Below are positions 1 through 64,000 of a stretch of DNA of 64,000 nt, piece after piece; the first letter of the stretch is position 1, and every line of letters begins with the position of its first letter. The DNA is from Parcubacteria group bacterium (lineage in GTDB: Bacteria > Patescibacteriota > Minisyncoccia > Phycocordibacterales > Zambryskibacteraceae), in contig JAQBRH010000002.1 of assembly GCA_028286565.1 (NCBI GenBank), positions 17,876 through 81,875 on the forward strand. Direction: 5' to 3'. A model generated the notes under the pieces. It was not told the DNA's origin. It worked only from the letters and a program-made list of their open reading frames with translations, and did no database searches. Position numbers and translations under genes: made by a program.

Positions 1-2
1 CA

Positions 3-1529
3 GCGGCTTGCAAGCCGGGTAAGATCACGGTGAACAACTTCAACGATGCGGAAGCAAACGGCGGTACGGGGAACCCCGGCGCCAAGGCATGTGCGGTCGG
101 ACAGGTTCAGAAGGTGGCCATCACCCCTGACAGCGTTCCGAACGCGCAGGTCGGCGGGACACAGCAGTTCTCGGCATCGGTGGATTGTGGAGAGAACATC
201 TTCACCTGGTCCACCACGGTTCCGACTGTGATCAACGTCAGTCAGACCGGTTCGGCGCGATTCATCGCCCTCGGATCGGGAGATGTGTGCGCGACGAGTG
301 CGGCCGGTACCAAGGCATGCGCAAAGGTTCGAGTGACCGGCCCAACCGGTCCCGCGGGCCCGACGATCTCCGGCATCACGCTTTCCCCGACGCAGCTCAA
401 TCTGCTTTTGGGAGGGACGAACTGCAGCGGCTCATTGCCGCAGCAGATCACCGTCGTGTTCGCTCCGGCAGATCTGCCGCAGTCGGATCGCGGTCTCACG
501 TGGGCGACGTCGAATGCGAATGTCGCAAACGTGTCGAACACTGGTCTTGTCAGCGTGGTAGGAGTCGGGACGGCGGTCATCACCGCCACCTCGACCTCGA
601 ACACAGCGGTCAAGAACACCTCGAACGTGATCGTCAGTGCCTGCACTCCAGGAAGCTTCTCGATCACTCCGCACGGACCGTTCACATTCAATTCAAACCC
701 CAACTGCCTGTCGCCGGCTATCCAACTCTCCGCTCTTGCGGCGAATGGAAGCCCGGTCCAGGTAACGTGGTCGAGTTCGAACTCGGCAGCCGCTACGGTG
801 AACGCCTCAGGGCTTGTCTCGGTCGTCCCCAGCGCCTCCGGCAATGGAACGATCACAGCTACTCCCCAGGCAGGTGTGCCCGGATCCGAGACCTTCGTGG
901 TCGCGAACGTGGCATGCCAAGGCGGTTCGCCGTCGATAACTTCAGTAGTAGTCACTCCGTCCACTTTCCAGTTGATTCTGGGAGGCGGAGGAGTAGCACT
1001 GAATGCAGTAGTTACTGCTGTCGGCGGGGCATCAACCGCGGTAACGTGGTCGGTGAACAAACAGTCGTGTGTTCGTCTGAGCAGCACGAGCGGCGCTACG
1101 ATCACAGTTACACCCCTCAGTCTGTGCACGGGGGTGATCGTCACCGCCACATCTGACTTCGATACGAACAAGTCGGGTTCATCGACGGGTTCGGTGGGAA
1201 GCGGGACGATCAGCTGCAGCTTCCAGTCCAATGTCGGGCAGCAAACCGACAATGTGACCATCAAGCTCTCAGTTGGACAGCAGGCAGTGCTCACAGGCGC
1301 CTGTACGAATCAGTACGGCACGGGGTTCATCCCGTTCTGGTACACGGACAAGCCGACGATCATCAACGTGATCGGAGCAACAACGGCCATCGTCATCAAC
1401 AACCAGACGTACTTCGCAGGCCCGCAGGCCACCATCAAGGGGATTGCGGCCGGCCAAGCGCAGGTGTTCATGCAAGCAAACGTGGCGGATCAAACACTGC
1501 TCTTCAAGCAGACCGTCATCATTCAGTAA
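3..1529 (+). CDS. Surface protein with tandem bacterial Ig-like (Big_2-type) repeats; 5' end runs off the window (no in-frame stop upstream, apparent GTG at 30 is an ORF-finder artefact)
   Basis: Repeated ~80-aa units with NVSNTGLVSVVG.GTAVITATS / SGLVSVVPSASGNGTITAT motifs typical of Big_2 domains; followed by a 10-bp stem hairpin plus T-run at 1544-1576. Confidence 0.7.
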   Translation, partial: AACKPGKITVNNFNDAEANGGTGNPGAKACAVGQVQKVAITPDSVPNAQVGGTQQFSASVDCGENIFTWSTTVPTVINVSQTGSARFIALGSGDVCATSAAGTKACAKVRVTGPTGPAGPTISGITLSPTQLNLLLGGTNCSGSLPQQITVVFAPADLPQSDRGLTWATSNANVANVSNTGLVSVVGVGTAVITATSTSNTAVKNTSNVIVSACTPGSFSITPHGPFTFNSNPNCLSPAIQLSALAANGSPVQVTWSSSNSAAATVNASGLVSVVPSASGNGTITATPQAGVPGSETFVVANVACQGGSPSITSVVVTPSTFQLILGGGGVALNAVVTAVGGASTAVTWSVNKQSCVRLSSTSGATITVTPLSLCTGVIVTATSDFDTNKSGSSTGSVGSGTISCSFQSNVGQQTDNVTIKLSVGQQAVLTGACTNQYGTGFIPFWYTDKPTIINVIGATTAIVINNQTYFAGPQATIKGIAAGQAQVFMQANVADQTLLFKQTVIIQ

Positions 1530-1543
1530 GCCTCTTACGAGGC

Positions 1544-1576
1544 GGGCTCATTCTCAGGAATGAGCCCTTTTTCTTT
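1544..1576 (+). terminator. Rho-independent terminator (GGGCTCATTC-TCAG-GAATGAGCCC then TTTTTCTTT)
   Basis: Perfect 10-bp inverted repeat followed by T-run directly after the stop of the Ig-repeat gene. Confidence 0.8.
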
Positions 1577-1632
1577 ACCCTGAGCTTGTCGAAGGGTTTA
1601 CCCTATGTCGGGCTTGAAGGTATACTTACAAA

Positions 1633-2676
1633 ATGAAAAAAGAGAAACCGGCTTCCCAAGTCCTCTACAGGAAATACCGCCCCCAGACCTTTAAGGATGT
1701 CATCGGCGAAGACCATGTGGTCAAAGTGCTTGAGAAGGCGATCTCTCTCGGCAATGTCTCGCATGCCTATCTTTTCTCCGGGTCGAGAGGTACGGGCAAG
1801 ACTTCCGTGGCGCGCATTCTCGCTCGCGAGCTCGGGACGTCGGCAAACGATTTGTATGAGATAGATGCGGCCACCCACACAGGTGTCGACGATATCCGAG
1901 AATTGAACGAAGGGGTGAGCACGCTCCCGTTCGATTCGAAATACAAGGTCTACATCATCGACGAGGTGCACATGCTTTCAAAGTCCGCCTTCAATGCGTT
2001 CTTGAAGACCCTTGAAGAGCCTCCGGCACACGTCATCTTTATCCTGGCCACGACCGAGATCGAGAAGGTCCCGGAGACCATCCGCTCAAGATGCCAGATC
2101 TTCGTCTTCAGATCTCCGAACCAATCGGTCTTAAAAGAATTCGCCGGAGTGATCGCGGGCAAAGAAGGATTCAAACTGGACGCTGATGCAGCAGAGCTCG
2201 TAGCCATCCTCGGAGACGGGTCATTTAGAGATACGCACGGGATACTCGAGAAGGTCATCTCCTCTTCGGCGGATAAAAAGATCACCCGAAGCGAAGTCGA
2301 AGCGGTCACCGGCGCTCCCCGGGCCGAACTCGTCCGAGACATCCTCGAAGCGGTCGTCCTCCAAGATCTCCATAAAGGATTATCCGCGGTGGGGAAGGCG
2401 AGCGCCGGGAATGCGGATATGAAATTATTCTCCAAGCTCATCCTCGAGCGCCTTCGTTTCCTTTTTCTCCTCCGCTTGAAAGCCGGGATGGATACGTATA
2501 TTTCCGAACAGATCTCCGAAGACGACCTTCATTTCCTTACAGACCTTGCGGCTAAAGCCGGAGCATCCCTCACTTCCGAAACTCTCATCACCTTCATCAC
2601 CGCTTCCGAATCTTCGGGCCGAACCTCGATCCCCGAACTTGCGCTTGAACTCGCTCTCGCGGATTCGATTAAATAA
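1633..2676 (+). CDS. dnaX: DNA polymerase III subunit gamma/tau (short form, 347 aa)
   Basis: AAA+ clamp-loader motifs: HAYLFSGSRGTGKTS (Walker A), YIIDEVHMLS (Walker B), AFLKTLEEPP, SRCQ sensor. Confidence 0.9.
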   Translation: MKKEKPASQVLYRKYRPQTFKDVIGEDHVVKVLEKAISLGNVSHAYLFSGSRGTGKTSVARILARELGTSANDLYEIDAATHTGVDDIRELNEGVSTLPFDSKYKVYIIDEVHMLSKSAFNAFLKTLEEPPAHVIFILATTEIEKVPETIRSRCQIFVFRSPNQSVLKEFAGVIAGKEGFKLDADAAELVAILGDGSFRDTHGILEKVISSSADKKITRSEVEAVTGAPRAELVRDILEAVVLQDLHKGLSAVGKASAGNADMKLFSKLILERLRFLFLLRLKAGMDTYISEQISEDDLHFLTDLAAKAGASLTSETLITFITASESSGRTSIPELALELALADSIK

Positions 2677-2698
2677 AAAGCTCCGGGAATCCGGAGCT
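2665..2698 (-). terminator. Hairpin AGCTCCGG-GAAT-CCGGAGCT with T-run on the minus strand; terminator for the convergent lipoprotein gene (and possibly dnaX)
   Basis: 8-bp perfect stem; minus-strand sequence after hairpin is TTTTTATTTAAT. Confidence 0.6.
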
Positions 2699-2702
2699 GT
2701 CC

Positions 2703-3923
2703 TTACGGGGCTATGAATGCTTTCTCTTTCGAAGTGTGGGGCTGATCGATGCCGATCTTCGAGGCCGAGATCGTCGGCATGTCCTCCGCCTTTGTGGAGC
2801 GCAGAGCCGAGAGGAGCGAGCCAAGCTTGTATTCGCCGTCGCCCAATATGTCCCAGTGGCCAAAGGTGTTCATGGCCGAGATGGTCATGGAGAGGCCTTC
2901 GGTCAAGGGGTCGAACAACATTGATCCTCTGTAGAGGGTCTTCACCTTGAACTGCGGCATGCTGCGCCACAGGAAGGGGATGGCGAAGTTTTCCCAATTT
3001 TTGCGGTCCCGGCTTACGAACAAGAAGAGATCGCAGTGCCCGCAGTCCGTACCTTTGGGATACGCCGCCGCGAGCATGAGGTAGCCGAACCCTTCGGCCC
3101 GGATCACATCGATGTGCCAGATCACGTAGCCGGGCTGAGCGATAGCGACCGGTCCGACGACCTTCAAAGGAGCTTCGGTCACGGACCTTCCGGGAATCGG
3201 GACCGCTTCGCGGAGGATAACATCCGTACCCGAAGCGACACAGCCTCCTCCGCCGGCCTGCACGTACCACATGCTCCAGAGCGAGCGATCCGGTTCGAGG
3301 ACGCTCGTCTGAGAGACCGCGTTGTGGTTGCGTTCCTGGAAAAGTATTCCTTTGTGGAAGATGTTCACTTCATCCGGCGTGGTCAGAGCCTTGATCGTAT
3401 TGAAGACCGGGTCAACCTCGCGCCAGGTGATGACCGTCTCGCCGAACCCCGGATCATAGATCATGTCCGGATCGGAAGAGTAGCGATTCGGTCCGGGGTG
3501 GGGGACGAGCGGGCTCTCCATGAAGCTCGGAGGGACCCAGCTCTGCGAGAGGAAACACAAGAAGGTCGGATTCTCGAAATTCGCGTTCGATCCTTTGTAC
3601 GGAGTGACGATCATCTTCTTCCCGCAGCCCCGGGGTCCGAGTATCACATCCGGGTGGACGTAGTCATCGTTCCCGAACGGATCGAGAGGCATCTTCGTGA
3701 GGTGGAGAGGGGTGGTCGTGGCCCTTCCTAGCAGTTCAAGATATGAGGCTGCCGGCGATTTGCGAACCAAGGAATCGATGGGCCAGAGGGGAGTCGGCCT
3801 TGGAAGCCGAGGCTTCAGCACGGGTGCTCCCGACCCGAACATCGAAGGGTCTCCTGGGAGGGAGAGCCTTTCCGGGGAACATCCGAGGAAGAGGACCATC
3901 AGGAAGAGGTTGTAGCGCCGCAT
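2703..3923 (-). CDS. Hypothetical lipoprotein (N-terminal MRRYNLFLMVLFLGC lipobox), 406 aa
   Basis: Long ORF, signal peptide with L-x-G-C lipobox; no recognisable catalytic family from sequence alone. Confidence 0.6.
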   Translation of the reverse strand: MRRYNLFLMVLFLGCSPERLSLPGDPSMFGSGAPVLKPRLPRPTPLWPIDSLVRKSPAASYLELLGRATTTPLHLTKMPLDPFGNDDYVHPDVILGPRGCGKKMIVTPYKGSNANFENPTFLCFLSQSWVPPSFMESPLVPHPGPNRYSSDPDMIYDPGFGETVITWREVDPVFNTIKALTTPDEVNIFHKGILFQERNHNAVSQTSVLEPDRSLWSMWYVQAGGGGCVASGTDVILREAVPIPGRSVTEAPLKVVGPVAIAQPGYVIWHIDVIRAEGFGYLMLAAAYPKGTDCGHCDLFLFVSRDRKNWENFAIPFLWRSMPQFKVKTLYRGSMLFDPLTEGLSMTISAMNTFGHWDILGDGEYKLGSLLSALRSTKAEDMPTISASKIGIDQPHTSKEKAFIAP

Positions 3924-4013
3924 AGGACCTCAAAGGTGGGTGTGATGAGCAAGTTCTCTAACTACCTTACTCTTTGGGCCTTGTATGTCAAAAGAAGTCG
4001 CCAATATAAGTAT

Positions 4014-4535
4014 CTACTCAACTATCACCTTTTTGATGTTTGAAAATTGCAGAAGATTCTTCTTGATCAAAGGCTTCATCATAGCTACTGAAAATGATGA
4101 TCCAAGCCAACCATCCATTTGTAGATCTGCATGAGCCACATCTCCTTCTAATCTCACTTTTACTAGGACGTCGGCCTGTCTTGGTGCGAACTCAGCCGCC
4201 TTTGTGGCTGCTTCAGAATACAGATCACTAATTTTATGAGTAATCTTTGTGCTTGTCGCTATCCACACGGTCTCGTTCATGATCTGATCAAGCTGCTGGT
4301 CACTCGTCATCCCTTTGGGAGGAGTGTTATTCCATACATCCAAAACTTTCTTCCTGTATACATCAAAGTCTTTGGGTAAAAAAATCGTAAGCTCATTTAT
4401 ATCTGAGCCGGTTTGCGCAGTAGAAGTTGTTTGACTTGCATTAGCGGGTACATCTTCCTTATTTCTAGTGGTGTAAACACCTACGCCGATCAAAACTATT
4501 AGTACGCAAATTATTAGAAGAATTCTTTTGTGCAT
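4014..4535 (-). CDS. Hypothetical membrane-anchored protein (single N-terminal TM); AT-rich gene
   Basis: N-terminal hydrophobic helix MHKRILLIICVLIVLIGVGVY, about 35% GC unlike neighbours. Confidence 0.55.
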   Translation of the reverse strand: MHKRILLIICVLIVLIGVGVYTTRNKEDVPANASQTTSTAQTGSDINELTIFLPKDFDVYRKKVLDVWNNTPPKGMTSDQQLDQIMNETVWIATSTKITHKISDLYSEAATKAAEFAPRQADVLVKVRLEGDVAHADLQMDGWLGSSFSVAMMKPLIKKNLLQFSNIKKVIVE

Positions 4536-4884
4536 ATTGTTGGTTGATAAAATTATAGCATCTATAATGCTGAGAGTCGTAGAAGACGTTAGAACTTGGA
4601 TACTGGAAAATTATGGCACTATGTATATACCAAATCTGCTGATTCATTAGGGGGTACCCTTACCCCCGAGAGGTGGGTACCCGGTAGGTGGAGTAATAGA
4701 TGTTAGGTTGGTTCTCAAAAAGTACCCCTTCCCCAGATTCTGCTCATCGGCAACCAATCTGAAATCTGGTATGAAATTTTTTGAATTCTTGGACTAAGGA
4801 ATGTGCACTTCCCATTTAGCTAAAAGTATGGTTATATTGAAAATAGAGTCCGGGCTAGCAATCTCACCTCTTCAGGGAAGACTA

Positions 4885-5472
4885 ATGAAAACGCCCAAGT
4901 TCCTTACATACCAGAGCCGGATCTACCTCGGCCTTATGATCGCAATTGCAGCAGCTGTGCAGATCTTCAGCCTCATGCTTGTGGGCGTGGACAACAAGGC
5001 CCTTCCTCCGATCACGCTCCACAGCCTTCACCTGGCAGGATTACTGATCTCATGCGGAGTCTTCCTGTTTCTCACATGGGCGGCCGTGTACTTCCTGTTC
5101 GTCGCAGTTCATCCAATCGACCTGATGAACGCCACCGACGACGCTGAGAAGGACGTGGTGGCTAGAAAGATCAGGGGCGGAGATACCGCTATCGTGACCT
5201 ATCACTTTCGTGAGTTGCCACTTCGGGCAAAGGTGCTCGAAGTCATGTGCTGGGTAATGGCCACGCTTTTCGGCTTCATGGGTCTCGCACTCGCTACGGG
5301 TGTCGTGGGATTTGCCTTGCGCGGTCCAGGTACCGGCAGCAAGTGGGGATACATCGGTGCGATGGTCTGCGGGGCCGTTCTCATGATTTCAATGGCTCTC
5401 GCCGGACGAACGAAGCGTGTGCATGCTTTCGAGAAGTCGCGTCTCGACCTGACTCGCGATCTCGGGATCTAG
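4885..5472 (+). CDS. Integral membrane protein (about 5 TM helices), hypothetical; ORF-finder start 4801 probably too far upstream
   Basis: MKTPKFLTYQ start preceded by AGGGAAG; multiple hydrophobic segments. Confidence 0.6.
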   Translation: MKTPKFLTYQSRIYLGLMIAIAAAVQIFSLMLVGVDNKALPPITLHSLHLAGLLISCGVFLFLTWAAVYFLFVAVHPIDLMNATDDAEKDVVARKIRGGDTAIVTYHFRELPLRAKVLEVMCWVMATLFGFMGLALATGVVGFALRGPGTGSKWGYIGAMVCGAVLMISMALAGRTKRVHAFEKSRLDLTRDLGI

Positions 5473-5473
5473 C

Positions 5474-5665
5474 ATGCGAGCCCATACGATCTACGCTCCA
5501 CCTGGAGACGAGAAGACTCTGGAGATAGCCAACTCGCTTCGTAGACAGGGATATATGGTAACTATCCAGCCCAACCCTGGACTTACCGAGCCCTTGTTCA
5601 GAGCTGAGGATGGTCCCATCAGGGGTTATGAGAAGATTCTTCAACACTTCCGTAACCAATCGTAA
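5474..5665 (+). CDS. Small hypothetical protein (63 aa), translationally coupled to upstream membrane protein
   Basis: Start 2 nt after upstream stop; GC-rich codon usage like host genes. Confidence 0.45.
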   Translation: MRAHTIYAPPGDEKTLEIANSLRRQGYMVTIQPNPGLTEPLFRAEDGPIRGYEKILQHFRNQS

Positions 5666-5689
5666 CGGCGTGCCTTCTAGGTGCGCTGT

Positions 5690-5744
5690 TTTTTTATTTA
5701 CTAATTTTGCGAGCTGGCCAGATGGTACGAAGTTGGAACCTATT
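5690..5744 (-). repeat. Copy 1 (inverted orientation) of conserved intergenic motif AGGTTCCAACTTCGTACCAtCtGGCCAGCT...
   Basis: Core ACGAAGTTGGAACCT at 5727-5741 is the reverse complement of the 15-nt core found at 14074-14088, 14675-14690 and 16077-16091; starts at the TAG stop of the 5740..6339 gene. Confidence 0.8.
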
Positions 5745-6339
5745 TGATAAATTTGAAAGTAGAAAGTATCTTATTTCCTTCTGATTCTTTTCTGTAAATA
5801 TCAACTTCATATATGTCTTCTCTGTGCTGGAAAAAAATTTGCTGAGACCATCCCTTAACAGCTTGGTCATTAGGGGACCCTCTGTATATCTCGTAAATAT
5901 ATGCTGTTTCTCCATCGATAGTATCTTTTCCAATAAATCTTCTTACAACTTTTCCACTATCATCTGTTTTAGAAATGAGATCCAAGAAATCAACAATATT
6001 TTTTGCTGATGCATAGTAACTACCCAATTCCTTTGAGCCCAGAGGATTAATTATAAAACTCATAGTTTGATTTCCGTTTTTTATCCCTATAGACAAAAGA
6101 GATTCGTCACCTGTTGCATCAACTTCTCCTTTAGAAGGGCCGACCGTCGTAATAGTCAAACTTTCTGGATAATTAAGTTTAAAATTGTGTGCAGTGTTTT
6201 TGTATATCTTCCAGTTATCAGTTTCAGTGTTACTCTCAGTTATTGAAGAAACATTTTGTATAGAGTTATTTTTTGAAACAAAATACCAACCACCCAGAAC
6301 TATAGTAATACCCACTATCAAAATTATTTTAATTTTCAT
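5740..6339 (-). CDS. Hypothetical secreted/membrane-anchored protein, AT-rich (alternative start 6378)
   Basis: MKIKIILIVGITIVLGGWYFV signal-anchor; about 33% GC. Confidence 0.55.
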   Translation of the reverse strand: MKIKIILIVGITIVLGGWYFVSKNNSIQNVSSITESNTETDNWKIYKNTAHNFKLNYPESLTITTVGPSKGEVDATGDESLLSIGIKNGNQTMSFIINPLGSKELGSYYASAKNIVDFLDLISKTDDSGKVVRRFIGKDTIDGETAYIYEIYRGSPNDQAVKGWSQQIFFQHREDIYEVDIYRKESEGNKILSTFKFIK

Positions 6340-6523
6340 AAATTTAAATATAGTACAAAAACAGTAATCTACCAACATTGCTGGCCGTCTCGAGCTGGAA
6401 CCGCGGACGGGCTTGCTTTGCTTGGCGGGTTAGTTACGTTTTGCAGTACTCCGATGATGCGTCTCGTGCGCTTCAAAAAGTGACGAAAGTTATTTAGCTC
6501 TTCTTTTTACAATGATCAGATCT

Positions 6524-6880
6524 TTATACCTCAGGCTCTTCATTAATACCCAATTTTGATTGCATTGCCTGTCTAATCCACCATGTGGCATACGTTGAGA
6601 ACTTGTAATCTTTCCCATGGTGTCCATGCTTCACATACATATCTACGGCTTTGTAGAGGCCAAGATTGCCTTCCGCGATCAAGTCCATGATTGATACATT
6701 AGGATCTGTACCCTCATATTTTTGTGCGATCCTAGCTACCAAACGAAGGTTGCCCTCCGCAAGCTTTTTCTTAGATTCATCATCTCCTTTGCGGGCAAGA
6801 GCTTTCTCCTCTTCTGCTTTAATGAGAGGAGACCTTGATATTTCCTCTAGATATTTTGTTAGTTGAGAGTTTTTTGCCAT
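6524..6880 (-). CDS. Truncated sigma-70 family fragment: regions 1.2-2.4 only (118 aa), no region 3/4; pseudogene or sigma-fragment decoy
   Basis: [42 protein letters not shown] are hallmark sigma70 region 2 motifs; ORF stops right after region 2.4 and no downstream region 3/4 ORF exists. Confidence 0.75.
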
Positions 6881-7337
6881 AATTTCTTAGTTTATTGATA
6901 TCCGGAGTTGAGAGCCAAGCAGCCATAGCCCCATATCCTTTCTTATTTATAGTAAACGGTTCAATGGGCTGTGCCTTTCTAAGAAAGATGAGTAGACAGT
7001 ACTTCTTATCTTTAAAAAGATTTGCATAGTGCGGGATATCCTTTTCCTCAATTCCGTCTTGTGTACCATACGCTTTGAGGATTTCTCGTACTTTAATTGG
7101 AGTAAGGCCCTCAAAGGTGAGTACTTTTGAGACTTCGGCGATGACGGTCACAGGCTCTCCACTATTCTTAAAATAAACGCTATCCCAGGCCTTGATCTTT
7201 CCCCACGGCGCGGAACGATTCATATACCAGCGGGATTCGATGGTCTTCTCTCCAGTGAGGACCTGGGGCAACAAACCCCAAGACTTTTTCATGATGGCCA
7301 CATGGTCGGTGTGATTGTTGTCTTTCCTTTTATTCAT
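6819..7337 (-). CDS. ASCH-domain-like protein (putative RNA-binding), 172 aa; 3' end overlaps sigma fragment by 62 nt
   Basis: [22 protein letters not shown] pattern resembles ASCH beta-barrel N-terminus; assignment tentative. Confidence 0.4.
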
Positions 7338-7635
7338 GAGGCAGCTCTTTCACTTTCCTTACAAGCTCGTCCCAACTAGATGTTTTCATTCTCTGTCCAG
7401 GCGGAAGTTCGAGATCACAAGCATGGTCCAAAATGTCACTTACAATATTTTGTCGTTCACCATTAATTGTTAAGGCCTCAAATCCTGTGCCACAGATCTT
7501 ATACGCCGCTTCTTCGGGCGTGAGATCACCAGCTTCCTTTCGAGCGATCGTATTCTCACAGTATTCTCTAAGAGCCGAGAGCTTCTTCTCAGGCGCAGCC
7601 TCATGTACTTTCTGAAATTCAGGATCTTGGGTCAT
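7330..7635 (-). CDS. Hypothetical protein (101 aa), 4-nt overlap (ATGA) with downstream gene
   Basis: ORF in AT-rich operon, coupled stop/start. Confidence 0.45.
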   Translation of the reverse strand: MTQDPEFQKVHEAAPEKKLSALREYCENTIARKEAGDLTPEEAAYKICGTGFEALTINGERQNIVSDILDHACDLELPPGQRMKTSSWDELVRKVKELPHE

Positions 7636-7678
7636 ATTGTGTAATAAGGATGGAATTACCTAGAAAATATTTCTTAAC

Positions 7679-8008
7679 TTAAGTAACAAAGGCACTAAGG
7701 AATTCTCTCAAAAAGAAAACGACGCCTATAAATATCAATGTTCCAATCAAAGACTTTTTTGAATAGTTATCTTCGTGATTTTTTCCATTGATCAGAAGAT
7801 ATGTTAGCTCATCAACAAATAATCCTAAGCCTACTGCATAAGTAACTACTGATCCGATCAGTAACCCCAAAAGAACGAGACCAACGCCGTACATATAATG
7901 ATGAGTCCAAAACTTCCCAACCGTAGGTGCAGGTATAGGTTTAAAGTACAGAAACAAGCGTGTGAAGATAATGGTACCTAGAAATATGAGGAAAAACAGA
8001 TCTGCCAT
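7679..8008 (-). CDS. Small membrane protein (3 TM), hypothetical
   Basis: Hydrophobic segments; AT-rich. Confidence 0.5.
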   Translation of the reverse strand: MADLFFLIFLGTIIFTRLFLYFKPIPAPTVGKFWTHHYMYGVGLVLLGLLIGSVVTYAVGLGLFVDELTYLLINGKNHEDNYSKKSLIGTLIFIGVVFFLREFLSAFVT

Positions 8009-8514
8009 GGGTTAAGTATATATGAATATAACCCTTCTGTTTCAGGAAAGTTTATTTACGTCTAGACACGAAAACACTGCTGAGAATAGCGAGAGTAAGA
8101 ATGATCCCAAGTGCGAACCATAAGGAAATATCTCTCGGATGCCCTATAAGATACCGAATATTAGACAGATATTGAGAAGGTTGCATCAAATCGGCTAGCC
8201 TATTGTTTCTGTATTCATGCTCAGATAGACGTTAACTCAGTATTAATCTTTCTGTACAGACGGTAAGGTCAACACAAGAAAGTTGACCGAGGGCCGTCTC
8301 TTTATCTATGCCTTGGACAGACATAATTGGAAAATAAAAGTCGTTAATGGACCCAATTGCCTCCACAGCCCTCCCGCAGGCCGTGCATTTTTATGTGGTT
8401 GTTGGTATGCATGATATCTATGACGTGAACAGCGGCCATGACTTACAAACTATTTGATATACCTCTACTTCTCCTAAAAAAGCGAGTCATCTAGACTCGT
8501 CCTTAGATGCAACA

Positions 8515-9042
8515 TCATCCTTTCTTAAGAAAAGGCACTGTGATTGAAGCAGCGAGGATAATACCAATACTATTACTTATGAGATCAAGCCACGTATCTT
8601 CGATGGTGGTCGACATTACAAAGCCGAGGTAATGCTGAAGCACAAACTCCAGGATCTCATTCCCCACCCCAAGCGCAGTCACCACAAGTGCCGTAAAAAC
8701 AAAAAATTGGAATTTATTGATTACGACTTTGCTGTCTCTGATCGCCAAGAAACAAACAACTAAAGCTAGAAACCCTCCACAAAGCCCATGCTGAATGCGA
8801 TTTGCAAGAGCTCCATCAAAGCTTTCAACAATGAGGGCACTAAAAAAATTAAGGATGAGGATAGTGACGATCGAGAGGCAAGCACGATGGAAATCTAGCT
8901 TAGGGATTCTCTGTTCAAAAAAGTATGCAACCAGGAAAAGAGAAACTAAATAAAGAATTGGGTAGGCAAAAGAAATACCAAAAAGGAGGGAGATAAGGTG
9001 GGCGGACATAACAGTAGAATACCACATACGAAGTTTGAACAA
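8515..9042 (-). CDS. Integral membrane protein (about 5 TM), hypothetical; hairpin CGAGTC-ATCTA-GACTCG plus T-run downstream on minus strand (8482-8510)
   Basis: Hydrophobicity pattern; terminator-like hairpin after stop. Confidence 0.55.
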   Translation of the reverse strand: MFKLRMWYSTVMSAHLISLLFGISFAYPILYLVSLFLVAYFFEQRIPKLDFHRACLSIVTILILNFFSALIVESFDGALANRIQHGLCGGFLALVVCFLAIRDSKVVINKFQFFVFTALVVTALGVGNEILEFVLQHYLGFVMSTTIEDTWLDLISNSIGIILAASITVPFLKKG

Positions 9043-9044
9043 TT

Positions 9045-9398
9045 TTAAAACTTTCCAGTTAATATAAAAACTAAGCTAATAAGCCCAAAAACAAACGCAA
9101 GCACGACAGTTCCTGAAATAAGATCTTTGCTGCGGCCAATTGCTTCATCGTGCCCAGGATGAAGTTTAGTAAGAGCAATTTCGATAGCCATATTTTGGAT
9201 TTCGGTAACTACAATGAAAAACCAGCAAAATATCAACAGTAGTAACTCTTGAGCTGATAGCGGCCCGAATAAGAAATATACAGCCGGTATTCCGATAATT
9301 CCAAAAACAATCATTTCGAAACGAACAGCGAAGTCCTGAGTGAAAGCATATTTCAAGCCTCGAAAGGGATGAGAAAGTCTATTAATCCAATACTTCAT
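9045..9398 (-). CDS. dgkA: Diacylglycerol kinase / undecaprenol kinase family (DgkA-like) membrane protein
   Basis: 3 TM helices and conserved EIQNMAIEIALTKLHPGHDEAIGRSKDLISGTVVLA resembling prokaryotic DAGK signature. Confidence 0.65.
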   Translation of the reverse strand: MKYWINRLSHPFRGLKYAFTQDFAVRFEMIVFGIIGIPAVYFLFGPLSAQELLLLIFCWFFIVVTEIQNMAIEIALTKLHPGHDEAIGRSKDLISGTVVLAFVFGLISLVFILTGKF

Positions 9399-9406
9399 GA
9401 CATATT

Positions 9407-9961
9407 TTAATTATGTGCTTTCTTTTTCTTAAACATCTTCTTATACTCGCTTCGGCTCATCAGACTTTTGGTATCAGTGAGTCTGTCTAAGAATACCTTG
9501 CCGTCAATATGGTCGAGCTCGTGGAGGATCACTTTGGCAAGCAAACCTTTAGCTTCCATAGTGAACCATTCTCCATTTTTGTCTCGCGCTTTAATGACAA
9601 GTGAAGTAGGTCTCGACACTTTGCCAAAGAGATTTGCATGGGCTACGCTGCCGCATCCTTCGTATTCTGAGAAGGTTTTCTTAGAGACTGAGAGTACCTG
9701 AGGATTTATGAATACACGCAGATCATCTGCCTCTTTATCTTTGTCGATTGTTCTCAGGGAAGTCATCCTTATTTCTGTAAGAAAAATCCTTTGGTTAATA
9801 CCAATTTGAGGAGCTGCGATCCCTACCAAATTTCCATGTCTCATTGAATCAACCAGATCTTTAATGGTCTTTTTAATTTTCTTTGATTTAAAATCCTTCA
9901 CCACAGAAGACTTCCTACGGATGATCGGATTGCCTACTTGGGTTAATTCTTTGATTATCAT
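9407..9961 (-). CDS. def: Peptide deformylase
   Basis: Motifs GIAAPQIGINQRIF, EGCGS, HELDHIDG (HExxH) diagnostic of PDF. Confidence 0.9.
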   Translation of the reverse strand: MIIKELTQVGNPIIRRKSSVVKDFKSKKIKKTIKDLVDSMRHGNLVGIAAPQIGINQRIFLTEIRMTSLRTIDKDKEADDLRVFINPQVLSVSKKTFSEYEGCGSVAHANLFGKVSRPTSLVIKARDKNGEWFTMEAKGLLAKVILHELDHIDGKVFLDRLTDTKSLMSRSEYKKMFKKKKAHN

Positions 9962-9969
9962 TTATTGTT

Positions 9970-10404
9970 TTAAATAAGATGTCTATCTGACTTCCAGACT
10001 ACACCTGAGCCAAAATCTGGAGCTCGAAATAAAGCCTTCTGATCATCCTCACTCATTTTCTGTGCGTACCCGCGTACAAGCTCTAGCTCCTTTGGGTCAG
10101 TAACCTTCCTGAAGCCCGGAGAATCATAGCCAGATCCCGGATCAGATTCCCATTTCAACAATCCCTCACTGTCGTTACCAAAGAGTCTTCCGGACTGTTC
10201 TCTAGACATCCACAGATACGTCTCATACCACCCGTCTATGATAGGTCCCTGAATTAATCTGACACTTTCTTTGTCTAGCCCTGTTTTATAATCTGCTACA
10301 CTCCAAGACCATCCTATTTGTGCTTGAATATCAAATTTAGCAAGGAAAAGTACTACTAAAGCTAATGCAAGCAGGAGCAAATAAAGTGAGTGAGTCTTTT
10401 TCAT
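9970..10404 (-). CDS. Hypothetical secreted protein (signal peptide), 144 aa
   Basis: N-terminal MKKTHSLYLLLLALALVVLFLA signal; AT-rich. Confidence 0.5.
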   Translation of the reverse strand: MKKTHSLYLLLLALALVVLFLAKFDIQAQIGWSWSVADYKTGLDKESVRLIQGPIIDGWYETYLWMSREQSGRLFGNDSEGLLKWESDPGSGYDSPGFRKVTDPKELELVRGYAQKMSEDDQKALFRAPDFGSGVVWKSDRHLI

Positions 10405-11060
10405 TTCTTTAAATATTCAAACATCTTCTCTAAAGCAATCTTTCTCATAGAAGTATTGTGTTTTTCATCATCATTCATCTCTGCCCAGGTCTTTTCATGT
10501 CCCTTGGGAATGAAAATGGGATCCCAGCCGAAACCCATTTCTCCTTTTGGAGCATTGGCAATTATTCCCTCCATAGATCCACTAAAGATGCGTACTCCCG
10601 ATTCATCACAAATAGCGAATTGAACTTCAGCTAAAGCGTCTCTGGTATCTAAACCGTCCACCAATCTACAGAGTCCCTCGTTATCAAGTGTTTCCAAAAA
10701 CCATTTAATAAGAGGACCAGGAAGAGATTTCATTCCCTTAAAAACAAGCGATACATCTTCTACTAATACTGGAGACTTTACGATTTCATATGCTCTTTTA
10801 GCCTTATCTTTAACAACTTCTTCCAAGTCTAAAGACTGGATTTCCTTAAGATCTAGTTTGGTGTGAGCAACAGGTAGATGAAAATAGTCTCCAAGATATT
10901 TGGCTTTTCCTTCATTACCCGTGATGAAAGTAAGATTACTCATAGCCTTCATCTTATCCTGATAGTCGTACTTAGCAAGCAGGTCAAATATCACTGCCAA
11001 TTCAGCAATAAACTCTTCGTGTGACTGCTCTAGGTCTTGATCTGTCACTGCTTTACTCAC
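10401..11060 (-). CDS. rdgB: Non-canonical purine NTP pyrophosphatase (Ham1/RdgB family) with N-terminal extension
   Basis: FITGNEGKAKYL N-terminal motif and C-terminal EMGFGWDPIFIPKGHEKTWAEM...HNTSMRKIA match ITPase family signatures. Confidence 0.7.
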   Translation of the reverse strand: MSKAVTDQDLEQSHEEFIAELAVIFDLLAKYDYQDKMKAMSNLTFITGNEGKAKYLGDYFHLPVAHTKLDLKEIQSLDLEEVVKDKAKRAYEIVKSPVLVEDVSLVFKGMKSLPGPLIKWFLETLDNEGLCRLVDGLDTRDALAEVQFAICDESGVRIFSGSMEGIIANAPKGEMGFGWDPIFIPKGHEKTWAEMNDDEKHNTSMRKIALEKMFEYLKK

Positions 11061-11104
11061 TTAGAAAAGTATTACATTGACGCGTCTTGAGCGTAGCACT
11101 TGTT

Positions 11105-11123
11105 TGCTGGGGAGCAGGGAATC
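11105..11123. repeat. 19-bp exact direct repeat of the 3' end of tRNA-Gln (tgctggggagcagggaatc); putative att scar
   Basis: Identical to 13576-13594 (tRNA-Gln T-stem 3' half plus acceptor 3' strand). Confidence 0.85.
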
Positions 11124-11860
11124 TCGACTACCGTCGCGAGTGGTTTTCGATCTCGACATACTCGATAACGAAAACCCTTTCGATTCCCTGACGCAAGCAA
11201 AGCAGTTTGCTTACTCTCTCCCAGCAGTAAAGCAAAACGAGCAGCCCGTGCCGCTCGTTTGTGCTAATAACTGCTGGGATTCGTGCGGGATGTTCGAACC
11301 CTTGTGGCTTCTTGTGATGAGGATTTCGAGAAACGACTCGAGAATATCAGGCGGATCAATGAGGCGACGACGGGAAGGGCTTTGGCTGCCTAGAACGTCT
11401 CGAACGTCCTAACGTCCGGAAATGCAAGGTTCACTGTGCTATTCCTCGAGCTCTACTGCCTCACATTCGGTTTAAACGTTGCGCTACTTCCAGGCATTAC
11501 TATCGACCTACTAGCGGTTACTGGTAGAGGGGTCTGGGGAAGCGCATCTGCTGGTGGAACCAGTGAAGCTGATCTTGTTTGGGTGGAAAGGGATATAGGA
11601 GGAGTGTCTTCACCCTCAGCCGTAAAACGTCGTCGATGTCGTGAAGTCCTATGCGCTGAAATGACCGGACGACCAGAAGTATGGTCGCTGTAGGTAGCCT
11701 CTATTAATATGGTAGCCCCACCAAAGGCTGAGCTCGTTCGCTCGTTGCTTAGAAACACGAGCGCGGCATGCTTTTGGCAAGGGTACGCTAGTGGCTAGTA
11801 CCTGGGTAGCCAAGGAGCTCCCCTGAGGAGCGAGATGCTTGCGCATAGCGCAAGGAGGAA
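11124..11860 (+). other. 0.74-kb segment without any credible ORF, rich in hairpins; candidate structured ncRNA, long leader, or decayed gene inside the putative integrated element
   Basis: All six frames fragmented by stops; hairpins CGCTCG-N13-CGAGCG (11737-11761), TTGCGC-ATA-GCGCAA (11836-11850); ends in AAGGAGG RBS of the next small gene. Confidence 0.35.
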
Positions 11861-11863
11861 TGT

Positions 11864-12037
11864 ATGGGCAAGAAGGACAAGTTCGAGGGACACAAGGACG
11901 AGAGCTTCAACCGTGCGCATGGCCGCCGGGACAACGAGCCGTCCAAGACAAAGCAGGACGACACCAAGCGCGAACGGAATGTCGCCGCAAAGGGTAGTGA
12001 AGAGCACAGCCGCGTAGCCAAAGGCAAGCGCGGTTAG
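11864..12037 (+). CDS. Small highly charged/basic protein (57 aa), below ORF-track cutoff
   Basis: Perfect SD AAGGAGG 5 nt upstream of ATG; followed by hairpin plus TTTTTCTTT terminator at 12063-12098. Confidence 0.6.
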   Translation: MGKKDKFEGHKDESFNRAHGRRDNEPSKTKQDDTKRERNVAAKGSEEHSRVAKGKRG

Positions 12038-12062
12038 TAAGCTCCTCTGAGCTCAGTTCGTT

Positions 12063-12098
12063 GACGGCCGGCGTGATTTCGCTGGCCGTTTTTCTTTA
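12063..12098 (+). terminator. Rho-independent terminator after small basic protein gene
   Basis: GGCCGGCG-tgatttc-GCTGGCCG imperfect stem followed by TTTTTCTTT. Confidence 0.55.
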
Positions 12099-12119
12099 TG
12101 ATGATGATACAATTTTATC

Positions 12120-12716
12120 ATGTCACACGAGGCGAACATCGCACGACGCGCATCCTGGCTCGGTAAGCACGGCACGGTCACCCTGATCGAAGATGAGACC
12201 ATTCAGGGGTACCAACATGCCCTTTCGCTCGAAGATGTCGCGGCAAGCTTGAAGCTCCTTCCGGAAGACGATCTAAGAGGCCTCGCCGCTGTCATCCTCC
12301 ACCAGCCTTCGCGAAAGGAAGACGCCGCCCACCCCCGCTGGGCGGCATATTTCTCCGACTATAGTCGGAATGATATCGTCGGTCCAACAATCCTGCTCGA
12401 GGCAGTTCGGCCGGAAGTTCCGAATCGTTGGCCGGTATCTCTTGGGCCCGAAGATGTCCGGGAGCTGAAACTACTTGTAGACGAAGGGCATGTCATCGAT
12501 CGGCAAGAACGGGTTGTCCTGATTTCGAATGACATTCACGCAGTGCGGAATACGCAGCTTCGTTCCTTGGTTCACGAGCTGGGGCATCATGTCGACTATA
12601 TGAGCAACCCAGCTTCGTACGCCTCGAAGGGAAAGAATCACAAAGAGTCTTTCGCGATTCGCTACGCGCGTCACCACGCTGACGTGCTCGACGGGCTGCG
12701 CTTCGCAAGGTCCTAA
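12120..12716 (+). CDS. Hypothetical protein with HExxH zinc-metallopeptidase-like motif (LVHELGHHVDY), SprT/ImmA-like possibility
   Basis: HELGH motif plus downstream His residues; no further family assignment possible. Confidence 0.45.
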   Translation: MSHEANIARRASWLGKHGTVTLIEDETIQGYQHALSLEDVAASLKLLPEDDLRGLAAVILHQPSRKEDAAHPRWAAYFSDYSRNDIVGPTILLEAVRPEVPNRWPVSLGPEDVRELKLLVDEGHVIDRQERVVLISNDIHAVRNTQLRSLVHELGHHVDYMSNPASYASKGKNHKESFAIRYARHHADVLDGLRFARS

Positions 12717-13095
12717 CATCCGCAGAGTAGGAGAAGGATTCGACTCTCTTCCGATGCCACGCGACCGTGCTGCGTACCGGCGAGCAATTCGCTCTGCAAG
12801 ACGTCGTGCTCGGTGACGCAATATCGCTCGAGCGGTTGACTCCCCGATGGCGGCACGAGCAAGATCCAGTTCATTCCTACCTGGATCTTCGAAAGGAGGT
12901 ATACCACTTCAGACGAGGATGAGCACTGAGTCTTTCCACTTTCAAAAAGCTGTGGATATCTGGTGAGCAAGAACACGTACAATAGAGATGTGGATCAATA
13001 ACTCTCATGTTGGAGGGTGTCGCTATTGTATTTGCCAAAGTTGTAAATATGTGTCCTAATGTGGCTGGCCCTATGGGACTATGTTGGAACTTTTG

Positions 13096-13527
13096 TTAAT
13101 CAAGAGGGTACAAAACATACCAAGGGTTCCCCGGTAGCCTTTTCCTAATACCAGCCTCAATGTTTCTGTCCGGCAAGTTGTGCCAAGGATCCACCCATCC
13201 ATCTTTTACTCTTAATAAATAGTGGCCGACGGGATACTTTTCGTTTTTAGCTATCAGAGTTATAGAACCTATAATTTTAGAATATTTACCTCCTTCCTTT
13301 TTATTAAACTCATATTTTTTATTTTGGTTAAAAAACTTACTTTTATAATTTATGTTTTTAGTTTTTAGATAATTTACAATATCAAATATTTTTACACCTC
13401 TTTCAATTGTATAAAACTTACTTTCAAAATCTTTCTTTACAGTGTCGTATGGTTTATCTAGAAAATTTGCGAGACAAGCAATTCCGCAACCGTTGAGATC
13501 TTTTTGATGTTGCCATTTTTTAGTCAT
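13096..13527 (-). CDS. Peptidase C39-like (papain-fold cysteine peptidase, C39_2-type) standalone domain; 30% GC, abuts tRNA-Gln
   Basis: Q-x5-NGCGIACLANFL catalytic Cys motif and C-terminal VGHYLL...DPWHN His region resemble C39 bacteriocin-processing peptidase domain. Confidence 0.5.
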   Translation of the reverse strand: MTKKWQHQKDLNGCGIACLANFLDKPYDTVKKDFESKFYTIERGVKIFDIVNYLKTKNINYKSKFFNQNKKYEFNKKEGGKYSKIIGSITLIAKNEKYPVGHYLLRVKDGWVDPWHNLPDRNIEAGIRKRLPGNPWYVLYPLD

Positions 13528-13575
13528 ACACCGATCCTACATTTTAATAATATATATGCAAGAGACTACCTTACG

Positions 13576-13648
13576 TGCTGGGGAGCAGGGAATCGAACCC
13601 CAATTAAAGGCTTCAAAGGCCTCTGTCCTACCGTTAGACGACTCCCCA
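13576..13648 (-). tRNA. tRNA-Gln (anticodon UUG)
   Basis: Minus-strand sequence TGGGGAG-TC-GTCT-AACGGTA-GGAC-A-GAGGC-CTTTGAA-GCCTT-TAAT-TGGGG-TTCGATT-CCCTG-CTCCCCA-G folds as cloverleaf with TTCGATT T-loop; acceptor UGGGG.../...CCCCA-G matches canonical bacterial tRNA-Gln. Confidence 0.85.
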
Positions 13649-13750
13649 ATAGGCTTAAGGTATCAAAAAATCGGAGAAATCGCTATCAGTGGTACCCTCG
13701 AATCACCTGTGCTAGGCTACATCTAGAAACCTTCCACCCGGAGCACGAAA

Positions 13751-13996
13751 ATGTCGACAGATAGCCGAGACCAGGTCTTTACTACCATGTGGATTGCGAT
13801 CATCCTCGGGTCCGGGACCGTAGCCGCGGGAATCGTCCTGAGCAATTCCCTGGTGCTTGTGACGGCGGGGATGGTCATTCTTCTTACTCTCATCTTCGGC
13901 TCTATGCAGTACGGACGGTCGCCACTCCCCTCCACCTACTCTCGATGGTGGATCGGGGTATCGTTGGGAACTATTGCTCTGGCGTTCCTCATGTAG
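13751..13996 (+). CDS. Small membrane protein (81 aa, 2-3 TM), hypothetical
   Basis: GGAG 7 nt upstream; hydrophobic segments; competing minus-strand ORF is Arg/Pro-rich and implausible. Confidence 0.45.
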   Translation: MSTDSRDQVFTTMWIAIILGSGTVAAGIVLSNSLVLVTAGMVILLTLIFGSMQYGRSPLPSTYSRWWIGVSLGTIALAFLM

Positions 13997-14070
13997 CAGG
14001 CCGAAGGCCCCAGTGACCGGCTTGATCAAAACTTTTCAAAGCTCCCAGCCTGGGTGCTTTTTCTTTACCT

Positions 14071-14120
14071 AAATAGGTTCCAACTTCGTAATAATAGGTT
14101 AGCAGACAAATTTGATAATG
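14071..14120 (+). repeat. Copy 2 of conserved intergenic motif (ATAGGTTCCAACTTCGTA...), immediately after hairpin plus T-run
   Basis: 15-nt core identical to the other copies; 3' half diverged. Confidence 0.8.
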
Positions 14121-14220
14121 CATTTAACTGAAGGGTGTGTTAATGTCACAACGATTCAGGAGGGTCCTGGACACTGTTCTTTATCGGTGAGCGCGATAAC
14201 CGTTCACAGGAGAGTGGGAT

Positions 14221-14634
14221 ATGTTTGCGAAAACCAAACGTAACGATTGGATCACACGCCTTACACTTCTCTTTTCTTCAGCCGTTGCCCTTGTGCATGA
14301 GAGCAAGCGCTCTCCTAGCCAGACTGAGAAACTTCTGCTGTGCTTACAGGAATTCAAGGATACCCCCGATGAATCAACTGTAATGACTCAGGATGATTAT
14401 GCGGTGCTACGAGTGACTCGCACACACGGGGGAGAGTGGGCCAACTTCATTATGGTGGTAAGGATCGGAGACATTTTTCCATCTCCGTTAGGAAATGAAC
14501 GCCACGAGTTCGTTCACTTCCCGGCTCCCACCACGGGTTTGGGTGGGGTAGGTGGGCGAGTCTTGTTCCTTTTAAAGAAGGAGCAGTCTGCCGTAGTCCG
14601 TGCCCATCTTAGCGAAGTTCCAAAAGAAGACTAG
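14221..14634 (+). CDS. Hypothetical protein (137 aa) flanked on both sides by copies of the intergenic motif
   Basis: GGAG RBS; strong terminator at 14641-14671. Confidence 0.55.
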   Translation: MFAKTKRNDWITRLTLLFSSAVALVHESKRSPSQTEKLLLCLQEFKDTPDESTVMTQDDYAVLRVTRTHGGEWANFIMVVRIGDIFPSPLGNERHEFVHFPAPTTGLGGVGGRVLFLLKKEQSAVVRAHLSEVPKED

Positions 14635-14640
14635 ATCTAT

Positions 14641-14671
14641 AGCGACACCGGATGTGAGGTGTCGCTTTTTA
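14641..14671 (+). terminator. Rho-independent terminator AGCGACACC-GGATGTGA-GGTGTCGCT-TTTTT
   Basis: Perfect 9-bp stem plus T-run immediately after stop. Confidence 0.85.
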
Positions 14672-14720
14672 ATAGGGTTCCAACTTCGTACCACAGGGCC
14701 AGCTAGCGAATTTTGAAAAG
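14672..14720 (+). repeat. Copy 3 of conserved intergenic motif (ATAGGGTTCCAACTTCGTACCACAGGGCCAGCTAGCGAATTTTG)
   Basis: Core plus extended ACCAC.GGGCCAGC match to copies 1 and 4. Confidence 0.8.
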
Positions 14721-14758
14721 AAAAACTCCTCAACAAATTAATGTTGAGGAGATGTGAC

Positions 14759-16000
14759 TTAGATGAATTCTGCGAGCCACCGACCTTCATTCATGAGTTG
14801 AGCGACTTTATTGCCGCTTGCATCATACGCAAAGATGGAGGTGGTTTCGTCTGAGATCATCAGGTCATGGTGCACACCCGACTCGTTGCACCCGATCTCA
14901 GCGAGGTCCTCTTGCGACATGGCTGGTCCACCCTTGAGTGCAGATGCGTATGCTTCACCGAGCGCGATATGGCATCGTTTGTTCTCGTCAAGCAGTGTAC
15001 AGAAGTGAGGTTCAGTGTATTGCGAGAGAGCTGATTCGAGTCCGACGCAGGCGACCTCTCCGAGCTGAGCAGCTCCGTCGTCACGAGAGATCAGCGATCC
15101 AAAAGCTTCTGAGCCTGTCTGTGCGGTGAACTTGCTGACTCGACCCTCAGAGAACCAGATCCGAAGACCTTCAACAATCGGTCCATCGAGCACTGAAGGC
15201 ATCGTTACTCTGACAACACCTTCGGTCTTCCTCCAATCCGGAGTCGTGAAGACCTCAAAGGTTGGCCAGTTCGGCTCAAACCACGTCCCATCTTCAGATT
15301 CCTTGCGTCCACCGAGCCATCTGGCCCGTGAAGACAGTCCAACTTTGAGGTCGGTGCCTTCACCTACAAAATGGAGAGTGGTGATGCCAAGAGTATTGAG
15401 CAAATCACATCGGCGACTCAGGCTGCTATTGAAAACAGTCGCCTGGGCAAGGCTATCATCGCGGTCTGCGCCTGTGATGGTAAACAGAAATTCCCACAAG
15501 TCTTCGATCGAAGTTCCGAGTTTCTTGGCCCAAGCGATCGTAGGCACATCGACAAGGGTCCATGGCTGGAGCATTTTCATGCGCCGAGAAGTGTAGGGTT
15601 CGTTAGCCTTCATGTAGGCTGATTTGAACCCAGATGGATATTTAGGATCTACATCATCCATTACTCCCAGGTCACCATTGCCTTTAAGGGCGATGCGAGC
15701 TCCGTCGTGGTCCACGATCTCTTGTGCTCGAACGCTTACCCATTTAGGCTCGTACAGCTTGTGTGTCTCCGGTGCTCCGAGGAACATGGCGCGCTCGAGC
15801 TCAGGGTTGCGATAGCGTACATCGACCGTTTCAACTCCGAGAGCATAGGCCTCTTTTGCTAAGACGGCGATCAGATGGCCGTGGTCCTCGATCTGATAGC
15901 TGTCGATATAGAGGGGCCGGGGCCTCTGGTCAAAACCAAGTCCGTGTATCAATCCCAATCTTGCATAATTACGCAGTTTTTCTTCAAAGGACAAACTCAT
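14759..16000 (-). CDS. Aminopeptidase, M29 (AmpS/PepS/aminopeptidase T) family; true start at internal Met (MSLSFEEKLRNYA), not ORF-track start 16114
   Basis: DENKRCHIALG and HHDLMISD metal-binding motifs; SD GGAGAG 7 nt upstream of ATG at 16000; ORF-track N-terminal extension overlaps motif copy 4. Confidence 0.8.
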   Translation of the reverse strand: MSLSFEEKLRNYARLGLIHGLGFDQRPRPLYIDSYQIEDHGHLIAVLAKEAYALGVETVDVRYRNPELERAMFLGAPETHKLYEPKWVSVRAQEIVDHDGARIALKGNGDLGVMDDVDPKYPSGFKSAYMKANEPYTSRRMKMLQPWTLVDVPTIAWAKKLGTSIEDLWEFLFTITGADRDDSLAQATVFNSSLSRRCDLLNTLGITTLHFVGEGTDLKVGLSSRARWLGGRKESEDGTWFEPNWPTFEVFTTPDWRKTEGVVRVTMPSVLDGPIVEGLRIWFSEGRVSKFTAQTGSEAFGSLISRDDGAAQLGEVACVGLESALSQYTEPHFCTLLDENKRCHIALGEAYASALKGGPAMSQEDLAEIGCNESGVHHDLMISDETTSIFAYDASGNKVAQLMNEGRWLAEFI

Positions 16001-16074
16001 TGGATCTCTCCGGGTGAGGGGTGACTGGCTAGGTAATACCACAAAAATGATAGAAGAGCTAGAAGCAGAAGGTT

Positions 16075-16118
16075 CCAACTTCGTCTCACGGGGCCAGTAA
16101 AATTTTGTGCTCATAATT
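16075..16118 (+). repeat. Copy 4 of conserved intergenic motif (AGGTTCCAACTTCGTCTCACGGGGCCAGTAAAATTTTG)
   Basis: 15-nt core identical; lies between divergent aminopeptidase and VOC genes. Confidence 0.8.
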
Positions 16119-16171
16119 TAGTTCTTAATACGTCTGCTATACTTGAACATAATTATTAATTAGCTATCACC

Positions 16172-16564
16172 ATGAACAGACCAGTACACTTTGAGATCCA
16201 GGCAGACAACATCGAGCGGGCAAAAACATTCTATGAGAAGGTCCTCGGCTGGAAGATCGAACAGATGATGAAGAAAGAAGAGGGAGGAATGGATTATTGG
16301 GGACTCGACACTGGGGACAGCACTCCGGGCATCAACGGAGGCCTCTATGCTCGAGCAGAAGGGACAGACAAGCTCTACACGTACGACTGCACCATCGCTG
16401 TTGAAGACGTGGACAAGGCCGTTGAGGCCGTAAAGGCGAACGGCGGCACCGTCCTCCGCGAGAAGTCCGAGATCCCGGGCGTCGGCTTTTTTGCGCGCTG
16501 CAAGGATACTGAAGGCAACCTGTTCGGATTGATGCAGCCGACGGGCTGGGATGGGAGCAAATAA
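16172..16564 (+). CDS. Glyoxalase/bleomycin-resistance (VOC) family protein
   Basis: VHFEIQADNIERAKTFYEKVLGW N-terminal and GNLFGLMQ C-terminal typical of VOC fold; terminator TGCACC-AAAGG-GGTGCA-TTTTTT at 16587-16612. Confidence 0.7.
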   Translation: MNRPVHFEIQADNIERAKTFYEKVLGWKIEQMMKKEEGGMDYWGLDTGDSTPGINGGLYARAEGTDKLYTYDCTIAVEDVDKAVEAVKANGGTVLREKSEIPGVGFFARCKDTEGNLFGLMQPTGWDGSK

Positions 16565-16761
16565 CAGAACAGGAAGAAGAAAATCAAATGCACCAAAGGG
16601 TGCATTTTTTCGTATATAGCTGAGTTAAGAATTAAAAATAAATGAAAAAATAAGGCTGTAATGAATTTTCATATAGGTCGTCAGTAGATGTAGGTCGAGA
16701 TTATAAACCAATCTGAGCAGCAGAATGTCTGCTCATCATTAGAAGAATTAATTTCACTACA

Positions 16762-17061
16762 ATGGCTAACAACGATAGAAACAGCGGTGGAGGCAGCGGA
16801 GGTAACAGCGGGGGAAACAATGGAGGAAATAACGGAGGGAACAGCGGCGGAAGCAACCGCGGATTCGCGGGCATGGATCGCGACAAACAGCGAGAAATAG
16901 CTTCTGAAGGAGGCCGAGTCGCTCATGAACGAGGAAACGCTCATGAGTGGGATTCGGAATCCGCTCGAGAGGCCGGCCGCAAGGGTGGCCAGAGCCGCAG
17001 CCAAAACAGCTCCGGTTCAGGCAATAGAGATTCCCTCGGCGAGGACAATCGCGGAATGTAG
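16762..17061 (+). CDS. KGG-repeat general stress protein (YciG-like) with N-terminal Gly/Asn/Ser-rich low-complexity region
   Basis: REIASEGGRVAHERG and ESAREAGRKGGQSRSQ match the KGG stress motif; terminator AAGACCCCG-AGCAATG-CGGGGTCTTT at 17087-17118. Confidence 0.6.
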   Translation: MANNDRNSGGGSGGNSGGNNGGNNGGNSGGSNRGFAGMDRDKQREIASEGGRVAHERGNAHEWDSESAREAGRKGGQSRSQNSSGSGNRDSLGEDNRGM

Positions 17062-17192
17062 ACTATATAGAAGAGTGAAAAAGGAGAGACAAAGACCCCG
17101 AGCAATGCGGGGTCTTTCGTCGCTTTACTGATGAGCTTGCATGTGGTGTGGTTATTTTCTATAATTCGAGTTGATTAAAACTAACATCATCT

Positions 17193-17771
17193 ATGAACAC
17201 CACCACCCTCCATCACCAGCACAGCAAACTCGAAAAGAAAATTAATTTTACCCCGCGATACGACCGCACTGTGGAGTGGTTCGGAGGTGTGAATTATTCG
17301 AACTTCGACCGGGCCGTGAATGATATCAAATCCCTTCTGCGGGAAAATCCGCGCGAAGAGATCCAGCTCGTTGTCAGTTCGTACGGAGGATCAACGGGGA
17401 TCGGGATGGGATTCTATGATTCGATGACCTCGATCATGAAGCCGCACCTCACCACCATCGGCACAGGCGACGTTGATTCTTCGGGAGTCATCGTCTTCCT
17501 CGCGGGCTCAAAGAGATTCCTCACCAAGAACACGCACCTCCTCCTCCACCTCGGAGGCCGGACCTTCGAAGAAGGCAAGCGATTCTCCACATATGACATC
17601 GAAGACATGCTGAAAGAGAATAAGTTGAAGGATTATCAGTATGCCTGCGTCCTCGCCGATGCGACGGAAGGAAGGTATTCTCCGGAGCGGATCCTCGAGC
17701 TCATGTCGAAGAACACCATTCTCTCGGCCGAAGAAGCCGTCCGCATGGGTCTCGCACACAAAGTGATATAA
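17193..17771 (+). CDS. ClpP-like serine peptidase (S14 family fold), standalone 192-aa paralog 1
   Basis: SSYGGSTGIGMGFYDSM, GTGDVDSSGVIVFLAG, LLLHLGG, AEEAVRMGLAHKVI parallel ClpP blocks (INSPGG..., GxAAS, MIHQP, AEEA..GL.D.I). Confidence 0.6.
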   Translation: MNTTTLHHQHSKLEKKINFTPRYDRTVEWFGGVNYSNFDRAVNDIKSLLRENPREEIQLVVSSYGGSTGIGMGFYDSMTSIMKPHLTTIGTGDVDSSGVIVFLAGSKRFLTKNTHLLLHLGGRTFEEGKRFSTYDIEDMLKENKLKDYQYACVLADATEGRYSPERILELMSKNTILSAEEAVRMGLAHKVI

Positions 17772-17775
17772 CAAA

Positions 17776-17806
17776 AAACCACTCTCGATCGAGTGGTTTT
17801 TATAGA
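17776..17806 (+). terminator. Rho-independent terminator AAAAAACCACTCGATCGAGTGGTTTTT (bidirectional; also follows sortase gene on minus strand)
   Basis: Palindrome CCACTCGATCGAGTGG flanked by A-run and T-run. Confidence 0.75.
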
Positions 17807-17809
17807 GAT

Positions 17810-18520
17810 CTATTTGACCAAGGTCGTATAGACGACGAGCCTCTGGTCATACGTCTTCTGTCCGGGCACCCAATCTCCGGTGCAGGTGACGAGGTTCAAG
17901 TGTATTCCGTCGGCGGATGTGAAGACCGAAGAGGTCGGCACATCCTGATACGGATACAAGATGGCCTCATCCACCCTGAAGTGAAGCGTGGTCCCGTCGC
18001 CTCGGGTGACGTACACATCATCTCCAGGCTTGAGATCTTCGAGGTGTTTGAAAACCCCCGAGAGAGCCAGGCCGTTGTCCACATGGCCGGCCATGACCGC
18101 ACTGCCTATTTCTCCGGGGACGGTTCCGGGTTTGTACCAAGAAACATCCGTGAAGTTATTCGGCGTCGCCATATTACCCTTGGCGTTTATCCCCACATGC
18201 TGGACGTTCGCATCGATCCCTAGAGAGGGGATCGCGAGGCGAGTCGGATAGGCAGACTGGACAACCGGTTTCGGTGCGATGATCGGTTTAGGTTTTGGAG
18301 GTATGACTGCTGTGCTCGGCTTGGTACTTGTAGATGCCGTCACCACTTCTCTTTCTGCAACGGCGATGGTGTTTGCTTCTACTGCTACAGGTGTGAAGGA
18401 GACGGTCCTCGAATCCTCATTGGCCGCATAGAAGACGGATCCGAAAAGGGTATATCCGAAGGTGAGGAGAGCGAGGAGGATGATGCCGATCCCTATTGTT
18501 CTTTTGGTGCTCGTGTTCAT
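17810..18520 (-). CDS. Sortase (class E/F-like transpeptidase)
   Basis: N-terminal TM anchor, conserved AGHVD His region and LNLVTCTGDW (TLxTC catalytic Cys motif). Confidence 0.75.
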   Translation of the reverse strand: MNTSTKRTIGIGIILLALLTFGYTLFGSVFYAANEDSRTVSFTPVAVEANTIAVAEREVVTASTSTKPSTAVIPPKPKPIIAPKPVVQSAYPTRLAIPSLGIDANVQHVGINAKGNMATPNNFTDVSWYKPGTVPGEIGSAVMAGHVDNGLALSGVFKHLEDLKPGDDVYVTRGDGTTLHFRVDEAILYPYQDVPTSSVFTSADGIHLNLVTCTGDWVPGQKTYDQRLVVYTTLVK

Positions 18521-18608
18521 GTAGTGTTGCGTTTACTTTACCAAACAACGGGGCTCGTGAGAGCTCCCGTAGTTCGGCCTAAGAGCGGATGCTCTTTGTT
18601 ATGTGAGG

Positions 18609-19280
18609 TTATCTAGCGTATTTTCGTGTGTAAGCGAGTCCGAGACCTGCGACTGCGATCGATCCGATAAGGAGAGCGATATTAGTCGTGGCTGCTCCTC
18701 CGAATCCGGTGTTAGGAATACCTGGGACCGGAACCGGGACGGGGGTGACTGCTACTCCGCCGACACCGACGACTGCTGGGAGGCCGGTCGAGACTGCGGT
18801 AGCGGGAACTGATGCGGTGTTGATGCTGAACTGGTAGGTGCCTCCTGCTGGAAGGTTCGATGCAATGTTACATTCGATAAGGAGGTTCAGCGCGGTTCCT
18901 CGAGCGATGATCATTGGTGAATCGAATACGATCGAGTTAGCGCCTGATGAGAGGTTCGCGATCGCGTTCGTGCCGCTGTTCAAGTTGTTCGAAGGGGTGA
19001 CAGAGTTCACTGCGTGGCAGCTCGTCAAGCTTGTTGCGGTTCCTCCGTTGCCTGAAGTGAGGACGATCGGAAGGCTGGCGAGGCGGATATCATCTGTTGA
19101 AGCCGTTGCGTCCAATCGAACGTTTGCCAAGACCACGTTTTGAGCTCCGGCGTTGATAGCTGAAGCGACCCCTGCGGTCTGAAGCTGAACAAGAAGGCTA
19201 GGACCGGCGACCTGGGCGCTTGCTCCTGAAGAGAAGGCGAAAAAGGCGGCGATCACTGGGATGATTAAGAGTTTCTTCAT
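18609..19280 (-). CDS. Secreted surface protein with C-terminal sorting signal (IPNTG + hydrophobic segment + RKYAR tail), probable sortase substrate
   Basis: Signal peptide MKKLLIIPVIAAFFAFSSGASA; C-terminal GIPNTGFGG-AATTNIALLIGSIAVAGLGLAY-TRKYAR tripartite cell-wall sorting signal; immediately upstream of sortase in same orientation. Confidence 0.7.
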   Translation of the reverse strand: MKKLLIIPVIAAFFAFSSGASAQVAGPSLLVQLQTAGVASAINAGAQNVVLANVRLDATASTDDIRLASLPIVLTSGNGGTATSLTSCHAVNSVTPSNNLNSGTNAIANLSSGANSIVFDSPMIIARGTALNLLIECNIASNLPAGGTYQFSINTASVPATAVSTGLPAVVGVGGVAVTPVPVPVPGIPNTGFGGAATTNIALLIGSIAVAGLGLAYTRKYAR

Positions 19281-19648
19281 TATAATGATGAGTTAATTAG
19301 ATACTAATCCAAACAAGGCTTCTTACAATTGTATGTGGGTGTTTAAGGCCTTGTTCTTAAATCCAAGAGACGTTGCCCCGCTCTGCTTCTTACAGTGTTT
19401 ATAAGCTCATCCGTGTTGTGGTTTATTCGTCCTCGCATATAATGAAGAAATGAAGAAAGCAGTTTACTCTATCCTCGCTGTCGCTTTGGTACTGCTGCTC
19501 GCCGCCTTTCTCAACGTTCTCGTGGCGGAGAAGCGGGCCACCGCCCCGGTGATCGCTCCGTTTTCCTCGAATTCATCAAACAGCATCTAGGGTTTCTGAG
19601 GCCTCTCTTGTACGGGCTCCTCGGGCGTGTCCGAATATGCTATCCACA

Positions 19649-19677
19649 TAGACTGGTGAACTCGGGTTCACTATACT
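19649..19677 (+). promoter_or_regulatory. Putative SOS promoter with Cheo-type LexA box GTGAAC-TCGG-GTTCAC (19656-19671) between TAGACT (-35-like) and TATACT (-10)
   Basis: Perfect 6-bp inverted repeat containing GAAC-N4-GTTC; TATACT immediately downstream; located 34 nt upstream of small ORF-lexA operon. Confidence 0.6.
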
Positions 19678-19704
19678 GAACAAAGTCAGTTAATCAGCAA
19701 CACC

Positions 19705-19911
19705 ATGAGCAAACACAACGTAGAAAAAATGTTACGAACAGAGCTCGAAGCTCTGAACAACACGATCGACATGAAGATCGTCCGGGGCCAGTCGTACGTG
19801 CGAGAGGCCCGGGCGCACAAGTATCTCTTGGCGAGGATCAGCCAGATGAGGAAGGTCGCTCGCGGCGGATTCTTCCAGAAGCTTTCATTCGTTCCCACTC
19901 TTTTCCTCTAG
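19705..19911 (+). CDS. Small hypothetical protein (68 aa) co-transcribed upstream of lexA
   Basis: ORF ends 3 nt before lexA start; no SD. Confidence 0.4.
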   Translation: MSKHNVEKMLRTELEALNNTIDMKIVRGQSYVREARAHKYLLARISQMRKVARGGFFQKLSFVPTLFL

Positions 19912-19914
19912 CCC

Positions 19915-20484
19915 ATGCAGGAACACACAGACAAAATTCAAAAGATCACCGGTTTCTACAAGAGGCACAAGCGCATGCCCGGCTACCAGGAGATCATGAA
20001 CTTGGTCGGCTTCAAGTCGAAGAACGCGGTCTTTAAGCTGATCAATCGATTGGTCGAAGAGGGGATCGTGAGGAAAGATTCACAAGGCAGGCTCACGCCG
20101 GCCCGAGCCTTTGATGAAGTGCCTCTCCTCGGACTCGTCGAAGCGGGGTTCCCAACGGTTGCCGAGGAAGGTACGGACACGCTTTCGCTTGACGACTATC
20201 TGATCGAGCACAAAGAATCTACGTATCTCCTCGAAGTGAAAGGGGATTCGATGATCGACGAGGGGATCAAAGAAGGCGACCTCGTCATCGCCGAGCGAAA
20301 AGGCGAAGCCAAGGACGGGGACATTGTCATCGCCGAGATCGACGGCGGCTGGACCATGAAATATTTTCGTAAGCGCGGCGGCAAAGTCTACCTCGAAGCC
20401 GCAAACCCGCGTTTCAAACCCATGTATCCAAAATATGATTTCAAGATCGCTGCTATTGTGAAGGGGGTGATCAGGAAGTATTAG
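19915..20484 (+). CDS. lexA: LexA repressor (S24 self-cleaving peptidase)
   Basis: N-terminal wHTH, C-terminal VKGDSMIDEGIKEGD (Ser nucleophile) and GGWTMKYF (Lys) motifs. Confidence 0.85.
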   Translation: MQEHTDKIQKITGFYKRHKRMPGYQEIMNLVGFKSKNAVFKLINRLVEEGIVRKDSQGRLTPARAFDEVPLLGLVEAGFPTVAEEGTDTLSLDDYLIEHKESTYLLEVKGDSMIDEGIKEGDLVIAERKGEAKDGDIVIAEIDGGWTMKYFRKRGGKVYLEAANPRFKPMYPKYDFKIAAIVKGVIRKY

Positions 20485-20569
20485 TGCACCAAACCGGGCA
20501 GCTCATACGTATCTAATATGTAAGCCAATTTTGGCTTTTGTTTTTTAGAAACTGATCAATACCCACACA

Positions 20570-21586
20570 ATGAAAGCACTCAAAACATTATTACTTTCCC
20601 TCATCCTGACCGTACTCGGATTCTCGGCCTATAATCCAATGCATGCCTTTGCCTTTGCCGGAAGCCAGTCGTCGAACTGGTCGGGCTACGTGGCCACGGA
20701 CGGCCCGTACACGGCGGTGAACGGCTCATGGACCGTGCCCGTCGTTCCTCCTTCGAACAGCCACCTCGTCAGCGCCGAATGGATCGGTATAGGAGGTATC
20801 AACTCGACCGACCTTATCCAGATAGGGACCGAAGCGATCTCGGACAACAATTATTCGAGGTACGTCGCCTGGTACGAGATCTTGCCCGCAAACCCGGTCA
20901 CCATTCCCATGGCGGTTCACGGCGGAGATTCAATGACCTCGTCCCTCAACCTCATCGGCCAGGACCTCTGGAGACTGACCATCAAGAACAACACGACCGG
21001 AGAGGATTATTCGACCACTCTTTCATATGCCTCGACCCTCTCATCAGCAGAGTGGATCGAAGAGCGCCCGAAAGACGTTGACCATTTCCTCACGCTCACG
21101 AATTTTGGACGGGTAGACTTCACCGGAAGCACCGCCGTACAGAACGGAGCATTCGTTCCTCTGCGAGACACGAACGCCGGGGCGATGACCATGATCGAAG
21201 GCTCTCGCGTCCTGGCGCGGGCGACGGGATTCAATGCGGACGGGCAAAGTTTCTCCGTCTACCAGCCTGAGAACCCGACTCCATTGCCGATCCCGACCCA
21301 AACTCCCGTAGCGTCCGTAGTCCAGTCTTCTTCTCAAGCCTCCGCGAGGATCATCACGGTTGTCGCCGCTCCGCAGAAAGTGATTGTGTCTCCCGCAGCC
21401 GGCGTGAGCATGCCGAACATGCAGGGCTCGTATGTGACCTATTACACATCCGCCGGTACTCCGATCAGGCTTTACACCGCGGCCGCAAACTCCGCAGTGA
21501 CTAAATCTATAGCGAAGAAAAAGATCGCCCCGCTGAAGAAAGTAATAAAAAAAGCCGTTACTAAAAAAGTTGTAGCGAAAAAATAA
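20570..21586 (+). CDS. Secreted glutamic peptidase, G1 (eqolisin/scytalidoglutamic) family-like, with Lys-rich C-terminal tail
   Basis: Signal peptide; SSNWSGYV near mature N-terminus, LIQIGTEA (candidate catalytic Gln) and SAEWIEERP (candidate catalytic Glu; cf. EWIVED of G1 peptidases); tail KSIAKKKIAPLKKVIKKAVTKKVVAKK; terminator CCCCGC-TTCG-GCGGGG-TTTT at 21590-21612. Confidence 0.55.
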   Translation: MKALKTLLLSLILTVLGFSAYNPMHAFAFAGSQSSNWSGYVATDGPYTAVNGSWTVPVVPPSNSHLVSAEWIGIGGINSTDLIQIGTEAISDNNYSRYVAWYEILPANPVTIPMAVHGGDSMTSSLNLIGQDLWRLTIKNNTTGEDYSTTLSYASTLSSAEWIEERPKDVDHFLTLTNFGRVDFTGSTAVQNGAFVPLRDTNAGAMTMIEGSRVLARATGFNADGQSFSVYQPENPTPLPIPTQTPVASVVQSSSQASARIITVVAAPQKVIVSPAAGVSMPNMQGSYVTYYTSAGTPIRLYTAAANSAVTKSIAKKKIAPLKKVIKKAVTKKVVAKK

Positions 21587-21633
21587 CAACCCCCGCTTCG
21601 GCGGGGTTTTGTGTAGCATAAAAAAGCCGCCTC

Positions 21634-22248
21634 TTATCGAGGCGGCCCCGCAAGGCGGGTGATGAATCGGGCGGCGAACTCGTACTCTTCTTTTTGGAGA
21701 TACCCGATCTGGTGCACCACCGTTCTGACCATATACGCACCTTGGGAAAAATCATAGCGCGTCGAGCCGCTCTGATTCATTGGTTCGTATACTGCACCCT
21801 TGACGAAGGTTGGGGCATATCCGAAGAACATGGCTGCGAGGTCGACGAGCTCTTCCTTATCGTGAAGCGGATGCTTGGTAGAGGTCAGCACCAGATGGGA
21901 CATCTCATGGGCAAGCGCGAATACGATCGCTTCGAACGAAGCTTCGGCAAGGAAGTTTCGCTGGATATGCAAGATCGCGATCCACTCGCTGAAGGCAGGC
22001 GTCCCGTATAATGCCCATGGGGGAGGGAGGGTTATCCAAGCGGGTACATGTTTCTTGCCGCCTGAATTTACATACCCGATCCGAAGCCTCATATCTAACT
22101 TGAGGCTCCGAGCCACCCAAAGCGCCATACCTGAGTGGTCTTTTGCCTCAAGCTTCGTTCGCAAAGGAGCTATGTTCAGAGCGGGCCGGGGCGGACCGTA
22201 ATGTTGCAGGAGACTGAAAAGCCACATCCGTATCTCTCTTTCTCGCAC
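21634..22248 (-). CDS. Hypothetical protein with HExxH metallopeptidase-like motif (FALAHEMSHLV)
   Basis: Single HEMSH motif; hairpin GCCGCCTC-TTAT-GAGGCGGC overlapping stop (21627-21647). Confidence 0.45.
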   Translation of the reverse strand: MREREIRMWLFSLLQHYGPPRPALNIAPLRTKLEAKDHSGMALWVARSLKLDMRLRIGYVNSGGKKHVPAWITLPPPWALYGTPAFSEWIAILHIQRNFLAEASFEAIVFALAHEMSHLVLTSTKHPLHDKEELVDLAAMFFGYAPTFVKGAVYEPMNQSGSTRYDFSQGAYMVRTVVHQIGYLQKEEYEFAARFITRLAGPPR

Positions 22249-22361
22249 AGAGCTCCTTGGCTAGGCGTGTCTGTAATCTATTTAACTCATTTTTTATAGA
22301 ATGTCAATTCGTGCTATGCTATATAGGTAATCCAAATGGTAACTAACCCGTCTGTATACAT

Positions 22362-22835
22362 ATGAACAACGCTGTAAAAATTCTTTTGGGAGCCCTCGCC
22401 CTCGTCCTATTGGTGGTGGTGTGGAAAAGTGCATCGGTCCGGGACAGCCTCAATATCGGAATAGATGAGACTTCGACCACCACCTCTGCAACTTCCACTC
22501 CAAGCATAAACATCGGCCTGAACCAAAACGGCCAGATCAGCGGCCACATCACCCTTTCTCCGGTGTGCCCAGTGGAGAGGATGCCTCCTGATCCGCTGTG
22601 CGCTCCTAAAGGATTTGAAACCACGGTAGTCATTCGATTCTCAGAAGGCAGGGAAGTAGCGAGGATCAAGACTGATACTCAAGGCGAATACAGCGCTTGG
22701 GTGCCGGGAGGCAGAGACTACGATGTCTCTCCAGAGGGCGGAGCGGTCTATCCGCGATGCGAGACCAAGACGGTGAGCGTAAAAGCAGGAGCGAATACCA
22801 TTGCAAATATCTCCTGTGATACGGGAATTCGCTAG
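22362..22835 (+). CDS. Hypothetical secreted protein (N-terminal signal anchor), 157 aa
   Basis: MNNAVKILLGALALVLLVVVW hydrophobic N-terminus. Confidence 0.5.
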   Translation: MNNAVKILLGALALVLLVVVWKSASVRDSLNIGIDETSTTTSATSTPSINIGLNQNGQISGHITLSPVCPVERMPPDPLCAPKGFETTVVIRFSEGREVARIKTDTQGEYSAWVPGGRDYDVSPEGGAVYPRCETKTVSVKAGANTIANISCDTGIR

Positions 22836-22921
22836 GGACCGGTTGAAAGATTCAAGATAGAACCGCGTCTATTGCATATAGAGACCGCGTGCGGTCTTCA
22901 TACTTAATCCATCAACTCATC

Positions 22922-23755
22922 ATGAAAAAGTTACATCCTTATGTCATTGCCGCGCTGTACGCGATCGCGGTCTTCCCGCTCGCGAATCTCGGCGCGGCGA
23001 CCCTTGATAAGTCGAAGATCCAAATTACCGACTGGCCTGTCCAGGTGGACGCTGCGGCTGATACGAACTCAAATACTACTCCAACCTCAAATGCCGGGAG
23101 CGGACAGGGATCATCCGGAAATGTCTCAGGCTCTTCTAATTCATCTGTAAATATGAACGCCGGATCAGGCCGATTTGACCTCAGCTCTGACTCATCCGCA
23201 AGGATCAATGTGAGCGACAGCGAACCCATCAGCATTGATCGGGGAACAGAAAGCCAAACCGCGGATACCGCATCCGTTTCCGGCACTTCGAATTCATCGG
23301 TAACATTTGACCGAGTCTCAACAGAGAATGATCTTAGGTCATTTATGGCTGCGTCGCTTACGAACGATGAAGATCTCCAAGGCATGACCTTCACGAACAA
23401 TGCGGTGGAAGTCTCATACAAAGCTCCGGGCAAGTTCCTCGCCCTTATCCCTATGTATCTCACCACTACCGCCCGAGTCGACGCGAGCGGCGATGTATCC
23501 GTGAGGTATCCGTGGTATAGCTTCCTGGTAAAGAACGATACGAACACCGATCTTGCGACCTCCATCAAAACGGAGATCCAGTCGATGATAAGCGCAAACG
23601 GAGGCACGCTGACCGCGGGACAAGCCGCAGCCATCGCCTCCCGCATCCACGCTATCTTCAAGGGCGATGCGACCGCGCCGAATACAGCTTCGAATGCTTC
23701 GGGCTCATACGGGAACTCAACCTCTACTTCGGCCACGAGCACCTCTGGACGATAA
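22922..23755 (+). CDS. Secreted Ser/Thr/Asn-rich protein, hypothetical (ORF-track start 22889)
   Basis: Signal peptide MKKLHPYVIAALYAIAVFPLANLGAA; long low-complexity S/N/T-rich regions. Confidence 0.55.
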   Translation: MKKLHPYVIAALYAIAVFPLANLGAATLDKSKIQITDWPVQVDAAADTNSNTTPTSNAGSGQGSSGNVSGSSNSSVNMNAGSGRFDLSSDSSARINVSDSEPISIDRGTESQTADTASVSGTSNSSVTFDRVSTENDLRSFMAASLTNDEDLQGMTFTNNAVEVSYKAPGKFLALIPMYLTTTARVDASGDVSVRYPWYSFLVKNDTNTDLATSIKTEIQSMISANGGTLTAGQAAAIASRIHAIFKGDATAPNTASNASGSYGNSTSTSATSTSGR

Positions 23756-24129
23756 CGCTTCCCATTTTGATTTAAAACTCCCCGCAGAGCGGGGAGTTTT
23801 CATATCCACACCCGGCTGGTTGTAGAAGAGCGGGGAGTATGGTATATTGTAGGGGTCAACCTCAGGTGGAAAATGACCAGGCTGCGATGCGGCACTAACC
23901 CTTCTTCCCCTAGAGGATTCAGAAATTCCGAGGATACCCGATCGGCTTTACGGATTGTCTGTCCCTAAAGTTCTTACATACATACGCGAGTGCTGAGCCG
24001 TTATGCCAAACTCTTTTGGCCTTCTCTACTCGTAACCAGGCGTTTTCATTGCTCTTTTACGTACATCAACTTGTATTGTGTTTGCGTTATTTTCTGCGCC
24101 TTACACACCGCATTATTCACTAGCTTATT

Positions 24130-24657
24130 GTGCATATGAAAACTCTCACTGTTGCGGAACAGTTTCAAGAAATATACGAATCCGAACTCGGCGCCATTTA
24201 TCGATTTTGCCTGATGCGAACGTCCGACCCGGAAGTCGCCTCGGACTTCAGCCAGGACGTCTTTCTGCGTTTTTGGAAAGCCTTGCTCGATAATCAGATC
24301 ATTAAAAATCCTCGAAGCTTTCTCTATACGATCGCCCGAAACATTATTATCGACGGATATAGGAAGAAAAAGACCTTATCGCTCGACGCCATCCTTTCGG
24401 ATGCGGGGGATGACAAGTCGGCGGTTGCGTCAACTCATTTGGACGCCATAGAGACCGAATGCGAAGCGGGCCGAGTCACCAAAGGCATGGAAGCTCTGGA
24501 CGAGCCGTATCGACGCGCGCTCCACATGCGCTACATCGAAGGATTGAAGCCTCGAGAGATCGCCACTATTCTCCAGGAATCCGCAAACGTCATCTCTGTC
24601 CGCATATCCCGCGGGGCAGAGCGGCTACGCAGTTCGATGGGCTATGCGAACGCTTAG
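24130..24657 (+). CDS. ECF-type RNA polymerase sigma factor (sigma-70 regions 2 and 4)
   Basis: Region 2 FLYTIARNIIIDGYRKK and region 4 HTH YIEGLKPREIATILQESANVISVRISRGAERLR. Confidence 0.8.
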   Translation: MHMKTLTVAEQFQEIYESELGAIYRFCLMRTSDPEVASDFSQDVFLRFWKALLDNQIIKNPRSFLYTIARNIIIDGYRKKKTLSLDAILSDAGDDKSAVASTHLDAIETECEAGRVTKGMEALDEPYRRALHMRYIEGLKPREIATILQESANVISVRISRGAERLRSSMGYANA

Positions 24658-25403
24658 CGCTTGATGAAAGACTCTACTCCGTCCCACCATCCGTCTCCGT
24701 CAGTGTCGCGCTTGTCTGCATTTGTTTTAACGCACGAAGCGCTTACTCCGACGAACGAGCACTCTTCGACTTCGTCCGGAAGTCCGTCGAGGTCTCGGTC
24801 GTTCACTCTAAAGCGGAGGCGGGCATCGAGTCCGGCCGGGTTGACCTTCGGGTCCTTGGCATCATAGAGCGCATATGTGATCTCGTTGGGAAAGGTGTAC
24901 GAAAGAACTTTCGGTACGCCTTTTTCATCGCGGGAGAAATAGATCACCTGTCGGACGAGTGCGCGGGCGAGGTCGGAGGTCTCCGTATGGAAGGATGTCG
25001 AGAGGATGATCTGCTTTGCATCGAACAACATGTGCGTAAAGTCCGCTTCCTTGAATGTGGAACCTATGTCGTATGCGGAATCCATCAGCTTGTTGCATTC
25101 GGCCGTTTTTGCCTTGTCCGCGCAGGTGGTGGAAAGTTCTTGAGTGACGGTCTTTACTCCGCTGATGTCGTGTTTATGAAGGAAGCCCAGATACGTCTGG
25201 AATACGCCCCATGCCTCATGGGCGAGAGCTTTGTCCGCGCCGCCTGCGAGCGTCGGGATCTCCGTCGGGGTGAAGGAAGACTCCGGTGTCTGCGCAGCCG
25301 TTGTGGCTCGGCTTGTAAGAAAGTTTAATTTGCCCGTCCTATACGAATAGCCGGCGAATCCGACGAGAGCGAGAACGATGACCGCGATGATTATTTTTTT
25401 CAT
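24654..25403 (-). CDS. Secreted protein with C-terminal Ca-binding Asp-rich repeat (DTDGDGWWDGVE, thrombospondin-type-3-like), hypothetical
   Basis: Signal anchor MKKIIIAVIVLALVGFAGYSY; DxDxDG motif. Confidence 0.5.
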   Translation of the reverse strand: MKKIIIAVIVLALVGFAGYSYRTGKLNFLTSRATTAAQTPESSFTPTEIPTLAGGADKALAHEAWGVFQTYLGFLHKHDISGVKTVTQELSTTCADKAKTAECNKLMDSAYDIGSTFKEADFTHMLFDAKQIILSTSFHTETSDLARALVRQVIYFSRDEKGVPKVLSYTFPNEITYALYDAKDPKVNPAGLDARLRFRVNDRDLDGLPDEVEECSFVGVSASCVKTNADKRDTDGDGWWDGVESFIKR

Positions 25404-25439
25404 GAGATTAATTATATCAAGGTCGATCCCGCCCATCCG

Positions 25440-26708
25440 TTGACAAGAATGCGCCTAATTGCTATAATTCTTTTAAACATGTATCAAAAAAGATCTAGTG
25501 GGCGAAGCGCCCATACAAGCGGTCCGAGCCGAAGCTCATCAAGACCCATGGGAGGCCCCGCACGCAGAAGCTTTGCTCCTCGACGCACCCCCCGCCACAC
25601 CGGCCAATATCTCGATCCAAAACTCTTTATCAACAAGGGTATCATTGTCGAAGAGTTCGATCATTTCGTGCCCGAGCACGCTTTCGAGGATTTTCTTATT
25701 GAAGAGAAATTAAAGAAGAATATCACTGATAAAGGCTATGTCGCACCGACATCGATCCAGGACCGCACCATCCCTCATATTCTGAAAGGCCAGGACGTGG
25801 TAGGGATCGCGAACACAGGCACCGGCAAGACCGCCGCCTTCCTCATCCCGCTTGTGAACAAGATGCTCAAGGATCCGAAGGGCTCTGTTCTCATCGTCGT
25901 CCCTACCCGCGAACTCGCCACTCAGATCAACGACGAACTAAAAGGATTCGCTCCGGGTACGGGCCTTTTTTCCGTCGTATGCGTGGGCGGTACGCCGATG
26001 GGCCCTCAGCTCCGCGACCTCAAATATAAGAACCACTTCATCATCGGCACTCCCGGACGCTTGAAGGATCTCATCGAGCGACGAGCTCTCGACCTTACCC
26101 AGACGGCTTCGGTCGTTCTCGATGAAGCCGATCGCATGCTCGACATGGGATTCATGCCCGACATGAAATTCATCATGGGCCTCTTGCCTCATGATCGCCA
26201 GACGCTTTTCTTCTCCGCCACCATGTCCAAAGAGATCGAGAAGCTTATTCATGAATTCCTAAGAGAACCGGTCTCCATCTCCGTGAAGACCCAGGATACC
26301 TCGAAGAACGTCGATCAGGACATCGTTCGCATGAAAGCGGGGGAGGACAAGCTTCAGGCCCTTGAAGATCTCCTTCGACAATCCGGATTCGACAAGGTCC
26401 TCATCTTCGGCCGCACCAAGCACGGCGTGGAAAGGCTCGCGAAGACCCTCACGGTCCGCGGGCTCTCCGCCGACTCGATCCACGGAGACAAGAGCCAGGG
26501 CCAGCGACAGCGCGCCTTGGACGCCTTCAAGCAGAACAAGATCCGCATCCTCGTCGCGACCGATGTGGCTGCCCGAGGACTCGATATCCCGAAAGTCTCT
26601 CACGTCATCAACTACGATGTCCCGGCGACCTATGAGGACTATATTCACCGCATCGGACGAACGGGGCGCGCAGGCCAGGTAGGCAAGGCCCTCACCTTCA
26701 TCGAGTAA
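25440..26708 (+). CDS. DEAD-box ATP-dependent RNA helicase with Arg/Ser-rich N-terminal extension
   Basis: Q-motif, ANTGTGKTAAF (motif I), VLDEADRMLDMGF (DEAD), SAT, HRIGRTGRAG (motif VI). Confidence 0.9.
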   Translation: MTRMRLIAIILLNMYQKRSSGRSAHTSGPSRSSSRPMGGPARRSFAPRRTPRHTGQYLDPKLFINKGIIVEEFDHFVPEHAFEDFLIEEKLKKNITDKGYVAPTSIQDRTIPHILKGQDVVGIANTGTGKTAAFLIPLVNKMLKDPKGSVLIVVPTRELATQINDELKGFAPGTGLFSVVCVGGTPMGPQLRDLKYKNHFIIGTPGRLKDLIERRALDLTQTASVVLDEADRMLDMGFMPDMKFIMGLLPHDRQTLFFSATMSKEIEKLIHEFLREPVSISVKTQDTSKNVDQDIVRMKAGEDKLQALEDLLRQSGFDKVLIFGRTKHGVERLAKTLTVRGLSADSIHGDKSQGQRQRALDAFKQNKIRILVATDVAARGLDIPKVSHVINYDVPATYEDYIHRIGRTGRAGQVGKALTFIE

Positions 26709-26765
26709 GAACCGCACTCGGCGTTCGTCTCCAAAACTATCCATACTCATCCATAACGAACTTTC

Positions 26766-27155
26766 ATGCCCTTACTCTTTCTCCTTGGCCGTGTGATCTT
26801 CGCCGTTTATTTCCTCGAAGCGGCTTATAACCACATCATCAACACGAACACTCTCGTCGGCTATGCACAATCAAAGGGAGTGCCCGAACCCCGCGCGGCC
26901 ATCATCCTTTCAGGATTCCTTCTTGCATTCGGCGGCGTGTCCGTCCTCTTCGGCGTCGCTCCTCGCGCCGGCCTTGCGGCTATCATTTTGTTCCTCCTCC
27001 CGGTTACTTATATGATGCATGCCTTTTGGAAGGAGACCGATCCGAAGCAGCGCCACCACGAGAAGATGGCCTTCCTAAAAAACCTCATGATCCTCGGCGC
27101 CTGCCTCATGCTCCTCTCCGTTCGCACCCCATGGGTCGCATCGCTCGGCGCATAA
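26766..27155 (+). CDS. DoxX-family membrane protein
   Basis: Four TM segments, RVIFAVYFLEAAYNHI start typical of DoxX. Confidence 0.6.
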   Translation: MPLLFLLGRVIFAVYFLEAAYNHIINTNTLVGYAQSKGVPEPRAAIILSGFLLAFGGVSVLFGVAPRAGLAAIILFLLPVTYMMHAFWKETDPKQRHHEKMAFLKNLMILGACLMLLSVRTPWVASLGA

Positions 27156-27218
27156 AAGTTTCCGCTCTGCACCATACTCAAGAGGTAAGGTACCTCTCCA
27201 AAAAACGTTTATATATGC

Positions 27219-28457
27219 ATGGAATCCGCATGGGAAATAGAGGGTTTCGAGCGCTATTCAAAGCTTAAAGAAGACACAGAGGCAGATGTGGCTATTATAG
27301 GCGGAGGCATGGCGGGCATGTGGGCCGCATATCTCTTGTCCAAAGAAGGAAAGAAAGTCGTCCTGATCGAAAAGGACAGGGTGGGAAGAGGGGAGACACT
27401 CTACACGACAGCTTTCATCACCGAAGAGATAGACACGGACCTCGTCGACCTTCTCGATATATTCGGCAAAAAGGACGCTCGGCTCTCGTGGCAGGCGGGG
27501 CGTGAGGCGATCGACCTCATCGAGTCGGTCATTAAAGAAGAGAATATAGATTGTGAATTCGAAAGAGGATCTCTTTTTGTCTATGCGGCGACGCCCGAAG
27601 AATTCAAGTCCCTTGAAGCGGAGGACAAGCTCGCCCGCAGCCTGGGATTCCAAACAAAATTACAAAAGGACCTCGATCTCGGATTTGAGCACGACGGGGC
27701 GTGGGAGATCGAAGACCAGGCTAAATTTCATCCTATGAAATTTTTTAAGGGCCTGCTTGAGGCTTCGATCAGAAACGGAGCCACTATCCATGAGAGAACC
27801 GAAGCGGATCGCATCCTTGGGAAAGATCCGATGAAAGTGGTAACCAAGGACGGCGCGAAGATCACCGCAAGGGATATCATCATCGCGACGTATAAGCCCT
27901 TCAACAATCCCGCGCCGACCCATTTTAAAAAAGGTATGTATGTGAGCTATGTCTATGAGCTTCGCATCAAGCCCGGGAGCGTCAGGCGGGGGATGTTCGA
28001 GGACCTCGAGAATCCGTACCACTATGTGCGCGTGGACCAACTGAACCACAAGTATGACAGGATGATCGTCGGAGGCGAGGATCACCGCGAAGAGCTGAAG
28101 CTTCCGCCGAAGAAAAACTTCACCGCTCTCGATGAGTACATCAAAGAAACATTCCCCACGCTCGAATATGTCATCGCTTCAAAATGGTCCGGGAAGATCC
28201 TCGAGCCGTCGGACGGACTCCCATTGATCGGCCCGGTCGAACCTCACATCTATGTAGCTTCGGCCTTTTCCGGGAACGGCATGACCTATTCGGCCATTTC
28301 CGGACGCATCCTCACCGACCTTATCCAAGGAAAGCCGAACGTCTACACGAGCCTGTATGATCCACAGAGATCCCTGTCTCCCAAGGCGCTTCTTAAGAAA
28401 GCCAAAGACTATGGGGGAGAGTTCCTGGGCGGCGCGGCTAAGAACATTTTTAAATAG
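27219..28457 (+). CDS. FAD-dependent oxidoreductase (DAO/glycine oxidase-like)
   Basis: N-terminal Rossmann DVAIIGGGMAGMWAAYLLSKEGKKVVLIEK dinucleotide-binding motif. Confidence 0.75.
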   Translation: MESAWEIEGFERYSKLKEDTEADVAIIGGGMAGMWAAYLLSKEGKKVVLIEKDRVGRGETLYTTAFITEEIDTDLVDLLDIFGKKDARLSWQAGREAIDLIESVIKEENIDCEFERGSLFVYAATPEEFKSLEAEDKLARSLGFQTKLQKDLDLGFEHDGAWEIEDQAKFHPMKFFKGLLEASIRNGATIHERTEADRILGKDPMKVVTKDGAKITARDIIIATYKPFNNPAPTHFKKGMYVSYVYELRIKPGSVRRGMFEDLENPYHYVRVDQLNHKYDRMIVGGEDHREELKLPPKKNFTALDEYIKETFPTLEYVIASKWSGKILEPSDGLPLIGPVEPHIYVASAFSGNGMTYSAISGRILTDLIQGKPNVYTSLYDPQRSLSPKALLKKAKDYGGEFLGGAAKNIFK

Positions 28458-28476
28458 TTAGTGCTACTATGTTCAT

Positions 28477-29022
28477 ATGATGAAAAGAACATGGTCCGCT
28501 TGGTTTCCCTTCGTGCTGCTTTCGAGTTTTTTCTCGATCACATTCTTTGCGGGGGTTCAGCAGGTAACCCGCTCGGGAGCGAATGACCCGCAGGTGGAGA
28601 TGAGCGAAGACGCCGTCTCGCACCTTGCGAACCCGGCCGCCAGTCCGCAATCCTTGGTCGATCCGGAAATAAATATCGAGAAAAGCCTTGCGCCGTACCT
28701 GATCATTTTTGATGACAAGAACGAAGCGGTCGCTTCGGGTGCTTCGCTCGACGGGTCGACCCCGGTCCCGCCTCGAGGAGTGTTCGAGTATCTCCGGTCG
28801 CACCCCGAGGATCGATTCACCTGGGAGCCGAAGTCAGGAGTGAGAAATGCGGTCGTCATGCGCAGGGTCGAAGGCCCGCATGCGGGGTTCGTCCTGGCCG
28901 GCCGCTCCATGCGGGAGACCGAGGCGAGAGTCGCAAACCTCGGCAGGCTCGTCTTCGCCGCATGGATAGCTTTCCTTGTTATTTCCTTCGGATATTCGTT
29001 CTACATTACCCGCAAACACTAA
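28477..29022 (+). CDS. Hypothetical membrane protein (N- and C-terminal TM)
   Basis: Hydrophobic termini; GC-rich ORF. Confidence 0.5.
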   Translation: MMKRTWSAWFPFVLLSSFFSITFFAGVQQVTRSGANDPQVEMSEDAVSHLANPAASPQSLVDPEINIEKSLAPYLIIFDDKNEAVASGASLDGSTPVPPRGVFEYLRSHPEDRFTWEPKSGVRNAVVMRRVEGPHAGFVLAGRSMRETEARVANLGRLVFAAWIAFLVISFGYSFYITRKH

Positions 29023-29092
29023 AAGCGAGAAAGACGAGCCCCGGCCCTGCGTCTCTATATACAGAGGTGAAGACCTCTCTAACTTATATCCA

Positions 29093-29578
29093 ATGAAAAA
29101 CCTCATTCTTATTATTCTTGCTCTGGTAGTGATCGCCGGAGCCTGGCTTCTCATCAGGAAGCCTTCCGTGACCACTCCGGTAGACACCACCGTGGTGAAC
29201 GTCGGCGGCTCAAGTCAAACTCCGGGGAATACAACTCCGACCGTAACGGGTACTTCGATCATCGTTACCACTCCCGCTGCGGGCGCCACGACCACGTCTC
29301 CCATCAGCTTGTCCGGGAACGCTCAAGGCAGCTGGTTCTTTGAAGCGTCGGCTCCCGTTCTCATCATGGACGCAGCCGGCAAGACGCTCGGGCAAGGCAC
29401 TATCCATGCGACCGGAGATTGGATGACCACCGCCTATGTGCCCTTCACCGGTTCGGTGGCGTATACGCTCCCGGTCGGGACCACGACCGAAGGGTTCGTT
29501 ATCTTCATGAACGATAATCCGTCCGGTGATCCGGCAAGGTCCGTCTCGATCCGAGTCCCTGTCCACTTCAAGAGATAA
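29093..29578 (+). CDS. Hypothetical secreted protein (signal anchor MKNLILIILALVVIAGAWLL); ORF-track start 28976 probably spurious
   Basis: Signal peptide at internal Met; bidirectional terminator ACTCCCC-GAC-GGGGAGT plus T-run at 29580-29609. Confidence 0.5.
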   Translation: MKNLILIILALVVIAGAWLLIRKPSVTTPVDTTVVNVGGSSQTPGNTTPTVTGTSIIVTTPAAGATTTSPISLSGNAQGSWFFEASAPVLIMDAAGKTLGQGTIHATGDWMTTAYVPFTGSVAYTLPVGTTTEGFVIFMNDNPSGDPARSVSIRVPVHFKR

Positions 29579-29611
29579 TAAAAAAACTCCCCGACGGGGA
29601 GTTTTTTGCGT

Positions 29612-30340
29612 CTACTGAGTTTCAGGCTGATCTTCGGAGCCGGCTTGGTTTTCAAGGCCGAAGGGGAGGGAATTCCTGACAGGAACCTTCTTGATGAGTC
29701 TGATGATCTCATCTTCATCGTCGGTGATGGTGAAGAGGGTGAGGTCTTCGGCGGAGATGGTGCCTCGGGCGATGAGGTTTTCTTGCATGAACCTCTCAAG
29801 CGACTTCCAGTAGTCCGAACCGACGCAGATGATGGGTACGCCGACGACCTTTCTCGTCTGAACGAGGGTGATGATCTCAAAGAACTCGTCGAGCGTGCCG
29901 TAGCCGCCGGGGAAGAAGATAAAGGCTTCCGCCGAGAAGGAGAGGATCACCTTGCGGACGAAAAAGTAATACGAATTAATGGCTTTCGATATGTATTTGT
30001 TCACGATCTGCTCGTGGGGAAGCTGGATGGTCAAGCCGACCGATGTCCCCGAAGCTTCGCTCGCTCCGCGGTTCGCCGCTTCCATGATGCCGGGGCCTCC
30101 TCCGGTGATGACCGAATAGCCGAGGTCCTTGACGATCCGAGAGGCCAGGGACCGGGCTTTTATATAATACGGGTTCTCTTCTGTGAACTGAGTCGAACCG
30201 AAAAAAGTGACCGACTGGGGATATTCTTCGAGAAACTTGAATCCGTCCGTAAATTCTTTGCTAATTTCTGATACGCGCTCGGCGGCGACTTTCTGCATCT
30301 CTTCGCGCGTGAGGGTAAAGCTGTTTTCCTGTGATTGCAT
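29612..30340 (-). CDS. LOG-family protein (TIGR00730; cytokinin riboside 5'-monophosphate phosphoribohydrolase-like)
   Basis: VTFFGSTQF, ITGGGPGIMEAANRGA, PGGYGTLDEFFEI signature blocks of LOG/YvdD family. Confidence 0.8.
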   Translation of the reverse strand: MQSQENSFTLTREEMQKVAAERVSEISKEFTDGFKFLEEYPQSVTFFGSTQFTEENPYYIKARSLASRIVKDLGYSVITGGGPGIMEAANRGASEASGTSVGLTIQLPHEQIVNKYISKAINSYYFFVRKVILSFSAEAFIFFPGGYGTLDEFFEIITLVQTRKVVGVPIICVGSDYWKSLERFMQENLIARGTISAEDLTLFTITDDEDEIIRLIKKVPVRNSLPFGLENQAGSEDQPETQ

Positions 30341-30404
30341 GGGGACATCATATCAAGTGGATATCCCATTGGCCACAGGCCGGAAAGATTTGTATACTAG
30401 AAAG

Positions 30405-30881
30405 ATGAAAAAATTGAACAAAAACCAATGGATAGCAGTGGCTTCAGGAATCGGACTTCTGGCCGCGCTCTTTTATGGAGGCACTATCTTGAATCTTTTT
30501 AATCAGAACCCTAATACATTACAAACTATGGCAACAGAGACGACCGGAGTAAAAATAGAAAACATCACGAACGGACAAGGCGACGTGGCGGCAGCCGGCG
30601 ACACTGTCACTGTGAACTACGTCGGGACCCTCACGGACGGCAAGGTCTTCGACAGCTCGATCGATCGCGGACAGCCTTTCACCTTCCAGCTCGGAGTCGG
30701 CCAAGTCATTCGCGGATGGGATGAAGGAGTGGCAGGTATGCGAGTCGGAGGCAAGCGACGATTGACCATCTCTCCCGATTTCGGATACGGCGCTCAGACC
30801 GTCGGACCGATCCCGGCGAATTCCACTCTTATGTTCGATGTTGATCTCTTGAAGGTCCAGCATCCGGTCCAGGCACAATAA
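30405..30881 (+). CDS. FKBP-type peptidyl-prolyl cis-trans isomerase with signal anchor (ORF-track start 30207 overlaps LOG gene and is likely spurious)
   Basis: GDTVTVNYVGTLTDGKVFDSS...FQLGVGQVIRGWDEGVAGMRVGGKRRLTISPDFGYG FKBP domain. Confidence 0.8.
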   Translation: MKKLNKNQWIAVASGIGLLAALFYGGTILNLFNQNPNTLQTMATETTGVKIENITNGQGDVAAAGDTVTVNYVGTLTDGKVFDSSIDRGQPFTFQLGVGQVIRGWDEGVAGMRVGGKRRLTISPDFGYGAQTVGPIPANSTLMFDVDLLKVQHPVQAQ

Positions 30882-30886
30882 TCCGT

Positions 30887-31501
30887 ATGGAGATCCATCT
30901 CCACCACGCGTATCTCTTGGAAGGCGCGCCTCTTGAAGGGGAGCGTTTTCTTTCTTCCATGCTCGAGGGTATCGGCTTTTCTCGAAAGGGGAATCCTGAC
31001 TATGCGGAGTTCAATGAAGAAGCCTTTAGCGTCGATGATGCCCGCAGGCTTAGGGATATGGCCGGAGGCAAGCCATTTGGCGATAAAAAAGTGTTTGCGG
31101 TGAAGACGCGTAGATTTTCGGATGGAGCGCAGAACGCGCTTTTAAAGACGCTTGAGGAGCCGATCCTGAACACGCATTTCTTCCTTCTTTTTGAAGACCG
31201 GGAATTGCTCCTGCCCACGCTTTTGTCCCGCCTGTCCGTTGTTCGTGTAGGCAGAGGAGAAGAGAACAACAAAGAGGCGGAAGAGTTTCTCACCATGAAC
31301 CCGTCGCAAAGGCTGTTATTCGTGAAGAAATTCATTGATAAGGAAAAGTCCCTTGCTCCCTTCCTCGATTCGCTTCTCTTGATACTTCGCGCCAAAGGGT
31401 CCGATGATATTAAAAAAGTGTTTCCTCTCCGCCTCTACGCCGACGATCCTTCCGCTTCGGGCCGGCTTATCCTCGAACATCTCTCTCTGGCCCTTCGGTA
31501 A
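30887..31501 (+). CDS. DNA polymerase III delta-prime-like clamp-loader subunit (degenerate AAA+, no P-loop)
   Basis: HHAYLLEG, AQNALLKTLEEP, LLSRLSVV sensor motif parallel HolB/DnaX blocks; Walker A absent as typical of delta-prime. Confidence 0.55.
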   Translation: MEIHLHHAYLLEGAPLEGERFLSSMLEGIGFSRKGNPDYAEFNEEAFSVDDARRLRDMAGGKPFGDKKVFAVKTRRFSDGAQNALLKTLEEPILNTHFFLLFEDRELLLPTLLSRLSVVRVGRGEENNKEAEEFLTMNPSQRLLFVKKFIDKEKSLAPFLDSLLLILRAKGSDDIKKVFPLRLYADDPSASGRLILEHLSLALR

Positions 31502-31520
31502 AATAATGTTAAAATAGGCT

Positions 31521-32063
31521 ATGGCATACAACTTCCAACCATTTAAGGCCGCCACTGAGGCGACGTTCGAGTGGCTCAAATCCGAATTCACCGGGCTTCG
31601 TACTGGCCGAGCGACCCCGAGCATTCTCGATGTCATCACCGTCACGGCCTACGGCGGCACTCGCATGCAGATCAGAGAGCTCGCGACCGTATCCGTCGAA
31701 GACCCCCGCACGCTCCGATTGTCTCCGTGGGACAAGTCCGTCATCAAAGACGTGGACTCGGCCATTCGTGAATCGAATCTCGGCCTCTCTGTGGCCGTCG
31801 ATGGGGATGGGATCCGCGTTTCTTTCCCGGAACTGACCGCCGACAGGCGCTTGAGCCTCATAAAGGTGGCCAAAGAAAAGCTCGAAGAAGCCCGCATCAG
31901 GATCAGGAACGAACGCCAGCGAGCGCTCGGGGAGATCGATCGCGGAGAGACGGGAGACGATGATAAGGCCCGCTCGAAGACCGAGCTCCAAAAGCTCGTC
32001 GATGATGCGAACGCCAAGCTTGAAGACCTCACTGCCAAGAAAGAAAAAGAAATCTCCGAATAA
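31521..32063 (+). CDS. frr: Ribosome recycling factor
   Basis: Full-length similarity pattern to RRF incl. C-terminal coiled region LEEARIRIRNERQRAL. Confidence 0.85.
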   Translation: MAYNFQPFKAATEATFEWLKSEFTGLRTGRATPSILDVITVTAYGGTRMQIRELATVSVEDPRTLRLSPWDKSVIKDVDSAIRESNLGLSVAVDGDGIRVSFPELTADRRLSLIKVAKEKLEEARIRIRNERQRALGEIDRGETGDDDKARSKTELQKLVDDANAKLEDLTAKKEKEISE

Positions 32064-33139
32064 TGTCCCTCCTCTACTTTTTTATAATTCTCTCGGTCCT
32101 CGTCATCGTCCACGAGCTTGGGCACTTTCTCGTAGCCAAATATTTTAAGATCCGCGTGGATGAATTCGGCCTCGGATATCCGCCTCGGGCGACGTCCTTG
32201 TTCTCATGGAAAGGAACTCTCTTTACATTGAACTGGCTGCCGTTCGGAGGGTTCGTGAAGATCTTTGGAGAAAACCCAAATGAACAAGGCGAAGAGACCT
32301 CGGCGAACAGCTTTCAGTCTAAAAACCGCGGGATCCAGGCAGCGGTCCTTGTCGCCGGCGTAGTGGGGAACTTCCTCTTCGCGTGGCTCCTCATCTCGGT
32401 CGGGTTCATGTCCGGGCTGCCTTCGCCGATGGGAGTCGGTCTTCCCGTCTTGGATGCTCATACGGTCATCACCACTGTCCTCAAGGATTCCCCGGCTGAC
32501 CTCGCCGGGCTCAAATCCGGAGACGCGCTTCAAAAGTTATTGAGAGATACGCAAGAAGCGGATATTTCTCCTCTGCCAGCTTCAGAATTTATCGGCTCTT
32601 CGCCCGAACCTCTGACCTTCGTCGTCACTCGAGGATCGGAAACGCTTACAAAGGTCATCACCCCAAAGGACGGCATCGTCGCGGGCAAGGTCGGCGTCGG
32701 AGTGGCTCTCGACACCGTGGGCACGGTCAAACTTCCTTTCTTTAAGGCCCTGTACGAAGGGTTCAAAGTGACCGCCCGGCTGACATACCTCACAGCCACC
32801 GCCCTTTTGAAATTCATCGGACAAGCTATAACCGGCCGCGCGGACCTTTCTCAAGTGACGGGTCCTGTCGGGCTTGTGGGCATGGTCGGGGATGTACGAG
32901 TGCTTGGGTTTGTCTACCTCCTCTCCTTTACGGCGCTTATCTCCATTAACCTTTCCGTAGTGAATCTCCTGCCCATTCCGGCGCTCGACGGCGGCCGCCT
33001 TCTCTTCGTCGCAATAGAAACCGTCTTGAGACGTCCTATATCACCAAAGGTCTTCAACAGAGCGAATATGATCGGCTTCACGCTCCTTATCATCCTCATG
33101 CTCCTTGTTACCTTTAGGGATATCATGCATTTGATATAA
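32063..33139 (+). CDS. rseP: RIP zinc metalloprotease (site-2 protease, M50) RseP-like with PDZ domain
   Basis: HELGHFLVAK (HExxH in TM1), PDZ region, NLLPIPALDGGRL (LDG motif). Confidence 0.85.
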   Translation: MSLLYFFIILSVLVIVHELGHFLVAKYFKIRVDEFGLGYPPRATSLFSWKGTLFTLNWLPFGGFVKIFGENPNEQGEETSANSFQSKNRGIQAAVLVAGVVGNFLFAWLLISVGFMSGLPSPMGVGLPVLDAHTVITTVLKDSPADLAGLKSGDALQKLLRDTQEADISPLPASEFIGSSPEPLTFVVTRGSETLTKVITPKDGIVAGKVGVGVALDTVGTVKLPFFKALYEGFKVTARLTYLTATALLKFIGQAITGRADLSQVTGPVGLVGMVGDVRVLGFVYLLSFTALISINLSVVNLLPIPALDGGRLLFVAIETVLRRPISPKVFNRANMIGFTLLIILMLLVTFRDIMHLI

Positions 33140-33146
33140 TATTTTT

Positions 33147-33494
33147 ATGAAATTTTTCTCAAAAGCCGAAGGTCCTACGGAAGAAAATATTGATCGACCA
33201 AGAAGTGCGATCGAGCAGAAGATGTATTTGCATACTGAAGGCAAGCTAATGCGCGACTATATAGTGCGTCGAGGGATCTCTCCTGCAGATGAAGAAGGTA
33301 CCAGCAAGGCCGTCCAAGAATGGATAGATACGTACGCATCTGATTATGAAAAAGTGTTCGCAGAAATGTTGAAGCAAGAGCCCGATCTCGTTCAACGCTG
33401 GAGCTCAGAAATAGACACCACATTTCACTCTATGGTCGATAATCTTGAGCATAGGCTCTATCATGCCGACTCAGGGTCAGAAAGAGCCGCCTAG
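33147..33494 (+). CDS. Hypothetical protein (115 aa)
   Basis: ORF with consistent codon usage between rseP and proS. Confidence 0.4.
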   Translation: MKFFSKAEGPTEENIDRPRSAIEQKMYLHTEGKLMRDYIVRRGISPADEEGTSKAVQEWIDTYASDYEKVFAEMLKQEPDLVQRWSSEIDTTFHSMVDNLEHRLYHADSGSERAA

Positions 33495-33531
33495 CTTTGT
33501 TTTTGGGTCTTCTTTCAAGTAAAATAGGCGA

Positions 33532-34782
33532 ATGAGACAATCCGCCCTATTTACAAAGACCCGCAAGGAAGCCCCTGCTGATGAGACAGCGAAGAACGCC
33601 ATGCTCCTTATCAGGGCCGGTTTTATACATAAAGAAATGGCCGGGGTCTACTCCATCCTCCCGCTCGGGCTCCGCGTCGTAAAAAAGATCAAAGACATCA
33701 TCTCCGGAGAGATGGAGAAGCTCGGCTCAAGCGAACTTATCATGTCGACGCTTCAGGCCAAGGAGCTATGGGAAAAGACAGACCGCTGGTCGGATGAGAA
33801 GGTGGACATCTGGTTCAAGTCCGCACTGAAGAGCGGGACCGAGGTCGGATTCGGCTGGTCTCATGAAGAGCCGATCACCAACCTCATGAAGTATCACGTC
33901 GGGAGCTATGCAGATCTCCCCGTCTTTGTGCATCAATTTCAAAACAAGCTGAGGAACGAGACGCGGGCTAAGTCGGGCATCATGCGCTGTAGGGAGTTCG
34001 TTATGAAGGACATGTATTCGTATGCGACGACCGAAGAAGAGCACATGGATTTTTATAACAAGACGAGCACGGCGTACATGAACGTCTTCAAGGCTCTCGG
34101 CCTCGGAGACATAACCTATGTTACTTCCGCATCCGGCGGCGTTTTCACCGACAAGTTCAGCCATGAATTCCAAACTCTCTGCGATGCGGGCGAAGACAAT
34201 ATCTATCTCTCGAAGGACGGAACAACCGCGCTTAACGAAGAGGTGTTCAATGATGAGACTCTGGAAAAAATGGGCAAGTCTAAAGAAGATTTCGAGCTTA
34301 AAAAAGCCGCAGAAGTGGGAAATATCTTTACCTTCGGGACAAAAAAATGTGAAGAACTGGATGTGTATTTTACGGACAAGGACGGTCAAAAGAAACCGGT
34401 GTTCCTGGGTTCATACGGCATAGGAGTGACGCGCCTCATGGGGGTCGTGGCGGAAATATTCGGAGATGAGAACGGCCTTGTCTGGCCCGCATCCATCGCT
34501 CCGTTCCGGGCGCATCTCCTGGTCCTGTCGGAAGACCCTTTGGTAAAGGAGCTCGCGGACGAAGTCTATACAACCCTCTCGGCCGAAGGCGTCGATGTCC
34601 TCTACGACGATCGAAATCTCCGCGCCGGTGAAAAATTCGCCGACTCCGACCTCATCGGCATTCCGACCCGCATTATCGTCGGGAACAAGACGATCGAATC
34701 AAAAATGTTTGAAGTGAAGGACCGCGCCACCGGAGAGACGAGCCAGATGTCTCTCGAGCATCTCTTAACCGAATTACAGTAA
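33532..34782 (+). CDS. proS: Prolyl-tRNA synthetase, short form (416 aa) lacking editing insertion
   Basis: Class II motif 2 LRNETRAKSGIMRCREFVMKDMYSY and C-terminal anticodon-binding domain. Confidence 0.75.
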   Translation: MRQSALFTKTRKEAPADETAKNAMLLIRAGFIHKEMAGVYSILPLGLRVVKKIKDIISGEMEKLGSSELIMSTLQAKELWEKTDRWSDEKVDIWFKSALKSGTEVGFGWSHEEPITNLMKYHVGSYADLPVFVHQFQNKLRNETRAKSGIMRCREFVMKDMYSYATTEEEHMDFYNKTSTAYMNVFKALGLGDITYVTSASGGVFTDKFSHEFQTLCDAGEDNIYLSKDGTTALNEEVFNDETLEKMGKSKEDFELKKAAEVGNIFTFGTKKCEELDVYFTDKDGQKKPVFLGSYGIGVTRLMGVVAEIFGDENGLVWPASIAPFRAHLLVLSEDPLVKELADEVYTTLSAEGVDVLYDDRNLRAGEKFADSDLIGIPTRIIVGNKTIESKMFEVKDRATGETSQMSLEHLLTELQ

Positions 34783-35849
34783 TGGCCGATTTTTTTGGAA
34801 AAGAACGAATGCGACGAATGCTCTCGCATGATATAGGCATCGACCTTGGGACGGCGAACACCCTCGTCTACGTTCGCGGCAAAGGCATCCTCATCAACGA
34901 ACCCTCGGTCGTTGCCGTGAACCAGAAGACCGGACAAGTAGTGGCCGTAGGGGCCGCGGCCAAGGAGATGCTTGGCCGAACTCCGGCCCACATCGAAGCG
35001 GTCAAGCCTCTGGTCGACGGCGTGATCTCCGATTTCGAAGTGACCGAAGAGATGATCTCCTACCTTTTGAACCGCGCTCAGGAGAACAACAAAAAAGCCT
35101 TTGGCCCTCGCGTCGTGGTGGGCGTCCCGTCAGGGATAACGAACGTCGAGATCCGCGCGGTCCGAGACGCAACGAGGAATGCCGGAGCGGGGGAAGTCTT
35201 CATTATCGAAGAACCGATGGCGGCGGCGATCGGCATGCGCCTGCCGATCCACGAGCCGGTCGGCAGCATGGTGGTGGACATCGGCGGAGGAACTTCGGAC
35301 ATCGCCGTTCTCTCCATGGGCGGAATGGTCAGGACAAAGAATCTCCGAATCGCCGGCGACCGCTTCAACGACGATATCATTTCTTATATTCGAAACCAGT
35401 TTAAAATACTTATCGGGGAGAAGACGGCGGAGAGGGTCAAGCACGCGATCGGTTCGGTTATACCGGGAGACGAGCCTCTCGAAGCCTCGATCAAGGGCCG
35501 AGACCTCATCACCGGCCTCCCACGCGAAGTGATCGTCACGGACACGGACATTCGAGAGGCGCTCTCCGGGTCGATCGAGGCCTTGGTCAATTCTATCCGC
35601 GAGGTGCTCGAATCCACTCCTCCGGAGATCCTGGCGGACATCATGCAACGGGGAATATACCTCGCGGGCGGCGGAGCGCTTATCTCCGGGCTCGGAGAGC
35701 TCATCGCGAGCGAGGTGAATATCCCCGTGCACGTCACCGCGGACCCTTTGACCGCCGTCGCGCGCGGCACCGGAGTGATCCTCGAAAATCTGGATCTCTA
35801 TAGAGATATTTTAATAGAAAATGAAGACGCCTTACCTCCAAAGAAATAG
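34782..35849 (+). CDS. mreB: Rod shape-determining protein MreB
   Basis: DIGIDLGTANTLVYV actin-fold phosphate-1 motif and full-length MreB pattern. Confidence 0.9.
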   Translation: MADFFGKERMRRMLSHDIGIDLGTANTLVYVRGKGILINEPSVVAVNQKTGQVVAVGAAAKEMLGRTPAHIEAVKPLVDGVISDFEVTEEMISYLLNRAQENNKKAFGPRVVVGVPSGITNVEIRAVRDATRNAGAGEVFIIEEPMAAAIGMRLPIHEPVGSMVVDIGGGTSDIAVLSMGGMVRTKNLRIAGDRFNDDIISYIRNQFKILIGEKTAERVKHAIGSVIPGDEPLEASIKGRDLITGLPREVIVTDTDIREALSGSIEALVNSIREVLESTPPEILADIMQRGIYLAGGGALISGLGELIASEVNIPVHVTADPLTAVARGTGVILENLDLYRDILIENEDALPPKK

Positions 35850-36603
35850 ACCCGATCGAGCATTCGGCAAAAAGGCTTTATTCCTGCTTGGAGTTTTTAT
35901 TTTCGGCGCTCTTGTTTTTTCACTTTTTGACGGACTGTTTGTCCGGCTGGCTGCTCCCATATGGAAGAGCGAGAATGTCGTGGCCCGAAGCGCCTGGAGG
36001 GTCAGCGGATTTTTCAAGGATACGAATGCTCTTCTTCAAGAAAATGCCGATCTTCGCGCGCGCGTCGCCTCTGATGAACTTTTGATCTCCTCCCTCCGCT
36101 CGATCGAGAATTCTCGCGAAGTACTCCTCAATTCGTTCGGCCGAAGCGGCACCTCCACCTTCATCGGGGCCACCGTGCTCGTCCATCCTCCGGAAACTCC
36201 CTACGACTTTCTGGTACTCGATGCGGGCTCAAACTACGGGGTGAAAGTGGGGGACTCGGTGGCCCTTCCCGAAGGATCAAAGATCGGGGTCGTGATTGAA
36301 GTCTTCTCCAAGGATTCTCGGGCCAAGCTCTTTTCAACAAGCGGAGAGCAAACGAACGCGATCCTTGAACGGGGCGGGGCACCCGTCACTCTCATCGGCC
36401 GAGGCGGAGGGGCGTTCGAGATCGAACTTCCGCGAGAGGTGCCTGTTGTCGCCGGTGACCGAGTGCTTGATTCGACCATCACCGCCGGGATGATCGGCGT
36501 AGTGCGGGATATAGAGTCTGTCCCCACGGATTCGTTCAAGAAAGTGCTGGTCGAGAGCGCCGCTCCGATCCATTCGCTTCATTTTGTCCGCATCGTTCAA
36601 TGA
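35821..36603 (+). CDS. mreC: Rod shape-determining protein MreC
   Basis: N-terminal TM, coiled-coil, C-terminal beta domains; position after mreB. Confidence 0.75.
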   Translation: MKTPYLQRNRPDRAFGKKALFLLGVFIFGALVFSLFDGLFVRLAAPIWKSENVVARSAWRVSGFFKDTNALLQENADLRARVASDELLISSLRSIENSREVLLNSFGRSGTSTFIGATVLVHPPETPYDFLVLDAGSNYGVKVGDSVALPEGSKIGVVIEVFSKDSRAKLFSTSGEQTNAILERGGAPVTLIGRGGGAFEIELPREVPVVAGDRVLDSTITAGMIGVVRDIESVPTDSFKKVLVESAAPIHSLHFVRIVQ

Positions 36604-36863
36604 AAAAACGAGACATCGCCACCCTCATACTCCTCATCCTCATCCTGGCTTTCCCATATTGGGTGTATCTTCCGGCGCTCCTCCTTGCTATCCTATTCCT
36701 CCCCATGTATTGGGAGGGGATTTTCCTCGGCTTTCTCATTGATGTATTCTATGGAGCGCGAGCGCATCCGGGGCTTTCGCTTTCGTACCCGTATGCCCTC
36801 GGGGTTCTCCTCTTGATCCTCGTCCTTATTCCACTCCGCGAGCACCTTCGATTCGATGCATAA
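36600..36863 (+). CDS. mreD: Rod shape-determining protein MreD (small polytopic membrane protein)
   Basis: Position, size and hydrophobicity; ATGA overlap with mreC. Confidence 0.6.
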   Translation: MKKRDIATLILLILILAFPYWVYLPALLLAILFLPMYWEGIFLGFLIDVFYGARAHPGLSLSYPYALGVLLLILVLIPLREHLRFDA

Positions 36864-38565
36864 ACAATTCCTTCGCAACTTTAAAAAACGATTTCGCAGG
36901 CAATATCAGGACATCAATCCCGAGGATATTTTCCTTGATTCGGCAAACTTGCCCGGGTTCGCCGAACACCGCTTTGAGGGGCGCATCGAAAAGCCGATCT
37001 CCGAACGCACGTTCTTTGTTTTGAAATGCGTCCTCTGTATCGTCGTCTTCCTTTTTTGTATAAAGCTCTGGAACCTTCAGATCCACAAGGGAACCGCCTA
37101 TGCGGAAGTTTCCGAGAATAACCGCCTGGCGCACACGCTTATCTTTGCCAATCGCGGCCTCATCTATGACCGCAATAAAGTCGAACTCGCAACGAACGCG
37201 GTCAAGGATGACGCCTCCGGATTTTCCTCTCGCCTCTATCCGCCCGTCGAAGGCTTGGCGCACGTCGTCGGGTATCTCAAATATCCGGCCAAGGATTCTT
37301 CCGGACATTTCTACGAAGAAGCATACAAAGGCCAGGCCGGGGTCGAGAAGGTCTACAACGATTCTTTATCCGGCAAGAACGGATTGAAGATCACGGAGAC
37401 CGACGCCTTGGGCAAAGTGGTATCCGAGAGCGTCATTGAAAAGCCTGAAGACGGGAACGACCTCACTCTCTCGATCGACTCGCGCTTCAACATCGAGCTC
37501 TACAAGGCCATCGCCAACATCGCTCATACACGAGGATTTACGGGCGGAGCCGGGGTGGTCATGGATGTGGAAACCGGAGAGATCCTCGCCCTGACGAGCT
37601 ATCCGGAGTATAACCAAAACATAGTGACGGAAGGCGCTGACCGCAAGGCTATTTCCGAACTTTTCACTTCCAAAGATCAGCCGTTCCTCGATCGGGCGAC
37701 GAGCGGCCTCTATACGCCGGGTTCGATCGTCAAGCCGATCATGGGCCTCGCGGCCTTGAACGAAGGAGTGATCGACGCGAATAAGCAGATCCTGTCGACG
37801 GGTTCGATCAGCGTCCCCAATCCGTATGACAAGACCAAGCCTTCAATATTTAGGGACTGGAAGGCCCTCGGCTGGGTGGATCTGAAGGACGCTCTGGCCG
37901 TTTCTTCGGACGTGTATTTCTACGAGGTCGGAGGAGGCTTCGAAGGCCAGAAAGGCATCGGCATCAATGCCATAGACAAATATTATGAACTCTTCGGCAT
38001 GACCGAGAAGACGGGGATCGACCTGCCGGGCGAGAGCGCGGGCGTCATCCCGAGCCCCGAGTGGAAGAAAGAAAATTTCAACGGAGAACCGTGGCGCCTC
38101 GGGGACACCTACATCACCTCGATCGGCCAATACGGCACTCAGGTGACCGCCCTGGAAGCGGTGCGATGGGTTGGAGCGATCGCGAACGGGGGCAAGCTCT
38201 TGGTCCCAAGCGTCGTAATTGGAGGGAAGCCGGCGACGGAGAGGGTATTCAGAACGATCGACCTCCCGTATCAAACGTGGCAGACCGTCCGGGACGGCAT
38301 GAGGCAGGGAGTGACGACTGGTATCGTCACCGCGCTCAACCACCCGGCGGTAGCCTTTGCAGCGAAGACCGGTACGGCCGAGCTCGGAGTGACAAAGCAG
38401 CTCGTGAACTCGTGGTCGACCGGCTTTTGGCCATACGACCATCCGCGCTACGCCTTCGCTGTATTAATGGAAAAGGGGGACAGGAACAACACCGTCGGAG
38501 CGACCTATGCGATGCAGGAAGTAGAGAACTGGATGATCATAAACGCCCCGGAGTATTTGAAATAG
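36856..38565 (+). CDS. mrdA: Penicillin-binding protein 2 (elongation-specific transpeptidase)
   Basis: SIVKP (SxxK), SSD (SxN-like), KTGTA motifs; N-terminal TM and dimerisation domain; follows mreBCD. Confidence 0.85.
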   Translation: MHKQFLRNFKKRFRRQYQDINPEDIFLDSANLPGFAEHRFEGRIEKPISERTFFVLKCVLCIVVFLFCIKLWNLQIHKGTAYAEVSENNRLAHTLIFANRGLIYDRNKVELATNAVKDDASGFSSRLYPPVEGLAHVVGYLKYPAKDSSGHFYEEAYKGQAGVEKVYNDSLSGKNGLKITETDALGKVVSESVIEKPEDGNDLTLSIDSRFNIELYKAIANIAHTRGFTGGAGVVMDVETGEILALTSYPEYNQNIVTEGADRKAISELFTSKDQPFLDRATSGLYTPGSIVKPIMGLAALNEGVIDANKQILSTGSISVPNPYDKTKPSIFRDWKALGWVDLKDALAVSSDVYFYEVGGGFEGQKGIGINAIDKYYELFGMTEKTGIDLPGESAGVIPSPEWKKENFNGEPWRLGDTYITSIGQYGTQVTALEAVRWVGAIANGGKLLVPSVVIGGKPATERVFRTIDLPYQTWQTVRDGMRQGVTTGIVTALNHPAVAFAAKTGTAELGVTKQLVNSWSTGFWPYDHPRYAFAVLMEKGDRNNTVGATYAMQEVENWMIINAPEYLK

Positions 38566-38655
38566 CATTCCTTGCTTTTTTGACAATGCGTGATATAATA
38601 CAAAAAGAGTCAAAAGCTGTTCTTGTGGTCTCATAGTCCTTTTCAGGAGATGATC

Positions 38656-39015
38656 ATGCGTTTCTCGATCCTTGCAATGCTGGTGATCACTGCGTGCTCA
38701 CGGGCATCCATGGTAGAGCCTGTGGCGCCGACACCTGGACCCGTTCTCGAAATGAACTTCAATGGTCAGAAGGGGATGAGGACCCTCACGGTCCGGGGCG
38801 AGCCCTTTACCTTTGGATGGGTTTCCTCCCGAGCGACATCCTGCGAGATGGTTACGCCCGTACGTTCAGGTCTCAGCCTCGTCGGCCACAGTGCGTCGAT
38901 TTCTCCCGATCACAATTTTTACCCGGCCAAGGGAAAGCCGGTGACGTTCACGATTTTCTGCAAGGATGGAGAAGCTGTGGTCCGAGATTCCGTTCTTGCG
39001 TACAAAGGATCATGA
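38656..39015 (+). CDS. Hypothetical lipoprotein (ITAC lipobox)
   Basis: MIMRFSILAMLVITACSRA signal. Confidence 0.5.
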   Translation: MRFSILAMLVITACSRASMVEPVAPTPGPVLEMNFNGQKGMRTLTVRGEPFTFGWVSSRATSCEMVTPVRSGLSLVGHSASISPDHNFYPAKGKPVTFTIFCKDGEAVVRDSVLAYKGS

Positions 39016-39164
39016 TCCCAAAGCCCCGCCGGGTTACCGGCGGGGCATGCCTCCAGCACATGTTGCTGGTTTTTTTATACCATTATCCCAAAATTAGTGG
39101 GGTTGATTTTCAGTTGAGTTTGAGGTATTATACGCGCCATAAAACAGTGCGATAAAGAGACCAC

Positions 39165-39632
39165 ATGAACGACAACCACGAATATCTGACTCAGGCAAAA
39201 TTCGACCAATTCAAGGCCGAACTTGAGAACTTGAAGACGAACAAGCGCCGCGAGATCGCCGAAGCTCTCGCCTATGCTTCATCTCTTGGAGACAAATCAG
39301 AGAACGCCGAATATCATGAAGCTAGAGATTCTCAGGCTCACGTCGAAGACCGCATCAACCACCTCGAAGCCGTATTAAAGAACGCCTCGATCGTTTCTAC
39401 GCACGATACGAACACTGTCACCGTCGGCTCGGTCATCACCATCTCAAAGAACGGCGTCGCCGACCGCAGGCACTACACCATCGTCGGTTCAGAAGAAGCC
39501 GATGCGATGAGCGGGAAGATCTCTACCAAATCTCCTTTGGGCTCAGCCGCTCTCGGCAAGTCAAAGGGCGAATCATTCTCCTTTCAAACTCCGCAGGGCA
39601 TGGCCAACTGCGTTATTCTCGAAATAGAATAG
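39165..39632 (+). CDS. greA: Transcription elongation factor GreA
   Basis: N-terminal coiled-coil with acidic tip (GDKSENAEYHEARD) and C-terminal FKBP-like domain. Confidence 0.85.
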   Translation: MNDNHEYLTQAKFDQFKAELENLKTNKRREIAEALAYASSLGDKSENAEYHEARDSQAHVEDRINHLEAVLKNASIVSTHDTNTVTVGSVITISKNGVADRRHYTIVGSEEADAMSGKISTKSPLGSAALGKSKGESFSFQTPQGMANCVILEIE

Positions 39633-39677
39633 ACGTAATCCCTCGCCGAGAACCTCGAAAGCTAGTATTCTAGACAT

Positions 39678-41147
39678 ATGGCATCCATAGAAGAAATTCG
39701 CGACGGTCGGCTTCAAAAACTCCAACTCCTGGCCGATAAAGGCATCGAAGCGTATCCGGCCTCAGCCACAGCTTCTCTCACTAACGCAGAAGCGGTAGAA
39801 AAGTTCGAAACTCTCAAGGACAATGAGCCGGTCACGCTGGTCGGACGCATCCTCTCGCTCCGCGCACAAGGCAAGATCATCTTCATCACCTTCGACGACG
39901 GCACGGCGAGATTTCAAGCGCTCCTCAAATCCGGTGAACCGCTTCCGGAAGAAGATTTCGAGCTGTTTCAAAACGCCTTTGATATAGGAGACTTCGTCGA
40001 GATCCGCGGCGTGCTCTTTTTGACAAAGAGGGAAGAGAGAACCGTCCTCGCCGAATCGGTTCGCATGCTCGCCAAGTCCTTGCGCCCGCTCCCGGAGAAG
40101 TGGCACGGCCTCGCGGATACCGAAGAGCGTTTTAGAAAGCGCTACCTTGACCTCATCTCCAATCCGGAAGTGAAGGAGCGTTTTATCCTGCGCTCAAAGC
40201 TCATCACGGAGATCCGCCGCATCCTCGACGACGCCGGATACCTAGAAGTGGAGACGCCGGCCCTTCAGCCGATCTATGGAGGCGCGTCGGCCGAACCGTT
40301 CGTCACGCATCACAATGCGCTCGACACAGACCTCTACCTCCGCATCTCGGACGAACTTTATTTGAAGCGGCTCTTGGCCGGAGGATTTCCCAAGGTCTAC
40401 GAGATCGCCCGGGACTTTAGGAACGAAGGCATCGACCACACTCACAACCCCGAGTTCACCATGCTCGAATTCTACGAAGCCTATTCGGATGCTCCTCGGC
40501 AGATGCAGTTCGTCGAGACGATGATGAAGACACTCGTGAAGAAGCTATTTAATAAAGACACGGTCGAATGGGAAGGCGAAGTGATCGACTTTGAGAGCGA
40601 CTTTGAAGTTGTCCGCTATTTTGAACTTTTGGAGCGATATGCAGGCATCACAAATCCGGCCACGGCCACGGAGAAAGATCTCCGAGAAAAGGCGCTCGAG
40701 CTCGGGATCGAGTTGTCGCCCGCCGATTCGTATTACAAAGTGATGGACAATATCTATAAGAAAGCCTGCAGGCCGAAACTGATCCAGCCGACCTTCATCA
40801 TCGATTATCCGCAGGACTACCTTCCACTCGCGAAGAAGAAGGCCGGAGAAGAGGGGATCGTCGAAGCCTTCCAGCTCGTCATCGGAGGCACAGAATTGGT
40901 AAAAGCCTTTTCAGAACTTAACGACCCGATCGATCAGAGGTCTCGCTTTGAAGCCCAGGAGAAATTCAAAGAAGAAGGGGAGAAGGACGCGCAGATCCTC
41001 GACGAAGACTTCATTGAAGCCATGGAACACGGTATTCCTCCGGCTGGCGGCGTCGGCATAGGCATCGACCGTCTCGCCATGCTCTTTACGAATACTCATA
41101 ACATCAAAGAGGTGATCTTGTTTCCGACCCTCCGCCCGAAGAACTAA
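39678..41147 (+). CDS. lysS: Lysyl-tRNA synthetase, class II
   Basis: OB-fold N-domain, motif 2 FRNEGIDHTHNPEFTMLEFY, motif 3 GIGIDRLAMLFT. Confidence 0.9.
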   Translation: MASIEEIRDGRLQKLQLLADKGIEAYPASATASLTNAEAVEKFETLKDNEPVTLVGRILSLRAQGKIIFITFDDGTARFQALLKSGEPLPEEDFELFQNAFDIGDFVEIRGVLFLTKREERTVLAESVRMLAKSLRPLPEKWHGLADTEERFRKRYLDLISNPEVKERFILRSKLITEIRRILDDAGYLEVETPALQPIYGGASAEPFVTHHNALDTDLYLRISDELYLKRLLAGGFPKVYEIARDFRNEGIDHTHNPEFTMLEFYEAYSDAPRQMQFVETMMKTLVKKLFNKDTVEWEGEVIDFESDFEVVRYFELLERYAGITNPATATEKDLREKALELGIELSPADSYYKVMDNIYKKACRPKLIQPTFIIDYPQDYLPLAKKKAGEEGIVEAFQLVIGGTELVKAFSELNDPIDQRSRFEAQEKFKEEGEKDAQILDEDFIEAMEHGIPPAGGVGIGIDRLAMLFTNTHNIKEVILFPTLRPKN

Positions 41148-41205
41148 TTGACTTTTTAATATTTTGTGCTAGTGTTTAGATAGAACCTCAACCAGGAGCC
41201 GTTTC

Positions 41206-41505
41206 GTGCCCCAGCTCAAATCATTTGAAGTTTTCTCGCAAAACAGACCTCTCGGGGAGTTGAAAGACCACGAGTGGAATGGACGGACCGTTCTGTGTGC
41301 TCAGTGCCATACTGGCAGTGTGCCGTATGGTCTCATCATCGGCTTTCGAGTCGAGGAGAAAAATCCGGACGAGAAACCCGGAGATGTCATCAAGATCCTC
41401 GCGCTCGATGAGAAGCGGGGAGATTCAGAGGAGCAGGCCCTGATCGGAGAACTGACCCGGTTCTTCTCGAGGATCCTGGACGGGCGGATCATTTTCTACT
41501 GGTAG
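41206..41505 (+). CDS. Hypothetical protein (99 aa)
   Basis: ORF only. Confidence 0.35.
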   Translation: MPQLKSFEVFSQNRPLGELKDHEWNGRTVLCAQCHTGSVPYGLIIGFRVEEKNPDEKPGDVIKILALDEKRGDSEEQALIGELTRFFSRILDGRIIFYW

Positions 41506-41534
41506 CACCTTCACAACTTCTTTAGGAGTTAGCG

Positions 41535-42113
41535 ATGAATCTCTACACGATCCTCGGGTCGGGGATAGGGTTCACACTCTATCTCTGCTTTGCCTGGCAA
41601 GTTCGGCGTAAGAGCCTTCCATTGAGCATGGCCACGTTTCTGTTGTGGGGCATACTCGATGCGATCAACGCGATCTCTACCTACCGGAAGGATGGCGCCT
41701 GGCTTTTGCCGGTCATGTATTCGATCGGGGGTCTCTTGATCTGCCGAGAGCTGTGGCTTAAGCGGCTGATAAAGTGGACATGGTTCGAGTCGCTCATTAC
41801 CGGGCTCGTTCTGGTGTGCCTTATCGGCTGGGCATATTCGGGCGACAGGACGGCAATTATTCTGTCCGGGGTCAGTGTGTTCTTGGCCGGGTTGCCCCAA
41901 TGCATGGATTCACTCGAAATGCCGGCTGAACAGCCGCTGGGGTTGTATGCCGGATTCTTCGCCGCGAATGGCCTAGCCATGATGGGCGGTACAGAGTGGA
42001 GTGTTGAACAGATGCTGTACTCGACGCTCTGTTTCGGCATCACGATCCTCGTTGTCCTGCCGCTCATGTTGGATCGGATCAAGCGCAGAGTCCCATTCAG
42101 GGAATGGATCTAG
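41535..42113 (+). CDS. Hypothetical integral membrane protein (6 TM)
   Basis: Hydrophobicity. Confidence 0.5.
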   Translation: MNLYTILGSGIGFTLYLCFAWQVRRKSLPLSMATFLLWGILDAINAISTYRKDGAWLLPVMYSIGGLLICRELWLKRLIKWTWFESLITGLVLVCLIGWAYSGDRTAIILSGVSVFLAGLPQCMDSLEMPAEQPLGLYAGFFAANGLAMMGGTEWSVEQMLYSTLCFGITILVVLPLMLDRIKRRVPFREWI

Positions 42114-42315
42114 TAGAAGAAGTTGTTTTTGTACGCCCCGACTACGGTCGGGGCTTCTTCATACCCAAAACTGCAAAACAGATAGGGGAAGATGGCAAGA
42201 GGAAAAGTGGATAACTCGGCTGGTAGAGTGGATGGTGGTGGGATACAATTTCATACGAGTGGGAGAAAGTGGGAATGGTTCGACAAGCTCACCACAAGAC
42301 AGAAAAATCATATAC

Positions 42316-42750
42316 ATGTTCATAGGCGAGTACACACATACGGTAGACGAGAAAAAAAGGATCTCTCTGCCTTCCAAGTTCAAAGCCGAACTTGGGAAAA
42401 AGGTCGTCGTCACTCGCGGACTCGATAACTGTCTTTTCCTCTTCCCTCACAAGACCTGGGCTCTGATAGCCGCGGAGATGTCCAAATTGGATGTGAAGCA
42501 GGCGGATGCACGAGGCTTCTCGCGCTTCATGTTCTCCGGGGCATCGGAGATAGATGTGGATTCGATGGGAAGGATCTTGATACCGGATTATTTGCGGGAA
42601 TTCGGGGATCTTAAAACGCCGGTCGTCTTTGCGGGAGTTTCGGATCGGATCGAGATCTGGAACGAGCGACGATGGGATACCTATAAGAAGCGCATCGAAT
42701 CTCAGGCGGACATGATGGCCGAAAAGCTCGGCTCGATAGGGATACGATAA
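42316..42750 (+). CDS. mraZ: Transcriptional regulator MraZ (ORF-track start 42001 is an upstream extension)
   Basis: Duplicated DxxxR-type MraZ halves (VDEKKRISLP / VDSMGRILIP). Confidence 0.85.
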   Translation: MFIGEYTHTVDEKKRISLPSKFKAELGKKVVVTRGLDNCLFLFPHKTWALIAAEMSKLDVKQADARGFSRFMFSGASEIDVDSMGRILIPDYLREFGDLKTPVVFAGVSDRIEIWNERRWDTYKKRIESQADMMAEKLGSIGIR

Positions 42751-43661
42751 TGACGCCCTTCGATATGACTCAGGGTAAACACGTCTCAGTTCTTTTGAAC
42801 GAATCGATCGATCTGCTGGACCTTGAGGAAGGAGACATCTTCCTCGACGGCACTCTCGGAGCGGGAGGGCACAGCGCCCTCGTTGCCGAGCGATTCCACG
42901 ACGCGGTAGAGATCATCGGTCTCGACCGCGACCCGGAAGCCCTGAAGAGAAGTGAAGAGAGGTTGCGGACTCTCACCACTTCGGCCTTTTTCCGACAGGA
43001 AAGCTTCAAAAATCTTGATCAGGTACTCGAAGCTCTCGGCGTCGGAAAAGTGAACGGCATTCTTCTTGATCTGGGGATCTCTTCGGATCAGCTGGATGCC
43101 GAAGGCAGGGGGTTCTCGTTCCTCAGGGATGAGCCCCTCTCGATGAACATGGATCCGAACGATGCATCGGTGTCGGCGGAGCTCATCCTTAATACGTGGG
43201 ACGAAGAATCGATCGAGCTCATCATCCGAGGGTTTGGTGAAGAGAAGCTTTCTCGAAAGATCGCCCGAGAGATCGTAAGGAGACGCGAGATAAAGCCCTT
43301 CAAGACAACGTTTGATCTCCTCGAAGCTGTGGGAGCTGCCACTCCCGCTTCGGCCAAACGTTTCAAGATCCATCCGGCCACCCGAACATTTCAGGCCCTC
43401 AGAATTGCGGTCAACGGGGAACTCGCCGCTCTTGAAGAAGGCCTAGAAAAGGGATTCGAAGCTCTCGAATCGAACGGACGCATGGCGGTCATTTCCTTCC
43501 ACAGCCTTGAAGACAGGATCGTCAAGCAATTTTTCAAAGAGAAGGCCGAAAACGGGGCCGCCCGGCTCATCACCAAAAAGCCGATAACTCCGACCGACGA
43601 AGAGATAGAGAGAAATCCGCGCTCCAGAAGCGCAAAGCTGAGAGTCATTCAAAAGTTATAA
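42750..43661 (+). CDS. rsmH: 16S rRNA (cytosine1402-N4)-methyltransferase RsmH (MraW)
   Basis: DGTLGAGGHS SAM-binding motif, full-length RsmH pattern. Confidence 0.9.
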   Translation: MTPFDMTQGKHVSVLLNESIDLLDLEEGDIFLDGTLGAGGHSALVAERFHDAVEIIGLDRDPEALKRSEERLRTLTTSAFFRQESFKNLDQVLEALGVGKVNGILLDLGISSDQLDAEGRGFSFLRDEPLSMNMDPNDASVSAELILNTWDEESIELIIRGFGEEKLSRKIAREIVRRREIKPFKTTFDLLEAVGAATPASAKRFKIHPATRTFQALRIAVNGELAALEEGLEKGFEALESNGRMAVISFHSLEDRIVKQFFKEKAENGAARLITKKPITPTDEEIERNPRSRSAKLRVIQKL

Positions 43662-43681
43662 GCACCTTTAGAGAGAACGAT

Positions 43682-43996
43682 ATGTATAAAACCAAAGCCC
43701 TTCAATATGATAATCGAGTCCGCATTTTTTGGACTCTTGTCTCTCTCTGCGTCGCGTCCCTTGCTCTCTATGTCTACGGGGTCAATGCGACCGTGCGCAA
43801 CACCGTGGTCCGCGCTCAGCTCGAGGCCGAAGCCTCGAATATCTCTGCGCACCTCGGCGAGATGGAATTTGCATACATCAGCTTAAAAAATAAGGTTTCG
43901 CTCGAAGTAGCCTATGCCCGGGGGTATCAGGATGTGGTGTCTCCGACCTTTATCTCTCGATCGAGCCGCTCACTCTCTCTGAATACTAAGCGATAG
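43682..43996 (+). CDS. ftsL: FtsL-like small bitopic cell-division protein
   Basis: Size, single TM, position between rsmH and ftsI. Confidence 0.5.
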   Translation: MYKTKALQYDNRVRIFWTLVSLCVASLALYVYGVNATVRNTVVRAQLEAEASNISAHLGEMEFAYISLKNKVSLEVAYARGYQDVVSPTFISRSSRSLSLNTKR

Positions 43997-43998
43997 TC

Positions 43999-45735
43999 AT
44001 GAAGGATGCTTCGCGGTTGCGCTTCCTCTCTGTCCTCGTCATACTCTTTGCCCTCGTGCTCATCGGGAGGCTGTATTTTGTCCAGATCGTTTCCGGTGCG
44101 ACATATAAAGACAAGGCCGAGCATCAATATGTCGCCGGGGCGAACTTCTTTGACCGCGGGTCCATATTCTTTAGCAGCAAGGATGGCACCTCCGTCCCTG
44201 CGGCCACGCTAAAGACCGGCTACACGCTCGCCATCAATCCCCAGATCCTCTCAAAGAGCGGAGACCTCGAAAGCATCTATGCCTCTCTGAATGCGATCGT
44301 GCCTTTGGACAAGACGGTCTTCATGCAGAAAGCAAAGAAGGACAAGGATCCGTATGAAGAGCTTCAAAACAGATTGCCGACGGATGTGGCCGACAAGATC
44401 GAAGCTCTAAAGATCAAAGGGCTATCCGTATATAGAGAAAAGTGGAGGATCTACCCAGGAGACAGCATGGCCGCCCATACGATCGGCTTCATCGGCTACA
44501 AGGGCGACGAGCTCGCCGGCCGCTACGGCCTTGAGCGCTTCTATGAGCCCGTGCTCAAGCGCTCGGGAGACGATGCGTTCGTGAACTTCTTCGCGGAGAT
44601 CTTTTCGAATATCCAGAAGTCGGTCACTCCGGGCGAGAGCCCCGAAGGCGATATCGTCACGACGATCGAACCGACCGTCGAATCCTTTCTCGAAGCGTCC
44701 CTGAAGAAAGTGAATGATACATATTCCTCGGATTTTACCGGAGGGATCGTCATCGATCCGAAAACAGGAGAGATCTATGCGATGGGTATGTATCCGACCT
44801 TCGATCCGAATGCTCCGCAGAAAGAAAAGAGCGCGGCCATATTCAGAAATCCGTTCGTTGAAGACCGCTACGAGATGGGCTCGATCATCAAGCCCTTGAC
44901 CATGGCCGCCGGGCTCGATTCGGGAGCGATCACTCCGCGCACTACGTACAACGACCCGGGCTGCCTCACCTTGAACAAGAAAACCTTCTGCAATTATGAC
45001 AACAAGTCGCACGGCTCGAACCTCCCGATGCAGATCATCCTCGACAAGTCGCTGAACACCGGAGTGTCCTTCGTCGTCAGCCGGATGGGGAATTCGGTCT
45101 TTACCGATTATATGTACAAATACGGCCTCGGCTCGACGACGGGGATCGATCTGCCGAACGAAGGGCATTCGCTCGTCTCGAACCTCAATTCTCCGCGCGA
45201 CCTCGAACACGCCCAGGCCTCCTTCGGCCAAGGCATCGCCCTGACGCCGATCGTCACCGTGCGCGCGCTTTCGGTCCTCGCGAACGGCGGCTACCTCATC
45301 ACTCCGCATTTGGCGAAGGAGATCGATTATAAGATTGGGACCAAAAAGACCATTACATACCCGAAGGGCGAACAGGTATTGAAGCCGGAGACGTCCGAAC
45401 AGATATCCCGCATGCTGACCGAAGTGGTCGATACCGCCCTGAAGAACGGACAGGTCAGGCTCCCGAACTATAGCGTGGCCGCAAAGACGGGTACGGCCCA
45501 GATCGCGAATGCCGGCGGATACTACGCGGATCGCTACCTCCATTCATTTTTCGGCTATTTCCCTTCGTATGATCCGAAATTCCTCGTTTTCCTTTATACG
45601 TACTATCCGAAGAACGTCCAATATGCCTCCGAAACCCTGACCGACACCTTTATCGACATCACCAAATTTCTGATAAACTACTACAATATCCCTCCGGACA
45701 GGGATGCCCCACCCCCTCCTACCGTTCAACTATGA
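43999..45735 (+). CDS. ftsI: Penicillin-binding protein (FtsI/PBP3-type transpeptidase)
   Basis: SIIKP (SxxK), SLN, KTGTA motifs; position in dcw cluster. Confidence 0.85.
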   Translation: MKDASRLRFLSVLVILFALVLIGRLYFVQIVSGATYKDKAEHQYVAGANFFDRGSIFFSSKDGTSVPAATLKTGYTLAINPQILSKSGDLESIYASLNAIVPLDKTVFMQKAKKDKDPYEELQNRLPTDVADKIEALKIKGLSVYREKWRIYPGDSMAAHTIGFIGYKGDELAGRYGLERFYEPVLKRSGDDAFVNFFAEIFSNIQKSVTPGESPEGDIVTTIEPTVESFLEASLKKVNDTYSSDFTGGIVIDPKTGEIYAMGMYPTFDPNAPQKEKSAAIFRNPFVEDRYEMGSIIKPLTMAAGLDSGAITPRTTYNDPGCLTLNKKTFCNYDNKSHGSNLPMQIILDKSLNTGVSFVVSRMGNSVFTDYMYKYGLGSTTGIDLPNEGHSLVSNLNSPRDLEHAQASFGQGIALTPIVTVRALSVLANGGYLITPHLAKEIDYKIGTKKTITYPKGEQVLKPETSEQISRMLTEVVDTALKNGQVRLPNYSVAAKTGTAQIANAGGYYADRYLHSFFGYFPSYDPKFLVFLYTYYPKNVQYASETLTDTFIDITKFLINYYNIPPDRDAPPPPTVQL

Positions 45736-47030
45736 AAGACCTCTTAAAACGCGCGGTGGTCCTCCTTCTCGAAAAGGAAGCCAAGCTCGCCCTCAAGAAA
45801 TACAAGCCCCGCATCGTGGCCATCACGGGCACCGTGGGCAAGACCTCGACCAAGGACGCCGTCTATACGGCGCTTTCGAGATTTTATTTTACGCGCACGG
45901 CGAAGAAAAGTTTTAATTCCGAATTCGGCGTACCACTCACCATTCTCGACCTGCCGACCGCGTGGTCGAGCCCTGTAGGCTGGATAAAGAATCTATTGAA
46001 CGGTCTTTCGCTTATTCTTTTGCCCAATGCCTACCCCGAGTGGCTCGTCCTTGAGGTCGGAGCCGATAAGCCGGGAGATATCAAATCTGTGACCGAATGG
46101 CTGAAGCCGGATATCACCGTCATCACCAAACTTTCAAAAGTGCCTGTGCACGTCGAAGCCTTTCCCTCCGTGGCAGATGTGTTCGAAGAAAAGGGGAATC
46201 TGGTGAAGGCTCTCAAGAGGGGAGGAACGCTCATTTTGAACGCCGACGACGAGGATGTCCTCGCCTACAAGAACCTGTCCGATGAAAAGGTCATCCTCTT
46301 CGGCAATTCTCCCGACGCAGACGTGAGCGCCCGGGGATATGAGGTTCTGTATGACGAGGACGGAGGAGCCCGAGGCATCACGTTCAAGGTAGTGAGCGAG
46401 GAGGAAGAATACCCGGTCTTCCTCGAAGGCACGCTCGGCGAACACCATGCCTATCATGTGCTTGCGGCTTTCGCCGTATGCAGGGCCCTCGGCGAACACC
46501 TCTCGATCGCCGCCAAAGCCTTCAAGAATCACGAGCCGACTCCCGGCCGCATGAGGATCATCAAGGGGGTTAAAAAGTCGCTCATCCTCGATGATACATA
46601 TAACTCATCTCCTGTGGCCGCCGTTGAGGCTCTGAATACGCTCCAAGCTCTTCCGCGAGCGAAACGAAAGATCGCCGTGCTCGGAGACATGCTTGAGCTC
46701 GGGAAGTTCTCCATCGACGAGCATAAGAAGGTCGGCCTTCTCGCCGCCTCCGCCGCGGACATCGTGGTGACCGTCGGCGTGCGTTCTCGATACACCGCCG
46801 AGGGCGCCCTTCAGGGAGGAATGAAAGAAGATCGCGTGCTGCAATTTGATGATTCGTACGAAGCCGGAGATTATATCCAAAATCTCATTCAAGAAGGCGA
46901 TGCTCTGCTCGTGAAAGGCTCGCAGGGAGTCCGCATGGAGAGAGTGGTCGAAGAGATCATGCTTCATCCTGAAGACAAAGAAACATTATTGGTCAGACAG
47001 GACGCCCAATGGAGAGAACGAAACAAATAA
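45732..47030 (+). CDS. murF: UDP-N-acetylmuramoyl-tripeptide--D-alanyl-D-alanine ligase
   Basis: ITGTVGKTSTKD P-loop and Mur ligase middle/C domains. Confidence 0.85.
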   Translation: MKDLLKRAVVLLLEKEAKLALKKYKPRIVAITGTVGKTSTKDAVYTALSRFYFTRTAKKSFNSEFGVPLTILDLPTAWSSPVGWIKNLLNGLSLILLPNAYPEWLVLEVGADKPGDIKSVTEWLKPDITVITKLSKVPVHVEAFPSVADVFEEKGNLVKALKRGGTLILNADDEDVLAYKNLSDEKVILFGNSPDADVSARGYEVLYDEDGGARGITFKVVSEEEEYPVFLEGTLGEHHAYHVLAAFAVCRALGEHLSIAAKAFKNHEPTPGRMRIIKGVKKSLILDDTYNSSPVAAVEALNTLQALPRAKRKIAVLGDMLELGKFSIDEHKKVGLLAASAADIVVTVGVRSRYTAEGALQGGMKEDRVLQFDDSYEAGDYIQNLIQEGDALLVKGSQGVRMERVVEEIMLHPEDKETLLVRQDAQWRERNK

Positions 47031-47818
47031 ACGGCGTCGAGCTCGCGGATACTATCCTTCTAGGATTGAAAAGTGTGAAGAAAGAGCCAAAGCGCATGAC
47101 GTTTGTTATGTTCGATCCCTCTCCCGCCATCCTTTCCTATATCGCAAGGAAAGAGCGGGCGGGGAAGCTCCTCGGCGTCGACACGGTGAGGATCGAACGG
47201 ACTCCCCGGACTACGGAGGAAGCCGTTTCTATTATTGAAGACTTGAATGCCACAGACACGAACGGAATTGTTATCCAGCTTCCGCTTCCGGAGGGGATAG
47301 ATACAGGCGCGGTCTTAGACGCGCTCGAGCCCGACCTCGATGTGGATATCTTGGGTTCTGAGGCCAAGCGAAAGTTCATGGCTCGAGAAATACATCGCCT
47401 GCCGCCCGTTGCCGGCGCGGTATGGGAAATGCTCACCCGCGAGAAGGTCGCTCTCGAAGGATCGAGGATCGTGGTTCTTGGCCGGGGACGTTTGGTGGGG
47501 GAGCCGGTCGGGATGCTTTTTGAAAGAGAAAAGGTCCCTTTTGAATATATAGATATCCATACATCCAAAGAAAAAACCATCGAACTCCTGGCCTCCGCGG
47601 ACATCATCATTTCGGGAATAGGCGTGCCTCATTTTATTTTGCCCGAGATGGTCAGGGAGGGAGTGGTGATCATCGATGCTGGGACGAGCGAATCGAACGG
47701 CAAGCTCGCGGGGGATATGCATCCGGATACGGCAAAAAAGGCCCTGCTCTACACACCCGTCCCGGGCGGAGTCGGCCCGGTAACCGTCGCCATGCTCTAC
47801 AAAAATCTCTTTATCTGA
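47009..47818 (+). CDS. folD: Bifunctional methylenetetrahydrofolate dehydrogenase/cyclohydrolase
   Basis: C-terminal TPVPGGVGPVTVAMLYKN signature and Rossmann GRGRLVG. Confidence 0.8.
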   Translation: MERTKQINGVELADTILLGLKSVKKEPKRMTFVMFDPSPAILSYIARKERAGKLLGVDTVRIERTPRTTEEAVSIIEDLNATDTNGIVIQLPLPEGIDTGAVLDALEPDLDVDILGSEAKRKFMAREIHRLPPVAGAVWEMLTREKVALEGSRIVVLGRGRLVGEPVGMLFEREKVPFEYIDIHTSKEKTIELLASADIIISGIGVPHFILPEMVREGVVIIDAGTSESNGKLAGDMHPDTAKKALLYTPVPGGVGPVTVAMLYKNLFI

Positions 47819-48005
47819 TTAATGCGATAGATAAAGATTCGGGCGGGGGAAAGAAGGGAACAAGCTGTCCCAAAACATAAAGCCCAAAATGACAAGAGTG
47901 ATCAGGATGACAAGGGTCAAAACGAACGGTTTCTTCATGTGGTAAGTATAGCTCCAAGCTGCAATCTTGAAAATCCGAAGTTTTCTGTTATTGTGTAGGC
48001 CTACT

Positions 48006-48077
48006 GGCCCTATCGTCTAACGGTTAGGACGGGACCTTCTCAAGGTTCAAATCAGAGTTCGATTCTCTGTAGGGTCA
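48006..48077 (+). tRNA. tRNA-Glu (anticodon CUC)
   Basis: GGCCCTA-TC-GTCT-AACGGTTA-GGAC-G-GGACC-TTCTCAA-GGTTC-AAAT-CAGAG-TTCGATT-CTCTG-TAGGGTC-A cloverleaf. Confidence 0.85.
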
Positions 48078-48123
48078 CACTATTTTGTATGATTGTTTAG
48101 CCGCTTTTTCAATCTTTTAAGAT

Positions 48124-48519
48124 GTGCTAAGGTATTCTCGGAATCAGTACCCATCTCTATCCCGAGGAAAAGTGACCAGGAAACGAGACCTCTCGAACAT
48201 CACCCTCCGCCATTTCATTCGAGTGAATGACGGAGACGAAGGACCGACGGTAACCGAGCTTCGAAATCTCGGAGTGAAGATCAACCCGCAGATGATGACG
48301 TGCGTGAACGGGTCGAATCTCCAGAAGCATTGCGAGCTCATCCATGCAAGTGAAGAGGTGATCATCGCCCTCCAGACTGATCGGAGGAAAAAACACCTCA
48401 AGTTCGAGGTCTATCGGCTCAAGACCGACGGCAAGGCTCATCTCCACAAGACGAGGCTCGTACCCCGGGTCTCGGCTCCGGAACCGAAGAAGCCCGTCCG
48501 GCGCCCCAAGGCGAACTAA
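48124..48519 (+). CDS. Hypothetical basic protein (131 aa) downstream of tRNA-Glu
   Basis: ORF only. Confidence 0.4.
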   Translation: MLRYSRNQYPSLSRGKVTRKRDLSNITLRHFIRVNDGDEGPTVTELRNLGVKINPQMMTCVNGSNLQKHCELIHASEEVIIALQTDRRKKHLKFEVYRLKTDGKAHLHKTRLVPRVSAPEPKKPVRRPKAN

Positions 48520-48525
48520 CCCGAA

Positions 48526-48918
48526 GTGTTTTCCTTCAAATTTGGTAAAATAGAAGAAGACTCATACGAGAGGTGGAGCATGCGCAAGCAAGATCCGAAA
48601 GGAGTACGGCAGTGGTATGTCCTATGCATCGACACGGACACGAATGATTCGGTCCGGAGGCTGATCTATGAAGAATACGCCCACACGAACAAGCGCTGCG
48701 CGGACAAGGTTCACCGCGATCTGTGGGAGGTAAGCCACGTGGACTATCGGCGGATCATGGCGTCGCGAGTTTCCGGCGGATTCAAGCTCGAAGTCTACTT
48801 CGACACGAGCGACGGCGGGCCGATCCTCCGCCATCACTTCGAGAAAGAGAGCACGTCGGCGGTCGAGTATGTGCGAAAAATGCTCGCCGCTCGTGCGGCC
48901 CGGCCCGCACCCCGATAA
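48526..48918 (+). CDS. Hypothetical protein (130 aa)
   Basis: ORF only. Confidence 0.4.
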   Translation: MFSFKFGKIEEDSYERWSMRKQDPKGVRQWYVLCIDTDTNDSVRRLIYEEYAHTNKRCADKVHRDLWEVSHVDYRRIMASRVSGGFKLEVYFDTSDGGPILRHHFEKESTSAVEYVRKMLAARAARPAPR

Positions 48919-48970
48919 CCGGGGTGTTTTTATTTTAGAAAAGTCTTGCGTGATACAATGAATATCGATC

Positions 48971-50323
48971 ATGCAACTCTTTCCCCGGAAGAAATCTTCT
49001 CCTAGACATATCAATGATGTTTTCTTCGACCCAAAACGGCAGACCCTCGATCTCAGGGAGAAGACATGGAAGCTCGAATTGAGCCGCAACAAAGTTCTCG
49101 GTTTTTTCAGACATCACGTATGGATGTCGCTTGCCTCACTCATCCTCTTTGTCGGCCTTGTGGTTCTGATCTGGGGCAAGCCTTCCCAAACAAAAGCAGA
49201 CACAATTGTTTTCTATCCTTCCTCATGCCTGGGAGGCTGGAAGAATCCCGACCACGCGGCGGGCAAGCCCGAAGGGGAAAGCGGGAAAAGGGATGATGAT
49301 TTTACGAACCAAAACTCCTCAGTCCTTTCGAACTCCTCGTCTCAGATATTCTGCGGAAGTTTTAAAGGAGAGATTCCTCCTGCCACCACTCCCCAAAAGA
49401 TCATCCTTTCTTTCTATTGGAGACTAAAGGCAGTCGAAGACCCCATCCCGGCTCCCGCCGTCATCACCGACGAGAATGCGAACTCGACACTCGAAGTTAT
49501 TCTTGATACTCCTTCTACCACTCCGACGAGCATTACCAATGAAGTTCCCCCTGCGCCCGAACCGGTTCCGGAATCTTCTCCTGAAACTCCAATTGATCCT
49601 GTTTCTTTTTTCCGCACATTTATACCCGTCGCCTACGCTGAGGAAGTTGCCACTACGACCCCAACTTCTACTCCGGAGGTCCTGCCTGCATCGGACGAAT
49701 TTCTGGAAGTATTGTATACCCTCGACGGTTCGGAGTGGGTTTCCCTCGGCAAGATAAAAGCCGCGGATCTTTCGGCGGCCCGCTTCGAGATTCCCGCTTC
49801 AGCGTATTCAAGGTGGACCGATTTGGCAAAACTCCAGATGCAAATACGCTCTCTCCCGACGTTCGATAATCCAGGCGCACTTTACCTCGACGGTATGGTT
49901 CTTGAGGTTTCGTATGGAGAAGTGGACAAGATACAAGAGGCGTATGAGGATCAGAATAAGCCTCATATAAAAGGCGATGATGCCACCACTACACCTCTTC
50001 GCATTACCGCCGGGTTGGATCAAAATAATATAGAGATACTTAAAATATCGAGCGACTCGGACACGTTGGGAGGCATTGATGTTTACAACGCCGTAACGGA
50101 CACGCTTGTGCTAACAGCCAACCCCGATCAAACTTCGTCATACGAAGTTTCGGTCCTCTACTTTACGCCGGGCGTCTATACGCTTCTCCGGCGGGATTCT
50201 CAAACTTCCTGCAATAACCTTTCGCTTAAGGCCTGTAGATTTCAAGAAGGGTTTAAAGATGAAACGATGTTTCAAATCATTGCTCCCGTGGCTTCTTCTA
50301 CACCTGAAGATATGAATCCATAG
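48971..50323 (+). CDS. Type-II membrane protein with large extracellular Pro/Thr-rich and beta-rich domains, hypothetical
   Basis: TM at residues about 50-70, PT-rich linker, no recognised catalytic motifs. Confidence 0.55.
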   Translation: MQLFPRKKSSPRHINDVFFDPKRQTLDLREKTWKLELSRNKVLGFFRHHVWMSLASLILFVGLVVLIWGKPSQTKADTIVFYPSSCLGGWKNPDHAAGKPEGESGKRDDDFTNQNSSVLSNSSSQIFCGSFKGEIPPATTPQKIILSFYWRLKAVEDPIPAPAVITDENANSTLEVILDTPSTTPTSITNEVPPAPEPVPESSPETPIDPVSFFRTFIPVAYAEEVATTTPTSTPEVLPASDEFLEVLYTLDGSEWVSLGKIKAADLSAARFEIPASAYSRWTDLAKLQMQIRSLPTFDNPGALYLDGMVLEVSYGEVDKIQEAYEDQNKPHIKGDDATTTPLRITAGLDQNNIEILKISSDSDTLGGIDVYNAVTDTLVLTANPDQTSSYEVSVLYFTPGVYTLLRRDSQTSCNNLSLKACRFQEGFKDETMFQIIAPVASSTPEDMNP

Positions 50324-50337
50324 TATGATAGAATCAC

Positions 50338-51420
50338 GTGAAGTTAAAAAATAAAAAACTTGCGGCAAGCAGGATCTTTAATGGGATACTCCTTCTCCTT
50401 TTAACTCTGGCTCTCGGCACATATGTTTTGGCTGCCACTCCCAATCCCGGACATCCATGGGCGGAAGTAGGGAACGGAGATTTTCAAGTGACCGGTGCGA
50501 CAGCTATGCGCACATATACGGTTCCCGATGCCAGTGCTACTCTTCTTACCACAAATGCCCTTGTAACTTCCGCTCAGGGCGGGACAGGGAACGGCTTTAC
50601 TAAATTTTCAGGTCCAACGACAGCCGAAAAGACGTTTACTCTGCCCGATGCGAGCGCCACAGTCCTTACATCGAGTGCCGCGGTGACCCTGGCTCAAGGA
50701 GGCACCAATGCGGCGATCACTGCGGTGAACGGGGGCATAGCGTACTCGACCGCTTCCGCCCTGGCTCTGAGTGCCGCCGGATCTGCGGGCCAGATCCTTC
50801 AGTCCGGAGGTGCCGCCGTGCCTACCTGGTCGACCGCGACATATCCGGCCACGGCAGGTACGGCAGGGAATCATCTTGTCTCAAACGGTACAAACTTTGT
50901 CAGTGCTGCTCAAATGCCGGCTTTTTATGTCGGACAAGGCGTGGCACCGACAGCCGCCTCCGTGACCACAAATGTGACGAACGTTACGTATTTTATATAT
51001 TTAGGCAAGGCCACTAAGGCCTTCACGAGCTGCAATGCCGCCTATCGCGTTACGACAGTTCCGGCGGGCACCTTAACATGGGCAGAGATAGGTATTGCTA
51101 AGGGTACTCCCGCCCTCAACGCAGCTAGCGCCATGACTCGCCTTGGATTCGCCGATGTTTCGGGGGTTGTGACAAGCGCCGTGGTCAAGAAAACCGCCAT
51201 CACCGTCTCGTCTGTGACTATTGGAGACGACTTGTGGTTTGCCTGGGGAGGGCAGTATGTTACTACTCAGTGGCAAGGTCGCGCCACGCTTCAAGATGAT
51301 ATCCAAAGCGGCGTAGTGCAGCAGTTTGCCGGCAGATTTTCTACTATGGGCGCTGCGGCAGCCTCTACCTTGAGCGCGAACACGCTCTTGCCCTTAGAAG
51401 TTGCCGTTAGCTGTACCTAA
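50338..51420 (+). CDS. Secreted protein with tandem about 33-aa repeats (TFTLPDASATVLT...AQGGTN), hypothetical
   Basis: Signal anchor; internal repeats YTVPDASATLLTTNALVTSAQGGTGNG / TFTLPDASATVLTSSAAVTLAQGGTNAA. Confidence 0.55.
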   Translation: MKLKNKKLAASRIFNGILLLLLTLALGTYVLAATPNPGHPWAEVGNGDFQVTGATAMRTYTVPDASATLLTTNALVTSAQGGTGNGFTKFSGPTTAEKTFTLPDASATVLTSSAAVTLAQGGTNAAITAVNGGIAYSTASALALSAAGSAGQILQSGGAAVPTWSTATYPATAGTAGNHLVSNGTNFVSAAQMPAFYVGQGVAPTAASVTTNVTNVTYFIYLGKATKAFTSCNAAYRVTTVPAGTLTWAEIGIAKGTPALNAASAMTRLGFADVSGVVTSAVVKKTAITVSSVTIGDDLWFAWGGQYVTTQWQGRATLQDDIQSGVVQQFAGRFSTMGAAAASTLSANTLLPLEVAVSCT

Positions 51421-51421
51421 T

Positions 51422-52408
51422 ATGCGAAGGCTGAATACAGTCATTTCTTGCTACGTGGTATTGCTATTTTTGATACCACAATTTGTTTTCGCAGCACTTT
51501 CGTGCTCGATCACTACCGCAGCCGCATGCACGAGTCCGAGCGCGATCATCTTGCGCATGTCAGCGGCCTCGAATGCGCATGCGGAGCTTCCGGGTCAGTC
51601 GACCGCCGGGTATGCGTCGAACGTCGTCTGCTGTACTGGCGGCACGGGGCTTGGGACGAGTTGCTCGGGTACTTTTGATACCGTCGCAAAACTGTCTGCG
51701 GTAACAAATGCCCATATCCAGCAAAATACTCAAAGTGGATATGCACAGAATGCTTGTATGTCGGTAACATCCGGAACAGTAAGCATTGGATATGTATCAG
51801 GGAGTTGTACAGGCTTCGATACGACACTTGCCTCTATGTCAGCAACGACAAATGCTCAGATGGGCAGTCCAGCGACATATACTACAAGAATTTGCGGATC
51901 AGCCGCGGCCGCCGTGACTCAAAACTTATCCTTCGCGCTTTCAGCGAACACTATTGGATTCGGCACGCTGTCTTCCGCCGCCGCCCGCTATGCCACGTCG
52001 GACTCATTGGGAAGTGCGTCTGAGATCGAAGCCCATACCCTGAGCGTTTCGTCGAATGCGGCAAGCGGATATGCGGTCACCGTTATGGGGGCGACCATGA
52101 CCTCTTCACAAAACGTCTCGAATACCATCACCGCGCTGGCCGCCAACACCGCATCATCCGCAGGTACGGAGCAGTTCGGCCTCCGCATGACGGCCGCGGG
52201 AGGCGTGGGTTCCGTGACTGCGCCGTATGCCGCGGCGGGATTTGCGTATGCGGGTACTGCGGGAACGGCAAGCCAAGTGGCCGCGGCGGGAACAGGGGAC
52301 GGGGTATCGACGGTCTACTCAGTTCGATATCTTGCAAACGTCGGCGCAACAACGGAATCCGGGACATACTCTTCGAGTCTTGTATATGTGGCCACAGCCA
52401 ATTTTTGA
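51422..52408 (+). CDS. Secreted Cys-rich surface protein, paralog A (shared C-terminal beta-rich domain ending SLVYVATANF)
   Basis: C-terminal about 170 aa alignable to 52485..53534 product (ANTIGFGTL.S.AARYA...L.VS.NA..GY..TV.GAT.TS.QNV.NTITA...YLAN...TTE.GTY..SLVYVATANF). Confidence 0.6.
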   Translation: MRRLNTVISCYVVLLFLIPQFVFAALSCSITTAAACTSPSAIILRMSAASNAHAELPGQSTAGYASNVVCCTGGTGLGTSCSGTFDTVAKLSAVTNAHIQQNTQSGYAQNACMSVTSGTVSIGYVSGSCTGFDTTLASMSATTNAQMGSPATYTTRICGSAAAAVTQNLSFALSANTIGFGTLSSAAARYATSDSLGSASEIEAHTLSVSSNAASGYAVTVMGATMTSSQNVSNTITALAANTASSAGTEQFGLRMTAAGGVGSVTAPYAAAGFAYAGTAGTASQVAAAGTGDGVSTVYSVRYLANVGATTESGTYSSSLVYVATANF

Positions 52409-52484
52409 TTCTTATCCCCAGTGTGTCGGAATGTTTAAGCTTTTGTGATAATATTTAGAAGTAAATAGCCCCTTAATCAATCAG

Positions 52485-53534
52485 ATGAAATCTCCATTTA
52501 ATAAAGTGTTTTACATCTTTGCATGTCTCCTTCTAATTTTTTCAAACGTCTCTCTCGCTTCCGCCGCCGCCTTGACCTCTTTCTCGGATACAATGTCCAG
52601 ACAAACCATCAGCACGAACTCGAGCCATGTCCTCAAATTTACTACCCCCACCGGTGTGGCGATCAGCCAGACAGTGAAATACACCTTCCCGACCGGTTTC
52701 AATTTCACTAGCTCAACCTTCGCAAACGTCACTATCAGCTGGGGTACCACTACCGGCCTCGAAAACTCGACTACTACCGCCTCTTCTAACTCCGCTACGG
52801 CTTGGGGCGCGGCCTTCTCCGGTTCGAACAATGTAGTGTTGACCTTGACCGCCCCTTCAGGCGCTGGAAATAACATTCCCGCCGGCAAGATCATGATCGT
52901 TACCATCGCAAGCACCAATTCCGTCAACCCCTCGGGCGCCACTACCTATTCTATCGGCGTTATCGGCAGCTTCGGCGATACGGGAACGACCACGGTAAAT
53001 ATTATCGGAGACGATACGGTCGCAGTTTCCGGCACGGTCCCTCAGGCCATCACCTTTGCCATCTCCGCTAATACCATCGGTTTCGGCACCCTCGATTCCG
53101 GCGCCGCACGATATGCAAATACGACCACAGGTTCAGCCTCTGACGTCGTTGCTCACACCCTGGCCGTTTCAACCAATGCGCCTACCGGCTATACCATTAC
53201 TGTCCAAGGAGCAACTCTTACCTCTCAACAAAATGTGGCGAACACCATCACGGCCATAGGCGCAAGCCCCGCTACGTCGAGCACGGGGAATGAGCAGTTC
53301 GGTATCTACGCCTCCAAGGCCGGAGGCACGAACGGTACCATCGCTTCTCCGTACGTTACCGTTTCGTCGTTCGGATATAACGCCACCGCGGGCTCTGCGG
53401 CGACCTTTGCTTCCGGTACGAGCGCCACCGCCACCGAGACCTACTCCCTCCACTATTTGGCGAACATCGCCCCTACCACCGAAGCCGGCACATACGCCGC
53501 AAGCCTCGTTTATGTAGCCACTGCGAACTTTTAG
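52485..53534 (+). CDS. Secreted surface protein, paralog B (signal peptide ending AAALTSFSD; same C-terminal domain)
   Basis: See paralog A; signal region resembles SipW/TasA-type cleavage context (tentative). Confidence 0.6.
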   Translation: MKSPFNKVFYIFACLLLIFSNVSLASAAALTSFSDTMSRQTISTNSSHVLKFTTPTGVAISQTVKYTFPTGFNFTSSTFANVTISWGTTTGLENSTTTASSNSATAWGAAFSGSNNVVLTLTAPSGAGNNIPAGKIMIVTIASTNSVNPSGATTYSIGVIGSFGDTGTTTVNIIGDDTVAVSGTVPQAITFAISANTIGFGTLDSGAARYANTTTGSASDVVAHTLAVSTNAPTGYTITVQGATLTSQQNVANTITAIGASPATSSTGNEQFGIYASKAGGTNGTIASPYVTVSSFGYNATAGSAATFASGTSATATETYSLHYLANIAPTTEAGTYAASLVYVATANF

Positions 53535-53546
53535 GGCCTACGCCGC

Positions 53547-54515
53547 ATGAAAATCTCCACTTTTATCCGAATCGTGCTGGTAAGTCTTTTCGTGGTCGTG
53601 CCTATGAGAAGGACAATGGCTTTAACTGTTTCTCCGGCCAAGATCGAGATCAGCGCCGATCCCGGTACGACGGTCAGCGGAGAATTTTTAGTGGTAAACG
53701 AAGAAGGGGGGATCAAAACCTTTTATACTTCGTCCGAGAATTTTGAGGCCCAAGGGGAAACCGGCACGCCGAGTTTTGTGCCGGGGGAGAAGGACCTCGC
53801 GTCCTGGACCAAGGTCATTTCGGAAGTGACTCTGGGGAAGGGAGAGCAAAGGAAAATACCTTTTACTATTTCTGTTCCCAATGGAGCTGAAGCGGGGGGC
53901 CATTTTGCGGCAATTTTCCTCAGTACCATTCCACCGGCGAATTCTTCTAATCAGGTGTCGGTGGGATCGAAGATCGGCATCCTCCTCCTTCTGCGAGTTA
54001 GCGGTCCTTTGAAAGAGGGTGGGGGACTCCTCGAATTTTCAACGGAAAATAATAAGCATTTTTATACATCGCTACCGGTGCTCTTTTCCTATAGGTTTCA
54101 AAATTCCGGAAATGACCGCGTAAAGCCGAACGGCACCTTGAAGATCAAGAATTCTCTCTGGCTGACCTCGTATGAAGGATCGGGAAATCCGAGCGAAGGA
54201 AATATTCTTCCGGGAAGCGTCAGAAAATTCAGCCTTGAATGGAAGAAAAATGAGACCTCAGGAGACCCGGTCGGATTCATGGGTGCGCTAAAGAATGAAT
54301 GGAAAAACTTTGCTTTTGGGTTCTATACCGCCCATTTGGACCTTCAGTACGGCTCTACGCCCGATACCGCTTCGCTTTCCACGACGTTCTTCGTGCTCCC
54401 ATGGCACGTCCTGTTGATCGGGCTCGGCATCCTTATCGTTCTTCTCTTTATTTTCTCTCGAATCGTTAAGCGATATAACCGATGGATCATAGAGAAATCT
54501 CGAAGCGCGCTCTAG
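53547..54515 (+). CDS. Surface protein with N-terminal signal, beta-sandwich-like domain and C-terminal TM anchor plus basic tail (DUF916/CscA-like architecture, tentative)
   Basis: Signal; LTVSPAKIEISADPGTTVSGEFLVVNEEGG pilus-chaperone-like strand pattern; C-terminal WHVLLIGLGILIVLLFIFSRIVKRYNRW. Confidence 0.45.
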   Translation: MKISTFIRIVLVSLFVVVPMRRTMALTVSPAKIEISADPGTTVSGEFLVVNEEGGIKTFYTSSENFEAQGETGTPSFVPGEKDLASWTKVISEVTLGKGEQRKIPFTISVPNGAEAGGHFAAIFLSTIPPANSSNQVSVGSKIGILLLLRVSGPLKEGGGLLEFSTENNKHFYTSLPVLFSYRFQNSGNDRVKPNGTLKIKNSLWLTSYEGSGNPSEGNILPGSVRKFSLEWKKNETSGDPVGFMGALKNEWKNFAFGFYTAHLDLQYGSTPDTASLSTTFFVLPWHVLLIGLGILIVLLFIFSRIVKRYNRWIIEKSRSAL

Positions 54516-55426
54516 CCCTTCTTGTCTTTGGTGTCCTAGGCTTCTTCGCTCGCTCGGCATCAGCGCAAGTTATTACCGTGCATAGCACGACGACGGTAAG
54601 CATCACCGCCGAAGTGATCGATCCGAATGCTCCCACGCCAACTCCGACCCCAACCCCCACTCCTGCTCCCGCCGGCGGAGGGGGAGGCGGGGGCGGGGGA
54701 GTTTCTATGGCCGGACAGGTAAAATTTTCCGGGAAGGCCTATCCTGGAACTCTTGTGACATTGCTTGAGAACGCGCGCATCGTAGGCACGACGAGGTCGG
54801 AGAGCGATGCGAGTTTTGCTGTAATGCTCGACGGAGTGAATACCGGGGCGTATGTGTTCAGCCTCTTTTCCGAAGATTATCAAGGCAACAGATCTTCCCT
54901 TGTCACATTTTCCGTCGCCGTATCCGGAGCCGGGATCACGTATGTGTCGAATATTTTTATCGCCCCGACCATTAGCGTGGATAAACAGCAGGTGAAGCAG
55001 GGAGATCCGCTGAAGGTGTTCGGGCAGAGTACTCCGGGCGCGGATATCGGCCTGACAGTGCATTCAACGAACGAGCTTTCGTATACCACCCACACGGACT
55101 CCCAGGGTATTTATCTTTTTACCGTCGATTCATCAAAGCTTGAATTCGGCGATCATTCCACCCAATCCCGGGCATTCCTCAACACTGACGAAAGCTTTCT
55201 CTCCAAGTCCCTCAGTTTCCAGGTCGGACTAAAGAATATCCTGGCGGTGGCCGGGTTCGGTCTCAAGGGGGATCTTAACGGCGACGGCAAGGTAAATCTC
55301 ATCGACTTCTCTATCATGGCGTATTGGTATAAGCGGGCTAATTTCCCCCTAAAGGTCGATTTGAACACCGACGGCAAGATAAATATTACGGATTTCTCGA
55401 TCATGATCTATAACTGGACCGGCTAA
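54482..55426 (+). CDS. Secreted dockerin-domain protein (PT/poly-Gly linker, two Ca-binding dockerin repeats at C-terminus)
   Basis: GDLNGDGKVNLIDFSIMAYWY and VDLNTDGKINITDFSIMIYNW match type-I dockerin duplicated F-hand repeats (DxNxDGxINxxD). Confidence 0.75.
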   Translation: MDHREISKRALALLVFGVLGFFARSASAQVITVHSTTTVSITAEVIDPNAPTPTPTPTPTPAPAGGGGGGGGGVSMAGQVKFSGKAYPGTLVTLLENARIVGTTRSESDASFAVMLDGVNTGAYVFSLFSEDYQGNRSSLVTFSVAVSGAGITYVSNIFIAPTISVDKQQVKQGDPLKVFGQSTPGADIGLTVHSTNELSYTTHTDSQGIYLFTVDSSKLEFGDHSTQSRAFLNTDESFLSKSLSFQVGLKNILAVAGFGLKGDLNGDGKVNLIDFSIMAYWYKRANFPLKVDLNTDGKINITDFSIMIYNWTG

Positions 55427-55427
55427 T

Positions 55428-56315
55428 ATGAAAAAAATACTTATACTCTGTTTTTTGGCACTGGCGCCTTTTATTGTTCGGGCCGCGGAGTTTTCAAGCG
55501 TGGTGAATTCCGGGAAAAACGTCGAGGCGCGTACTGCCTTCTCGGTAGAGCTTTTACTCGAACCCAAAGGCACGGTGAACGGCATACAAGGAACGGTCAT
55601 CCTGCCGGTCGGGCTTTCGGTCGCAGATATACGCTTTGACCGGTCGATCATTCCCTTGTGGGTAGAGAGTCCTCATGCGATCCGGTCCGGGGATCATGAA
55701 GAGATCGTATTTTCCGGACTTGTTCCCGGAGGATTTTCAGGTTTGCTGAGTCCGTATTATCACGGATCCCGCCCGGGAACGCTGTTCACGATCCGCGCGA
55801 CGGCTTTGAACGAAGGCGTATATGAGATCTTATTTAAGGGCATGACATATCTCCAAGATGGCCAAGGCACGGAGTCATCCGTTCCGCCCTTGACGGCGAG
55901 CATAACCGTAGGTCCGCACAGAGGCGGGGAGGCGGAGAAACGCATCGACACCACCGTCCCGGAGGCGTTCTTGCCCGTGGTATCAAAGTCTCCGCTCATC
56001 TTCAACGATCGCTGGTTCGTCTCTTTTGACACCAAGGATACCGAATCAGGGATCAATTATTATGAAGTGGCGGAGGTGCAGCCGGGCTCCTTCGGCGAGC
56101 CGCTGTGGAAGCGCGCCGCAAGTCCCTACGAGCTCAAGGATCAAACCCTCGAGAGCGTCGTCTATGTCCGAGCCGTAGACCATGACGGCAATATGATAAC
56201 CGAAGAAGTCCGTCCCCAGAATAAAGGAACAAAAGCACATCCGTGGATTATTTCAGGTATACTTTTGTTAGCGATCCTCCTCTTTATTTCGCGGAGAAAG
56301 CTATATGAAAAATAA
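55428..56315 (+). CDS. Membrane-anchored cohesin-like domain protein (signal, cohesin-like beta-sandwich, Ig-like domain, C-terminal TM + basic tail)
   Basis: N-terminal about 140-aa domain paralogous to that of the next gene and consistent with cohesin fold (GIQGTVILPVGLSVADIRFD...GTLFTIRATALNEGVYEI); C-terminal HPWIISGILLLAILLFISRRKLYEK. Confidence 0.55.
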   Translation: MKKILILCFLALAPFIVRAAEFSSVVNSGKNVEARTAFSVELLLEPKGTVNGIQGTVILPVGLSVADIRFDRSIIPLWVESPHAIRSGDHEEIVFSGLVPGGFSGLLSPYYHGSRPGTLFTIRATALNEGVYEILFKGMTYLQDGQGTESSVPPLTASITVGPHRGGEAEKRIDTTVPEAFLPVVSKSPLIFNDRWFVSFDTKDTESGINYYEVAEVQPGSFGEPLWKRAASPYELKDQTLESVVYVRAVDHDGNMITEEVRPQNKGTKAHPWIISGILLLAILLFISRRKLYEK

Positions 56316-58017
56316 GATCTATCTGCTCGGGTTCCTTCTCCTGCCATACTTCGCGCATGCTGCAACCCTTTCCATTCTCCCGGCTACGGGTTCATATGGC
56401 AGCGGCGATGTCTTCCAAGCTTCCGTGTATGTTTCGAGCCCTCTCGAGGCCATCAATGCGGTTCAAGGCACGATCTCATTCCCGGAGACGAACCTGGAGG
56501 TCGTTTCCTTGTCCAAAATGGGCTCTATTGTCGGATTGTGGGTTCAGGAGCCGACATTCTCGAATCTCGCGGGAGTGATCAACCTCGAGGGCGTAGTGCT
56601 GAATCCGGGCTTTATCGGCTCATCCGGCAAGGTGCTCACCGTCACATTTAGGGCCAGGGCCGCGGGCTCGGTGCCTGTGGTATTCAGTTCGAGTTCGGTC
56701 CTCGCGAACGACGGCCAGGGGACGAATGTTCTCAAGGGCTTCACGGGATCAACCTATATAATCGGCGATACGACTACCCAGCAGAGCGCCGCGGAAGCAA
56801 CGAGCGCTCTCGGAGAGCTCGGGACGCCCGGATCGATCGTCATAACCTCGAGCACCCATCCGGATCCCTCCAAGTGGTATAACATTTCTGATGCATCGCT
56901 TGCGTGGAAGCTGCCGGCCGGGGCGACTGGGGTGAGATATGCGTTCGATCATAATGCCCGGACGATTCCCTCAGTCGATGTCCCCGGACTTATTTCCTCA
57001 AAAACCTTTTCTAATTTAGAGGATGGAGTGTGGTATATGCATGTTCGAATAAAGAACGACAAGGGATGGGGGGCGGTTGCGCATTTTAGGGTGGCGATCG
57101 ATACTGTGCCCCCATTATCTTTCAAGATCTCTTTCCCTCACGGGTCTATATCGGATGATCCGCGGCCGGTCGTCTATTTCAATACGACAGATAAGGGATC
57201 GGGTATCAGCCACTACGCCGTGCGAGTGGGAGAAAATGATCTTCCGATCGTCGAGGAAAGAGATATTTCTTCAAACCCATATGCTGTTCCTTCCCAGCTT
57301 CCGGGCAAACGGGCTATTCTTGTCCAGGCAGTCGACAAGGCGGGCAACCTGACTACCGAAACGAGCGAGTTCGAAGTTCAGTCGATCGCTCCGCCGAAGA
57401 TCATCGACTTCCCGACCTCAATGGTCGAAGGAGATAGCCTGCGCATCCGAGGTACTACGTACATAGGCGCTACTATCAATGCATATGTGAAGAACGAAAA
57501 GGGAGAAATCGATACGGAGGCCACTAAAAGCACTGGCCTCGGAGATTTCGGCTTCATGTGGTCAAAACATTTGGACCCGGGAGTGTACATCGTGACTTTC
57601 GACGCGATTGATATCCGCGGAGCCACCAGCATACGTACCGAGCCTCTGACCCTCGAGGTAAAGCGCAGAGCTCTCTTTGCCATCGGGTCCTTGATCGTCG
57701 ACTATGTGTCGCTCGCTCTGTTCCTCGTCTTCTGCATTGCCGGCCTTGCTTTCCTCGGCTGGTATCTCCTGTCAAAAATTATTTTCTTCAAGACGAAGCT
57801 CCGCAAGGATCTCCACAAGATGGATCATGATTTCCATAAAGCCTTTGCTCTCTTGGCCAAAGATTTCGAGGATGAGATCAAGCACCTCGAGGGAGTCCGT
57901 TCAATGCGGGAATTGACCCAGGAAGAAGAGAGGATCGTCAAAAAAATGCGCCAGAACCTCGACGACGCCGAGGAATATCTCGAAGAAGAGCTGAGGGGCA
58001 TCGAAAATAAATTATAG
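56305..58017 (+). CDS. Membrane-anchored cohesin-like domain protein 2 with Ig-like middle domains, TM segment and cytoplasmic coiled-coil tail
   Basis: AVQGTISFPETNLEVVSLSKMGSIVGLWVQEP...GKVLTVTFRARAAGSVPVVFSS cohesin-like domain; TM LALFLVFCIAGLAFLGWYLL; charged coiled-coil C-terminus. Confidence 0.55.
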   Translation: MKNKIYLLGFLLLPYFAHAATLSILPATGSYGSGDVFQASVYVSSPLEAINAVQGTISFPETNLEVVSLSKMGSIVGLWVQEPTFSNLAGVINLEGVVLNPGFIGSSGKVLTVTFRARAAGSVPVVFSSSSVLANDGQGTNVLKGFTGSTYIIGDTTTQQSAAEATSALGELGTPGSIVITSSTHPDPSKWYNISDASLAWKLPAGATGVRYAFDHNARTIPSVDVPGLISSKTFSNLEDGVWYMHVRIKNDKGWGAVAHFRVAIDTVPPLSFKISFPHGSISDDPRPVVYFNTTDKGSGISHYAVRVGENDLPIVEERDISSNPYAVPSQLPGKRAILVQAVDKAGNLTTETSEFEVQSIAPPKIIDFPTSMVEGDSLRIRGTTYIGATINAYVKNEKGEIDTEATKSTGLGDFGFMWSKHLDPGVYIVTFDAIDIRGATSIRTEPLTLEVKRRALFAIGSLIVDYVSLALFLVFCIAGLAFLGWYLLSKIIFFKTKLRKDLHKMDHDFHKAFALLAKDFEDEIKHLEGVRSMRELTQEEERIVKKMRQNLDDAEEYLEEELRGIENKL

Positions 58018-58046
58018 AAAAAATGCCGCACCACTACGGTACGGCA

Positions 58047-58634
58047 TTACACAGGCAGGATGGCATCGATAAAGCCCCAGTCAAGCGCCTCTTCTGCGGT
58101 CAGAATGTGATCCTTGCGCAGGAGGGTATGAAGGTCTTCATCAGTTTTTCCAACCGCGCTTACGCGCCGGAGCAAAAGTTCATGAGTGTAGGCCCAGGCC
58201 TCCTCGAGATCCGGTATCACCTTGTTGTCCAGGAACAGCTTAAACGCATCTGTATCCATGAACGGTCGGATAGAAACAGGATACGTTTGAGTATTGTAAT
58301 GGAAGAGATACTTCGATTCGGGTCTCCCAACGCGAATGTGACAGGCTTGAAGAATGAAGGCTGCGGCAGAGTATGCTCGGCCGGTTACCACTCCTATTAC
58401 CGCTTGATCGCTTTTCTCGATAGTCTTGCATATCTGCTGGGAGCACAAGAAGCTACCGCCCTTAGAATTTATCTGCAGGGTAACCACCGGATAGGCGCGT
58501 GAGGCCTGGCGGCTGAGTAATTGGTCGAATTGCTGTGTTCGGGCCAGGTTGACTCGGCTGTTGAGCCTGATTCTTTGCTTGCGTGGGACGGATTGTAGAG
58601 TAGCTAGAATCGCGTCCTTGCGTATGCACAGCAT
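58047..58634 (-). CDS. ClpP-like serine peptidase (S14 fold), standalone paralog 2; start at internal Met with SD GGAGGA (ORF-track start 58898 runs through terminator/promoter region)
   Basis: VTLQINSKGGSFLCSQQI, VVTGRAYSAAAFIL, YLFHYN, ILTAEEALDWGFIDAIL parallel ClpP blocks; GGAGGAAACAATG at 58634. Confidence 0.6.
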   Translation of the reverse strand: MLCIRKDAILATLQSVPRKQRIRLNSRVNLARTQQFDQLLSRQASRAYPVVTLQINSKGGSFLCSQQICKTIEKSDQAVIGVVTGRAYSAAAFILQACHIRVGRPESKYLFHYNTQTYPVSIRPFMDTDAFKLFLDNKVIPDLEEAWAYTHELLLRRVSAVGKTDEDLHTLLRKDHILTAEEALDWGFIDAILPV

Positions 58635-58678
58635 TGTTTCCTCCGGCCCGGGGCCAGGTTTGCCGTGTGAAGGAACAT

Positions 58679-58733
58679 TGACTCTAGGATGTTTCTGGTG
58701 TAAAATGATATCATTAACAAAATATTTGTCAAG
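58679..58733. promoter_or_regulatory. Two overlapping candidate sigma70-type promoters on opposite strands: plus TTGACT-17-TAAAAT (58679-58707) and minus TTGACA-16-TATCAT (58733-58706) with overlapping -10 hexamers
   Basis: Near-consensus hexamers and spacers read directly; plus one faces small ORF 58739.., minus one faces ClpP-like gene. Confidence 0.5.
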
Positions 58734-58738
58734 TAATA

Positions 58739-58905
58739 TGCACGAATCGAACGAAAACGTTTCTTCAAACGAAGAAGCAGTACAGGCAGAATTAAAAAAG
58801 GGACAGATCGGATACGTGGACAAGCATGGATCATTCATGAAGTTCGATACTCCGGAGCAATTGGCTGAATACCGAAGCGAGGAGAACGATCCGTCCAATA
58901 GATAA
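58739..58905 (+). CDS. Small acidic hypothetical protein (55 aa), candidate
   Basis: Downstream of strong plus-strand promoter, followed directly by strong terminator; no SD. Confidence 0.3.
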
Positions 58906-58937
58906 GCAAAAAACTCCCTTCGGGGAGTTTTTTCTTT
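58906..58937. terminator. Bidirectional rho-independent terminator AAAAAACTCCC-TTCG-GGGAGTTTTTT
   Basis: Perfect 7-bp GC-rich stem, A-run upstream and T-run downstream. Confidence 0.85.
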
Positions 58938-58951
58938 GGTATACTTATTTC

Positions 58952-61675
58952 ATGTCAGAGACTGGATCTTTTTCTAATCCCCACGAAGAACTCGCCTACC
59001 TTCGCTCCAAAGTCCTTGAGACAGAGAAGCGCCTCGAGAAGTTCGGCGTCGAACCTATCCGCCCGGATATCATCCGAAGCACGGTCAGTGATTTCAAGGA
59101 TTCCCATGCCCGCCTCGTGACTCCGGAGAAACAAGCGGCGGCATCGACTCAAGCCGAAACTCTCCTCGGCGCAACGGACGAGAAGCAGCTGAAAGAAATG
59201 CTTCGCATTACGGAGACAAAGGGCGTGCTCCAAGCCCTCTCCACGATCGAGAAGATGCGCGGCTGGAAGCTTGAGGACGATTTCCACGATCACTTGGTCG
59301 GCCTCATCACGCACGGCCTGCCTCCGCAGGGGATAAAAGAAAAAGGCCCGGAGTACAAAGCGCTTCACATGAGCCTCTATGAGGTCATACTCCCGAAGAC
59401 CGTCGAATCGGATAAGCCTTTTGCCGAATTGGTCCGCAGCATGGAACAGCTCTATGCAGGGCTTCTCTCCATCGGAAGCGATAAGGACACGGAGAACGAC
59501 TATATGGTCTTTGAGATCGCGAATCCCGATGGGGAAGAAGACACTGCGATCTTTGTCTCCGTGCCTACGGATCGCAAACAGCTTTTCGAACGGCAGGTCC
59601 TTTCGATCTTTCCGACCGTCCGTCTCAACCCTCGAGAGCGTGACTACAATATCTTTAGCGACGGAGGCCGGGCCTTCGGCGCGAGTGCGAACCTCGCCTC
59701 GTTCGGAGCATATCCCTTGCAGACAGCCGAGGCCTTTGGAGAAGATCCGCTGAATGTGATCCTCCAGAGCTTCGCCAAGATCCCAAAGGCCGGATCGGGC
59801 GCGGCGCTCCAGATCATTTTTAAGCCGAGGGGAACATCGTATACGGACTCATATCAAAAAGCCCTCGAGAAGATCCAAAAGGGCACCAAGCCCGAAGAGG
59901 CGCTCGAGCAAAGCACCTTCGGCGGGGAATTCAAGAAAGCCGTCGGTGAGATATTTTTCTCCATAGACAAGAAAAAAGAAGACAAGGCGCCGATCATCCC
60001 CGAAGACATCATCCTCAGCATCAAGAAAAAGCTCGAAAGCCCCATCGTCGAGACGAACATCCGCTTTGCCGTCTCGGCTCCGATTGAAAGCGACGCTCGG
60101 CACCTCTTGGACCACCTCGAGTCGGCCTTTAACCAATTCGAGAGCTCAGGCAAGAACCGGTTCGAATGGGAGCGGGTGCAGGCGAACAAGGAAAGCGATT
60201 TTTATCGGGCCTTCACCTTCCGGCTTTTCAGAGAGAGCGATGTTGTCCCTTTGAACCTCAAAGAACTCTCGGCCATCCTCCATTTCCATACCGAGTCCCT
60301 CATCGAAACCTCGACCTTGAAGCGAAGCTCGGCCAAAGGCGCGCCGCTCCCCATGGGCGTACCGACCGAAGGCACATTCCTCGGAGTGAATAAATTCCAG
60401 AACGGCGAGATGAAGGTGGCCATGAAGGACGAAGACCGGCTCAGGCATTTCTATGCGATCGGCCAGACCGGGACGGGAAAGTCGACCCTTCTCAAGAACA
60501 TGATCATCCAGGACATTATCCGCGGAGACGGCGTCTGCATGATCGATCCGCACGGAGTGGATATCCAAGATGTGCTCGCGAACATCCCGCAGCATCGGAT
60601 CGACGATGTGATCTACTTCGACCCGGCCTCGACCGAGCGCCCGATGGCCCTCAACATGCTCGAATACAACCCGAAGTATCCGGAGCAAAAGACCTTTGTG
60701 GTGAACGAACTTTTCTCTATCTTCCAAAAGCTCTATGGAGGCAATCCCGAATCGATGGGCCCGATGTTCGAGCAATACTTTAGGAACGCGGCTATGCTCG
60801 TGATCGAAGATCCAGAGACGGGGTCAACCCTCCTCGACATCTCGAGAGTGCTTGCGAACAAGCAGTATAGACAGCTGAAGATCAGCCGCTGCAAGAACCC
60901 GATCGTCGTTCAGTTTTGGACCGAAGTGGCGGACAAGGCGGGCGGAGAAGCATCGCTCGCGAACATCGTCCCGTACATCACCTCGAAGTTCGACGTCTTC
61001 CTGGCGAACGACATTATGCGTCCCATCATTGCCCAGGAAAGGTCCTCGTTCGATTTTCGGGACATCATGGACAAGAAAAAGATCCTCCTCGTCAATCTTT
61101 CCAAGGGCCGCCTCGGAGACATCAACGCGAACCTGATCGGCCTGATCCTCGTCGGAAAGATCCTCATGGCCGCCCTTTCAAGGGTTGATTCGATCGGACA
61201 GGGCATGCCCCCGTTCTATCTATACATAGATGAATTCCAAAACGTCACCACGAACTCGATAGCCACCATCCTTTCGGAGGCGCGCAAATATAAGCTGTCG
61301 CTGAACATCGCTCATCAATACATCGCCCAGCTTGAAGACAACATCAAGAACGCCGTATTCGGAAACGTCGGCACGCTCGCGGTTTTCAGAGTGGGAACTG
61401 ACGACGCCGAGTACCTTTCAAAGCAATTCGAGCCCGTCTTTACCGCAAACGATATAGTGAATATCGATAACAGGAATGCGTATATAAAAATGCTCGTCGA
61501 CGGCCGGCCGGTCGCTCCGTTCAATATCGAGACCCTGCCTCCTCCTCCCGGACATCCGGATCAAATAGAGACCATCAAGCGATTATCATTCGGCAAATAC
61601 GGAGGGGATAAGGCGGAGATCGAAGCTCGTATCATGGAAAAGTATAAAAAAGCCGATCCTCCTCCCGCTATATAA
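58952..61675 (+). CDS. Large P-loop ATPase of the FtsK/HerA/VirB4-TraC (DUF87-like) superfamily with about 490-aa N-terminal domain of unknown function
   Basis: Walker A AIGQTGTGKSTL, Walker B FYLYIDEFQN, arginine-finger region ARKYKLSLNIAHQ; terminator hairpin GGGGCCGAC-GATG-GTCGGCCCC at 61683-61704. Confidence 0.65.
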   Translation: MSETGSFSNPHEELAYLRSKVLETEKRLEKFGVEPIRPDIIRSTVSDFKDSHARLVTPEKQAAASTQAETLLGATDEKQLKEMLRITETKGVLQALSTIEKMRGWKLEDDFHDHLVGLITHGLPPQGIKEKGPEYKALHMSLYEVILPKTVESDKPFAELVRSMEQLYAGLLSIGSDKDTENDYMVFEIANPDGEEDTAIFVSVPTDRKQLFERQVLSIFPTVRLNPRERDYNIFSDGGRAFGASANLASFGAYPLQTAEAFGEDPLNVILQSFAKIPKAGSGAALQIIFKPRGTSYTDSYQKALEKIQKGTKPEEALEQSTFGGEFKKAVGEIFFSIDKKKEDKAPIIPEDIILSIKKKLESPIVETNIRFAVSAPIESDARHLLDHLESAFNQFESSGKNRFEWERVQANKESDFYRAFTFRLFRESDVVPLNLKELSAILHFHTESLIETSTLKRSSAKGAPLPMGVPTEGTFLGVNKFQNGEMKVAMKDEDRLRHFYAIGQTGTGKSTLLKNMIIQDIIRGDGVCMIDPHGVDIQDVLANIPQHRIDDVIYFDPASTERPMALNMLEYNPKYPEQKTFVVNELFSIFQKLYGGNPESMGPMFEQYFRNAAMLVIEDPETGSTLLDISRVLANKQYRQLKISRCKNPIVVQFWTEVADKAGGEASLANIVPYITSKFDVFLANDIMRPIIAQERSSFDFRDIMDKKKILLVNLSKGRLGDINANLIGLILVGKILMAALSRVDSIGQGMPPFYLYIDEFQNVTTNSIATILSEARKYKLSLNIAHQYIAQLEDNIKNAVFGNVGTLAVFRVGTDDAEYLSKQFEPVFTANDIVNIDNRNAYIKMLVDGRPVAPFNIETLPPPPGHPDQIETIKRLSFGKYGGDKAEIEARIMEKYKKADPPPAI

Positions 61676-61718
61676 AAAATAACGGGGCCGACGATGGTCG
61701 GCCCCTGGTGGGTTGTGT

Positions 61719-61997
61719 CTAGCCCTTGTGTTCGCCGAGCGTTCCTTTGAAGCTCTCCTGGGTCCGCTCTTCGGCGATGTCTTCGCCGAGGCGGCGGTTA
61801 CGAGCCTGCTCTGCGAAAACCGCCAGGGCGCCTTGGGACAAGCGTTCGCGCGGCTTTCGGGCGGATCTCTGAAGCGGAGGCATCACGGGGGCTTCCGGCT
61901 TCGGAGGCGGCGCGGGGCGTTTTGCCGCAAGGGCTTGCATGCGAGCGATGGAAGCTTGGACCGGATCGGTCTCGTTCTCGGACATCTCTGACTCCAT
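61719..61997 (-). CDS. Hypothetical small charged/Pro-rich protein (92 aa)
   Basis: Minus-strand hairpin plus TTATTTTTT immediately after its stop; overlapping plus-strand ORF less plausible. Confidence 0.35.
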   Translation of the reverse strand: MESEMSENETDPVQASIARMQALAAKRPAPPPKPEAPVMPPLQRSARKPRERLSQGALAVFAEQARNRRLGEDIAEERTQESFKGTLGEHKG

Positions 61998-62105
61998 TGC
62001 TATGGGTCGACGTGCGAGGAGGTGCTGGTTCTGAACTGTATCTTATCACAAACAAGCTCTAAAGTCAATAGCACTAAACTCTGTGGATAAGGATAAACAG
62101 GGAAA

Positions 62106-62558
62106 TTAGGAGAATAAAGAATCGATCACGTCTTTAACCGTGGAGCTGTCGGCCTTGCCTTTGAGGTCTTTCATGATGAGGCCCATGAATTGGCCTTTTT
62201 TAGCGGGGTCGGTTGAGCCGGTCTCTGCCTGTTTCGCTTTTATAAATGTTTCAATTTCAGCTTTCGACATTTGCTGGGGAAGGAAGGTTTCGAGAACGCG
62301 GAGCTCGGCCTGCTCATCGTGGGCGAGGTCGGCTCGGCCGCCTTTCTCGAATTGCTCGATCGAATCCTTGCGCTGCTTTACGCCCCGGTGGATCACGGCC
62401 ATGGCGTCCTCATCCGAGAGGATCTCGTCCGGTTTTCGCTTTTTGGCTACGAGTTCGTTCGTGAAGGCGGTCAGGAGGCCCCGGAGAACGTTGAGTTTTA
62501 GAGCATCCCGCGCGATCATGGCTTCCTTTATCTTCTCTCTGATTTCGGTGTGTATCAT
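62106..62558 (-). CDS. GatB/YqeY-domain protein
   Basis: Full-length match to YqeY pattern (IREKIKEAM..D..KL.VLRGLL.A..N). Confidence 0.8.
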   Translation of the reverse strand: MIHTEIREKIKEAMIARDALKLNVLRGLLTAFTNELVAKKRKPDEILSDEDAMAVIHRGVKQRKDSIEQFEKGGRADLAHDEQAELRVLETFLPQQMSKAEIETFIKAKQAETGSTDPAKKGQFMGLIMKDLKGKADSSTVKDVIDSLFS

Positions 62559-62598
62559 AAAATTATCTTAACACATCCATTATTGTTATAATCTAGCC

Positions 62599-63681
62599 AT
62601 GCAAAGCCTTGCCATCCTCCTTATCCTCGGATTTATCCTCCTCATCGCCTTGAACGGACTGGGCCTTTTCTTCATCTCGAGAAGGATCTCGGACCGGGCC
62701 GAGGTTCCCGCAGATAACAAAGGCATGGATCTCCTCCTCCAGCAGGTGAACGAACTCTCGCGCGTGGTCGACCACAAGATGAGCGAGACGAACAAGATGA
62801 TGAACGAGTCGGTGAGGAGCCAGTTCGGCGAATCGGCCAAGCTCATCCGCGAAGTGACCGAAGGCCTGACCAAGCTTGATGAGACGAACAAGCAAGTCGT
62901 CTCCTTTGCCGACCAGCTTCAATCACTCGAAGATATTTTAAAGAATCCAAAACAGCGCGGCATCCTCGGCGAATATTATCTTGAGACGCTCTTGAAGAAC
63001 TGCATGCCTCCCGGATCTTATGAAATGCAGTATGAGCTCGGGACGGACGACGACGGCGCGCGCCTCATCCCCGATGCGGTGGTCTTCGTGAAGGAGAAGA
63101 TCATCCCGATCGATTCCAAATTCTCTTTGGAGAACTATAACCGCCTGGTCGAGGAGAAGAATCCCGCCGAGAAGGTCAGGCTCGAGAAGCTCTTCGTCAG
63201 CGACCTCAAGAACCGCATCACCGAGACGTCCAAATATATCCAGCCGGGCAAGGGGACGATGGACTTCGCTTTTATGTTCATCCCGCACGAAGCCATCTAC
63301 TATGACCTCATTGTGAACAAGATCGGAGCGCTCCAAGAAGAGACCGAAAGCCTCATCCAGAGAGCCGCCTCGAAATACAAGGTCATCATCGTCTCGCCGA
63401 CATCTTTCCTCGCCTACCTCCAGACCGTTCTCCAAGGATTGAAGGCCCTCCAGATCGAAGAGAAGGCCCAGGAGATCGTAAAGAGGGTAGAGGACCTCGG
63501 GCGGCACCTTAAAACCTACGAAGAATATTATACAAAGCTCGGGAACACTCTCGGCACGGCGGTTAACCATTACAACGGGGCGGGGAAGGAGCTTTCTAAG
63601 ATAGACAAGGATGTCCTTCGCATCACCGGTACCTCCGCCGGCATCGAAACTATCTCCATCGACAAACCGAGCCTGGAATAG
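62599..63681 (+). CDS. rmuC: DNA recombination protein RmuC
   Basis: N-terminal TM, long coiled-coil, C-terminal RmuC nuclease-like domain (PDAVVFVKEKIIPIDSKF). Confidence 0.8.
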   Translation: MQSLAILLILGFILLIALNGLGLFFISRRISDRAEVPADNKGMDLLLQQVNELSRVVDHKMSETNKMMNESVRSQFGESAKLIREVTEGLTKLDETNKQVVSFADQLQSLEDILKNPKQRGILGEYYLETLLKNCMPPGSYEMQYELGTDDDGARLIPDAVVFVKEKIIPIDSKFSLENYNRLVEEKNPAEKVRLEKLFVSDLKNRITETSKYIQPGKGTMDFAFMFIPHEAIYYDLIVNKIGALQEETESLIQRAASKYKVIIVSPTSFLAYLQTVLQGLKALQIEEKAQEIVKRVEDLGRHLKTYEEYYTKLGNTLGTAVNHYNGAGKELSKIDKDVLRITGTSAGIETISIDKPSLE

Positions 63682-63739
63682 GCTTGTACACGCCTCATAT
63701 TCTTGCTTTTCTAGGCTTAATATGTAGAATAAGTGTCCT

Positions 63740-64000
63740 ATGGCAGAAAAAGCAACCACAAAGAAACCGGCTAAAAAGGTCGCCCCAGAAGCCGCTGAAA
63801 GCGCTCCAAAGGCCGTGAAGGCCCCAAAGGCTCCTAAGACCGAGTTCGCGGTTATCGCGACCGGAGGCAAGCAGTACCGCGTCTCCCCCGGAGATTCGAT
63901 CAAGATCGAGAAGATCATCGGCGAGCACAAAGAAGGGGACAAGCTCGTATTCGACAAGGTTCTCCTCGTCGACGACGGAGGCCTCGCAGCCACCATCGGC
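63740..64000 (+). CDS. rplU: 50S ribosomal protein L21 with Lys/Ala-rich N-terminal extension; 3' end beyond window
   Basis: [24 protein letters not shown]...VLLVDDGG matches L21 core. Confidence 0.75.

Follow-up and report, generated by a model that had tools for sequence, protein, structure and literature searches.

We read the DNA lying 3' of the tRNA-Gln(UUG) gene in the window (the whole stretch of DNA analyzed here, 64 kb in length, from a Parcubacteria MAG) as an accretion zone for small integrase-less cassettes, in which a 19-nt repeat forms the pair of outer junctions around the most recent 2.45 kb to be added, and we put the probability of this reading at roughly 60%. The 19-base repeat marks foreign DNA inserted just behind the tRNA-Gln gene, and the insert consists of at least two separately acquired modules, one of which is a small cassette found in many CPR (Patescibacteria) genomes. 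The features of the insert and its boundaries are as follows:

11105-11123, minus strand: distal repeat copy, a displaced tRNA-Gln 3' end that forms the outer boundary of the 2.45-kb insert (exact match; 0 of 100 shuffles)
11124-11863, no strand assigned: 0.74-kb stretch without recognizable coding sequence, with hairpins at 11141-11177 and 11216-11279
11272-11302, minus strand: weak internal att-like pseudo-site, AGGGTTCGAACATCCCGCACGAATCCCAGCA (PWM score 8.9, not significant alone)
11864-12037, plus strand: highly charged 57-aa protein, preceded by AAGGAGG and followed by an intrinsic terminator at 12063-12090
12120-12716, plus strand: HExxH protein of 198 aa with a zincin (gluzincin-like) metallopeptidase fold
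12951-13062, no strand assigned: 112-nt spacer (0.39 GC) separating the high-GC module from the cassette site
13063-13093, minus strand: 31-nt site terminating the C39-like cassette, AAAGTTCCAACATAGTCCCATAGGGCCAGCC (PWM score 35.2; the null reaches at most 17.4)
13096-13527, minus strand: standalone C39-like (papain-fold) cysteine peptidase of 143 aa, in a segment of 0.32 GC
13528-13575, minus strand: 5' end of the cassette, CGTAAGGTAGTCTC, then a putative -35 element TTGCAT (13561-13556), a 16-nt spacer ending in TG and a putative -10 element TAGGAT (13539-13534)
13576-13594, minus strand: proximal repeat copy, made up of the last 17 nt of the tRNA and 2 nt beyond it
13577-13648, minus strand: tRNA-Gln(UUG), whose 3' end would be the attachment point (attB/attI-like) (ARAGORN; Rfam, 59 bits)

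The repeat, TGCTGGGGAGCAGGGAATC on the plus strand, is present in the window as two exact copies in the same orientation (11105-11123 and 13576-13594), as the earlier note had stated. No third copy is seen anywhere in the window at up to two mismatches, the chance expectation being 0.01, and two matches were obtained in 0 of 100 shuffles. The earlier note equated the repeat with the last 19 nt of the tRNA; this holds for 17 nt, the other two lying past the tRNA end when the gene is placed at 13577-13648 by ARAGORN (the Rfam tRNA model covers 13578-13648). The tRNA portion takes in the 3' half of the T-loop, the 3' strands of the T-stem and acceptor, and the discriminator. Similarity breaks off sharply at 19 nt and the flanks of the two copies differ on both sides, again as reported: gapped alignment of the 5' part of the tRNA with 11124-11230 gives a score of 14 compared to a shuffle mean of 17.5. 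A search for a further, degenerate copy of the tRNA-Gln end, with up to three mismatches allowed, found none in the window. The possibility that the distal repeat belongs to a decayed second tRNA gene was rejected, there being no similarity past the 19 nt and no second tRNA called at that position by either ARAGORN or Rfam. These observations support the attL/attR-type duplication described in the earlier note, the geometry being the classic one of an intact tRNA, foreign DNA, and then a displaced tRNA 3' end in the same orientation.

The composition of this region is mosaic. Relative to a background of 0.53 GC, taken from 20001-64000, the segment at 13094-13575 has a GC content of 0.32 and that at 11303-12950 a content of 0.55, and this comparison supports a foreign origin for the bracketed DNA. 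A 5.4-kb low-GC block (5743-11104, 0.40 GC) continues outward from the distal repeat. No recombinase family was detected with Pfam in the three insert ORFs or in a six-frame translation of 11060-11900, consistent with the description of the insert as lacking an integrase, and neither a recombinase gene nor a remnant of one was found in the 64-kb window, which covers part of a 220,859-bp contig. The earlier note had also proposed a search for integrase remnants in the non-coding stretch, and six-frame Pfam searches of 11060-11900 at E ≤ 10 gave no integrase and no other signal, so that an integrase pseudogene was rejected. Efforts to locate an empty site were unsuccessful: a 28-mer joining the left flank and the repeat has 0 matches in metagenome contigs, the neighboring M29 aminopeptidase gene has no relatives in GTDB genomes, and Ham1 homologues at 77% identity sit in unrelated, non-syntenic contexts. 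No close relative of the organism was found in the collections searched (GTDB genomes and metagenome contigs). Because no empty site, circular junction or close relative was found, the case for insertion is drawn from the anatomy of the locus rather than from direct observation.

The 0.5 kb next to the tRNA is a cassette that moves independently; it has its own conserved 5' boundary and terminal tRNA-like site and is present at about 35 other CPR loci. This module (13063-13575, 32% GC) comprises a predicted promoter, the gene for the low-GC C39-like cysteine peptidase noticed earlier, and a terminal 31-nt mimic of the tRNA-Gln 3' end. Its 5' end begins directly after the tRNA (...CCCCAGCA), and a near-identical leader is present in L010 and L028 at the same distance after a pseudo-tRNA site ending in ...CAGCT. 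The promoter assignment at 13528-13575 reflects our own reading of the sequence. We also considered a dif/Xer site in the AT-rich leader but rejected it, the conserved elements fitting a -35/extended -10 promoter of many family members. The terminal site at 13063-13093 resembles a tRNA-Gln 3' end whose T-loop carries a 5-nt insertion, the only bases shared between this site and the tRNA end being CCAGC, and the cassette has no repeat pair of its own. The C39-like protein matches Pfam PF03412 in its N-terminal catalytic region with 17.8 bits, below the 22-bit cut-off, and a precomputed match to PF03412 exists for 1 of 117 family members. Gln-8, Cys-14 and Asp-113 are invariant and His-102 is near-invariant among 24 C39-like sequences, such that the catalytic Cys/His and their Gln/Asp helpers are kept. 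The weak PF03412 match and the Gln/Cys/His/Asp pattern are shared with Peptidase C39, the bacteriocin-processing domains of ABC exporters. Unlike those domains, however, the protein is standalone, with no ABC transporter fused or adjacent and no double-glycine substrate gene nearby.

Homologues of the C39-like protein number 117 at 52-86% identity, and the gene shows 77-79% DNA identity across CPR hosts. At every locus its GC content is lower than that of the host contig. Moreover, at 9 independent loci of ~35 a tRNA on the same strand is present no more than 800 nt upstream (Gln at four, Lys and Glu at two each, Leu at one), compared to an expectation of ~0.25 based on tRNA density elsewhere in those loci. 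The gene begins 21-25 nt past a tRNA in L022 and L039. Repeats of a tRNA end and its flank, well above shuffles, surround the inserts in L005 (40 nt), L018 (24 nt), L039 (26 nt) and L019 (39 nt). Those in L005, L018 and L039 take in host-specific flank, an unusual property in a portable attP that may reflect some other mechanism. The 5' boundary of the cassette is identical in the window, L010 and L028 even though it adjoins a real tRNA end in the first and a 31-nt pseudo-tRNA site in the others, and a 31-nt site is likewise seen 3' of the gene in L005, L010 and L016. An apparent strain polymorphism at L005/L006 was discarded, being just different gene calls on identical DNA.

The second module (11124-13062, 54% GC) carries the small charged protein, the HExxH protein and 0.74 kb of orphan non-coding DNA, and is of higher GC and different ancestry from the C39-like cassette. 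The two halves of the insert are more than 20 GC points apart and have unrelated phyletic distributions. The HExxH protein, an ORF already recognized in the earlier note, combines its motif with a third ligand on a zincin fold, and TACAAT located 6 nt ahead of its ATG suggests a leaderless transcript. Its closest relative is found on a high-GC non-CPR contig; its relatives, one of them from Verrucomicrobiae, are named just "hypothetical protein". The strong Shine-Dalgarno sequence ascribed to the 57-aa ORF is present (AAGGAGG), and the gene is also called on Logan contig L001, but the protein has no family match in Pfam, PHROGs, PADLOC or NCBIfam. As for the adjoining 0.74 kb, termed ORF-free in the earlier note, it has no family match, although mechanical ORFs of 85-111 aa do exist in 11077-11758. 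Both strands of this stretch fold better than shuffles (z-scores of -3.8 for plus and -5.2 for minus). Known RNAs were looked for and rejected, Rfam matches at gathering thresholds and at E ≤ 10 being at chance level (a SNORA74-like hairpin, for example, scored 20.6 against a 71-bit cut-off). No DNA similar to 11124-11863 was seen in phages, plasmids or the fetched loci, and matches of the query 11000-13100 to these loci are limited to the HExxH region in L004 and the 31-nt site in L028.

Five strong 31-nt sites occur in the window (PWM scores 23.7-37.6 against the null maximum of 17.4), all of them located at 5.7-16.1 kb where the low-GC segments also fall; the other 54 kb contain no strong site. 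In addition to the terminal site of the C39-like cassette, these are:

5712-5742, minus strand: site closing the 5.4-kb low-GC block on the side away from the distal repeat, at a GC step (PWM score 35.9)
14074-14104, plus strand: site with a degenerate 3' half, after a terminator-like hairpin that follows ORF 13751-13996 (PWM score 23.7)
14674-14704, plus strand: site in direct repeat, past the terminator (14641-14666) of ORF 14221-14634 (PWM score 37.6)
16069-16099, plus strand: site between the M29 aminopeptidase gene and a glyoxalase-family gene (PWM score 32.6)

ORF 14221-14634 is thus flanked by two sites 600 nt apart. The site at 16069-16099 is probably upstream of the real M29 start because the Pfam M29 match starts at residue 43 of the long ORF. 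The weak pseudo-site at 11272-11302, which overlaps with the right arm of the hairpin at 11216-11279, has a sequence partway between those of the tRNA end and the 31-nt site. Arrays of 31-nt sites are found elsewhere, and in three genomes the C39-like gene forms part of arrays of 3-8 cassettes set apart by this site. L010 has eight sites in its first 6 kb and none in the next 6 kb, and the contig ends inside a copy; L155 has seven sites and L028 has three. In all three loci, the sites are intergenic and co-oriented and separate one- or two-gene cassettes of heterogeneous GC, that of the genes in the L010 array being 0.56, 0.32, 0.50, 0.36, 0.50, 0.35, 0.35 and 0.30. The motif usually lies just past intrinsic terminators and ahead of promoters. 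Its 3' half is uniform within a genome, differs between genomes and resembles tRNA-Gln acceptor ends; the L010 site at 5421, for example, ends in CCCGCAGCT, nine bases that are also found across the 3' end of the tRNA-Gln(CUG) in L018. Searches of the 12-kb L010 contig and of the DNA up to 10 kb from the L155 array found no recombinase. A scan of viral contigs with a degenerate 17-mer gave 106 matches, about the number expected by chance, 22 of which represent one conserved coding stretch in phage contigs of 0.64-0.69 GC, and these were judged irrelevant.

Serial, trans-catalyzed, site-specific insertion at the tRNA is, in our opinion, the best reading of these data. Circular cassettes carrying an att site that mimics the tRNA 3' end would recombine with the 3' end of the tRNA itself, the reaction being mediated by a recombinase of the tyrosine-integrase type that is encoded elsewhere and acts in trans. 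Crossover probably takes place in ...CCAGC because only this segment is common to the tRNA and the 31-nt site. Every new insertion would adjoin the tRNA, displacing older ones outward. The first arrival may have been the HExxH module, entering by way of a 19-nt core that matched the tRNA exactly and so giving the 19-nt repeat, with the C39-like cassette arriving later between the tRNA and the HExxH module; this two-step order and a single composite insertion are indistinguishable. We infer that the cargo, composed of a papain-fold peptidase, a zincin-fold peptidase and a small charged protein, represents accessory genes. The strong sites in the window are mixed in orientation, two on the minus strand to the left of the tRNA and three on the plus strand to its right, a pattern that simple one-way accretion does not predict.

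The earlier note regarded the 2.45 kb as a single decayed or minimal element. In such a scheme an island or prophage would have entered tRNA-Gln by means of its own tyrosine integrase, which was later deleted to leave a stump between attL and attR. This would account for the tRNA/direct-repeat geometry, and the 0.74-kb non-coding stretch at the distal end offers a possible place for decayed genes. Integrases usually adjoin the tRNA in integrase-bearing tRNA elements, however, and that position is taken here by a cassette that moves independently in many genomes. Given also the lack of any integrase or other Pfam signal in the six-frame translation of 11060-11900, the GC mosaic, the unrelated distributions of the two halves and the separate origin of the HExxH module, we consider a single element unlikely. 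The related suggestion of a satellite-like hitchhiker fares better in part: the replication, packaging and regulatory genes typical of a phage satellite (PICI-like) are absent, there is no PADLOC match in the insert, and the sole PHROG match is that of the C39-like protein to a family of unknown function, yet hitchhikers mobilized in trans, as cassettes, do fit the data. Alternatively, the 31-nt motif might be a regulatory or terminator-associated signal, the C39-like gene preferring tRNA-proximal sites for its expression and the 19-nt repeat being an unrelated old scar. The usual position of the motif between terminators and promoters, the lack of a linked recombinase around the L155 array and on L010, and the short distance from tRNA to gene in L022/L039, which is consistent with co-transcription, would all be expected on this basis. 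Nevertheless, the motif is clustered in both the window and L010, delimits genes of very different GC, and has a 3' half that is uniform within a genome, varies between genomes and resembles tRNA-Gln acceptor ends; moreover, the L010 contig ends inside a copy, and one and the same cassette boundary adjoins either the motif or a real tRNA end. We therefore regard a purely regulatory role as improbable, and rather more so than a single element.

The remaining alternative concerns the assembly itself, in that the MAG contig might join two organisms or loci at or near the shared tRNA-derived 19-mer, making the bracketing unreal. Of the independent Logan contigs fetched from the same sample and run, L003 covers 4909-11080 and L001 covers 11183-13606, leaving the 102 nt at 11081-11182, which hold the left repeat copy, without coverage. 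As a result, the left junction depends solely on the MAG assembly. The left flank is also a 0.40-GC block within a 0.53-GC genome, and metagenome contigs are known to break and be joined at tRNA genes. On the other hand, the smallest k in common use for assembly, 21 or more, exceeds the 19-nt identity, and neither Logan contig ends within the repeat, the distances to it being 25 nt and 60 nt. Independent contigs also cross other GC steps, L003 running over 5500 and L001 over 12950 into the tRNA. The genome-specific 3' half GGCCAGC of the 31-nt site occurs at 5742, 13093, 14674 and 16069, and is therefore common to L003, L001 and L002 territory, which links the three to a single genome. Even if the contig were chimeric, a copy of the 19-mer would still adjoin 11124. 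Such a misjoin thus seems the most improbable of the explanations weighed here.

Extending the reading of serial insertion beyond this locus, we suggest tentatively, and at somewhat less than even odds, that CPR bacteria may have an undescribed integron-like cassette system, in which ~31-nt tRNA-Gln-mimic sites would allow a recombinase encoded elsewhere to insert cassettes serially, either at existing sites or at the 3' ends of tRNAs. It would comprise one- or two-gene cassettes, each with its own promoter and terminator, in co-oriented arrays ranging from 0.30 to 0.56 GC, and the 19-nt repeat together with the mixed-GC DNA at 5.7-16.1 kb would represent one array anchored at tRNA-Gln. Integron attC sites are 57-141 nt long and have R''/L''-L'/R' imperfect inverted repeats, and clusters of attC without an integron integrase are termed CALINs. 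Integrons and CALINs resemble the present arrays in having co-oriented cassettes of one or two genes drawn from diverse sources, and each cassette terminates in a conserved site; the lack of a nearby integrase is shared with CALINs. As in integrons, new cassettes appear to enter at one anchor, the tRNA end taking the role of attI. The site here is ~31 nt and tRNA-Gln-3'-like, however, and on reading of sequence and folds it has no R''/L''-L'/R' dyad or hairpin, the L155 junctions folding into the terminator hairpin only. An inverted GGTTCnAA/TTnGAACC at some L155 junctions was examined as an attC-like dyad and dismissed, as it shows no covariation and is absent from other genomes. The cassettes differ as well in carrying their own promoters and terminators, and no IntI gene was found within 10 kb of the L155 array, on L010 or in the window.

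The concept of cis-mobilizable elements (CIMEs) reportedly stems from work on ICESt1/ICESt3 of Streptococcus thermophilus. These and other integrase-less att-flanked islands share with the present locus the attL-/attR-like repeats at the 3' end of a stable-RNA gene, the lack of a recombination module, tandem accretion, and mobilization presumed to be performed by the integrase of another element. In contrast, the units described here are 0.5-2 kb with one or two genes, at least one is a widespread free-standing cassette with a conserved tRNA-mimic site, and no cognate integrase-bearing element is known. Tycheposon islands in Prochlorococcus also have tRNA targets and partial-tRNA flanks, repeated integration pushing older elements inward, and degenerate remnants and extra partial tRNAs are scattered within them (bioRxiv 10.1101/2020.12.28.424599). 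The likeness extends to the small, streamlined genome of the host. Tycheposons encode a tyrosine or large serine recombinase of their own and, in most cases, a replication module, whereas neither is present here and a conserved 31-nt site lies between single-gene cassettes.

CPR bacteria have very small genomes with few recognized mobile elements, and their acquisition of accessory genes is poorly understood. If the 31-nt tRNA mimic is a recombination site, then these organisms have a compact, tRNA-anchored means of capturing self-expressed cassettes, with a logic comparable to that of integrons and Prochlorococcus tycheposon islands but with different sites. This would explain the GC-mosaic islands of CPR genomes, provide a signature for finding them, and supply a concrete att sequence with which to seek the recombinase. 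The composite nature of the 2.45 kb warns against its annotation as one "element", and two unannotated peptidase families, C39-like and zincin-like, are identified as recurrent mobile cargo.

The 64-kb window has exactly two copies of the 19-mer TGCTGGGGAGCAGGGAATC, a distal one at 11105-11123 and a proximal one at 13576-13594, and two matches were seen in 0/100 dinucleotide shuffles, confirming the exact direct repeat of the tRNA-Gln 3' end claimed in the earlier note. No additional copies are present in the window at up to 2 mismatches, and lengthening or shortening the tRNA-end query gave no third copy either. The repeat consists of the last 17 nt of tRNA-Gln(UUG) (13577/8-13648, minus strand) and 2 nt past the tRNA. 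Read along the tRNA strand, the intact tRNA is followed by 2451 nt and then by GATTCCCTGCTCCCCAGCA again, an order that is the classic attL/attR geometry, as had been proposed. The distal copy is a sharply bounded core, and a decayed tRNA duplicate is ruled out: when the remainder of the tRNA is aligned, with gaps, to the DNA adjoining this copy, the result is no better than for shuffles. The insert also proved to be integrase-less, as had been stated, with no recombinase family in its ORFs or in 11060-11900 translated in all six frames (E≤10); the same translation gave no sign of the integrase pseudogene remnants considered near 11124-11860. Moreover, no recombinase is found among window ORFs of at least 100 aa, including those in the Logan Pfam tables.

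The region belongs to a Parcubacteria group bacterium MAG (220,859-bp contig), in which the HExxH and C39-like proteins of the insert are NCBI entries JWN89_42 and JWN89_43. Contigs from the same sample (run SRR13312974), independently assembled by Logan at k=31, are 100% identical to the window and cover the following segments.

Logan contigs matching the window
4909-11080, L003
11183-13606, L001
13622-25118, L002

These contigs bear out the GC steps near 5500 and 12950 as well as the junction of cassette and tRNA, but none of them covers positions 11081-11182, so that the distal repeat copy located there is seen in the MAG assembly and not in an independent one. A chimeric contig is nevertheless unlikely, because assembly k normally exceeds 19 nt, the Logan contigs end outside the repeat, and a genome-specific variant of the 31-nt motif described below is common to the territory of all three. 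The contig breaks at 11080/11081 and 11182/11183 lie 25 and 60 nt from the repeat and point to a branching graph or reduced coverage near the distal junction, and possibly to population heterogeneity.

The insert and its left flank are compositionally uneven against a background GC of 0.53 (20001-64000).

GC content of segments
5743-11104, left flank, 0.40
11303-12950, 0.55
12951-13062, 0.39
13094-13575, 0.32

The 0.74-kb stretch 11124-11863 has no credible Rfam match, and nothing resembling it turned up in phages, plasmids or the loci fetched. Its folding beats that of shuffles on either strand (z of -3.8 and -5.2). The stretch contains a near-perfect 60-nt hairpin (11216-11279; arms CTCCCAGCAG and CTGCTGGGA) whose arms correspond to part of TGCTGGGGA, the core of the repeat, in inverted and in direct orientation; the right one overlaps a weak pseudo-site at 11272-11302. 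The arms may once have bound the recombinase in an attP, or their likeness to the core may be chance. The 57-aa charged protein that follows has no family match. The 198-aa HExxH protein has a single close homologue (57% identity), encoded on a high-GC contig of 1.4 kb where the neighbouring gene looks non-CPR. Conservation between the two loci extends to an upstream terminator and to a TACAAT box positioned 6 nt ahead of the ATG, and suggests that the HExxH transcript may be leaderless. Directly after the HExxH stop, both loci have a fragment resembling a T-arm and acceptor stem (GAAGGATTCGACTCTCTTCCGATGCCA, 12733-12765; GGTGGTTCGAGTCTCTCACTACCCTCA at 640-668 of L004), which drew no Rfam call and could be an att scar of an earlier tRNA-linked life of this module.

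The 143-aa C39-like protein has 117 homologues (52-86% identity), mostly from CPR MAGs, with Gln8, Cys14 and Asp113 invariant and His102 nearly so; its Pfam C39 score is 17.8 bits, under the 22-bit cut-off. At every locus examined the GC of the gene falls below that of the contig (0.37 vs 0.50, 0.30 vs 0.40 and 0.32 vs 0.49 are examples), its DNA identity across hosts is 77-79%, and its neighbours vary; it is probably a mobile cassette. Of about 35 loci, 9 independent ones have a same-strand tRNA within 800 nt upstream, the expectation from tRNA density elsewhere in these loci being about 0.25.

tRNA upstream of the C39-like gene, by locus
tRNA-Gln, the window, L018, L030/L032, L044
tRNA-Lys, L021, L022
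tRNA-Glu, L024, L039
tRNA-Leu, L035/L036

In L005, L018 and L039 the insert with the gene lies between direct repeats (40, 24 and 26 nt, respectively) that consist of the tRNA end and its flank, and a 39-nt repeat in L019 ends upstream of the gene, each far above shuffles. In the window, L010 and L028 the 5' boundary of the cassette is fixed: the leader, comprising CG(T/A)AA(G/A)G, about 10 nt, a -35 TTGCAT/TTGTAT and an extended -10, starts directly after ...CAGC(A/T), which is the real tRNA-Gln end in the window and a 31-nt pseudo-tRNA site in the other two.

A subfamily of the gene has another common leader, GCTAGC(A/G)CGAGAAG(C/T)ATG (L021 2998-3545; L022 2977-2997; L024 2978-2997; L039 2323-2347 and 2868-2893). 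It recurs 3' of the gene in L021, where the repeat precedes the next ORF, and in L039, and it seems to be a cassette boundary of a second kind. In L011 (4739-5770), a low-GC CPR contig, the C39-like gene lies 230 nt from a gene with serine-recombinase 'Recombinase/Zn_ribbon_recom' domains, the only recombinase seen adjoining any member of the family; no 31-nt site is present at this pair.

The 31-nt site (alignment consensus aaaGTTCyAACwTCrTCCCAnAnnGnCAGCw) is similar to the 3' end of tRNA-Gln, but with 5 nt inserted in the T-loop, and has no attC-like dyad. One copy in L010 ends in CCCGCAGCT, nine bases that are also found across the tRNA-Gln(CUG) 3' end in L018. The 3' half of the site is uniform inside one genome and different between genomes. 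Three other CPR genomes carry co-oriented, strictly intergenic arrays of 3-8 copies, each copy placed after one or two genes, whose GC varies widely, and the cassettes have their own promoters and terminators.

Arrays of the 31-nt site
L010, 1-5960, 8 sites in 6 kb, separating single genes
L155 (Magasanikbacteria chromosome), 5182-12230, 7 sites in 7 kb
L028, 468-1485, 3 sites, separating high-GC cassettes and the low-GC C39-like cassette

Gene GC along the L010 array runs 0.56/0.32/0.50/0.36/0.50/0.35/0.35/0.30, and the contig end falls inside a site copy. There is no tRNA near this array, and neither a tRNA nor a recombinase within 10 kb of that in L155. In the window, a weight-matrix scan (null maximum 17.4) gave these sites.

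31-nt sites in the window
5742, minus, score 35.9
13093, minus, score 35.2
14074, plus, score 23.7
14674, plus, score 37.6
16069, plus, score 32.6
4598 and 11302, minus, weak candidates

All strong and weak sites lie within 4.6-16.1 kb, a stretch that also holds the window's low-GC segments, and the matrix found none in the remaining 48 kb. A possible degenerate site lies at the GC step near 3950 (3949-3987, plus, AAGTTCTCTAACTACC...GGGCC), and the candidate at 4568-4598 (minus), before ORF 4014-4535, is borderline at 16.1; if these copies are real, the cassette zone reaches 3.95 kb. Twenty-two high-GC (0.64-0.69) IMG/VR contigs (L056, L059, L061, L062 and 18 others) have GGTTCCAACATCGTCCCAGACAACAGCC in common within a conserved ORF, which we judged a chance resemblance to the site, although it is odd that it matches the L028 site at 27/30 positions.

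From the observed anatomy, cassette recurrence and arrays we infer a recombination mechanism, its catalyst and an order of events, and our reading is serial, trans-catalysed, site-specific insertion at the tRNA-Gln 3' end. The HExxH module, with the non-coding stretch, would have entered first by way of a 19-nt core that matched the tRNA exactly, giving rise to the 19-nt repeat. The C39-like cassette would have entered later, between tRNA and HExxH module, recombining near the shared ...CCAGC and bringing its own 31-nt site, and the low-GC block past the distal repeat, ending in the site at 5742, is possibly an older insertion. The model predicts that this genome's tRNA-Gln(CUG) ends in ...GGGCCAGC(T), a sequence that would match the 3' halves of the 31-nt sites in the window. 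Against this reading stands the fact that our searches found neither an empty site nor a circle; the mixed orientation of the window's sites, the host flank included in the L005, L018 and L039 repeats, and the lack of any recombinase linked to the 31-nt site likewise count against it.

Serial insertion as proposed here would make the region work like CIME-type islands, which are att-flanked and integrase-less. In tycheposon islands, successive tRNA integrations push older elements inward, leaving partial tRNAs and remnants (bioRxiv 10.1101/2020.12.28.424599); serial integration at a tRNA is the likeness, whereas the region described here is without recombinase and replication modules. The arrays are alike in logic to integrons and CALINs but depart from them on the attC and IntI criteria, and their cassettes are self-expressed. 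No description of such arrays in CPR was found in the literature searched, and we regard it as plausible, at slightly under even odds, that they represent a distinct, undescribed CPR gene-capture system.

The 5.4-kb left-flank block (5743-11104), bounded by the distal 19-mer and the 31-nt site at 5712-5742, may be an older, larger insertion. It holds ten co-directional, housekeeping-like minus-strand genes, including Ham1/ITPase, peptide deformylase, diacylglycerol kinase, DUF2238 and a sigma-70 region-2 fragment. The Ham1 ORF (10401-11060, minus; 219 aa, GTG start) is probably over-extended, since homologues of about 180 aa cover 82% of it; a real start near 10943 would put about 160 nt of intergenic sequence between this gene and the 19-mer. 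The M29 aminopeptidase ORF (14759-16114, minus) is probably over-extended too, its Pfam match starting at residue 43, and the site at 16069-16099 falls inside the extra N-terminal codons. The M29 gene lies in reverse orientation between two 31-nt sites, as does the EamA cassette in L155.

Follow-up and report, generated by a model that had tools for sequence, protein, structure and literature searches.

Genes for a probable Pam-type pilus, with a possible dockerin-cohesin anchor, in a Parcubacteria-group bacterium

What do two secreted proteins with a common C-terminal domain, encoded beside a membrane-anchored chaperone-like protein, build at the surface of a Parcubacteria-group bacterium? 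The first-pass annotation of this DNA had proposed a monoderm cell with donor-strand or fibre subunits and a tethered chaperone, and the three open reading frames that it named (51422..52408, 52485..53534 and 53547..54515) do lie at those coordinates on the plus strand. The host is a CPR bacterium of the Parcubacteria group, represented by a MAG, which supports the monoderm part of the proposal. From our analysis of the window (the whole 64-kb stretch of DNA), the region is likely to form the core of a Parcubacteria operon for a Pam-type pilus, a Sec-exported, usher-less, chaperone-assisted fibre built by donor-strand exchange and recognised here by its genes. Pam pili are chaperone-assisted surface fibres of ultrasmall CPR bacteria, first described in 2026 (bioRxiv 10.64898/2026.03.03.709456). 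Monoderm donor-strand fibres with a tethered chaperone are therefore of a kind already described, and the new aspect may be a new way of fastening such a fibre to the cell.

The three genes belong to a tightly packed, co-directional (+) unit of eight genes, 48971-58017, which is flanked on both sides by terminator-like hairpins. The features of the unit are as follows.

48907..48927, + strand: terminator-like hairpin with an 8-bp stem, 6 GC pairs and a T-run (consensus scan, pattern match only)
48971..50323, + strand: first gene of the unit, 450 aa, with an N-terminal TM segment (ORF list)
50338..51420, + strand: secreted repeat protein, 360 aa (sequence)
51422..52408, + strand: Pam-type subunit without donor linker, candidate tip or adhesin (NF058581, 70.9 bits)
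52485..53534, + strand: candidate Pam-type shaft pilin (NF058581, 65.7 bits; AF2 model)
53019..53039, + strand: candidate donor strand VAVSGTV, aa 179-185, inside the linker DDTVAVSGTV (motif conservation)
53547..54515, + strand: PamC/PamD-like, WxLIP-like membrane-anchored chaperone, 322 aa (AF2, Foldseek, hhalign)
53925..54011, + strand: low-confidence chaperone hairpin, aa 127-155, QVSVGSKIGILLLLRVSGPL, candidate complementing strand or strands (pLDDT, motifs)
54402..54512, + strand: C-terminal TM helix (aa ~286-304) and conserved cytoplasmic tail of the chaperone, SRIVKRYNRWIIEKSRSAL (AF2, conservation)
54482..55426, + strand: dockerin protein, candidate pilus-base adaptor or terminator (Dockerin_1, Big_6, synteny)
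55428..56315, + strand: candidate membrane anchor, 295 aa (signal peptide, cohesin-like N-domain, second beta domain, C-terminal TM helix)
56305..58017, + strand: candidate membrane anchor, 570 aa (Big_13, synteny)
58022..58048, no strand assigned: terminator-like hairpin with a 12-bp stem (consensus scan, pattern match only)

The core gene order of this unit is conserved in other CPR genomes. In the window and six further loci, the order runs from the pilin gene or genes through the chaperone and the dockerin protein to a TM protein of ~300 aa and another of ~500-590 aa. The chaperone gene adjoins the pilins and 56305-58017 is syntenic in all loci examined, and the dockerin-protein gene is syntenic in 7 loci.

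The two paralogues, 51422-52408 (328 aa) and 52485-53534 (349 aa), align over 189 aa with 53% identity and 70% positives (BLASTP, E 2e-51). This similarity is restricted to their C-terminal halves, the N-terminal ~160 aa showing none by BLASTP, so the earlier description of paralogues with divergent N-termini and a common C-terminal domain holds, and the motifs that it listed (ANTIGFGTL, HTL.VS.NA..GY..TV.GAT and SLVYVATANF) are present. Both proteins begin with Sec signal peptides, evident from the sequence itself (MRRLNTVISCYVVLLFLIPQFVFA/A and MKSPFNKVFYIFACLLLIFSNVSLASA/A). Their C-domain constitutes a genuine and widespread family, with 444 cluster representatives at E<=1e-3, and among these it always lies at the extreme C-terminus of proteins ranging from 169 to 2748 aa, the large ones bearing RCC1, Laminin_G_3 and Gly_rich_2 domains. 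Local HMMs found exactly two C-domain proteins and one chaperone-like protein within the 64-kb window. Both paralogues exceed the curated cut-off (55 bits) of NCBIfam NF058581 (CPR_Pam_pilin_C, 'Pam pilus system pilin subunit'), which lends support to the proposal of donor-strand or fibre subunits. The definition of that family goes back to cryo-EM of filaments from Ca. Mycosynbacter amalyticus, a CPR bacterium, in which Pam pilins were shown to assemble by donor-strand exchange; the architecture comprises an N-domain sandwich of about nine strands, a donated linker strand, a truncated-Ig (open barrel) C-domain that is completed by the next subunit's linker, and TM-anchored chaperones (bioRxiv 10.64898/2026.03.03.709456).

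The second paralogue, 52485-53534, consists of a signal peptide (aa 1-27), an N-domain beta-sandwich (28-172), a linker (173-188) and a predicted acceptor C-domain (189-349). Its AF2 model (pLDDT 91.2) has an N-terminal helix at 4-20, ten strands within aa 31-174 and, at aa 189-346, a C-domain of beta structure, and the linker residues 175-188 are modelled as unstructured, with the lowest confidence of the mature chain. All 400 homologues are from CPR bacteria (those named being Parcubacteria, Paceibacterota, Wolfebacteria, Portnoybacteria, Uhrbacteria, Falkowbacteria and Minisyncoccia), and a single label of 'Polynucleobacter', on a MAG, is probably due to mis-binning. Conservation is highest in the C-domain (0.74), followed by the linker (0.68) and the N-domain (0.60), and D177, V179, V185 and Q187 of the linker region are invariant or nearly so. 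The linker 7-mer motif occurs at aa 170-199 in 119 of 120 pilin family members; by size class of C-domain proteins, it was found in 41/55 of those with 300-399 aa, in 4/70 of those with at least 400 aa and in 4/21 of the short ones. Because of this conserved, donor-strand-like linker, DDTVAVSGTV, the protein looks like a shaft pilin, and by analogy with the cryo-EM of PamA and PamB, VAVSGTV would be its donor strand.

The first paralogue, 51422-52408, has a signal peptide (aa 1-24), a Cys-rich, triple-repeat N-domain (~25-160) and a predicted acceptor C-domain (~167-328; 51920-52405). The linker motif [DN]D.V.V.A.V is absent from it, and further C-domain proteins, some with RCC1 propellers, share its N-domain. 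In Ca. Mycosynbacter amalyticus, the tip pilin PamT is a single C-domain without linker (bioRxiv 10.64898/2026.03.03.709456). We rejected 51422-52408 as a PamT orthologue: on the PamT equivalog model NF058579, the two pilins score only 33.9 and 21 bits, far below its cut-off of 240, and the protein has the extra N-domain. Lacking the linker motif but possessing that N-domain, it is tip-like by logic, and its sequence makes it look like a tip or adhesin subunit.

The third gene, 53547-54515, encodes a signal peptide, a beta-rich ectodomain of two Ig-like domains, a C-terminal TM helix and a basic tail, and the AF2 model (pLDDT 89.6) shows two beta domains and a helix at 286-321. A DUF916/CscA-like chaperone tethered by a C-terminal TM helix had been suggested, and the structural matches bear this out. 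WxLIP structures from E. faecium (9i1y and 9i25; WxLIP being DUF916 + DUF3324) head the Foldseek matches in the PDB (E 3e-12 to 1.5e-10), followed by CfaA, CsuC, FimC, Caf1M and EcpB with target TM-scores of 0.48-0.56. Profile-profile comparison with a genuine WxLIP (hhalign) agrees, with E 2.6e-7 over the full length and a score of 39.8 (E 5e-5) for the core without signal peptide and TM helix, where shuffles reach 10-18 and the reversed profile 20. Pfam WxLIP_PGBD (PF06030) is matched weakly by 51/70 chaperone homologues; the window protein scores 13.1 bits on it (E 0.1), below the gathering score of 27.3, and has no match to PF11797 (WxLIP_HBD), while a genuine WxLIP used as control scores 135.6 and 172.9 bits on the two models. 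Overall, the profile comparison supports homology to WxLIP. Confidence in the AF2 model falls to a pLDDT of 51 for aa 131-140 of the chaperone hairpin and below 50 for aa 135-139. Motifs of the form VSVGAK[VI] and L[RK]VSG[DE]I stand at this position in 118/120 chaperone homologues, and in the alignment the hairpin corresponds to the WxLIP loop that reportedly becomes ordered upon WxL binding. Within the tail, Y310 and N311 are invariant, with I314, I315 and A318 nearly so.

The published Ca. Mycosynbacter amalyticus set comprises the pilins PamA, PamB, PamE and PamT, the chaperones PamC and PamD, two-domain proteins of PapD/FimC-like fold with a C-terminal TM helix, and the anchor PamR, in a report that covers mainly Saccharimonadia and Microgenomatia, with no mention of Parcubacteria (bioRxiv 10.64898/2026.03.03.709456). 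Our locus is alike in its CPR lineage, its Sec signal peptides, its several paralogous pilins per operon, the build of 52485-53534 (N-domain sandwich, linker and a conserved C-domain that passes NF058581), and, with no usher, a chaperone that combines two Ig-like domains with a C-terminal TM helix, PamC and PamD being compared by description. It differs in belonging to Parcubacteria/Paceibacteria, in having one chaperone gene instead of two, in lacking any gene that can be recognised as a PamT orthologue (34 and 21 bits), and in encoding a conserved dockerin protein and two cohesin-like TM proteins, with no PamR-like gene by available models; the NCBIfam models for PamC, PamD and PamR match no gene here. 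Furthermore, pam operons are reported beside ATP-synthase genes. The flanking ORFs that we scanned include no such genes: upstream lie dcw-type cell-wall genes, and downstream is a VirD4-like ATPase.

WxL/WxLIP (Csc) clusters are found in Firmicutes such as Enterococcus, Lactobacillales, Listeria and Bacillus (PMC10599100; PDB 9i1y, 9i25), and WxL proteins have been described as surface proteins that are bound to peptidoglycan, not as fibres (PMC10599100). With a TM-anchored protein closest to WxLIP by both structure and profile, the locus could instead encode a WxL/Csc-type surface complex without a polymer, both C-domain proteins being single-copy and held permanently by strand complementation with the WxLIP-like protein, a static display that has been proposed for Firmicutes WxL clusters (PMC10599100). 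At least two proteins with a common C-terminal domain are a shared feature, and the combination of two such proteins with one TM-anchored two-Ig-domain protein is that of the commonest WxL cluster. The C-domain family also ranges from domain-only to giant N-terminal-payload proteins, as short and long WxL proteins do, and the disordered chaperone hairpin sits where the WxLIP loop completes the WxL sandwich. The C-domain aligns with the WxL domain colinearly over 133 columns and with matching motifs (hhalign score 22.1, E 0.009; column shuffles 7-14), but this score is barely above those of unrelated beta-sandwich profiles, which reach 19.5. Trp-x-Leu motifs are missing from the C-domain, with GYTITV and LVYVATANF at those places; none of 60 family members matches Pfam WxL (PF13731) at E<=1, where genuine WxL proteins score 222-226 bits, and HMM searches of PDB sequences with the C-domain did not retrieve the WxL chain. 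The chaperone, too, remains below the WxLIP_PGBD cut-off. Static display would moreover leave the conserved donor-like linker, specific to the ~350-aa class, without a role, and the C-domain passes the model of Pam pilins, which form filaments in cryo-EM. We regard such a complex as unlikely.

Two further explanations carry much less weight. On whole-chain Foldseek, the model of 52485-53534 resembles generic two-domain Ig adhesins of MSCRAMM and integrin type, as would be expected if the paralogues were ordinary Ig-like adhesins or S-layer-associated proteins with a common envelope-binding C-domain, an unrelated TM neighbour and no strand exchange. We hold this to be highly improbable, given the curated family match to Pam pilins, the far better fit of the TM protein to pilus chaperones and WxLIP than to generic Ig proteins, the strictly conserved gene order, and the strand motif common to pilin linker and chaperone hairpin. 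The first-pass annotation had also seen a resemblance to SCPU/Csu-type pilins or TasA-like fibres. Chaperone-free or usher-dependent donor-strand polymers of the TasA/camelysin or SCPU/Csu families would share the general principle of beta-rich secreted subunits and donor-strand logic, and the chaperone has CsuC among its structural matches, but this sequence link did not materialise: Pfam and NCBIfam gave no Peptidase_M73/TasA or SCPU match at E<=1 for the two proteins and 60 homologues. No usher or SipW-type signal peptidase was found among the genes scanned, with no usher-like match among nine cluster proteins, and CPR cells are not known to have the outer membrane that an usher needs. Membership in those families is extremely improbable. 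The likeness to chaperone-usher pili (Pap/Fim, CFA/I CfaA, archaic Csu, Caf1, Ecp) lies instead in the boomerang two-Ig-domain chaperone fold, in an alternating-hydrophobic candidate donor strand with a small residue (V.V.G/A.V), and in the proposed logic of tip (acceptor only), shaft (donor and acceptor) and terminator (donor only). Unlike those pili, the system here has neither outer membrane nor usher, its chaperone is membrane-tethered, its candidate donor strand is an internal linker and not an N-terminal extension, its pilins have an extra N-domain, and there is no detectable sequence similarity.

The genes after the chaperone may bear on how a Pam-type fibre would be held to the cell. 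The product of 54482-55426 has a signal peptide, an N-terminal strand, a PT/G-rich linker, Ig-like domains (with a Big_6 match) and a type I dockerin at aa 262-309 (Dockerin_1, 36.4 bits against a gathering score of 22.9). Straight after its signal peptide lies a donor-like motif, TTVSITAEV (aa 37-45, 54590-54616). Such a motif occurs in 36/120 dockerin proteins, mostly just past the signal peptide; the strict form is found in only 26/120 homologues and, across the family, shows a 20-fold enrichment within the first 75 residues. The within-genome match between pilin and dockerin motifs is weak, being reached by 25/720 permutations with n=6 and registers picked by eye. The N-domains of 55428-56315, 56305-58017 and their orthologues align with one another. 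The larger protein has a signal peptide, this cohesin-like N-domain, Ig-like domains (Big_13, E 2.7e-5), a TM helix and a cytoplasmic coiled-coil-like tail. Neither matches Pfam Cohesin (PF00963); an orthologue of 56305-58017 at one further locus (L072) reaches 17.5 bits (E 0.005), below the cut-off of 24.1, and a profile of 8 N-domain sequences had cohesins as its top three matches among PDB sequences, all sub-threshold (E 0.08-0.17). A donor-strand-mimicking dockerin protein beside two cohesin-like membrane proteins therefore suggests a putative dockerin-cohesin pilus anchor in the unit, with 54482-55426 as candidate adaptor. As in cellulosome attachment, a bona fide type I dockerin is encoded beside two membrane-anchored proteins with sub-threshold cohesin matches. 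Unlike in cellulosomes, there are no carbohydrate-active enzymes, the anchors are TM helices and not SLH domains or sortase, and the proposed cargo would be a pilus base.

Assembly of the Pam-type fibre could then proceed as follows. The chaperone would stay membrane-anchored with its basic tail inside, and its hairpin strand (VSVGSKI / LRVSGPL) would cap the groove that is left open in each C-domain upon export. The shaft linker of an incoming 52485-53534 would displace this strand from the previously added subunit and complete the latter's C-domain, so that the fibre would grow at its cell-proximal end. With a predicted acceptor domain, no donor linker and a Cys-rich N-domain, 51422-52408 could occupy only the distal end, as tip or adhesin. 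The dockerin protein may end growth and hold the fibre, its mature N-terminus (TTVSITAEV and the flexible PT/G linker) resembling a donor strand and its dockerin binding two membrane-anchored proteins with cohesin-like N-domains, those of 55428-56315 and 56305-58017.

In a broader reading, which we think less likely than not, one may combine a complete division of roles (acceptor-only adhesin 51422-52408, donor-plus-acceptor shaft 52485-53534, donor-only dockerin terminator 54482-55426) with a cohesin-dockerin joint to two membrane proteins that replaces the TM helix of a terminator, and with descent of CPR Pam and Firmicutes WxL/WxLIP (Csc) systems from one ancient monoderm family of chaperone-strand complementation. 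If the two systems are indeed one family, WxL proteins may also exchange strands; many of these have a 'SNGxVxF' strand at the N-terminus and, before the WxL domain, a linker rich in Pro.

As to the borders of the unit, the upstream hairpin likely marks the end of the preceding transcription unit, and the downstream one directly follows the last gene. The product of the first gene, which is separated from the next by 14 bp, had no notable match in Pfam, PHROG or NCBIfam, and that of 50338..51420 had no family match there. The latter shows a 'PNPGH' motif after its signal peptide as well as repeated T.T.PDASAT.LT segments, and the first protein of the cluster at L072 shares this N-terminal PNPGH motif.

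Six genes in the window make up the order of pilin(s), chaperone, dockerin protein and two transmembrane (TM) proteins with which we are concerned here; the first three open reading frames were recovered as first described.

51422-52408, plus strand: P1, secreted protein of 328 aa
52485-53534, plus strand: P2, secreted paralogue of 349 aa
53547-54515, plus strand: tethered chaperone of 322 aa
54482-55426: dockerin protein
55428-56315: TM protein of 295 aa
56305-58017: TM protein of 570 aa

As the first-pass annotation had proposed, P1 and P2 are paralogues with a common C-terminal domain (BLASTP, 53% identity and 70% positives over 189 aa, E 2e-51), and their alignment is confined to the C-terminal halves. 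A Pfam scan found no match in either protein. Across the shared C-domain, both matched NCBIfam NF058581 ("CPR_Pam_pilin_C, Pam pilus system pilin subunit") at 70.9 bits (P1) and 65.7 bits (P2), above the curated cut-off of 55 bits. A full-library search with the C-domain only retrieved 444 cluster representatives at E<=1e-3, with the domain at the extreme C-terminus of every member and protein sizes of 169-2748 aa. The sequences of P2 and the chaperone are those of JWN89_92 and JWN89_93 from a Parcubacteria group bacterium MAG, and all named homologues belong to CPR/Patescibacteria lineages. Searches of PDB sequences with P1, P2, the chaperone and profiles A1, A2 and A4 gave nothing meaningful, PamA and PamB being missing there or too divergent.

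The name of NF058581 traces to a 2026 preprint (10.64898/2026.03.03.709456), the first description of the Pam pilus, from one Saccharimonadia species, in which PamA and PamB were identified by cryo-EM of filaments of Ca. Mycosynbacter amalyticus, a CPR parasite. In these two-domain pilins, one linker strand joins a nine-strand N-domain sandwich to a C-domain with a truncated Ig fold, which takes up the linker from the neighbouring subunit; conservation is highest in this donated linker and the site that binds it (10.64898/2026.03.03.709456). The same pam operon encodes PamC and PamD, PapD/FimC-like chaperones with a C-terminal TM helix, as well as PamT, a domain-only tip pilin, and PamR, a TM-anchored terminator (10.64898/2026.03.03.709456). 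The family was reported mainly from Saccharimonadia and Microgenomatia, and the paper mentions none of Parcubacteria, WxL, DUF916 or cohesin (10.64898/2026.03.03.709456). Our core finding is thus not new, since the preprint and the curated NCBIfam models already describe its kind. What goes beyond the literature consulted is the Parcubacterial distribution of a Pam-type locus, a link between the chaperone and WxLIP (a WxL-cluster protein) that can be demonstrated, a tip/shaft distinction that the linker motif would imply, and a conserved module of dockerin and cohesin-like proteins that may serve as anchor. Both this anchor and the individual steps of strand exchange are what we infer from these data.

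The chaperone carries a signal peptide, a beta-rich body, a C-terminal hydrophobic helix and a basic tail. Its AlphaFold2 model (pLDDT 89.6) comprises two beta-sandwich domains and a helix at 286-321, with one disordered hairpin (aa 131-140, pLDDT 51). The suggestion of a DUF916-like tethered chaperone was supported: the top Foldseek matches in the PDB were Enterococcus faecium WxLIP structures 9i1y and 9i25 (E 3e-12 to 1.5e-10), followed by the pilus chaperones CfaA, CsuC, FimC, Caf1M and EcpB (target-normalised TM 0.48-0.56), with RbmA a poorer match (TM ~0.35). WxLIP is the new name for the DUF916+DUF3324 protein of Firmicutes WxL clusters. As a reference, a genome scan for the WxLIP motif NQIDK...YFDLK yielded 68 Firmicutes loci, from which 56 WxLIP and 57 small WxL proteins were extracted (examples Pfam-verified at 136-226 bits). 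Comparison of the chaperone family with WxLIP by hhalign gave a probability of 93% and E 2.6e-7 over 305 columns at full length, and a score of 39.8 and E 5e-5 over 210 columns for the core without signal peptide and TM helix, against 10-18 for column-shuffled and 20 for reversed controls. In the full-length alignment, the disordered hairpin falls on the WxLIP loop reported to order on WxL binding. We regard the hhalign result as evidence of a real, remote homology of chaperone and WxLIP. Pfam WxLIP_PGBD matched the window chaperone at E 0.1 only and 51 of 70 chaperone homologues weakly (best 2.7e-4); because its scores lie below the Pfam cut-offs, the chaperone is not a member of the WxLIP family. 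Its cytoplasmic tail, KRYNRWII.QAR (window 54459-54512), is near-invariant in the 70 homologues, with Y310 and N311 invariant. Such conservation is more than a simple membrane anchor would be expected to show and may reflect a cytoplasmic partner or sorting signal.

The AlphaFold2 model of P2, built from a 60-sequence alignment, has a pLDDT of 91.2 and shows a signal helix, then ten strands (aa 31-174) and, at aa 189-346, the beta C-domain. The stretch that joins the two domains (aa 175-188) is unstructured and has the lowest confidence of the mature chain (79-83). The pTM is only 0.61, which fits two domains that are flexibly tethered. Conservation in the family alignment decreases from the C-domain (0.74) through the linker (0.68) to the N-domain (0.60), in agreement with the conserved linker and binding site of the Pam paper. 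Directly upstream of the C-domain, a linker motif, [DN]D.V.V.[ST]A.V, occurs in 41/55 C-domain proteins of 300-399 aa, in 4/70 of those of at least 400 aa and in 4/21 of those of at most 260 aa. P2 carries the motif as DDTVAVSGTV at aa 176-185, an alternating V.V.G.V pattern that resembles the N-terminal extensions of chaperone-usher pilins. P1 lacks the motif and reads SAAAAVTQ, with a four-residue deletion. Its N-domain (window 51494-51901) is Cys-rich, with eight Cys and three internal repeats of ..LS..TNAH..Y..C, and recurs in the C-domain proteins P0248, P0246, P0351, P0337 and 6206-7225 of the CPR locus L072, once coupled with an RCC1 propeller; other large C-domain proteins carry Laminin_G_3 or Gly_rich_2 domains. 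In the syntenic CPR locus L001, an 1100-aa C-domain protein without the linker motif occupies the place of P1, and three P2-like pilins come after it. These patterns suggest that P2 would be a shaft subunit, both donor and acceptor, and P1 a distal tip or adhesin that would act as acceptor only. P1 was rejected as a PamT orthologue (33.9 bits vs 240).

A relaxed 7-mer strand motif, [VIL].[VIL][STNG][AG].[VIL], is present in 119/120 pilins, in the linker (e.g., VAVSATV), in 118/120 chaperones, in the disordered hairpin (VSVGAKV and LRVSGDI), and in 36/120 homologues of the dockerin protein, mostly at aa 20-39, directly past the signal peptide. A stricter motif occurs in the dockerin-protein family at 2.89 per 1000 residues within the first 75 residues vs 0.14 elsewhere. 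The mature chain of the dockerin protein starts QVITVHSTTTVSITAEVIDP, followed by a PT/Gly-rich linker, Ig-like domains and a type I dockerin (36.4 bits vs 22.9). This mature N-terminus (TTVSITAEV and PT/G linker) resembles the donor linker of the pilins.

Linker of the pilin / N-terminus of the dockerin protein, window and CPR comparison loci
Window: VAVSGTV / VSITAEV
L001: VQVNAIV / LNVNAIV
L071: VTVSASV / VNITASV
L072: LSVTVQT / LTITVTA
L075: VVTTATV / VTITATV
L076: VAVTGTV / VTISAYV

Within-genome pairs reach a summed identity of 21 vs a permutation mean of 15.8, a value attained by 25/720 permutations; because n=6 and the registers were chosen by eye, the match of the two strands within genomes is suggestive only.

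The gene order of the window, with TM proteins of ~291-324 and ~491-591 aa whose TM helix is C-terminal, recurs in six further CPR loci, one labelled Wolfebacteria and one Gracilibacteria. Both TM proteins share an N-domain that matched Pfam Cohesin below threshold in the L072 orthologue (E 0.005), and the best three PDB sequence matches of an eight-sequence profile of this domain were all cohesin modules, again sub-threshold (E 0.08-0.17). Eight genes at 48971-58017 are separated by gaps of at most 76 bp or overlap, with terminator-like hairpins on both sides. The conserved order, the cohesin matches and the eight-gene unit support an unproven hypothesis in which the dockerin protein, as a donor only, would both terminate the fibre and serve as adaptor, filling the groove of the last pilin and docking onto cohesin-like membrane anchors. 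The job given to PamR in the Pam paper (10.64898/2026.03.03.709456) would then be split between two proteins in the Parcubacterial unit.

The main alternative, a static display complex like that of WxL proteins, appears improbable to us. On a possible kinship of the C-domain itself with the WxL domain, the evidence points both ways. In favour, WxL clusters have the same cluster logic and range of architectures as the pilin C-domain family, and hhalign, run with two profile sets and controls, gave a colinear alignment of the C-domain and WxL in which the motifs FG, G[WY].[LI].V and Y...L.[WY] fall opposite one another, with a score of 22.1 (E 0.009) against 7-14 for column shuffles. Against it, unrelated beta-sandwich profiles reach 19.5, Pfam WxL matched none of 60 C-domain family members, and HMM searches of PDB sequences with the C-domain family did not retrieve WxL chains. 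In Firmicutes loci such as L005, L024 and L055, many of the small WxL proteins encoded next to WxLIP start, past the signal peptide, with a short SNGxVxF strand; a Pro/Asp/Thr-rich linker of 30-40 residues separates it from the WxL domain (34/57 by regular expression, more by eye). A pilin with an N-terminal donor extension has the same layout, which raises the question of whether WxL proteins might also exchange strands.

Generic adhesins are an unlikely reading of the paralogues. Foldseek of the whole P2 model against the PDB gave generic two-domain Ig adhesins only (TM ~0.25), a search that is uninformative because inter-domain orientation dominates; against the generic reading stand the NF058581 matches. 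The likeness of the paralogues to TasA or SCPU had no family match, and these families, unlikely here, were rejected together with ushers because no matches were found.

The earlier reading as donor-strand fibre subunits with a tethered chaperone is supported by the NF058581 match and by the chaperone's resemblance to WxLIP and pilus chaperones.

A large part of bacterial diversity belongs to the CPR and, because most of these bacteria seem to live attached to other cells, contact structures are central to their biology. Parcubacteria also encode the Pam pilin domain together with a tethered chaperone, and relatives number in the hundreds; Pam-like fibres are thus far more widespread than reported. 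The clear relationship of chaperone and WxLIP connects the Pam-like fibres with the WxL surface clusters found in enterococci, lactobacilli and Listeria, and the mechanism of those clusters is debated. If true, the dockerin-cohesin anchor and the division into tip, shaft and terminator would explain how a donor-strand fibre is ended and kept on a cell without usher or sortase. Giant C-domain proteins that carry RCC1 or lectin domains would offer a list of candidate adhesins for host recognition.

Chromosomal housekeeping genes flank the locus (mraW, two PBPs, a MurF-like ligase, folD, mreB and aminoacyl-tRNA synthetases). Between folD and the operon, window 48124-48918 holds two adjacent small ORFs of 131 and 130 aa with GTG starts, whose products are basic and belong to no obvious family. 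The upstream secreted protein 50338-51420 has PNPGH after its signal sequence, as does L072 4862-5524, and a repeated T.T.PDASAT.LT. A 'tail fibre-like protein' is mentioned for pam neighbourhoods (10.64898/2026.03.03.709456); this label is unsupported for 50338-51420, since a PHROGs scan of the flanking cluster proteins found nothing, and the protein also had no Pfam match. Directly downstream of the operon, window 58952-61675 encodes a 907-aa VirD4/TraD-type coupling ATPase (TraG-D_C, T4SS-DNA_transf). It was rejected as part of the system because the syntenic loci lack it; not being syntenic with the cluster in related loci, it is probably unrelated to the pilus unit and probably belongs to Patescibacteria type IV secretion. 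The segment 6001-10000, with a G+C of about 0.40 vs about 0.52-0.55 across most of the window, may be foreign or otherwise atypical. In the metagenome contig L075 (3-2035), the chaperone gene is broken in two: a pilin and the N-terminal half lie on one strand and the C-terminal half on the other, as if the pilin/chaperone junction had undergone an inversion or been chimerically assembled.
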